DNA of 32,000 bases, taken from positions 2,340,001 to 2,372,000 of the forward strand of contig LT962688.1 in NCBI GenBank assembly GCA_900234795.1. The letters run 5' to 3'. This stretch comes from Methylorubrum extorquens. GTDB taxonomy: Bacteria; Pseudomonadota; Alphaproteobacteria; Rhizobiales; Beijerinckiaceae. The position numbers were made by a program, and so were the translations under genes. Shown here piece by piece: positions 1-32,000 of the stretch (position 1 is its first letter; every line of letters begins with the position of its first letter). The notes under the pieces are model-generated. The model had not been told where the DNA came from, did not search any database, and was given only the letters and a program-made list of their open reading frames with translations.

Positions 1-1
1 C

Positions 2-847
2 GATTACCTGCTCCATGCCGCCGCCTTCGCGCCCGGCAGCGCCATGGAGGGCGTCGGCATCTCGTTTGCCACCGACCGGCCCGGCGGCTTCTCGCAAGCG
101 GAGCAGGCGGTGGTCGCCGGACTCGTGCCGGTGATCGCCCTGGTGACGGCCAAGCTCAGCCTGTCGCACGCGATTCGCGAGATGCTCGACACCTATCTCG
201 GCCCGGCGACGGGGGCGCGGGTGCTTGCGGGCGAGATGCGGCGCGGGCAGAGCACGGTGGTCCATGCCGCGATCCTGCTCGCGGACCTGCGCGGCTTCAC
301 CACCGTGGCGGACCGTGACGACCCGCTGAAGGTGGTGGGCTGGCTCGACGAGCATTTCGATGCGCTCGGCGAGCCGGTGCAGCGCCATGGCGGCGAGATC
401 TCGAAATTTCTCGGCGACGGCTTTCTCGCCGTCTTCCCCGTGGCCGAGCCGGACGCTCTCACCTGCCCGGCCTGTACGGGGGCGCTCGATGCGGCGCGCG
501 AGGCGCTGGCGCGCAACGACCGGCTGAACGCATCCCGCCGCCAGGATGGGCTGCCGTCGCTGGAGGCGGACATCGTGCTGCATTACGGGCGCGTCGTCTC
601 CGGCAATGTCGGCACCGACCGGCGCCTCGACTTCACGGTGATCGGCCGGGCGGTCAACGAGGCGAGCCGGATCGAGCGGCTCTGCGACGAGTTGGAGCGC
701 TCGCTGCTCCTCTCCGACGCCTTCGCCCGGCGTTGCGGGGCAGCGCTCGTCCCGGTCGGCGAGTTCGCCCTGCGCGGCGTCGGGCGCAAGCAGCGGATCT
801 GGGGGTTGGCCCCGGAATCGGACGGTCTATCGGACGGGGTGGCGTGA
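2..847 (+). CDS. Class III adenylate/guanylate cyclase, C-terminal catalytic domain; the 5' end lies upstream of the window
   Basis: The frame is open from nt 2 (DYLLHAAAFAPGSAMEG...). Cyclase motifs are present: ILLADLRGFTTVAD, ISKFLGDGFLAVF, HYGRVVSGNVGTDRRLDFTVIGRAVNEASRIE. TGA at 845-847. Confidence 0.85.
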   Translation, partial: DYLLHAAAFAPGSAMEGVGISFATDRPGGFSQAEQAVVAGLVPVIALVTAKLSLSHAIREMLDTYLGPATGARVLAGEMRRGQSTVVHAAILLADLRGFTTVADRDDPLKVVGWLDEHFDALGEPVQRHGGEISKFLGDGFLAVFPVAEPDALTCPACTGALDAAREALARNDRLNASRRQDGLPSLEADIVLHYGRVVSGNVGTDRRLDFTVIGRAVNEASRIERLCDELERSLLLSDAFARRCGAALVPVGEFALRGVGRKQRIWGLAPESDGLSDGVA

Positions 848-889
848 GGCGGAGCGCCCGAGCCCGCCCGGAGCGAGGCGACGGGCAGG

Positions 890-2899
890 TCACGAGCGCA
901 GGCTGAGGCCGATTCCCTGCCGGTCGGAGAGCGGTGCGACGCCCGTCGGCGCGGCGGCGCGTTCCAGCGGCACACCGGCCTTCTGGAGGTAGTCCACCAC
1001 CGCGAGCGCCCGTGCCCGCGCGAGATCGGCGCCGACATCCGCCCGCTCGGCCTCGTTCTTCTCGGGCTTCGGTTCGGACTTCGCTTCGGGCTTTTGTTCG
1101 GATTTGGACGCCTCCTGCTTCGTCTCGGCTTTGGCCTTGCCCTTGTTGGCCTTCGCGTCCTTCTTGGTGTCCGCCTTGGCGGGCTTGGGTGCCGTCTCCT
1201 TCGCGGCCTCGTCGGCGACCGGGTCGGCTTGGGTCTCGGGCTTCACGCCCGCCGGGTCGAGATGACCCACAACCTCGATCCGCTCCGCCGGACAGGCGCG
1301 TGCCAGCGCCGCCACCGCGTCGAGCACCGGGTAGAACTCGGGCGCGAGCGCCGTGCTCCCTGGGGCAAAGCGCAGGGTATGCCCGGCCGTGCGCTCGGCG
1401 AGGCGCTGTCGGCACGGGCCCATCTCGGCCGCCGCCGAGGGGGCCGCGTCCGAGGTGACGGCGACCGTGGCGTTCCAGCCCGCCGGCATCGCCTTCGGCA
1501 GGGATTGAGCGAGGCGGGCGGCGCTCTCGGGATAGAGACTGGTGCCGGTCAGGCGCAGGCTGGTGTCGGTGATCGTCAGCTCCCCGCTCGCCAGCGTCGA
1601 GAGCGGATCGACCGCCGCCGCAAGCGCCGCGCCCAGAGCGGCCGGCGCACCGTCGGCCAGCCGCGTGCGATCGTGGATCGATTCGCGGAAGAAACGCGGG
1701 TTGAGCCGGGCGAGCAGCGCCTCACGCGTCGCCCGATCCGGCAGATGGCCGCTCACCGTGACGCTGTCGCTGCCGCGGCGGATGCGCAGGACGTAGGGGA
1801 CGATGGGACGGGCGGAGAGGGCCCCACGGCCCGCGGCGATTCCGGGGGGCCGGGCGTCGCGCATCAGCGTCTGTGCCTCGGCGACCGCGCCGGCATCCAG
1901 CGCATTGCCCTCGACCGAGACCGCGTCGCCCTCGAAGCTGACGCGCCCCTCGTGCAGGAGGCCCGCGAGCTGGAACACGAAGCGCGCCAGGGCCGGGCCG
2001 TCGATGCCCGGCGGCAGGCCGCGGGCGTCGCGCAGGCGATCATCGACGGCCGCCCCTTCCGCGGCCTCCGCGGCGGCGGCCCGGATCTCTTCGCGGGCGC
2101 TTTCCGAGGCGACGTGGCCGTTCAGTTCGAGGCTGCCGTCCGGCCGGCGGGAGACACCGAACCGGAAGTCGCCGACGACCGGCGGCGTGATTTCGATCGT
2201 GCCGAGGGTGTAGCCCTGCGGCGGGGTTGCCAGCGCCGTGCGCAGGGCATCGTAGGCGGCCAGACTCGCCGCTTCGCCGCGAATCGAGATGACGGTGTCG
2301 TTGAGCGTGGCGACGGCGCCGGTGGTGAGATCCTGAAGCCGCTCCACGGCGAAGGCTGCGGCATCGGGGAAGTCGCGCGGTGCGCCCCGCGCGGCCCGGG
2401 CGTTGTCGCTCAGGGTGGCATCACGCGGCAGGGCCGGCTTCAGGCGCTGGGCCAATTCGAAGGCACCGACCTCGGCCGGCCGGCTGCCGGTGGCTTCGAC
2501 GCGGCCGGCGGCGGGGCGCTCCACCGACCAGACGAAGGGGGAAACTTCCTCGACCACGCCGGTCCGGTCAGTGAGGCGGCGGATGCCATCGATGGCGGCG
2601 AGCCGGCCGACGGCTGCCTCGCGCTGGGACGCCTCCGGCGCTTCGCCCGTCGCCGTCAGGTCGCGGCCCGCCACCGAAACCCGCAGCCAGGGCTCGGGCT
2701 GCCCCTCTCCGGTCGCGGCGGCGATCGCCGTCGCCTCCCGCTCGAGGCGTTCCGTGACGCGCAGCATGCCGAAATAAGCCGCTGCGGCGATCACGGCGAG
2801 AAGCGGAAGGCCGGCGATCCAGCCGGCCCGAATCAGACGAGACCGGAGCGTGCGGCCGTGCGGCGGTATTTGCGAAGGCGTGGACGAAGGCATGGACAT
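890..2899 (-). CDS. OmpA-family envelope protein with an N-terminal TM anchor, about six BON-like repeats, and a C-terminal OmpA_C-like domain carrying a Lys/Glu/Pro/Ala-rich insert
   Basis: ATG at 2899 is preceded by GAGGAGG (7-nt spacer). Hydrophobic anchor AGWIAGLPLLAVIAAAAYF. Repeated modules of the type v-x-v-x-G-x-a-x-s-x-x-x-r (VSVAGRDLTATGEAPEASQREAAV, VISIRGEAASLAAYDALR, LELNGHVASESAREEIR, VTVSGHLPDRATREALL and others). C-terminus LRFAPGSTALAPEF...IEVVGHLD...ARARALAVVDYLQKAGV matches OmpA_C. Confidence 0.75.
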   Translation of the reverse strand: MSMPSSTPSQIPPHGRTLRSRLIRAGWIAGLPLLAVIAAAAYFGMLRVTERLEREATAIAAATGEGQPEPWLRVSVAGRDLTATGEAPEASQREAAVGRLAAIDGIRRLTDRTGVVEEVSPFVWSVERPAAGRVEATGSRPAEVGAFELAQRLKPALPRDATLSDNARAARGAPRDFPDAAAFAVERLQDLTTGAVATLNDTVISIRGEAASLAAYDALRTALATPPQGYTLGTIEITPPVVGDFRFGVSRRPDGSLELNGHVASESAREEIRAAAAEAAEGAAVDDRLRDARGLPPGIDGPALARFVFQLAGLLHEGRVSFEGDAVSVEGNALDAGAVAEAQTLMRDARPPGIAAGRGALSARPIVPYVLRIRRGSDSVTVSGHLPDRATREALLARLNPRFFRESIHDRTRLADGAPAALGAALAAAVDPLSTLASGELTITDTSLRLTGTSLYPESAARLAQSLPKAMPAGWNATVAVTSDAAPSAAAEMGPCRQRLAERTAGHTLRFAPGSTALAPEFYPVLDAVAALARACPAERIEVVGHLDPAGVKPETQADPVADEAAKETAPKPAKADTKKDAKANKGKAKAETKQEASKSEQKPEAKSEPKPEKNEAERADVGADLARARALAVVDYLQKAGVPLERAAAPTGVAPLSDRQGIGLSLRS

Positions 2900-3032
2900 G
2901 GGCTCGACCTCCTCGGCGGCCGGCGATGATGGCCAGAAGACAGGCCCATCGGGGCGCTTTGAAGGCCGTGCCCGTCGCGCGCGCCGACGGCAGTGATTCG
3001 CACGGCCCGTGGGTCCGACCCGTCCCGGGCCA

Positions 3033-3060
3033 ACAAAAAACCCCGGCCGCGAGGCCGGGG
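3033..3060 (-). terminator. Rho-independent terminator downstream of the porin gene
   Basis: Read on the minus strand: CCCCGGCC-TCGC-GGCCGGGG (3041-3060) followed by TTTTTTGTTG (A-run 3034-3040 on plus). A second perfect 9-bp hairpin, GCCCCCCGC-GCGG-GCGGGGGGC at 3085-3106, lies directly after the porin stop. Confidence 0.7.
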
Positions 3061-3114
3061 TCTGGAAGGTGTTCGTCGTATCCAGCCCCCCGCGCGGGCG
3101 GGGGGCGGTTGGGC

Positions 3115-4776
3115 TCAGAAGTCGCGCTGCACGCGGAAGCGAGCCTGGAACACGTCTTCGCTGCTGACCGTGCGGGTCGGGATGTTGTTCACGAAGCCGC
3201 CCTTGTCGCTGTCGGAGACGCGACCGTTCTTAACGCCCGTTTTGATGTACTGGCCCTCGACGCCGATATCGAGATCCTTGACCGGCGACCAGATCAGGCT
3301 CGCGCCGGTGACGACCTGATAGGTGTCACGCAGGGCGGGGCTGAGGCTGTAGCCGACGGCGTTGGTGAGGTAGGACGGCGGTGCCACGGTCGAGGCCGCG
3401 CCGACCACCGAGTTCGCCTGGCTGACCGCCTGGCGGGCGCCCTGCGAGAACCAGATCTCACCGTAGCTGGCGTAGAAGGCCGAACGCCATTCCGGCGACC
3501 AGTAGTGGAGGTAGGACGCCACCGCCGTGAAGCTGTTGGACAGCTCGATGCGGCCGGTCAGCGGGTTGACGATCGCGTCGGAGAGGTACTGGTTGAACGG
3601 GTTGCCCGCGTAGACCGAGGCGTTGCTCAGGTAGCCGGCGGTGAAGCGGTTGATGCCGGTGTAGAACGAAGCACCCTCGCCGTAGGCGCCCTGGAGGTAG
3701 AGGCCGTCGCCGGGGGCGATGAAGGGCAGGTTGAACTTCATGCCGCCCTGGATCGCCCAGCCGTACTCCGTCTGCGCGCCGGCGTTGATGCCGCGCGCCG
3801 CCAGAGCCGCTGCCGTGTTGCCGGCGAGCGCGGCGCCCGTGCCGGGAACGCCGATCGACGAGCCAGCGATGAAGCCGCCGGTGTTGATGTCCTTGACGGC
3901 GGCCGAGAGCTGAGCCGAGCCCCAGGCGGCGTCGTAGCGCAGCGAGCCGACGAAATCGGGCAGGCGCGAGCGCTGGACGGCGTCGATGAAGGCCACGGCG
4001 GTGGCGTTACCGGCGGCGTTGGTCCCGAGGATGATCGGGGTCGGGGCCGTGGTGAACACGTTGTTCAGACCAGCCTGGCCGGGGACGAGGGCCGTGCTGC
4101 CGGCCGCGTCGGAGTAGAGCGGGTTCTTGCGGTAGTTCGGGTCTTCCATCGACAGCGTCACCGACCAGCCCTCACCGAACTTTTGGGTGTAGGCGAGCAG
4201 GTTGGTGGACGGCAGGTCGGAGCCCAGCGACGAGCCGATGATCTCGAAGTCGTGGGCGTAGAAGTCGAAGAACGAGGAGGCGCGACCGGCGGTCAGGCCG
4301 GCGAACTGCACGAACGCCTTGTCGACGTTGATGAAGTTCTGAACGCGGCCGAGCTGGTCCTGGCCGGTGCCGGAGAAGGCGTAGGCGCCGCGCAGGTTCG
4401 TGCCGGAGGAATACTTCGTGTTGCCGGTACGGCTTGCGGCGTCGAGGCGCAGGAAGGCGCGCAGGGTGCCGTAGCCGGTCTGGGTGCGGGCATCGAAGTT
4501 GAAGCGGGCAAGGCCCGTGAAGCCCGAGATATCGCCGCCGCCGGGGACGTTGCGATTGTCGGTGCCGATATAGCCGTACTCGGCGCGGGCGCGGCCGGAG
4601 ACACGCAGGCAGGTATCGGTGCCGGGAATGTAGAAGAAGCCGGCGCCGTAAGCGGTGCAGACGCGGACGTACTCGATCGGAACGGCCTTCTTCACCGGCA
4701 GGTCGGCGGCCTGAGCCCCACCCACGACGGCCAGCCCCGCTGCCGATCCAAGGAGAAGGCTCTTCACGAGCTTCAT
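3115..4776 (-). CDS. Outer-membrane porin (alphaproteobacterial Porin_2 / Omp2b-RopA-like family), 553 aa
   Basis: Start moved to ATG 4776 (MKLVKSLLLGSAAGLAVVGGAQA|ADLP, a clear signal peptide) with GGAGGG upstream. Family-typical N-terminus EYVRVCTAYGAGFFYIPGTDTCLRVSGRARAEY and C-terminal FQARFRVQRDF. Confidence 0.9.
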   Translation of the reverse strand: MKLVKSLLLGSAAGLAVVGGAQAADLPVKKAVPIEYVRVCTAYGAGFFYIPGTDTCLRVSGRARAEYGYIGTDNRNVPGGGDISGFTGLARFNFDARTQTGYGTLRAFLRLDAASRTGNTKYSSGTNLRGAYAFSGTGQDQLGRVQNFINVDKAFVQFAGLTAGRASSFFDFYAHDFEIIGSSLGSDLPSTNLLAYTQKFGEGWSVTLSMEDPNYRKNPLYSDAAGSTALVPGQAGLNNVFTTAPTPIILGTNAAGNATAVAFIDAVQRSRLPDFVGSLRYDAAWGSAQLSAAVKDINTGGFIAGSSIGVPGTGAALAGNTAAALAARGINAGAQTEYGWAIQGGMKFNLPFIAPGDGLYLQGAYGEGASFYTGINRFTAGYLSNASVYAGNPFNQYLSDAIVNPLTGRIELSNSFTAVASYLHYWSPEWRSAFYASYGEIWFSQGARQAVSQANSVVGAASTVAPPSYLTNAVGYSLSPALRDTYQVVTGASLIWSPVKDLDIGVEGQYIKTGVKNGRVSDSDKGGFVNNIPTRTVSSEDVFQARFRVQRDF

Positions 4777-5102
4777 GGTATACCCTCCAGAAGTTTCGAG
4801 ACCCACGGGATCGGACTTCTGTTTTGGCCGGGCGCCCACCATTCCGTGGTCGTTCCGGCTTGTCCTTTTTCCCTTGGAGCTTGGCCCTTCCCTTCCGGGT
4901 TATCGGCCAAGCCGCAGCGGGGTTATCCCGTCCGCAGCGGCACCATGAGCGAGCGTGGCCTTACGGGCAACAGAGATGACTGTCTTGGAGCTGACACAAA
5001 GCTGCTTCGCTGCACTCTGTTGCAGCATCGCAACTTAATCCCCGTCCGCTAGCAAAAGTTTTCCACGAATCGAGGCATCGTAGAAGGTCCGTCGAGGGAT
5101 GG

Positions 5103-6926
<1,824 letters not shown>

Positions 6927-7099
6927 GCCGGGCTTATGGCAGCAGCCGCACGCCGGAACAACGCAAGCGGGCCGGGCCTTCAAGGCGATCGCCGGAAAGC
7001 GATAGCCCTGATTGTTTGCCGGCCCCGGTCGTCGGCGCCCGCCTCCGCCGATTCAGGCTTTCGCGTCGCGCGGAGCCGGCGTTGCTTCGAGTGACGCGT

Positions 7100-7354
7100 T
7101 CAGGCGGTCGGGTTGGCCGGGCCGGTCGGGATCGAATCCGGCAGGCCGGGGCTCTCGACGGGAATCTCGGTCGGCGTGGTGCTGGGAGCCTCGGCGGGCG
7201 TTCCGCCGGGGATTTCAGGGCCGGGACCGGGCTCGGGGATCTGGGGCGAGTCAGGCGTTTCCGGTCCAGGCGTCTCGGGGCCGGGCACGGGAGTCTCCGG
7301 GATCGATCCGGGATTGGCCATAGGGGTCGAAGCCTCGCTGGCGGCGGGCACCAT
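7100..7354 (-). CDS. Hypothetical acidic proline-rich small protein (PETPGPETP / EIP repeats); coding status uncertain
   Basis: 84-codon ORF with about 80% G/C at codon position 3. No clear SD, signal peptide or hydrophobic segment. It lies in an otherwise gene-free 500-bp gap. Confidence 0.3.
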   Translation of the reverse strand: MVPAASEASTPMANPGSIPETPVPGPETPGPETPDSPQIPEPGPGPEIPGGTPAEAPSTTPTEIPVESPGLPDSIPTGPANPTA

Positions 7355-7428
7355 GCCGCCGTGTCACGCCAACGAGGCGTCGCCGGGCCGGTTCCCGTGG
7401 CCCGGTTCCCGCGACGTCCCGGCTCCGG

Positions 7429-7746
7429 CTACTTCTTGGTCAGGAGGAGCTTGTTGCCCTCCTTGCCGACGATCTTCTGGATCTTCTGGGCGAACATCGA
7501 GAGCAGCAGCGGCATGCGCACCTCGACGCGCACCACGTCCTGGCCGACATCGATCTGGCCGTCCACGGTCTGGGTCATGGCCGTGACCGAGTAGTCGAGC
7601 CGGTCACCGGTCCAGGCCAGGGTGTTGATGGCGATGCCACTCTTGCCGAGCGCCTCGCGCACGCGAACGGTGCCCTCGTCGATGCGCCGCCGGGCCTCGT
7701 CGCGGCCGAGTTCATGCGGAATCTCGACCACCATCGGCTTCGCCAT
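7429..7746 (-). CDS. Small protein resembling the putative polyhydroxyalkanoic acid system protein family (PHA_gran_rgn type)
   Basis: ATG 7746 with GAGGAG five nt upstream, 105 aa. The pattern HELGRDEARRRIDEG...L.W.GD.L.....A......G.I.V....VRVEV.MPLLL matches my memory of that family. No search was run. Confidence 0.6.
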   Translation of the reverse strand: MAKPMVVEIPHELGRDEARRRIDEGTVRVREALGKSGIAINTLAWTGDRLDYSVTAMTQTVDGQIDVGQDVVRVEVRMPLLLSMFAQKIQKIVGKEGNKLLLTKK

Positions 7747-7873
7747 CTCGGCTCCTCATCCCTTTGCAGCCCGGATCGAAAAGCGTTCCGGGCCTGCGCG
7801 TCATCGATTGAGACGAAGATGGGAAGGGGGCGGTTCCCCGGCAACGCCGGATGGAACGGAGGCGGTGTTCGCC

Positions 7874-8233
7874 TCAGCGCACCACGTTGAGCGAAACGTA
7901 GCTGACGCCCGACATGCCGATGGCGCGGGCCGAGCCACGGGCCAGATCGATCACCCGGCCGCCGATGAACGGGCCGCGATCGTTGATGCGCACCACGACC
8001 GAGCGGCCGTTGGACTGGTTCGTGACGCGGACGCGGGTGCCGAAGGGCAGGCTACGGTGGGCGGCGGTGTAGCCGTTGGGGTTGAACCGCTCCCCATTGG
8101 CCGTCTTCTTGCCGCTTCCGTACCAGGAGGCCCGGCCACCCTGGGCCTGGGCGGGCAGCGCCGAGAGGGCGCCGATGACGGTGGCGAGGCAGACGGCAGC
8201 GGTCCGGATAGAAACCTTCATCGAGGATCGCAT
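7874..8233 (-). CDS. RlpA-like double-psi beta-barrel (septal ring lytic transglycosylase RlpA family) lipoprotein or secreted protein
   Basis: Signal peptide [26 protein letters not shown], then the DPBB core [53 protein letters not shown]. Alternative start at ATG 8221. Confidence 0.85.
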
Positions 8234-8638
8234 TCCCTTGTTTTTGCGGCGTGTTGTGAGCGCCGCGGAAAATGAGCCCGATCCCGGCTAAAATAAGACC
8301 GGGATTTTGCGCCGCGGCATGAGCCCAGGATCAGACTATCGAGCGCGGTTTCGGGGTTTCCCGTCGCGGCAAGCATTGATTACTTGGCTCGACGCGTGCG
8401 CTCGGTCTCTCGATATCCACAAAACTTGTCGCGAAAGAATTCAGCGCCGCTCCGCACGCGGCCGGGAAAGCCTTGACAAAGCTTCGGGCGCGCTTGCCCG
8501 AGCGGCACCGCAGCCTTGCATTTGATGCATGGCGAGACCCGGCAAAAACTGCCGCCCCATATCGAGACGCAACCGTACGGCGACGGCAAACGCGACCTTT
8601 ACCGTGATCGGGCCATGGTCCGGTTGTCAGTCGCGTAA

Positions 8639-9847
<1,209 letters not shown>

Positions 9848-9886
9848 CGCTCGTCGCGGTTTCGAAAGGACGAGTCCTTTCACGGG

Positions 9887-9912
9887 TGCAGGGCAGAGCC
9901 CTGCATCTTTTT
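9887..9912 (+). terminator. Rho-independent terminator of ccrM, in the convergent gap with mutY
   Basis: TGCAGGGC-AGA-GCCCTGCA (9887-9905) followed by TCTTTTT. A second hairpin GAAAGGAC..GTCCTTTC lies at 9864-9881. The T-run overlaps the mutY stop codon (9911-9913). Confidence 0.75.
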
Positions 9913-11125
9913 ATCGTGTCCGAACCGGCTTCGGTGCCTTCTTCACGATCCGCGCCAGATCCGACGGCCGCGACGAGGCGAGCTTCGGGATCGGCCCACG
10001 CCGCGGCGGCGGCTCGGGTTCCGGGATCGTGGCGAGATCGGGTTCGCGGACCGGAACCGGCTTCGGCGCCACCACGGGCACCGGGCCGGTGAGCGCGTGG
10101 GCGAGCACCTTCTTCATTGCACCCGGCAACGGCTCGGTCTCGAGCGCGTCGCGGGGGGTGAAGCGCATGCCCTCCGGCGGCTTCGTGTCCGCCGCGACGC
10201 GGGCGAGAAACACCGTCAGTTCGAGCGGGAAATGGGTGAAGCCGTGCTTCACCACGCCGGGCAGGCGCTTCCAGCGGGCATCGAGCGGCGCGTCGAGCAG
10301 GCCCTTGGCCGGATCATAATCGGGCAGCCACTCGCTCGTCGGCGGTTCGGCCATGGCGCCGAGCAGGCCTTCCGGCGGCCGCGTGCGTAGCAGAACCGCC
10401 TCGTCGCCGGCCCGCAGCGCGACGAAGGCCGCGCCCTTTCGCAAGATCCCCTTCTCCTTCTTCACTTTACGCGGAAACGTCTCTTGCAAACCCTCGGCGC
10501 GGGCGCGGCAGGGCAGCATCCAGGGGCAGAGGGCGCAGGCCGGGCGCTTCGGGGTGCATAGTGTCGCGCCGAGATCCATCAGCGCCTGCGCGAAGTCGCC
10601 CGGCCGCCGGTCCGGCACAAGGGCCTGCGTGAACAGGCGAATCTGGGCGCGGGCGGCGGGAAGCGGCGTCTCGATGGCGTGGAGACGGCTCATCACCCGC
10701 TCGACATTGCCATCGACCGCCGCCGCCGGCCGGTCGAAGGCGATCGCGGCGATGGCGCCGGCCGTGTAGGCGCCGATGCCGGGCAGCTTGCGCAGGCCGT
10801 CTTCGGTGTCGGGAAACCCGCCGGCGCTCGCGACCGATTTGGCGCAGGCATGCAGGTTGCGGGCGCGGGAATAGTAGCCAAGCCCGGCCCAGGCCGCCAT
10901 CACCGCCTCTTCCGGCGCGGCCGCGAGCGCCGCGACGCTGGGAAACAGCGTCAGGAATTTTTCGAAGTAGGGTTTGACCGCCGTGACGGTGGTCTGCTGC
11001 AGCATCACTTCCGAGAGCCAGACCCGGTAAGGGTCGGGTGTCTCACCCGGCAGCGCCCGCCAAGGCAGTGCCCGGCGGTGGCGGTCGTACCAAGTGAGGA
11101 GGTCGGCGGCCGAGGCGGCGGGCAT
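9911..11125 (-). CDS. mutY: A/G-specific adenine DNA glycosylase MutY
   Basis: Start moved to ATG 11125 (MPAASAADLLTWYDRHRRALPWR...YRVWLSEVMLQQTTV). HhH-GPD region and a 4Fe-4S loop CTPKRPACALCPWMLPC. NUDIX-like C-terminal domain plus a Pro/Lys-rich tail. The upstream 149 codons of the track ORF are non-coding-like. Confidence 0.9.
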   Translation of the reverse strand: MPAASAADLLTWYDRHRRALPWRALPGETPDPYRVWLSEVMLQQTTVTAVKPYFEKFLTLFPSVAALAAAPEEAVMAAWAGLGYYSRARNLHACAKSVASAGGFPDTEDGLRKLPGIGAYTAGAIAAIAFDRPAAAVDGNVERVMSRLHAIETPLPAARAQIRLFTQALVPDRRPGDFAQALMDLGATLCTPKRPACALCPWMLPCRARAEGLQETFPRKVKKEKGILRKGAAFVALRAGDEAVLLRTRPPEGLLGAMAEPPTSEWLPDYDPAKGLLDAPLDARWKRLPGVVKHGFTHFPLELTVFLARVAADTKPPEGMRFTPRDALETEPLPGAMKKVLAHALTGPVPVVAPKPVPVREPDLATIPEPEPPPRRGPIPKLASSRPSDLARIVKKAPKPVRTR

Positions 11126-11294
11126 GGCCCGTCCATAGCGGGAGCGCGGCTGCGAAAACAGCGCCTTGCCGAAATGTGACGCGGCGGCGTCCTCGCTCCC
11201 TCGTGCGGCGCTCCCGACTCCCGTGCCGGCCGCAATTCGGGTAGGTTGTGAATGGGGCGCGTCCGTTATGCGGCCCTTGTGTTCCGGAGTGCCG

Positions 11295-11771
11295 ATGGCG
11301 CGCGTCAAACCGCTGAGCGAACTGATCGAGGGCTGCATCGGCCCGGCCTTCGCCGCGCAGGGCTTCGCCTCCTCCGACATTCTCGCCGCGTGGCCGGACA
11401 TCGTCGGCGCGCGGCTCTCCGAGGCCTGCCAGCCGGTCAAGCTCGAATGGCCGCGCCGGGCCCGCCGCGATGCGGAGGGCCGGCCGGAGCCCGGCACCCT
11501 GGTGGTGCGGGTCGAGGGTGCCTTCGCCCTCGAACTCCAGCATCTCGCGCCGATCGTGATCCAGCGCGTCAACGCGCATTACGGCTGGGCCTGTATCGGC
11601 AAGATCGTCATGCGCCAGGACCGCGTGCACCGGGCCACACGCCGCGCCCCGCAGAAAGACCTCGACCCGGCGCGGCGCGGCGAGGTGGCGCTGGCGGTGG
11701 CGCGCATCGAGGAGGAGCGGCTGCGCGACGCCCTCGACCGACTCGGCATCGCCGTGGTTGCGCGGCGATAG
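11295..11771 (+). CDS. DUF721 / DciA-like protein (candidate replicative helicase operator)
   Basis: ATG 11295 with GGAG six nt upstream. MARVKPLSELIEGCIGPAFAAQGFASSDILAAWPDIVGARLSE...LVVRVEGAFALELQHLAPIVIQRVNAHYGW is the typical DUF721 layout. Divergent from mutY. Confidence 0.75.
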   Translation: MARVKPLSELIEGCIGPAFAAQGFASSDILAAWPDIVGARLSEACQPVKLEWPRRARRDAEGRPEPGTLVVRVEGAFALELQHLAPIVIQRVNAHYGWACIGKIVMRQDRVHRATRRAPQKDLDPARRGEVALAVARIEEERLRDALDRLGIAVVARR

Positions 11772-12045
11772 CGACGCGGGCCGGAGCCTCGTGCGGGAGA
11801 CTTGATCCGGGACGAGGCTCGGGACTCTCGCTGTGACATCCTCTTTTTGCCGAAAGCCGGCACCACCTTTCGGGCCGATGCTTTGGCGGCGCATCAACGC
11901 AAGGACGTGCGGGCGGCGGCGCGGCGTGATAAGCGGCTCGCGAAAGGCCGTGCGGCGACGCGTCCCCCGGCCGGACGGAGCCGTTCCGTCCTATCCTGCG
12001 CGGTATCGGGCCGAATGCGGCCCGCGAACGGAGCCCGCCCCTGCC

Positions 12046-12699
12046 ATGATCACCCGGCGCGACGCCCTGAAACTGACCGGCCTTGCCCTCGGCACCGCCG
12101 CCCTGCTTCCCCGCCTGACCTTCGAGGCGCTGGCGCAATCGGCCGACACGGCCGCGCTGATGCAGCCCGGTCCCCTCGGCGATGTCTGGCTCGGGCCGGC
12201 GGACGCCAAGGTGACAATCATCGAATACGCTTCGATGACCTGCTCCCACTGCGCCCATTTCCACGCGACGACATGGCCGGTGCTGAAGGAGCGCTACATC
12301 GATACCGGCAAGGTGCGCTTCACCCTGCGCGAGTTCCCGCTCGATCCGCTCGCCACCGCCGCCTTCATGCTGGCCCGTTGCGACGGCGAGTCGAAATACT
12401 ACCCGATCACCGATCTGCTGTTCGACCAGCAGCAGAACTGGGCCTTCGTGCGCAAGCCGCAATCGCCGGTCGATGCCCTGGAGCAGCTCCTGCGTCAGGC
12501 CGGGTTCTCGAAGGAGAAGTTCGAGGCCTGCCTGAAGGACCAGAAGACCTACGCCGCCATCAACGCGGTCAAGACCCGCGGCCTCGACACCCTCAAGGTC
12601 GAATCGACGCCGACCTTCTTCATCAACGGCGAGAAGCGCGCCGGCGCCCTCTCGATCGAGGAAATGGAGAAGATCATCAAGCCGATCCTGGGGGCCTGA
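12046..12699 (+). CDS. DsbA-family thiol:disulfide oxidoreductase with a Tat-type signal peptide
   Basis: ATG 12046. MITRRDALKLTGLALGTAALLP carries a twin-arginine motif. Thioredoxin-fold active site CSHC in YASMTCSHCAHFH. Confidence 0.85.
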   Translation: MITRRDALKLTGLALGTAALLPRLTFEALAQSADTAALMQPGPLGDVWLGPADAKVTIIEYASMTCSHCAHFHATTWPVLKERYIDTGKVRFTLREFPLDPLATAAFMLARCDGESKYYPITDLLFDQQQNWAFVRKPQSPVDALEQLLRQAGFSKEKFEACLKDQKTYAAINAVKTRGLDTLKVESTPTFFINGEKRAGALSIEEMEKIIKPILGA

Positions 12700-12774
12700 T
12701 CCGGCTTCCGAAAGCCGTGGAAAAATGAAGAATTATGTTGTTCCATCAACAACTTAATAGGCAGTTTGGCCGCC

Positions 12775-12803
12775 TTGACACTCAAGGTTGGCGAAACTAT
12801 GGT
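12775..12803 (+). promoter_or_regulatory. Candidate sigma70-type promoter of the F0 ATP synthase operon
   Basis: TTGACA (12775-12780), 17-nt spacer, TATGGT (12798-12803). It is preceded by the most AT-rich stretch of the window (12721-12765, UP-element-like) and lies 48 nt upstream of atpI. Confidence 0.5.
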
Positions 12804-12850
12804 GCGCCGCGCCGAGGGGGTGAAACCTTTCCCTCCGCTCCCGACGACAT

Positions 12851-13231
12851 GTGGGGTCGCCCGTGAGTGGCGGCCCGGCAGATGATGGGAGCGGGCCGGA
12901 AAAGGCTCCCGCCGACGGCGATCTCTCCGCGAGGCTCAAGCGTCTCGAGACGCAGCTCGAAGGCAAGCGGCCCAGCGCCGGGCCCGACAAGCTTGCGCGC
13001 ACCGGCACGTCCGGCGGGTCTGCCCCGCTCGGTCAGGCCATGCGGCTCTCGACCGAGTTCATCGCGGGCGTGATCGCCGGGGGAATCCTCGGCTACATCG
13101 TCGATCATCTCTTCGGCTCCAAGCCGTGGGGCATGATCGTGCTGCTGATGCTGGGCTTCGTGACGGGGATCTACAACGTCATGCGGGTCAGCGGCTTCAG
13201 CACCAAGAAAACTGAGAAAGATCGCCGGTAA
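12851..13231 (+). CDS. atpI: AtpI/AtpZ family protein (F0F1 ATP synthase protein I)
   Basis: GTG 12851. Two TM helices (FIAGVIAGGILGYIVDHLF, GMIVLLMLGFVTGIYNVM). First gene of the atp F0 cluster. Confidence 0.8.
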   Translation: MGSPVSGGPADDGSGPEKAPADGDLSARLKRLETQLEGKRPSAGPDKLARTGTSGGSAPLGQAMRLSTEFIAGVIAGGILGYIVDHLFGSKPWGMIVLLMLGFVTGIYNVMRVSGFSTKKTEKDRR

Positions 13232-13351
13232 CGGTCTCCAAGACGCCTCAGGGGTCTTGAGACTCGCCCGGCATCGTGTAAGGGCGACGCGCGACAGACG
13301 GGAGCCGCAAAGGCTTCCTCGCGCGACACACAAAGGGGCGGAAGCGGGCAC

Positions 13352-14107
13352 ATGGCGGTCAGTATCGACCCGATCCACCAGTTCGAGCTGCAGCCGCTCG
13401 TCTCGCTGGGTCACATCGGCAACCAGCAGCTCGCGTTCACGCAATCGGCTCTGTACATGTTCGCCGCGGTGGGCATCATCGCGCTGCTGACCATCGTGGC
13501 GACCTCCGGGCGCTCCGTGGTTCCGGGCCGTCTCCAGGCGCTGGCCGAGACGCTCTACGAATTCATCGCCGATACGGTGCACCAAGCGACCGGCGAGGAC
13601 GGCAAGCGCTTCCTGCCGCTCGTGTTCTCCCTGTTCATGTTCGTGCTCATCCTGAACCTGCTCGGGATGATCCCCTACGCCTTCGCGGTGACCAGCCACC
13701 TCATCGTCACCTTCGGCCTCGCGCTGGTCGTGATCCTGACCGTGGTGATTTATGGCGTGGCCAAGCACGGCACCCACTTCCTCGGCGTGTTCGTGCCGTC
13801 GGGCGTGCCGAAGCCGCTGCTGCTCATCATGGTGCCGATCGAGATCGTGTCGTTCCTGTCGCGGCCGATCAGCCTCTCGGTTCGTCTCTTCGCCAACATC
13901 CTGGCCGGCCACATCGCGCTGAAGATCTTCGCCTTCTTCGTGGTCCAGCTGCTGGTTGCCGGTGCTTGGGGCGTGCTCTCGCCCCTGCCGCTCGCGCTCA
14001 CCATTGCGCTGACGGCTCTCGAGTTCCTCGTCGCGGCCCTTCAGGCTTACGTCTTCGCGACGCTGACGGCGGTCTATCTCGCCGACGCCCTCCACCCCGG
14101 CCACTGA
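13352..14107 (+). CDS. atpB: F0F1 ATP synthase subunit a
   Basis: 251 aa with the conserved motif SLSVRLFANILAGH. Position between atpI and atpE. Confidence 0.95.
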   Translation: MAVSIDPIHQFELQPLVSLGHIGNQQLAFTQSALYMFAAVGIIALLTIVATSGRSVVPGRLQALAETLYEFIADTVHQATGEDGKRFLPLVFSLFMFVLILNLLGMIPYAFAVTSHLIVTFGLALVVILTVVIYGVAKHGTHFLGVFVPSGVPKPLLLIMVPIEIVSFLSRPISLSVRLFANILAGHIALKIFAFFVVQLLVAGAWGVLSPLPLALTIALTALEFLVAALQAYVFATLTAVYLADALHPGH

Positions 14108-14167
14108 TCCGTCCCGGCCGGACCCTTCCGCCCTCAACGAACCCCGTTCGAACTTCAGGAGTGTTTC

Positions 14168-14395
14168 ATGGATCCCGTCGCTGCGAAGTACATCGGCGCC
14201 GGTCTCGCCTGCCTCGGCATGGCGGGCGCCAGCATCGGCCTCGGCAACCTGTTCGGCCAGTTCTACGCGGGCGCCCTGCGCAACCCGTCGGCCGCCGATA
14301 GCCAGCGCACCAACCTCCTCCTGGGCTTCGCGCTCACCGAGGCGCTCGGCATCTTCTCGCTGCTCGTCGCGCTGCTGCTCCTCTTCGCCGTCTGA
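14168..14395 (+). CDS. atpE: F0F1 ATP synthase subunit c
   Basis: 75 aa hairpin proteolipid: [17 protein letters not shown]...RNP...[28 protein letters not shown] seven nt upstream of the ATG. Confidence 0.95.
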
Positions 14396-14408
14396 CGCGT
14401 CGTTCTTC

Positions 14409-14451
14409 GGGGGAGCGCGGGCCGGCTAGAGAGTCCGCCCCGCGCTCCCCC
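14409..14451 (+). promoter_or_regulatory. Strong intra-operon stem-loop directly after atpE
   Basis: Perfect 13-bp stem, GGGGGAGCGCGGG (14409-14421) pairing with CCCGCGCTCCCCC (14439-14451), 17-nt loop, no T-run. It begins 14 nt after the atpE stop. Confidence 0.6.
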
Positions 14452-14592
14452 GCTCGTTGAGAGTGCCTCGCGAAACCTCCTCTGCGCGGTCGTCCGCCCT
14501 TCGGCATGGCGGCGCAGCGGCGGTTTCGTGAGAGACACCGATCCGGCCGCTCCGTCCGCGGAGCCGGCCTTCCGACGTCACCGGACAGGGCC

Positions 14593-15198
14593 ATGGCCGA
14601 GCAGAAGAATCCCCTCACGACCCCCTTCCCGAACGCGGACACGACGATTGTCCCGGCGGGAAGCCCGCACACCCATACCGAGCAGCCCTCCGGCGGCCAT
14701 GGCGGTGCCTTTCCGCCCTTCGAGAGCCACACCTTCCTCTCGCAGTTGATCTGGCTCGCGCTGGCCTTCGGCCTGCTCTACTACCTGATGTCCAAGGTTG
14801 CGCTGCCGCGCATCGAGGCGATCCTCGGCAACCGCGCCGGCCGGCTCTCGTCCGATCTGACCGAGGCGCAGCGCATGAAGACCGAGGCCGACGCCGCCGG
14901 CGCCGCCTACGAGAAGTCTCTGCGCGAAGCCCAGGCGAAGGCGCAGGCCATCGCCCAGGAGACCCGCAACAGCCTCTCGGCCGAGGCCGACGCCAAGCGC
15001 AAGACTCTCGAAGCCGAGCTGAACCAGCGGCTCGCCGCCTCCGAGGCGACCATCCGCACGCGCACGACGGAAGCCATGGGCAATGTCCGCGCGATTGCCG
15101 GCGAGACCGCCTCGGCGATCGTCGAGCGGCTGACCGGCCAGGCTCCCGACCAGGCGAGCCTGAACCGCGCCCTCGACGCGACGCCCGCCGTACACTGA
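14593..15198 (+). CDS. atpF2: F0F1 ATP synthase subunit b' (second b-type subunit)
   Basis: Start moved to ATG 14593 (MAEQKNPL...). Single TM helix LSQLIWLALAFGLLYYLM followed by a long Ala/Glu/Lys-rich helix. Canonical alphaproteobacterial a-c-b'-b order. Confidence 0.85.
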   Translation: MAEQKNPLTTPFPNADTTIVPAGSPHTHTEQPSGGHGGAFPPFESHTFLSQLIWLALAFGLLYYLMSKVALPRIEAILGNRAGRLSSDLTEAQRMKTEADAAGAAYEKSLREAQAKAQAIAQETRNSLSAEADAKRKTLEAELNQRLAASEATIRTRTTEAMGNVRAIAGETASAIVERLTGQAPDQASLNRALDATPAVH

Positions 15199-15285
15199 TC
15201 CGAGGGCCGGCCCGTTGCCGGCCCCTCCCATCCGACCCCGGCCCGGCCCGCCGGGCGGAGGGCCGATCAAGGGTTTGAGACCGAC

Positions 15286-15774
15286 ATGTTGTTGACCGCG
15301 GAATTCTGGGTCGCCGTCGCCTTCGTGGCGTTCCTGGTCATCGTCTGGCGGGTCGGCGGCTTCTCGATGATGACCAACGGGCTCGACAGCCGCGCCAAGC
15401 GCGTGCGCAACGAGCTCGACGAGGCCCGCCGCCTGCGTGAAGAAGCCGCGGCCGTGCTCGCCGACTACAAGCGCCGCCGCACCGAGGCCGAGCGCGAGGC
15501 CGAGGCCATCATCGCCGGTGCCCGCGAGGATGCCGAGCGCATCGCCGCCGAGGGCCATGCCCGCCTCAACGATTTCGTTGCGCGCCGCACCAAGAGCGCC
15601 GAGGCCAAGATCGCCCAGGCTGAGGCGCAGGCCTCCGCCCAGGTTCGCGCCGCGGCGGCTGACGCAGCCGTGAAGGTCTCCGAGACGCTGCTGCGCGAAC
15701 GCCTCCAGGGCGCGGCGGCACAGGATCTCCTTCGTGCCAGCCTCGGCGACGTGAAGAGCCGTCTTCAGGCCTGA
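15286..15774 (+). CDS. atpF1: F0F1 ATP synthase subunit b
   Basis: 162 aa. N-terminal TM helix [15 protein letters not shown], then a charged coiled coil. Confidence 0.85.
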
Positions 15775-15914
15775 GCCTGACCCTTCGACCGAACGTGCCC
15801 TTGCCGGGTTTCGGTAAGGGCACGGCGCAAATCGGCAAGCGGCATTGATCGGAGCCGCTACGGTTCGCGGGCGTGTTCGCGGGCCGGCCTGTCACCGACT
15901 TGATCGGTCCTGCG

Positions 15915-15939
15915 ACACCCGGCCCTGCCGGGTGTTTTC
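15915..15939 (+). terminator. Rho-independent terminator downstream of the atp F0 operon
   Basis: ACACCCGGC-CCT-GCCGGGTGT (perfect 9-bp stem) followed by TTTCG. An additional hairpin CGTGCCCTT...AAGGGCACG at 15794-15824 lies 20 nt after the atpF stop. Confidence 0.65.
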
Positions 15940-16139
15940 GCGTGTGGGGCTAGCCGAATGCGCTGCGGTGCCGCAGAACGGGGCTGATCCCGTTAAAAAT
16001 TTTGAAGACAGGCGAAAAATCACCTGTGCTTGGCCTGTGCTGCCGCGGCGTGTACGAATAGTGCCTGAAAAACACCCCCGTGAACGCCGACGGGAGAGCG
16101 GGTGGGTTTGCCCGTAAACAACGAAAAGAGGCTACGCTC

Positions 16140-17444
16140 ATGAGCGCCGGAACTGCGACCGACACCACCGACCTCGACTCCTTCTTCTCGGCTCATCTTG
16201 CCGAGACCGATCCCGAGATCGCCAAGGCCATCTCGCAGGAGCTGGGCCGGCAGCAGCACGAGATCGAGCTGATCGCGTCCGAGAACATCGTCTCGCGCGC
16301 CGTGCTCGAAGCGCAGGGCTCGGTCCTGACCAACAAGTACGCCGAGGGTTATCCGGGCCGGCGCTACTACGGCGGCTGCCAGTTCGTGGACATCGCCGAG
16401 GAACTCGCCATCGACCGGGCCAAGCGCCTGTTCGGCTGCGGCTTCGCCAACGTGCAGCCGAATTCCGGCTCCCAGGCGAACCAGGGCGTGTTCATGGCTC
16501 TGATGCAGCCCGGCGACACCTTCCTCGGCCTCGACCTCGCGGCTGGCGGCCACCTCACCCACGGCGCCCCCCCGAACGTCTCGGGCAAGTGGTTCAAGCC
16601 GGTCTCCTACACCGTGCGCCGTGAGGATCAGCGCATCGACATGGAGCAGGTCGAGCGCCTCGCTCAGGAGCACAAGCCGAAGGTGATCATCGCCGGCGGC
16701 TCGGGCTACCCGCGTCACTGGGACTTCGCGAAGTTCCGTGAAATCGCCGATTCCGTCGGCGCCTACTTCTTCGTCGACATGGCCCACTTTGCCGGTCTCG
16801 TCGCCGCGGGCCTGCACCCGTCGCCGTTCCCGCACGCGCACGTCGCCACCACGACGACGCACAAGACCCTGCGCGGCCCGCGCGGCGGCATGATCCTGAC
16901 GAACGACGAGGCGCTGGCCAAGAAGTTCAACTCGGCGATCTTCCCCGGCCTCCAGGGCGGCCCGCTGATGCACGTCATCGCCGCCAAGGCGGTGGCCTTC
17001 GGCGAGGCGCTGAAGCCCGAGTTCAAGATCTACGCCAAGCAGGTGATCGACAACGCCCGCGCGCTGGCCGACACCATCATCTCCGGCGGCTACGACATCA
17101 CCTCGGGCGGCACCGACAACCACCTGATGCTGGTCGACCTTCAGAAGAAGGGCCTGACCGGCAAGGCGGCCGAGGCGGCGCTCTCCCGGGCGGACATCAC
17201 CTGCAACAAGAACGGCGTGCCGTTCGACCCGCAGAAGCCGACGATCACCTCCGGCATCCGTCTCGGCACGCCGGCCAGCACCACCCGCGGCTTCGGCGTC
17301 GCCGAGTTCAAGCAGGTCGGCTCGCTGATCGTTCAGGTGCTCGATGGCATCGCCGAGAAGGGCGATGGCGGCGACGCGGCGGTCGAGGCGGCGGTGAAGG
17401 AGAAGGTCCACGCCCTCACCGATCGGTTCCCGATCTACGCCTGA
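16140..17444 (+). CDS. glyA: Serine hydroxymethyltransferase
   Basis: ATG 16140 with AAGAGG eight nt upstream, 434 aa. Conserved [26 protein letters not shown], and the PLP lysine motif [14 protein letters not shown]. Confidence 0.97.
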
Positions 17445-17484
17445 GCCTGACGAAAAACACCTCCGGCCCGTGACGCGGGCCGGT

Positions 17485-17524
17485 GCGGCCGCGGATCTCC
17501 CGATCTGCGGCCGCTGTCGTTTCG
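17485..17524 (+). terminator. Terminator region after glyA (second of two tandem hairpins)
   Basis: Hairpin 1: CCGGCCCG-TGACG-CGGGCCGG (17463-17483). Hairpin 2: GCGGCCGCGGATC-TCCC-GATCTGCGGCCGC (17485-17514, one mismatch) followed by TGTCGTTTCGGG. Confidence 0.65.
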
Positions 17525-17655
17525 GGACCGCCTCAAAGTTAATCCACGTAAGGTTTGTCGTTCCGGGGAGTGTACACGTCGTTGCATCCTTGAAATGATG
17601 TGGGTCGAGCCATCCTTCACCTGAAGGTTGCGCGGCACCGCTCGGGAGGGCGACC

Positions 17656-18151
17656 CTGCATCTCTCGCTTCACACGGATTACGGCCTGCGTCTGCTCATG
17701 CACCTGACGCTGGCCGAGCGGGGAGCCTGGGTCGCGACCCCGGCCGTCGCGCAACGCTTCGACATCTCGGTGCACCACCTCCAGAAGATCGCGCAGACGC
17801 TGGTCCGGGCCGGTGTCGTCGAGGCCAGGCAGGGTCGTTCCGGGGGGCGTGCGTCTCGCGCGGGACGCGCGCGAGATCCGGCTCGGACGGCTCGTCGCCG
17901 ATCTGGAAGGAGTCGGTACCGTGGTCGATTGCCGGCGCGACCCCTGCCCGCTCCTGGGCCGCTGTCGTCTCAAATGGGCCTTCGACGCGGCGGAGCAGGC
18001 GTTCTTCCTCGAACTCGACCGCCTCACCCTCGCCGACGTGGTGGCCGGGCCGACGGCAGCCGCACTCCGCGCCCTCTTCCGCGCCGAGCCGGGAGACGGG
18101 GGTGCGACGCCCGCCGCGCCCGTTCCGACCGATCCCACTCCTGGCAATTGA
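17656..18151 (+). pseudogene. Rrf2-family (NsrR/IscR/RirA-like, Fe-S type) transcriptional regulator; reading frame broken by +1 nt in a G6 run; probable CTG start
   Basis: The N-terminal wHTH LHLSLHTDYGLRLLMHLTLAERGAWVATPAVAQRFDISVHHLQKIAQTLVRAGVVEARQGRSGG is in frame 1. The C-terminal half VRLARDAREIRLGRLVADLEG..VVDCRRDPCPLLGRCRLKWAFDAAEQAF (Cx4Cx5C) is in frame 2. The junction is GGGGGG at 17842-17847. Length is 496 nt, that is 165 codons plus 1. GGGAGGG lies five nt upstream of the CTG at 17656. Confidence 0.8.
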
Positions 18152-18216
18152 GTGGCGGGTGGGGCAGAGAGAGGGGCGGCTTTTGAGAGCGTCCGGGATG
18201 AGGTGGTGAGCGCGCG

Positions 18217-18774
18217 ATGCGGTGTCCGTTCTGCGGAGGTCCCGACACCCAGGTGAAGGATTCGCGGCCGAGCGAGGATTCCTCAGCGATCCGCCGCCGC
18301 CGTGTCTGCCCGGATTGCGGCGGTCGCTTCACGACCTTCGAGCGGGTGCAGTTGCGCGAACTCGTCGTGCTCAAGCGCTCGGGCAAGCGCGTGCCGTTCG
18401 ATCGCGACAAGCTCCAGCGCTCGATCGACGTGGCGCTGCGCAAGCGCACGGTCGATCCCGAGCGGGTGGAGCGCCTCGTCAGCGGCATCACCCGGCGCCT
18501 GGAGAGCGGCGGCGAGGGTGAGGTCACCAGCGAGGCCATCGGCGAGGCGGTGATGGAGGGCCTCAAGGGGCTCGACGACGTGGCCTATGTCCGCTTCGCC
18601 TCGGTCTACAAGAATTTTCGCGAGGCACAGGATTTCCAGGATCTGCTCGGCACTCTCGGGGAGCGGTTGGAGGGCGAAGGCGACCTGCCCGAAGAGGGGG
18701 ACGCTGTGCCCACCCCTCCCGACGAGGCGGTTGCCGCCCCACGCCGTGGCCGTCCGGCCCGGAAGCGGGCGTGA
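18217..18774 (+). CDS. nrdR: Transcriptional repressor NrdR
   Basis: [17 protein letters not shown]...[19 protein letters not shown] (zinc ribbon) plus an ATP-cone ([20 protein letters not shown]). Acidic C-terminal tail. Confidence 0.95.
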
Positions 18775-19901
18775 CGGGGCGAGCCGTGGACCTGTCCGAG
18801 CAGCAAGCCCTCGATCGGCGCGCCATGCGCCTCGCCCTCGCCCTGGGGCGGCGCAATCTCGGCCGGACCTGGCCGAATCCGAGCGTCGGCGCCGTCGTCG
18901 TGGCCGAGGGCCGCATCGTCGGGCAGGCGGTGACGGCGGTCGGCGGTCGCCCGCATGCGGAGCCGCTGGCGCTCGCCATGGCCGGCGAGGCCGCGCGCGG
19001 GGCCACGCTCTACGTCACCCTCGAGCCCTGCTCGCATCACGGCCGCACGCCGCCCTGCACCGACGCGACGATCGCCGCCGGGATCGCCCGCGTGGTCACC
19101 GCGATCGAGGATCCCGATCCGCGGGTGGCCGGGCGCGGCCATGCGGGTTTGCGCGCGGCCGGGATCACGGTGGAAACCGGCCTGCTGCGCGAGGAGGCCG
19201 CCCGCGATCATCGCGGCCATTTCTCCCGCGTGACGCGCGGACGCCCGAGCCTGCACCTCAAGCTCGCCCGGACCCGCGACGGCTTCGCCGCGCCCTCAAC
19301 CGGCGAGCGGCTGAAGATTACTGGTCCGGTCGCGGATGGCGCGGTGCATCTGTGGCGCGCCCATGCCGACGCGATCATGGTCGGCATCGGCACGGCTCGC
19401 GCCGACGACCCTTCGCTGACGGTCCGGCTTCCGGGGCTCGCCGCGCGCTCGCCGCTGCGGATCGTGCTCGACTCGACATTGCGCCTCAACCCCGCCAGCC
19501 ACCTCGTGCGCGGGGCCCGCGACCTGCCGACCCTGGTTCTCACCGGGCGCGGCGCCCCGGCCCATGCCCGGCGGATGCTCGCCTCCTTCGGCGTCGAGAT
19601 CGCCTTCGTTCCGACCGATGCGGGGGGCCGCATCGATCTGCCCGCCGCGCTGAAAGCGCTGGCGGAGCGCGGCCTGACCCGGATCTGCAGCGAGGGCGGG
19701 CCGGCGCTTGCCGACGCGCTCGCGGCGCACGATCTCATCGATGCCTGCACGCTCATCACCGGCTCCGTCACGCTGGGCGAGGCCGGCGGCTTGCCGGCGC
19801 TCGGGGGCAACCTCGCCCGCCGCCTCGCCGACGGCTCGCTGAGCGTGGTCGAGACCCGCGATTACGGCCCCGACACGGCGGTCACCTACGAGAGGATCTG
19901 A
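18771..19901 (+). CDS. ribD: Bifunctional riboflavin biosynthesis protein RibD (pyrimidine deaminase / uracil reductase)
   Basis: GTG 18771 overlaps the nrdR stop (GTGA). Deaminase zinc motifs HAE and [16 protein letters not shown]. Reductase half with KLARTRDG and SEGGPALA. Alternative GTG start at 18786. Confidence 0.93.
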
Positions 19902-19902
19902 C

Positions 19903-20541
19903 ATGTTCACCGGACTCGTCAGCGATGTCGGCCGAGTCGTCTCCGTGGAGGGCTCGGAGCGCCTGCGCCGGATTGTGATCGAGAGCGCCTACGATCCCGC
20001 CGGCATCGCGCTCGGCGCCTCGATCGCCTGCTCCGGCCCCTGCCTCACCGCCGTTGCGGTGGAGCCGCACGGGGCGGGCTGCCGCTTTTCGGTCGATGCC
20101 GCCGCCGAGACCCTGGCCCGCACCACCGTGGGCGCTTGGCGCGAGGGCACGCGGCTCAACCTCGAACGCTCGCTCAAGCTCGGCGACGAGCTCGGCGGCC
20201 ACCTCGTCACCGGCCATGTCGACGGCGTCGCCGAGATCCTCGCCCGCGAGACGGTGACCGGCGAGGACAACCCCTGGGGCGCCAGCGAGCGCTTCACCCT
20301 GCGGGCGCCGGCCGCGCTCGCCGGCTTCATCGCCGAGAAGGGCTCGATCTGCCTCGACGGCACCTCGCTCACCGTCAACGCGGTCTCAGGCCACGATTTC
20401 TCGGTGCTGCTGATCCCGCACAGCCTCTCGGTCACGACCTGGGAGGAACGCCGCGAGGGGGATCGGATCAATCTGGAGGTCGATCTGCTCGCCCGCTACG
20501 CCGCGCGCCTCGCCGAGACGCGCGGGTTGTTGCCGGCGTAA
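19903..20541 (+). CDS. ribE: Riboflavin synthase (alpha chain)
   Basis: MFTGLVSDVGRV N-terminus and two lumazine-binding repeats (GASIACSGPCLTAV, GSICLDGTSLTVNAV). The start is 2 nt after the ribD stop. Confidence 0.93.
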   Translation: MFTGLVSDVGRVVSVEGSERLRRIVIESAYDPAGIALGASIACSGPCLTAVAVEPHGAGCRFSVDAAAETLARTTVGAWREGTRLNLERSLKLGDELGGHLVTGHVDGVAEILARETVTGEDNPWGASERFTLRAPAALAGFIAEKGSICLDGTSLTVNAVSGHDFSVLLIPHSLSVTTWEERREGDRINLEVDLLARYAARLAETRGLLPA

Positions 20542-20554
20542 GGACCGGTCCGGC

Positions 20555-21076
20555 TTACTTGCCGTCGTAGGAGGCGGCGAGACTGTTCATGATCTGGTTC
20601 GTCTCGGCGTCGTACTTCTTGTCACCCTCCGGCGAGGCCCAGTAGCTCACCAGCAGATGGCGCTGGCTGTCGGCTTTCGGCACGACCGAGAGGTAGCGCA
20701 GCACCGTCGGCTTGCCTTCATAGGTCGCAGGATATTCGGTGACCTTGAGGGCGTAGGTCGGGAAATCGACCTCCTTCGACTGGCCCTCGCCGGTCACCTT
20801 GACACCTTGTTCCTTGAAGTAGGCGTTGTGCTCGCCGAACAGGGTGTCGAACTGGGCGGGCTTGTAGCTCTCGAACCAGAGATAGATTTCCTCGTCCGCG
20901 GTCCGCGCCTGGACGCCACGGTCGATCGTGGTCACCTTCCACGCGGCGGGGATCTCGACGGAAATCGGTCGATCTCCGGGGACGACCGTAACCTTCTTGG
21001 CAAGGGCGGCGCTGCCGGCCAGCAGAAAGAAGGCGAGTGCCGCGCCGGCCAAGAATTTCGGCGATCCGATCGTCAT
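20555..21076 (-). CDS. Secreted or periplasmic protein of unknown function (173 aa)
   Basis: ATG 21076 with AGGGGA six nt upstream. Signal peptide MTIGSPKFLAGAALAFFLLAGSAALA|KK with no lipobox Cys. GC is noticeably lower than in neighbouring genes, and it is Lys/Glu/Tyr-rich. I recognise no family. Confidence 0.7.
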   Translation of the reverse strand: MTIGSPKFLAGAALAFFLLAGSAALAKKVTVVPGDRPISVEIPAAWKVTTIDRGVQARTADEEIYLWFESYKPAQFDTLFGEHNAYFKEQGVKVTGEGQSKEVDFPTYALKVTEYPATYEGKPTVLRYLSVVPKADSQRHLLVSYWASPEGDKKYDAETNQIMNSLAASYDGK

Positions 21077-21369
21077 GAATATCCCCTGTCGGCCCGCCTC
21101 GTTGCGAACGAGCCGGCGCTAGACTTGCCGTCGGTCCCGGTTTTCGGCAATGCACGACCGTCCCAAATCGACAGAAACCTTTTCGCCGAGACCGCGCGCC
21201 CCGGAATTCGTGGCGACGGGACCTCCGCATTGTGTGACCGCCGGATGCCTCTCCGGTTCGACAAGTTTTCGTGAGAAAGCCACCGGATCATTTGTGAGGA
21301 AGACTTAACTCTTCCCATCGAATCCTCTGCGTCGATTCGGATTCGCTTCGTGAAAGGGCGGTCGCCACC

Positions 21370-22590
21370 ATGACGGTTACAGGACGCCGCGACCGGGTGC
21401 TGGCGGCGCTGACCGCGCTGAGCGGTGCCCTCCTCCTCGCCGTCCTTCTGGGACGGGGCGCGCTGCGCGATGCCGGCTTCAACTCGCACGGTGCGCTGGC
21501 CGACGCCTTCCTGCACGGCCGGCTCTGGGTCGAGCGATGCCCCGAGATCGATTGCGCCGTGTTCGAGGGGCGCACCTACATCATCTTCCCGCCGCTGCCG
21601 GCACTGCTGCTGACGCCGTTCGTCGCGCTGTTCGGCTTTCCCGGCTTCAAGGGCTTCGTGCTTCTCGGCCTGGGCCTGTCGGCCCTGGGCCTGCTCGCCT
21701 GGAGCCGCATCTTCCGCGCGCTGGAGGTCGAGCGCGGGCAGGCGTTGTGGCTGCTTGCCGCGCTCGCCTTCGCGAGCCCGCTCTATCAGGTCACGCTGCG
21801 CTCCGACGGCGTCTGGTTCTTCTCCCAGACCGTCGGCTTCCTGATGATGACATTGAGCCTGTGGGCGGTGATCTGCCGAAGTTCGCTGCCGCTCGCTGGA
21901 TTGTTCGTCGGCCTCGCCTTCCTGTGCCGGCAGATGGCGATCTTCTATCCGCTGTTCCTGCTGGTTCTGGCCCTGCCCCGCGGGCGCCCGCTGCTGGCGA
22001 ACCCGGCCTCGGTGGCGAAATCCGCGATGCTGGCGGGCCTGTTCGTCGCGGCCGCCATTGCCGTCTACTGCGCCTACAACGCCGCGCGCTTCGGAAGCCC
22101 GTTCGAGACCGGCTACGCCTTCATCCACAATCCCGGACAGGACAGCTTCATCTGGCGGCGCATCACCGAGGGCGGCCTGTTCTCGCGCGACTACCTGCTG
22201 TTCAACACGCTCTACCTGTTCCTGCAGGGGATCCATTTCGAGTTCGGCGGCCCCCGGCTGACCGAACTCGTCGGCTTCGACAAGGCCGGCACGGCACTCC
22301 TCGTGGCGAGCCCGTGGCTGCTGCTAGCCTTCTACGCGCGGCTCGACCGGGTCTTCGCCGCCGGGGCGGCAACCATCGCGGTCATCGCCGGGATCACCCT
22401 GTTCTACCACTCGAACGGCGCCGAGCAGATCGCGACCCAGCGCTACGCCCTCGACTGGCTGCCGATCCTGATCGTGCTGATGTTGCGCGGGGAACGCCCG
22501 CCGGCTTTCGCCGCCCTACCGATCCTCGTCACCTGGGGGGTCGTCGCCAACCTCGCCGTGGTGACGCTGCTGGCCCTCTACCGGCTCTGA
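21370..22590 (+). CDS. Polytopic inner-membrane protein, GT-C-fold-like glycosyltransferase candidate (ArnT/PMT/arabinosyltransferase-like), 406 aa
   Basis: About 10-11 predicted TM helices. The first extracytoplasmic loop carries acidic motifs (LRDAG, LADAF, EID) followed by GRTYIIFPPLPALLLTPF, a layout typical of lipid-carrier-dependent GT-C enzymes. High GC3 supports coding. The family assignment is by eye only. Confidence 0.6.
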   Translation: MTVTGRRDRVLAALTALSGALLLAVLLGRGALRDAGFNSHGALADAFLHGRLWVERCPEIDCAVFEGRTYIIFPPLPALLLTPFVALFGFPGFKGFVLLGLGLSALGLLAWSRIFRALEVERGQALWLLAALAFASPLYQVTLRSDGVWFFSQTVGFLMMTLSLWAVICRSSLPLAGLFVGLAFLCRQMAIFYPLFLLVLALPRGRPLLANPASVAKSAMLAGLFVAAAIAVYCAYNAARFGSPFETGYAFIHNPGQDSFIWRRITEGGLFSRDYLLFNTLYLFLQGIHFEFGGPRLTELVGFDKAGTALLVASPWLLLAFYARLDRVFAAGAATIAVIAGITLFYHSNGAEQIATQRYALDWLPILIVLMLRGERPPAFAALPILVTWGVVANLAVVTLLALYRL

Positions 22591-23003
22591 GGCTGAGGCC
22601 GCAGAGTTGCGCCGAAGGTGAGAAGCCGGTGGCCGAGATAGTTCGCCACGGCGCCGACGGCGATGCCGACGCCGTGGCCGAGGGCTTGCGCCACGGCCGG
22701 CTTCAGATCCGGCAGCAGTCCGGTCAGGCCGTCGATCATCAGCGTGCTGACCGCGAGGACCACCGCGGCGCCGATGGCGTTGACCGCAAGGAACAGGGCG
22801 AGCTGCCCGGAGAGCGACCCGTGCGAGGCCGCCCGGAACACGAAGGCGCGGTAGAGCCAGAAGCCGGCGGCCATGCCGATGCCATAGGCCACGATCAGGG
22901 CTGCCTCGAACGGCAGCACCAACGAGAGCAGGATCCGCGCGAGCCAGTTGATCGCCGCCGCCGAGCCCCCGGCGATCAGGAAGCGGACGACCTCGCTTCG
23001 CAT
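22578..23003 (-). CDS. GtrA-family membrane protein (lipid-linked sugar translocation/handling family)
   Basis: Start moved to ATG 23003 (MRSEVVRFLIAGGSAAAINWLARILL...ANYLGHRLLTFG, 141 aa, 4 TM helices). Its ATG overlaps the stop of the upstream HAD-UbiA gene (ATGA). Its 3' end overlaps the convergent GT-C gene by 13 nt. Confidence 0.8.
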   Translation of the reverse strand: MRSEVVRFLIAGGSAAAINWLARILLSLVLPFEAALIVAYGIGMAAGFWLYRAFVFRAASHGSLSGQLALFLAVNAIGAAVVLAVSTLMIDGLTGLLPDLKPAVAQALGHGVGIAVGAVANYLGHRLLTFGATLRPQPQSR

Positions 23004-24529
23004 CACAGCCCGAACCCTTGTGGCAGGAGACCGGGCGGCAGGCCGAATGCCGCCACCGCGAAGGCGAGGCCGGCCACACCCGCGAGCACGAGGCTCGGGC
23101 GGTCCCTGACCGCGAAGGCGACCGGGTCGTCGTGGAGCGCGTCGCGGCCCGCCAGCAGCCAGACCCGGCCCATGAACAGGACGAGGATCAGCGGGAAGCT
23201 CCACAGGGCCAGCGGCGCGGCGAGCGCCGCGTGGCGGAACGCCTCGTTGGCGAGATACAGGATGAAGATAACGACGCTAGCGAGCCCCGAGGCGATGCCG
23301 AAGGCGAGCACCACCGGCTCGTCCGCCGGCTCATAGCCGCGCCCGGCGATGGTGCCGGCCTGGCCCCGTCGCGCCGCCCCGCGCAGCTCCGTGTGGCGCT
23401 TGGCGAAGGACAGCGAGGTGAACAGGAACATCGAGAAGGTCAGGAGCCAGGGCGACCACGCCACCGCGACCGCCGCGACGCCGACCGCGATGCGCAGCGA
23501 GAACAGGCTCCCGAGCGTCAGCGCGTCGAGCATCGGCACCCGCTTGAGCCACGCGGAGTAGGCCAGCGTCAGGGCGAGATAGGCGAGCACGCCGGTGAGC
23601 ACCGCCGCCCCGGCCCAGGCCGCAACCGCCAGCCCGCCCGCGAGGCCGAGCACGATCGCCGCCAGACCGGTGGCGATGGGAAGCCGGCCGCTCGCCAGGG
23701 GGCGCTCGCGCTTCGACCAGTGCGCCCGATCGTGCGAGAGGTCGAGCAGGTCGTTCAGGAGGTAGCTCGCCGAGGCGACGAGTCCGAGCGCGAGAAAGGC
23801 CAGACCGGCGCTCCCCCAGGCTTGCGCGTCCCCTGCCCGGCCGCCGAGGACGAGCGGCACGAAGACCAGGGCATTCTTGGCCCATTGGTGCAGGCGCAGG
23901 GCCTTGAGCAATGCGTGCGAACGCGAGGCGGCAGGAAACTCCTCGACCGGCTTGCCGAGCCGCCGGGCCGCGCGGAGCACGGAACCGGAGGCTCCGACGA
24001 CGATCACCCGCCGGGCCGCGGCCCAGACCGGAAGGTCGGCCGCGGCATCGCCCGCGTAATCGAAGCCCTGCGGGTAGAGCGCCCGGAGCTGCGCGGCCTT
24101 GGTCTCCCCTTTGAGGTTGCGCACCCCGTCGCTCGCCACCACACGGTCGAAGACGGGAAAACGCCGCAGGGCGCGCAGGGCCATCAGCTCGTCGGCGGCC
24201 GTGGCAAGCACGATCTCCTGGCCCGCCGCCTTCCGTGCCTCGATATGGGCGAGCAAAGCCGCGTTGGCCGGCAGAGTCGCGACGTCGAGCACGGCGCCCT
24301 CCGCGATGCGGCGCTTGAAGAAGGCCCGCCCCCGCGGCAGCCACAGCAGCATCACCAGCAGCATCAGCGGGTTGCGCCGCAGCAGCGCAATGATCCCCTC
24401 TAGAAGCAGGTCCGTGCGCAGCAGCGTGCCGTCGAGGTCGATCACCAGCGGCACCGGCCGCAACGCCGAGGCCGCGTCCTCGATCAGGATGGGGGCCGTC
24501 TCCGCCCTTCGCGCATGCGCCGTCGCCAT
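23003..24529 (-). CDS. Fusion protein: N-terminal HAD-superfamily phosphatase plus C-terminal UbiA-family prenyltransferase (decaprenyl-phosphate phosphoribosyltransferase-like)
   Basis: HAD motif I DLDGT (aa 31-35) and motif IV GDAAAD (aa 160-165). UbiA Asp-rich motif NDLLDLSHD (aa 259-267) followed by RPLASGRL. About 8 TM helices in the C-terminal 300 aa. Confidence 0.8.
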   Translation of the reverse strand: MATAHARRAETAPILIEDAASALRPVPLVIDLDGTLLRTDLLLEGIIALLRRNPLMLLVMLLWLPRGRAFFKRRIAEGAVLDVATLPANAALLAHIEARKAAGQEIVLATAADELMALRALRRFPVFDRVVASDGVRNLKGETKAAQLRALYPQGFDYAGDAAADLPVWAAARRVIVVGASGSVLRAARRLGKPVEEFPAASRSHALLKALRLHQWAKNALVFVPLVLGGRAGDAQAWGSAGLAFLALGLVASASYLLNDLLDLSHDRAHWSKRERPLASGRLPIATGLAAIVLGLAGGLAVAAWAGAAVLTGVLAYLALTLAYSAWLKRVPMLDALTLGSLFSLRIAVGVAAVAVAWSPWLLTFSMFLFTSLSFAKRHTELRGAARRGQAGTIAGRGYEPADEPVVLAFGIASGLASVVIFILYLANEAFRHAALAAPLALWSFPLILVLFMGRVWLLAGRDALHDDPVAFAVRDRPSLVLAGVAGLAFAVAAFGLPPGLLPQGFGL

Positions 24530-24841
24530 GCTGGATAACCCCCGTTTCCAGTGCGGGACCGATGGTCGAAGGCCCGCAAACTTGCGTTCGACAGTCTATC
24601 GCCGGGACAGACTTCGGTCCGGTTAATAAGGGGCACCGCAGGTTGTGGCGGCGGTACTTCCGCCTGATTTGATTGATCAAACCTTCCCGGGCTAACCGAA
24701 AGGCGAAGCTTCTATGGGCCGGAACATGCGCCCCGGTCGCGCACCCGCCGCGCCCCGTGCCGCTTGTGGAGCCCGCGGCACTTGGGCTAACCCTCCGGCC
24801 CGCCCCGAACATTCGTGAACTCGCCCCGGAACGACAGTCGC

Positions 24842-25364
24842 ATGGTCTCCCAACGCCGGGACGCGGACGCGCCCAAGGACAGCCCCAAAAGCATCCTCGA
24901 AAGCCTCGCCGGCACCCGCGTGCTCGTGGTCGAGGCGCGCTACTACGACGACATCGCCGACGAATTGCTGGCCGGTGCCCGCGCGGCGATCGAGGCGGTC
25001 GGCGCCGAGGCGCGGGTCTTCACGGTGCCGGGCGCCCTCGAGATCCCGGCCGCCATCGCGATCCTGATGGATGCCGGCCGCAAGGCCGGCGGTCCTTTAC
25101 GATGCGGCGGTGGCGCTCGGCTGCGTCATCCGCGGCGAGACCGGCCATTACGACATCGTCGCCGGCGAGAGCGCCCGCGCGCTGATGGACCTTTCCGTGG
25201 CTGAGCACCTGCCGCTCGGCAACGGCATCCTCACCGTGGAGACCATGGAGCAGGCGCTCGCTCGCGCCCGGGTCTCCGACATGAACAAGGGCGGCGGTGC
25301 AGCGGAGGCGGCCCTGAGCCTCCTCGCCATCAAGCGCGCCGCCAACCTGGAACCCGCCCGATGA
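24842..25364 (+). pseudogene. ribH: 6,7-dimethyl-8-ribityllumazine synthase; frame broken by +1 nt in a TTT run
   Basis: Frame A gives ...[58 protein letters not shown]. Frame B gives [34 protein letters not shown]...GNGILTVET. They join at CCTTTAC (T-run 25096-25098). Length is 523 nt, that is 174 codons plus 1. Alternative GTG start at 24815. Confidence 0.88.
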
Positions 25365-25878
25365 CAGACCCCGCCGCGACACCGGCCCAGCCGAAGCCGA
25401 ACGCCCGCACCGGCGCCCGCCTCGCCGTGGTGCAGGCGCTCTACGAGATGGAGATCTCGGACAAGGGCGTGATAGAGGCGCTCGCCGAGTTCGAGGCCTT
25501 CTGGATCGGTCAGGAGGTCGATGGCGTCGTCCACCCGCCGGCCGAGATCGCGTTCTTCCGCGATGTGCTCCGCGGTGCTGTGGAGGAACAGCGCGCCATC
25601 GACCCGAAGCTCGATACGGCGCTGGCGAAGGGCTGGCCGCTGCGCCGGCTGGAAGCGGTGCTGCGCGCCATCCTGCGGGCGGGCGCCTATGAGCTGATGT
25701 TCCGCCGCGACGTGCCGGCCCGCGCCGCGATCTCGCAATATATGTCGAGGTCGCCTACAGCTTCTATGGCGGCGACGAGCCGGGCATGGTCAACGCCGTG
25801 CTCGACCGGGTCGGCCGCGAGGTGCGCTCCACCGAGTTCGGTATCCCGGCCGCTCCCGGCCCGGCGAAGAAGGGCTGA
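25361..25878 (+). pseudogene. nusB: Transcription antitermination factor NusB; frame broken by +2 nt in TATAT
   Basis: The ATG overlaps the ribH stop (ATGA). ARLAVVQALYEMEI...LRAILRAGAYELMFRRDVPARAAISQY is in frame 2. VEVAYSFYGGDEPGMVNAVLDRVGREV...PAKKG-stop (TGA 25876-25878) is in frame 1. The junction is CAATATATGTCGAG (25739-25743). Length is 518 nt, that is 172 codons plus 2. Confidence 0.88.
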
Positions 25879-25883
25879 CCGGA

Positions 25884-26862
25884 ATGGCGCGCGCGGGCGA
25901 GGAGGCGCTGATCGCGCGCTACTTCGCGCCGCTCAGCGGCCCCGGCGCCGAGGGCCTGCGCGATGACGCCGCGAGCCTGACGCCGACGCCCGGCCACGAC
26001 CTCGTGGTGACCGCCGACGCCATCGTCGCCGGCATTCACTACTTCCCCGACGACCCGCCCGTCTCCATTGCCAGCAAGGCGCTCGGCGTGAACCTGTCGG
26101 ATCTCGCCGCCAAGGGCGCCACTCCGCGCGGCTTCCTCCTGACTCTCGCACTGCCGGACGACTGGACCGAAGCGTGGCTCGGGGGCTTCGCCGAGGGTCT
26201 CGGCGCGGCGAGCCGCGCCCATGGCTGCCCGCTGCTGGGCGGTGACACCGTGCGCTCCGGCGGCCCGGCTCTGATCGGCGTGACCGCCTTCGGCGAGGTG
26301 CCGGCGGGCGCGATCCTGCGGCGGCAGGCGGCGCAAGCCGGCGACCGGCTCTGCGTCAGCGGCACCATCGGCGACTCGGCTCTGGGCCTGGCCCTGCGGC
26401 TCGCGCCCGATCCCGCGCTGGCGCCCCCTCCACCGCGATGCGCTCCTCGATCGCTATCTTCACCCGCGCCCGCGGCTGGCGCTCGCCCCCGTGCTGCGTC
26501 GCCACGCCCGCGCGGCCATGGACGTCTCGGACGGATTGGCGGGCGATCTGACGAAGATGTTCGCCGGCACCGGCCTGACCGCCCGGGTCGAGGTTCCGGC
26601 GGTGCCGCTCTCCCCAGCCGCGCAGGCGGCCATCTCCGGCGATGCGAGCCGGCTCGATACGGCTCTCACCGGTGGGGACGATTACGAGATCCTCTGCGCG
26701 GTGCCGCCCGGTTCCGTGGGCGCGTTCCTGGCCGAGGCCTGGGCCGCCGGGGTGCCCGTTGCCGAGATCGGCACCGTGGAAGCCGGTGACGGCCCGCCTC
26801 GCTTTCACGACGCGCATGGGCGCGAGATGGGCTTTGCCCGCGCCTCGTTCAGCCACTTCTGA
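25884..26862 (+). pseudogene. thiL: Thiamine-monophosphate kinase; frame broken by +1 nt in a C5 run
   Basis: N-terminal part: GEEALIARYFAPL...DDAA...DLVVTADAIVAGIHYF...ALGVNLSDLAAKGA...LLGGDT. C-terminal part in the next frame: LHRDALLDRYLHPRPRLALAPVLRRHARAAMDVSDGLAGDL...LTGGDDYEILCAV. The junction is CCCCC at 26424-26428. Length is 979 nt, that is 326 codons plus 1. Confidence 0.88.
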
Positions 26863-26903
26863 AGCGTCCTCTCCGCTTGGCGGCCTGAAGCCTGATCGCT
26901 GCC

Positions 26904-26938
26904 AAAAAACGCCCGATCACGGCGTCGCAGCGGGCGTT
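26904..26938 (-). terminator. Rho-independent terminator of the SDR gene
   Basis: On the minus strand: AACGCCCG-15-nt loop-CGGGCGTT followed by TTTTTT (A-run 26904-26909 on plus). It lies 38 nt after the corrected SDR stop (26976-26978), but inside the uncorrected frameshifted ORF, which runs to 26917. Confidence 0.75.
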
Positions 26939-26975
26939 CCGTGACGGACACCCCGGCGGCCGATGGCAAGCCGGG

Positions 26976-27822
26976 TCAGGCCTCGATTCCGGTCTGGCGC
27001 CGGCTCAGGGTCCAGACCCGCTCCTGCAACGCCTCGTCCCGGCTGAGGGCGGACGAGGCGGTCTCGCGGCTTTTTGGCGAAGTAGCGTCCGCTCACGCCG
27101 TCGAGTTCGGGCGCGGTCGCGACATGGAGCGAGGTCCTGGCGCCAGCCTCGGTCGAGATCAGGAACGGGCGGATCAGGCTCCAGGCGAAGCCGAGCCCGC
27201 CCCTGGTATTCTTGGCGAAGTCGCTCGCCACGACACCCGGATGCACCGCGTTGACGGTGATGCCGCGTCCGGCCAGCCGCCGGGCGAGCGCATAGGTGAA
27301 CAGCACGTTGCCGAGTTTGGCCTGGGCATAGGCCTTCATCGCCGCGTAGCGGCGCTCGCCGCCGAGATCGTCGAAGTCGATGCGCCCGCGGGTATGGGCG
27401 GCGGAGGCGAGGTTGACGATGCGGGCACGGGGCGCGGCTTCGAGCGGGCGACGCAGCTCGTGCGTCAGCAGCACGTAGGCGAGATGGTCGAGGGCCCAGG
27501 TCCGCTCGATTCCGTCGGCCGTGACGTGGCGCTCCGAGAAGATCGCGCCGGCATTGTTCACGAGGAGGTCGAGGGCGGGGTAGCGCGCCCTCACCTCGCC
27601 CGCGAGCCGGCGGATCTCGGCTTGGCTCGACAGGTCGGCGAGAAAGACGTCCGCCGCGCCGCCGGTCTCCCGGCGCAGATGCGCGGCGGCGCGTTCCGTG
27701 CGCTCGCGATCGCGCCCGACGAGGCCGACCCGCGCCCCGAGGCGGGCGAGCCCGAGGGCCGTCTCGGCACCGATCCCGGAGGAGGCGCCGGTGACGAGGG
27801 CGGTGCGACCGTCGAGGCGCAC
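26976..27822 (-). pseudogene. Short-chain dehydrogenase/reductase (classical SDR, retinol-dehydrogenase-like); frame broken by +1 nt in an A5 run (T5 on plus)
   Basis: GTG 27822. TALVTGASSGIG (TGxxxGxG), NNAG, and YAQAKLGNVLF (YxxxK). After ...SGRYFAK the track ORF turns into Pro/Arg-rich nonsense. Removing one A at 27071-27075 gives SRETASSALSRDEALQERVWTLSRRQTGIEA-stop. Length is 847 nt, that is 282 codons plus 1. Confidence 0.85.
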
Positions 27823-27837
27823 GGTTGGAGCCCGCGG

Positions 27838-28017
27838 CTAGAACACCACCTGACCGACGGCCAGCGCGATCACCACGATGACGATGGCGACCACCAGGAA
27901 CAGGCCGAACAGGATGCGGGCGATCGAACTCGCGCCGGAGGCGATGCCGGTGAAGCCGAGGCCGCCGGCAACGAGCGAGATAACGAAGGCGATAGCGGCC
28001 CACTTGAGAAGCGTCAT
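27838..28017 (-). CDS. DUF1328 (UPF0391) small membrane protein, 59 aa; absent from the supplied ORF track because it is under 60 aa
   Basis: ATG 28017 with GGAG about 9 nt upstream. The translation [59 protein letters not shown] has the family-typical GFTGIA core and two TM helices. TAG at 27838-27840. Confidence 0.75.
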
Positions 28018-28090
28018 GGCAGTTCACTCCGAAACAAAAGCGGAGCAGTAACGGCCAACGACCCGGCGGCGTTCCGTCGCGGTCTGCGCT

Positions 28091-29416
28091 TTACGCGCTT
28101 CGTTCTCCGGCCGCCCGCCGCACCAGCACCTCCGCCAAGGTGTGATAGAGGCCGCCGCGGCAGATCAGCTTCGAGACCGCATCCGCGACCAGCGCCGCGA
28201 GCATCAGCGGAATCATCATCGCGTGGTTCTGGGTCATCTCGGTGACGATGACGAAGGAGGTGATTGGCGCCTGGAGCACACCGGTGAGGTAGGCGGTCAT
28301 GCCGATCAGCACCAGCGCGCCGACCGGCACGTCCGGCAGGAACAGGCTCGCCTCCGCCCCCAGCCCGGCGCCAACGGCCAGCGACGGCGCGAACAGGCCG
28401 CCGGGGATGCCGCTGATCGAGGACAGGACGGTCGCCAGGAACTTGAGCGGGGCGAAATCCCAGCGCGGGTCGTTGCCGGCGTGCAGGAGCGCCCGCGCTT
28501 CCTCGTAGCCGGTGCCGTAGACGGTGCCGCCGGAGGCGAGCCCGCACAGGGCGACGCCGAGCCCGCACAAGCCGGCGAACAGGACGGGACGGCGCCCGAT
28601 CATCCCGCCCACCTGTCCCGGCAGGCCGCGGGCGAAGGCGATGACGATACGGCTGAACAGCCCGCCGGCAAGGCCGCCCGCCACGCCGAGCAGCGGCACC
28701 GCGAGCCAGCCGGCGGCCAGCGAGAGCCGCGCGTCCGACGTGCCGAAATAGGTGTAGTCGCCGAGGATCGCCAGCGAGGTCAGGCCGGCGGCAATGATGG
28801 TGGCGACGATCAGTGCGCTGCCGCGGCTGTCATAGGCCCGGCCGAGTTCCTCGATGCCGAAGACGATGCCGGCCAGCGGCGTGTTGAAGGCCGCCGCCAC
28901 CCCCGCCGCGCCGCCCGCGAGCAGCAGGCCGCGCATCCGCTTCGGGCTCAAAGTCCCGAAGGAGGCCATGATCGCCGCGCCGACCTGCACGGTCGGCCCT
29001 TCGCGGCCGATCGAGGCGCCGCACAGCAGCCCGAGGCACATCACGACGATCTTGCCCGCGGCGACCTTGAGCGAGACCAGCGCACGGCGCGCCGGCCCGG
29101 CATCCAGGGCGCGCGCGGCGATCACCTGCGGGATGCCCGAGCCCTGGGCATTCGGGAAGACGGTGCGGGCGAGCCATGCGGCGAGCGCGAAGCCGGCCGG
29201 ACACAGCAGAAGCGCCAGGGCCGGCGAGGCGTGGAGCCCGTGCCGGAAGAGTTCCTGCGCCGCATCGGCCGCCTTGGCCATCAGCACGGCCGCCAAGCCG
29301 ACGCAGACGCCGCCCACCAGGAACAGGCTCCGCCTGCGCCAGGTCGTCCACGCATCGCCGGAGGCACCGCGCAGCCGCGACAGGGCGGGTCTCAGGTCCG
29401 TGGGTCTCAGCGGCAT
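28091..29416 (-). CDS. ClC-family voltage-gated chloride channel / Cl-/H+ antiporter
   Basis: 441 aa. Canonical selectivity motifs GSGIPQV, GREGPTVQ and GIPGGLFAPSL. Confidence 0.92.
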   Translation of the reverse strand: MPLRPTDLRPALSRLRGASGDAWTTWRRRSLFLVGGVCVGLAAVLMAKAADAAQELFRHGLHASPALALLLCPAGFALAAWLARTVFPNAQGSGIPQVIAARALDAGPARRALVSLKVAAGKIVVMCLGLLCGASIGREGPTVQVGAAIMASFGTLSPKRMRGLLLAGGAAGVAAAFNTPLAGIVFGIEELGRAYDSRGSALIVATIIAAGLTSLAILGDYTYFGTSDARLSLAAGWLAVPLLGVAGGLAGGLFSRIVIAFARGLPGQVGGMIGRRPVLFAGLCGLGVALCGLASGGTVYGTGYEEARALLHAGNDPRWDFAPLKFLATVLSSISGIPGGLFAPSLAVGAGLGAEASLFLPDVPVGALVLIGMTAYLTGVLQAPITSFVIVTEMTQNHAMMIPLMLAALVADAVSKLICRGGLYHTLAEVLVRRAAGERSA

Positions 29417-29717
29417 GGGGGCGGATCACGCAAGGGATGGGCCGTGTCACCCGCACCCTGGCGGCGAAATCGGCGCGGGGCCATCGCCGCGGCGCGATGA
29501 TCCGGCGCGAACGTCCCTTCCGGTGTGGAAGGCGAGGCCGGGCGCTGCAACAAATGGTCTCGGTTGCGAGATGGATGAGGATCTGCGCGTTTAGAATGCT
29601 TCATGACACCTCCGGCTTGCCGTGACCCATGCCGGGTCCCGAACGGCCGGCGGTCAACGCGGGCGAGGCGTGGATCCGGCGGAACCGGGCCACGCGGCAA
29701 TCAGCCAGGGAGACGGC

Positions 29718-30155
29718 ATGGGGCGGCTGACCACGGTACCCGCGAGCGCGGTCCTTCTCGGCATCGCGGGGTTGATTCCGTTCGTGGGCTTTGCGGCCCT
29801 ATCGGTCAGCGGCACGGATGTCGGACTCGGCACCATCGGCTTGTCGCCGCGCACCATCCTCTCGGCCTACGGCGCGGTGATCGCCTCGTTCCTCGGCGGC
29901 ATCCGCTGGGGGGCGGCGGCGGCACGGGGGGCGGGCTGGCGCGATTACGGGCTCGCGATCGTGCCTTCGCTGCTTGCCTGGGCGGCGCTCGCCGCGCCGC
30001 CGCCCTGGGATCTCCGGACCCTCGGCGCCCTCGTGCTGCTGTGGGGCATCGTCGATCAGGACCTTCCCCGCCGCGGCATGGTCCCGGTCTGGATGGGCCG
30101 CCTGCGGCTGGCCCTGTCGGCGGTCGCCGGGGCGGCGCTGCTTGTGGCAGCGTGA
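29718..30155 (+). CDS. DUF3429 family membrane protein
   Basis: Start moved to ATG 29718 (GGGAGA upstream). 145 aa with 4 TM helices. SAYGAVIASFLGGIRWG matches my memory of DUF3429. Confidence 0.7.
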   Translation: MGRLTTVPASAVLLGIAGLIPFVGFAALSVSGTDVGLGTIGLSPRTILSAYGAVIASFLGGIRWGAAAARGAGWRDYGLAIVPSLLAWAALAAPPPWDLRTLGALVLLWGIVDQDLPRRGMVPVWMGRLRLALSAVAGAALLVAA

Positions 30156-30165
30156 CCCGGTTCAA

Positions 30166-30203
30166 CCGAAATCCGATCGATTGCTTCGCAATGCGGATTT
30201 CGG
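30166..30203. terminator. Compound palindrome 1 in the convergent gap (candidate bidirectional terminator)
   Basis: Outer perfect 10-bp stem CCGAAATCCG / CGGATTTCGG enclosing an inner stem ATTGC-TTC-GCAAT. Confidence 0.55.
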
Positions 30204-30232
30204 ACTTCGCTCAAATGCCGCGTGGGCTCGGT

Positions 30233-30270
30233 GATACGATCTCCGCTTCGATCGAAGCAAAGATCGTATC
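30233..30270. terminator. Compound palindrome 2 in the convergent gap (candidate bidirectional terminator)
   Basis: Outer perfect 10-bp stem GATACGATCT / AGATCGTATC enclosing the perfect 14-nt palindrome GCTTCGATCGAAGC. The right arm touches the pdeM stop codon (30269-30271). Confidence 0.55.
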
Positions 30271-30952
30271 AATCCCGCCCGAGCATGGTCCGGCCGATCG
30301 CGAACACGCGTCCGTCGCCGAGCAGGTAGGCGGTGAACCCCTTGGGGAAGAGTGGCTCGAAGGCGGCGTCGCGCACGTTGAGGCCGCCCGTATAGGCGCC
30401 GAAGGCCGGCATGACGAGGCGGTGGCCGTCGCTGACGAAGCAGCGGCGGCGCACGGAGCGGCCGCGCATGCTGACCTTGCCGCAGGGGTGGAGATGCCCC
30501 GCGATCTCGCCCGCTTCGGCCCCCGCCAGCGGCTCGTGGCGCAGCGTCAGGCCGCCGACGGAAACCGTCTCGCAGTAGCGTCCGCCGACGCCCTCGCTCA
30601 CCGCCGCATCGTGGTTGCCGGCGATCCAGACCCAGTCGCGGCCTTCCTGAAGCGCGGCGATCATCGCCCGGTCGCCGGGCTCCATCCGCTCGGGGCCGCG
30701 GGCATCGTGGAAGGAATCGCCGAGCGCGACCACGCAGGCCGGATCGAGCCGCTGAACCACCTCGTGCAGGCAGGCCAGGGTCTCGCGGGTGTCGTAGGGC
30801 GGCAGGAATTGGCCGGAGCGGGCGGCAAACGACGAGCCCTTCTCCAGATGGAGGTCCGACACCACCAGGGTGCGGTGTTCGGACAGCCACAGGGCGCCGG
30901 TGCGGTCGAGGCTCAAGGCCTCGCCGGCAAGCGCAAGGTCGGTGCCCTTCAC
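30269..30952 (-). CDS. pdeM: Ligase-associated DNA damage response metallophosphoesterase PdeM
   Basis: LVVSDLHLEKG, ALGDSFHD, IAGNHD and GHLHP are calcineurin-like phosphoesterase motifs in the PdeM arrangement. The gene lies immediately downstream of lhr. The start is uncertain: GTG 30952 is proposed (227 aa). The track ORF runs in-frame far upstream into lhr and is not credible there. Confidence 0.8.
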   Translation of the reverse strand: MKGTDLALAGEALSLDRTGALWLSEHRTLVVSDLHLEKGSSFAARSGQFLPPYDTRETLACLHEVVQRLDPACVVALGDSFHDARGPERMEPGDRAMIAALQEGRDWVWIAGNHDAAVSEGVGGRYCETVSVGGLTLRHEPLAGAEAGEIAGHLHPCGKVSMRGRSVRRRCFVSDGHRLVMPAFGAYTGGLNVRDAAFEPLFPKGFTAYLLGDGRVFAIGRTMLGRD

Positions 30953-31023
30953 GGTCTTCTCGAGTCTCTGGCCGAGTGCCAACGTTTTTGTCCCAAGCTT
31001 CGCGGAGGAGGCGGCACGCCGCG

Positions 31024-32000
31024 TCAGCCGAGCGCCTCTTGGAGAAGCTCGGCTTCGGCCTCGGCCAGGATCTCGTCGGCCCCCTCCCCGTAGACCCGCT
31101 CGCGCCCGATTTCGAGCATGACGGACACGGAGAGCGGCGAGACCCGGTCGAGCGCCCTGTGGGTGATTCGCCCCCGGATACGCCTCAGCATCATGCCGAG
31201 GCGGGTCACGTCGAGGAGTCCGGTTGCCGCATCCTGCCGCGCGGCGCGCAGGAGCAGGTGGTCGGGCTGGTGGCGGCGCAGCACGTCGTAGATCAGATCG
31301 GTCGAGATCGTGACCTGCCGGCCGGTCTTCTTCTGGCCGGGAAAGCGCCGCTCGATCAGCCCGGCGATGACCGCGCATTGGCGGAAGGTGCGCTTCATCA
31401 TCGCCGACTCGTCGAGCCAGGCCTCCAGGTCGTCGCCGAGCATGTCCTCGTCGAACAGGGCCTCCATGAAGCCGGGCGAGAGCGCGGCGCGCTCGCTCAG
31501 ATCCTTGGTGCACCAGATGGCGATGCCGTAGTCGTTGGCGGCAAATCCGAGCGGGCGCAGGCGGGCGCGCTCCAGGCGGCGGGTCAGCAGCATGCCGAGC
31601 GTCTGGTGGGCGAGCCGCCCCTCGAACGGGAAGGCCGTAAGGTAGTGACGCCCGGCCCGCGCAAACGTCTCGACCAAGAGGTCGCGCTCGCCCGGCAGCA
31701 CGGAGTGGCGGCGCTGCTGCGCGAGGTAGTCGGCGAGCTGGCGCGGCAGGCGGTCCCACTCGAACGGGTCGGCGATGATCGCCCGCACGCGGGCCGCGAG
31801 GAAGGTCGAGAGCGGGAATTTCGAGCCGGCATAGGAGGGGATCGCCGGATCGGTGCCGGGCCCGGCCCGCGTGACGAGACATTCGTCCTCGGCCAGCCCC
31901 TCGAAGCGCAGCACCTCGCCCGCGAACAGGAAGGTATCGCCAACGGTCAGCGTCTCGGCGAAATCCTCCTCGATCTCGCCGAGCGTCCGTCCCCCCTTCG
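31024..32000 (-). CDS. lhr: Ligase-associated DNA damage response DEXH-box helicase (Lhr-like), C-terminal part; the 5' end lies beyond the window
   Basis: The frame stays open to nt 32000 (…GGRTLGEIEEDFAETLTVGDTFLFAGEVLRFEGL…). The C-terminal DEAD/H-associated domain reads FPFEGRLAHQTLGMLLTRRLER...ANDYGIAIW...KRTFRQCAVIAGLI. TGA at 31024-31026. Confidence 0.85.
   Translation of the reverse strand, partial: KGGRTLGEIEEDFAETLTVGDTFLFAGEVLRFEGLAEDECLVTRAGPGTDPAIPSYAGSKFPLSTFLAARVRAIIADPFEWDRLPRQLADYLAQQRRHSVLPGERDLLVETFARAGRHYLTAFPFEGRLAHQTLGMLLTRRLERARLRPLGFAANDYGIAIWCTKDLSERAALSPGFMEALFDEDMLGDDLEAWLDESAMMKRTFRQCAVIAGLIERRFPGQKKTGRQVTISTDLIYDVLRRHQPDHLLLRAARQDAATGLLDVTRLGMMLRRIRGRITHRALDRVSPLSVSVMLEIGRERVYGEGADEILAEAEAELLQEALG

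Follow-up and report, generated by a model that had tools for sequence, protein, structure and literature searches.

A predicted pentofuranose transfer module between ribE and ribH in Methylorubrum extorquens

In the 32,000-nucleotide stretch of the Methylorubrum extorquens genome analyzed here (the window), a block of genes separates ribE from ribH. An earlier note, made from the sequence alone, read this block as a four-gene envelope glycosylation module, which raises the question of which genes belong together, what they would make, and how they came to lie in a rib cluster. With a probability of about 0.78, we consider three of them to be a system that adds a pentofuranose, most likely D-ribofuranose, to an envelope acceptor outside the cytoplasm.

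Gene content of the ribE-ribH interval

Four open reading frames lie between ribE and ribH, as the earlier note had stated, and both the gene coordinates (Table 1) and the coding-type GC3 values of 0.84-0.91 agree with this. The gene for the 406-aa protein is divergent from that for the 173-aa protein and convergent with the GtrA gene, the 3' ends of the latter pair overlapping by 13 nt. Where the HAD-UbiA stop meets the GtrA start, the sequence does not read ATGA, as had been claimed, but GTGATG, in which TGA and ATG share one base (should GTG be the start, the overlap is GTGA); translational coupling of GtrA to HAD-UbiA is nevertheless plausible. The first divergent intergenic region, in which an Rfam scan matched no family, presumably contains the promoter of the GT-C gene. 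The second presumably carries the promoters of both the HAD-UbiA and the ribH transcription units, and neither an FMN riboswitch nor any other Rfam family was found there at gathering score.

Table 1. Features of the ribE-ribH interval (positions in the window).
Feature	Position	Strand	Assignment or remark
ribE	19903-20541	+	NF006767, 204 bits
173-aa signal-peptide protein	20555-21076	-	PsbP/DcrB/LpqN-like fold
Divergent intergenic region, 293 bp	21077-21369		Between the 173-aa protein gene and the GT-C gene
406-aa polytopic GT-C-fold protein	21370-22590	+	Predicted periplasmic pentofuranosyltransferase
GtrA-family small membrane protein, 141 aa	22578-23003	-	PF04138
HAD-UbiA fusion, 508 aa	23003-24529	-	NF006088/PRK08238
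Divergent intergenic region, 312 bp	24530-24841		Between HAD-UbiA and ribH
ribH	Start 24842		Next gene after the inserted block

In the window, single or double extra bases within short repeats shift the reading frames of ribH, nusB, thiL, and an SDR gene farther downstream. Short-read contigs that are otherwise near-identical (99.95%) lack these bases, and the module sequence in them is identical to that of the window.

The HAD-UbiA fusion and the GtrA protein

The HAD-UbiA protein is a full-length member of NF006088/PRK08238 (641 bits against a cutoff of 351, residues 18-495), and Pfam recognized both a UbiA (71 bits) and a HAD domain (23.5 bits). The motifs quoted in the earlier note were found again, with DLDGT at residue 31, GDAAAD at residue 160, and NDLLDLSHD at residue 259. 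Ten catalytic residues covering the DxD and GDxxxD motifs of the HAD domain and the NDxxDxxxD and KRxxE motifs of the UbiA domain (D31, D33, D165, N259, D260, D263, D267, K377, R378, and E381) are kept in 61-62 of 62 homologues. The placement of the UbiA domain with the phosphoribosyltransferases, and not with the quinone or heme prenyltransferases, is well supported, since the second-best NCBIfam models were those of decaprenyl-phosphate phosphoribosyltransferase (DPPRS; 126 bits) while any other prenyltransferase model reached at most 39 bits, and since the sole PDB sequence match was Rv3806c from Mycobacterium tuberculosis (8j8j; E-value 6e-20, full length). Judged from sequence, residues ~18-190 are predicted to form a HAD-type phosphoribose phosphatase and residues ~198-495 a UbiA-fold polyprenyl-phosphate 5-phosphoribosyltransferase, and the predicted product of the fusion would be polyprenyl-P-beta-D-ribofuranose made from PRPP.

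The GtrA protein, with about four transmembrane helices, scored 57 bits against PF04138 (GtrA_DPMS_TM, cutoff 26), and its gene adjoins HAD-UbiA in 68 related loci. It is predicted to be a flippase or a hub for polyprenyl-P-pentose. Rv3789 and PsPA7_6247 are precedents from the same family; the flippase role of GtrA proteins is disputed, and PsPA7_6247 has been suggested to act as a hub.

The 406-aa protein

Pfam gave no match of its own for the 406-aa protein, NCBIfam gave only a weak match to NF047440 (35 bits), a profile of its family matched none of the PDB sequences, and a literature search found no paper naming these proteins. The GT-C fold that had been proposed was borne out by structure prediction. 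In a Foldseek search of the PDB with the AF2 model (pLDDT 87.7, pTM 0.91), ranks 1-15 were all GT-C-fold proteins with probabilities of 0.75-1.0, albeit with E-values of only ~1e-3, and included ALG3, ArnT, PimE, AglB, GPI-MT-I, PIG-U (GPI transamidase), Pmt1/2, and PglB. ArnT was the best-superposing solved structure (TMq 0.50), and EmbC appeared lower in the list (rank 27, probability 0.25). PF13231 (PMT_2) moreover matches 15 of 37 members of the protein family. The model thus points to a GT-C-fold glycosyltransferase of an unnamed family that is distantly related to PMT_2, and we predict that it acts as a periplasmic pentofuranosyltransferase. A C57-x3-D61-C62 loop follows TM1, in which C57, D61, and C62 are invariant, and Asp61, in the first periplasmic loop, is a candidate catalytic residue.

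Conservation of the gene trio

The GT-C, GtrA, and HAD-UbiA genes are adjacent in ~65 of 80 Hyphomicrobiales genomes, with unrelated flanks; their layout is convergent in some cases and co-directional in others. The trio occurs in Methylobacteriaceae, Devosiaceae, Pseudovibrio, Hansschlegelia, Methylopila, Methyloligella, and Parvibaculaceae, among others, and across the related loci no further gene turned out to be conserved beside it.

This adjacency bears on another reading, in which the 406-aa protein would be a transferase of the ArnT/Rgt type that uses a different lipid-linked sugar, such as the galacturonic acid of Methylorubrum lipid A and core, and in which HAD-UbiA and GtrA lie nearby incidentally or for another product. 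UniRef names homologues of the 406-aa protein 'RgtA/B/C/D-like domain-containing', some annotators call them 'ArnT-like', and the LOS of M. extorquens does carry GalA on lipid A and core; the Rgt-like name, however, reflects only the generic PMT_2 domain. Incidental proximity is not expected, because the trio stays together although its flanks are wholly turned over, and the neighbours include no conserved GT2-type polyprenyl-P-sugar synthase of the RgtE, ArnC, or GtrB kind. We therefore regard an ArnT/Rgt-type role as very improbable. The GT-C gene does occur without an adjacent synthase in Hoeflea, a point in favor of such a role, and in a few MAGs, and for this reason the donor may not be uniform across the GT-C family.

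The trio, and not all four genes, is the conserved unit. For the 173-aa protein, no Pfam or NCBIfam model matched, and only 37 homologue clusters were found; wherever a cluster had a named source, it was Methylorubrum. Its AF2 model (pLDDT 88) gave PsbP, EagT6, DcrB, Mtc28, LpqN, and Tsi3 as the best Foldseek matches. The earlier note had counted this protein as part of the module and as a possible acceptor. That the four genes form one unit, in which the 173-aa protein either is glycosylated or assists the GT-C enzyme, would fit its divergent position beside the GT-C gene, which is kept in M. zatmanii, Leaf123, M. aminovorans, and M. podarium, and its fold class, which includes LpqN and the mycobacterial secreted glycoprotein Apa. 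Synteny, however, separates the two. M. thiocyanatum and M. suomiense keep the trio with no 173-aa gene between ribE and the GT-C gene, and the gene is missing beside the module in two loci (L017 and L029). In M. rhodinum it remains with ribE (L014) while the trio is with ribH (L013), and in the isolate genome of this species the upstream neighbour of the ribH-linked trio is IalB instead. None of the trio loci outside Methylobacteriaceae has the gene, and a 41%-identical homologue adjoins transport genes of the Mla type, in a neighbourhood that lacks the module. We give the one-unit reading next to no credence, and a role of the 173-aa protein as acceptor is not favoured. Because its gene parts from the trio in sister species, the protein is a bystander, a clade-specific passenger beside ribE and a neighbour rather than a component of the module.

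The placement of the trio in the ribE-ribH interval is a peculiarity of the Methylorubrum clade. In M. bullatum, ribE is followed directly by ribH-nusB-thiL, and other species have different cargo at the junction, in agreement with the lineage-specific insertion suggested earlier; the ribE/ribH gap is a variable insertion site where the trio landed in the Methylorubrum lineage.

Proposed pathway and comparison with known systems

By homology, the UbiA-fold domain would transfer 5-phosphoribose from PRPP onto a polyprenyl phosphate, presumably undecaprenyl-P, at the cytoplasmic face, and the fused HAD domain would remove the 5-phosphate to give polyprenyl-P-beta-D-ribofuranose. GtrA may then carry the lipid-linked sugar over the inner membrane, or organise the enzymes doing so, before the 406-aa GT-C enzyme, with Asp61 as candidate catalytic residue, would pass it to the envelope acceptor. 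This step order, already outlined in the earlier note, is the same as that experimentally shown for Citrobacter youngae O1/O2, where ORF15 (PRP-PPPRS), ORF14 (a MATE flippase), and ORF12 (GT-C/GT136) act with the same three-step logic and the GT-C enzyme last (Kelly et al., PNAS 2024, PMC11127046). In that work, the "three-component pentofuranose system" comprises a fused phosphatase-synthase, which forms undecaprenyl-P-ribofuranose out of PRPP, together with a transporter and a GT-C enzyme. ORF15, which like the fusion studied here has a HAD phosphatase N-terminal to a UbiA-fold phosphoribosyltransferase with the same catalytic motifs, was shown in vitro to make farnesyl-P-Ribf, and its HAD-domain mutant D18A builds up the product that still bears the 5-phosphate (PMC11127046). 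The same study (PMC11127046) listed further candidates whose transporters are of the SMR/GtrA type and whose GT-C genes are annotated as 'hypothetical', one of them in Rhizobium sp. CCGE531, and since the pathway type was thus already described in 2024, the novelty of the present locus is lower than first thought. It differs from C. youngae in its GtrA-family rather than MATE transporter, in its location outside any O-antigen or polysaccharide locus, and, set beside ORF12/GT136 by description, in its minimal 406-aa GT-C enzyme, which has neither a carbohydrate-binding module nor a Pfam match and is only distantly related to PMT_2.

The mycobacterial decaprenyl-P-arabinose pathway (Rv3806c DPPRS, phosphatase Rv3807c, DprE1/DprE2, GtrA-like Rv3789, and Emb/Aft GT-C enzymes) likewise combines a homologue of the UbiA domain with a GtrA-family partner and periplasmic GT-C transfer. 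Its phosphatase is, however, a separate PAP2-type protein and not a fused HAD domain, its carrier is decaprenyl-P, and several large CBM-bearing enzymes take the place of the single small GT-C. The Gram-negative pilin D-Araf system of Pseudomonas aeruginosa PA7/Pa5196 (PsPA7_6245-6249 and TfpW) shares with the module a homologue of DPPRS, a GtrA-like protein (6247), and a transferase of the GT-C type. It includes DprE1/DprE2, however, and its phosphatase is a separate protein; TfpW, an oligosaccharyltransferase/polymerase of larger size, acts on pilin, whereas no pilin genes lie near the module. Within Hyphomicrobiales, the plasmid pC operon RHECIAT_PC0000151-156 of Rhizobium etli CIAT 652 begins with a PRK08238 HAD-UbiA gene, whose product scores 649 bits and shares 38% identity with the window protein, and a GtrA gene comes next; its two ~535-aa proteins had no tblastn similarity to the 406-aa GT-C. 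The noeCHOP genes of Azorhizobium, for arabinosylation, act on Nod factors. GtrABC O-antigen glucosylation and ArnT/RgtA-D follow the same logic of a polyprenyl-P-monosaccharide, a small GtrA/ArnEF-type transporter, and a GT-C enzyme, but their donor synthases (GtrB, ArnC, RgtE) are GT2 enzymes using nucleotide sugars and not PRPP-dependent UbiA-fold enzymes.

Sugar and acceptor

A homology search found no DprE1/DprE2 in the window, as had been noted before, and none was present near the module in 81 of 83 related loci. Because no epimerase is linked to the module, ribofuranose is most likely the default sugar, as in C. youngae serotype O1, where the epimerase-less version gives ribofuranose. 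This earlier suggestion is reasonable and is strengthened by the contrast with the R. etli operon, of the type expected to yield arabinose, where DprE1-like and DprE2-like genes are contiguous with the synthase and GtrA genes.

The same machinery might instead transfer D-arabinofuranose or xylofuranose if polyprenyl-P-ribose were epimerised before flipping by DprE1/DprE2-like or SDR enzymes encoded elsewhere in the genome, as happens in mycobacteria, C. youngae O2, and the pili of P. aeruginosa PA7/Pa5196. A D-arabinan is made by Devosia submarina (PMC8707391), whose family carries this module type, the GT-C enzymes of the pathway can be promiscuous for the pentose, and a DprE1-like gene lies within 10 kb of the module in the two remaining loci (L033 and L047). 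Generic SDR genes also adjoin it in four lineages, but these are heterogeneous FabG/glucose-dehydrogenase-like genes of varying orientation, with DprE2 in none among their 25 best NCBIfam models. Given this and the scarcity of linked epimerases, we judge an epimerised sugar rather unlikely.

As to the acceptor of the presumed ribofuranose, the LOS reported for M. extorquens AM1 and PA1, both of which encode a 97%-identical GT-C, consists of 14 pyranose sugars with no pentose. LOS is thus an unlikely acceptor, and no product of the pathway has yet been seen in this clade. Our best guess would be some different glycan or glycolipid, outside the LOS core and lipid A. In relatives, a glycan acceptor is favoured by fusions to CBM_4_9 domains, found in some of them, and by glycan-modifying genes inside the module; an AT3-SGNH acyltransferase gene is inserted within it in Hansschlegelia, and an MsbA-like exporter gene in Pelagibacterium.

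Gene organization between ribE and ribH

The genes of the ribE-ribH region and its surroundings are summarized in the table below, together with the loci from related genomes (L-handles) referred to in the text. The genes for the CcrM-type methyltransferase, the Porin_2 protein and the BON/OmpA-domain protein are ordinary neighbours upstream of the region. All four genes lying between ribE and ribH have a GC3 of 0.84-0.91, which is of the coding type. The genes for the 406-aa protein and the GtrA-family protein overlap by 13 nt at their 3' ends, and the junction between the HAD-UbiA and GtrA genes, described earlier as an ATGA, actually reads GTGATG, giving a one-base overlap of TGA and ATG. 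As no Rfam match was obtained in the window, an FMN riboswitch or other regulatory RNA tying these genes to ribH was rejected.

Features of the window and of related loci discussed in the text
Sequence	Feature	Position	Strand	Remarks
Window	BON/OmpA-domain protein	890-2899	-	
Window	Alphaproteobacterial Porin_2 protein	3115-4842	-	
Window	CcrM-type adenine methyltransferase with RAMA domain	8642-9847	+	605 bits, below the cutoff of 830
Window	Extra base	17842		
Window	Extra bases	18166-18167		
Window	nrdR	18217-18774	+	
Window	ribD	18771-19901	+	
Window	ribE	19903-20541	+	
Window	173-aa signal-peptide protein	20555-21076	-	
Window	406-aa polytopic protein	21370-22590	+	
Window	GtrA-family protein, 141 aa	22578-23003	-	
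Window	HAD-UbiA fusion, 508 aa	23003-24529	-	
Window	ribH	from 24842		followed by nusB and thiL
Window	Frameshifting insertion in ribH	25096		
Window	Frameshifting insertion in nusB	25738-25739		
Window	Frameshifting insertion in thiL	26424		
Window	Generic SDR (PRK06197 type)	26917-27822		three genes downstream
Window	Frameshifting insertion in the SDR gene	27071		
L008, Pelagibacterium and relatives	MsbA-like ABC exporter, 575 aa	9232-10959		
L009, Methylobacterium sp. WSM2598	HAD-UbiA, two overlapping fragments	9289-11115		
L011, M. terrae	Trio and hopanoid-type genes	662-6602		
L059, Hansschlegelia	AT3-SGNH acyltransferase, 675 aa	11208-13235		
L083, Hoeflea	GT-C homologue	10001-11206		
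L095, R. etli CIAT 652 plasmid pC	Six-gene operon	6920-14199		

Compared with a near-identical (99.95%) short-read contig (L001), the window contains eight extra bases, all of which fall in homopolymers or dinucleotide repeats, and the region 20542-24841 shows zero differences from that contig. The eight insertions are most likely long-read assembly errors in the reference and do not represent real pseudogenes. Accordingly, ribH was rejected as a pseudogene, its frameshift being one of the eight repeat-tract insertions relative to the short-read assemblies. The short-read assemblies L001-L006, which represent the same strain type, contain the four genes in identical form and order.

In order to compare the ribE-ribH junction in other Methylobacteriaceae, three loci (L097, L098, and L099) with ribE at position 6001 in each were used. 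M. bullatum has the order glyA-nrdR-ribD-ribE-ribH-nusB-thiL, in which ribE is separated from ribH by only 210 bp. The junction is occupied by a GST gene and a WYL regulator in a M. organophilum-type contig, and in M. nodulans ribE is followed by genes for a WD40 protein and for a Mn catalase, ribH being absent within 6 kb. Based on this differing gene content, the junction is a variable insertion site in Methylobacteriaceae. The genes for the 406-aa protein, the GtrA protein, and the HAD-UbiA fusion (hereafter the trio) occupy it only in the Methylorubrum clade, and tblastn of the related loci detected no trio near rib genes outside Methylobacteriaceae. The earlier note's suggestion of a lineage-specific insertion is thus borne out, as ribE and ribH are adjacent in M. 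bullatum and other cargo is present elsewhere.

The fourth gene, which the earlier note had included in the module, does not belong to it. The family of the 173-aa protein consists of 37 clusters with named members from Methylorubrum, and M. zatmanii, Leaf123, M. aminovorans, and M. podarium were the only ones to have its gene next to the module. In M. thiocyanatum and M. suomiense, ribE directly adjoins the gene for the 406-aa protein and the 173-aa gene is lacking, whereas M. rhodinum retains the 173-aa gene beside ribD-ribE. These arrangements led us to reject a four-gene unit. In a M. rhodinum isolate genome, IalB is located upstream of the trio, which adjoins ribH-nusB-thiL. Moreover, a homologue with 41% identity to the 173-aa protein adjoins Mla-type genes, with no module nearby. 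The structural model of the protein (pLDDT 88) has a sandwich fold of the PsbP/DcrB/LpqN/Tsi3 type. It is a periplasmic protein and not a component of the module.

Predicted functions of the three proteins

The 508-aa HAD-UbiA fusion gave a full-length match to NF006088/PRK08238 (641 bits against a cutoff of 351), with residues 18-495 covering profile positions 4-481 of 482. The next-best UbiA-subfamily models were three models for decaprenyl-phosphate phosphoribosyltransferase (DPPRS) with up to 126 bits, while models of quinone, heme, chlorophyll, and archaeal-lipid prenyltransferases gave at most 39 bits. The UbiA domain therefore groups with DPPRS; a grouping with quinone or heme prenyltransferases, which the earlier note had named as evidence against its reading, was not obtained. 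Its sole sequence relative in the PDB is Rv3806c from M. tuberculosis (8j8j), which aligns end-to-end (E 6e-20). The three motifs previously read from the sequence were all recovered, DLDGT at residue 31, GDAAAD at 160, and NDLLDLSHD at 259. The last of these contains the N-D-x-x-D-x-x-x-D motif of cytoplasmic loop II, which, together with K/R-x-x-E in loop IV, aligns with Rv3806c, and the corresponding DPPRS active-site residues (N259, D260, D263, D267, K377, R378, and E381) are invariant in all 62 homologues from the related loci. Their counterparts in ORF15 of Citrobacter youngae were required for activity (PMC11127046). The HAD domain contains D31-L-D33-G-T35, the DxDxT nucleophile motif, and G160-D-A-A-A-D165 (GDxxxD); D31 and D33 are conserved in 61 of the 62 homologues and D165 in all of them. 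With 23.5 bits, the match to the Pfam HAD model fell short of the cutoff (27 bits).

The fusion resembles ORF15 of the pentofuranose system of Citrobacter youngae, in which an N-terminal HAD phosphoribose phosphatase is likewise fused to a C-terminal UbiA-fold synthase. Membranes with ORF15 convert PRPP and farnesyl-P to farnesyl-P-ribofuranose, a 5-phosphate intermediate builds up with the HAD mutant D18A, and mutations in N-D-x-x-D-x-x-x-D abolish activity (Kelly et al. 2024; PMC11127046). From its sequence, the 508-aa protein is predicted to be a polyprenyl-phosphoribose synthase of the PRP-PPPRS type.

The 141-aa protein matched PF04138 with 57.3 bits (cutoff 26.1), its residues 8-131 spanning the whole 117-position profile, and is hydrophobic with about four TM helices. 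Flipping of polyprenyl-P-monosaccharides is the putative role of the GtrA family; alternatively, PsPA7_6247 has been proposed to act as a hub.

The 406-aa protein is 100% identical to ARO56812.1/WP_085857424.1, and the genome to which the window belongs is of the M. zatmanii type. No Pfam model matched it, and NCBIfam gave a weak 35-bit match to a putative Leptospira glycosyltransferase family. Pfam PMT_2 (PF13231) was without a match at E <= 0.1 to the protein itself, but matched 15 of 37 family members at that threshold (best E 5.6e-8), making the protein a distant PMT_2 relative rather than a member. An AlphaFold2 model built with 37 homologues had a pLDDT of 87.7 and a pTM of 0.91, and Foldseek ranks 1-15 in the PDB were all GT-C-fold proteins with probabilities of 0.75-1.0, including ALG3, ArnT, PimE, AglB, GPI mannosyltransferase I (GPI-MT-I), PIG-U, Pmt1/2, and PglB. 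The best TMq was 0.50 (ArnT) with modest E-values of about 1e-3; EmbC appeared further down at low probability, and non-GT-C membrane proteins were listed only with probabilities <= 0.09. A family sequence profile retrieved nothing from the PDB at E <= 1, so that fold comparison alone linked the family to solved structures. The assignment thus rests on the fold and the weak PMT_2 hits, and according to the model the 406-aa protein is probably a GT-C-fold glycosyltransferase. An invariant C57-x3-D61-C62 motif is found in the first extracytoplasmic loop, after TM1, making D61 the obvious candidate for a catalytic acid of the GT-C type.

A search of 1.84 billion representative proteins gave 426 matches to the family with E-values up to 1e-30 and 1,826 with E-values up to 1e-10. 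Among GT-C proteins, the 406-aa enzyme is one of the smallest, and it has no soluble periplasmic domain. It also lacks a CBM, unlike C. youngae ORF12 (CAZy GT136), which bears one at its C-terminus. Distant relatives (P0361, P0368, P0386, and P0332) have either an N-terminal CBM_4_9 of about 280-300 aa, recalling the CBMs of ORF12, EmbC, and AftD, or a C-terminal BNR/Ycf48-like propeller. In several family members of ~580-640 aa, the N-terminus is extended by a stretch without a Pfam match. Together with the synthase, the enzyme could serve periplasmic pentofuranosylation in glycoengineering.

Conservation of the trio in Hyphomicrobiales

Scanning the GT-C alignment against one genome per species gave 80 loci, all from Alphaproteobacteria and nearly all from Hyphomicrobiales. 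tblastn showed the GT-C, GtrA, and HAD-UbiA genes to be adjacent in about 65 of the 80, in taxa including Methylobacteriaceae, Devosiaceae, Pseudovibrio, Hansschlegelia, Methylopila, Methyloligella, Parvibaculaceae, Microbaculum, Chelatococcus, and Falsochrobactrum. The convergent layout seen in the window is the usual one, and co-directional operons were found in Devosia, Cucumibacter, Flaviflagellibacter, and on a Devosia neptuniae plasmid. The flanking genes are unrelated and differ by genus; Microbaculum has genes for PBP and alpha-2-macroglobulin in this position, Pelagibacterium has pst/phoU, and M. terrae has hopanoid genes. When 4,920 ORFs from 83 loci were clustered all-vs-all, no fourth conserved partner emerged, the next-largest cluster after the trio being generic ABC ATPases.

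In Hoeflea (L083, L076, L079, L093, and L094), the GT-C homologue is located alone between pleD/divK-like response-regulator genes and dnaE, and neither HAD-UbiA nor GtrA was found within 10 kb. The donor synthase of Hoeflea must be encoded elsewhere or be a different one, and these loci are uninformative. In Methylobacterium sp. WSM2598, the HAD-UbiA gene beside the GT-C gene was called as two overlapping UbiA fragments and GtrA was not detected, possibly reflecting a decaying copy or an assembly error.

Relation to known pentofuranose systems and the putative sugar

The concept of three-component pentofuranose addition has been known since Kelly et al. (2024). In the window, the synthase with its phosphatase, the transporter, and the GT-C are encoded contiguously, which is the co-location expected of such systems, and judged from its sequences the trio would be counted among them in silico and probably works in the same way. 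Candidate systems obtained with ORF15 as probe have transporters of the MATE or SMR/GtrA type; most of their GT-C genes carry a hypothetical annotation, and the glycans of the hosts, including a Rhizobium, are unknown (PMC11127046). The phage example of the same study was not recovered from a phage collection, in which only a weak partial match was obtained. Specific to the present trio are its compact, Pfam-less GT-C family, its order-wide distribution independent of polysaccharide loci, and its presence in a model organism with no known pentose-bearing product. A literature search on the trio proteins, PRK08238, and Methylobacterium UbiA retrieved no publication, and thousands of Hyphomicrobiales entries named "hypothetical protein" or "UbiA family prenyltransferase" can gain a pathway context.

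In the characterized systems, the absence of an epimerase leads to Ribf, an ORF13-type epimerase to Xylf, and DprE1/E2 to Araf (PMC11127046). Using the DprE1-like and DprE2-like proteins of Rhizobium etli as tblastn probes, no DprE1 homologue was found in the window, and only two of 83 related loci have one within 10 kb. The SDR downstream of thiL was rejected as a DprE2/ORF13-like epimerase, being of the generic PRK06197 type with DprE2 absent from its 25 best NCBIfam models. Likewise, the SDRs flanking the module in L041, L050, L053, and L054 are heterogeneous and generic, and DprE2 was not among their 25 best models. With no epimerase linked to the trio, ribofuranose is the default reading of the transferred sugar. 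It is possible that epimerases are encoded elsewhere in the genome. By contrast, six contiguous genes on plasmid pC of R. etli CIAT 652 encode a PRK08238 HAD-UbiA (649 bits), a GtrA, a DprE1-like (406 bits) and a DprE2-like protein, and two unrelated hypothetical membrane proteins of ~535 aa with no family match. This operon looks like a complete D-arabinofuranose system, and by this comparison epimerases appear to travel with the synthase where arabinose is the goal. HAD-UbiA homologues were found on 84 plasmids, mostly from Rhizobium.

The putative acceptor

M. extorquens AM1 and PA1, the workhorse methylotrophs, carry the module with a GT-C of 97% identity (ACS41115 and ABY31553). The LOS of these strains has been solved and contains 14 residues, all of them pyranoses (GlcN, Kdo/Ko, GalA, Rha, QuiN, and Gal), and no pentose (PMC10052234). 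LOS was therefore disfavoured as acceptor and is an unlikely target under laboratory conditions. With a probability of roughly 0.3, the trio may constitute a minimal ribofuranosylation system that works without an epimerase and extends throughout the Hyphomicrobiales. In this reading, the 406-aa enzyme would found a new GT-C family and decorate a conserved, unrecognised envelope acceptor rather than O-antigen or LOS, with peptidoglycan, a membrane glycolipid, a protein, or a periplasmic glucan as candidates. M. extorquens and other model methylotrophs would then bear an overlooked ribofuranose-modified envelope component. If the module is active, the envelopes of AM1 and PA1 would hold a decoration with ribofuranose or another pentofuranose outside the published LOS, and hence an uncharacterised glycoconjugate.

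Hints from other genera point weakly to an acceptor in the envelope. The CBM fusions suggest that at least some members of the 406-aa family use glycans as acceptors, and the lack of a soluble periplasmic domain in the 406-aa enzyme itself would be compatible with a lipid-anchored or membrane-proximal acceptor. A Bacteroidota homologue of the GT-C has an O-antigen ligase as neighbour, and Devosia submarina makes a D-arabinan capsule (PMC8707391). In Pelagibacterium and relatives, the gene for a MsbA-like ABC exporter (TIGR02203/02204, 461 bits, below cutoff) is located between the GT-C and GtrA genes, with equal spacing in L040, L046, and L052. In M. terrae, the trio adjoins genes for MMPL (HpnN-like), LytB/IspH, radical-SAM DUF3463 (HpnH-like), and PNP_UDP_1 (HpnG-like) proteins. 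HpnG makes ribosylhopane, and this adjacency may be a lead for a lipid acceptor or a coincidence. In Hansschlegelia, an AT3-SGNH acyltransferase of the OafA/OatA type is encoded between the GT-C and GtrA genes, which suggests a glycan that is both pentosylated and O-acylated. A similar spacing of the two genes was observed in L073 and L086, and a SLT lytic transglycosylase is encoded just upstream in Hansschlegelia.
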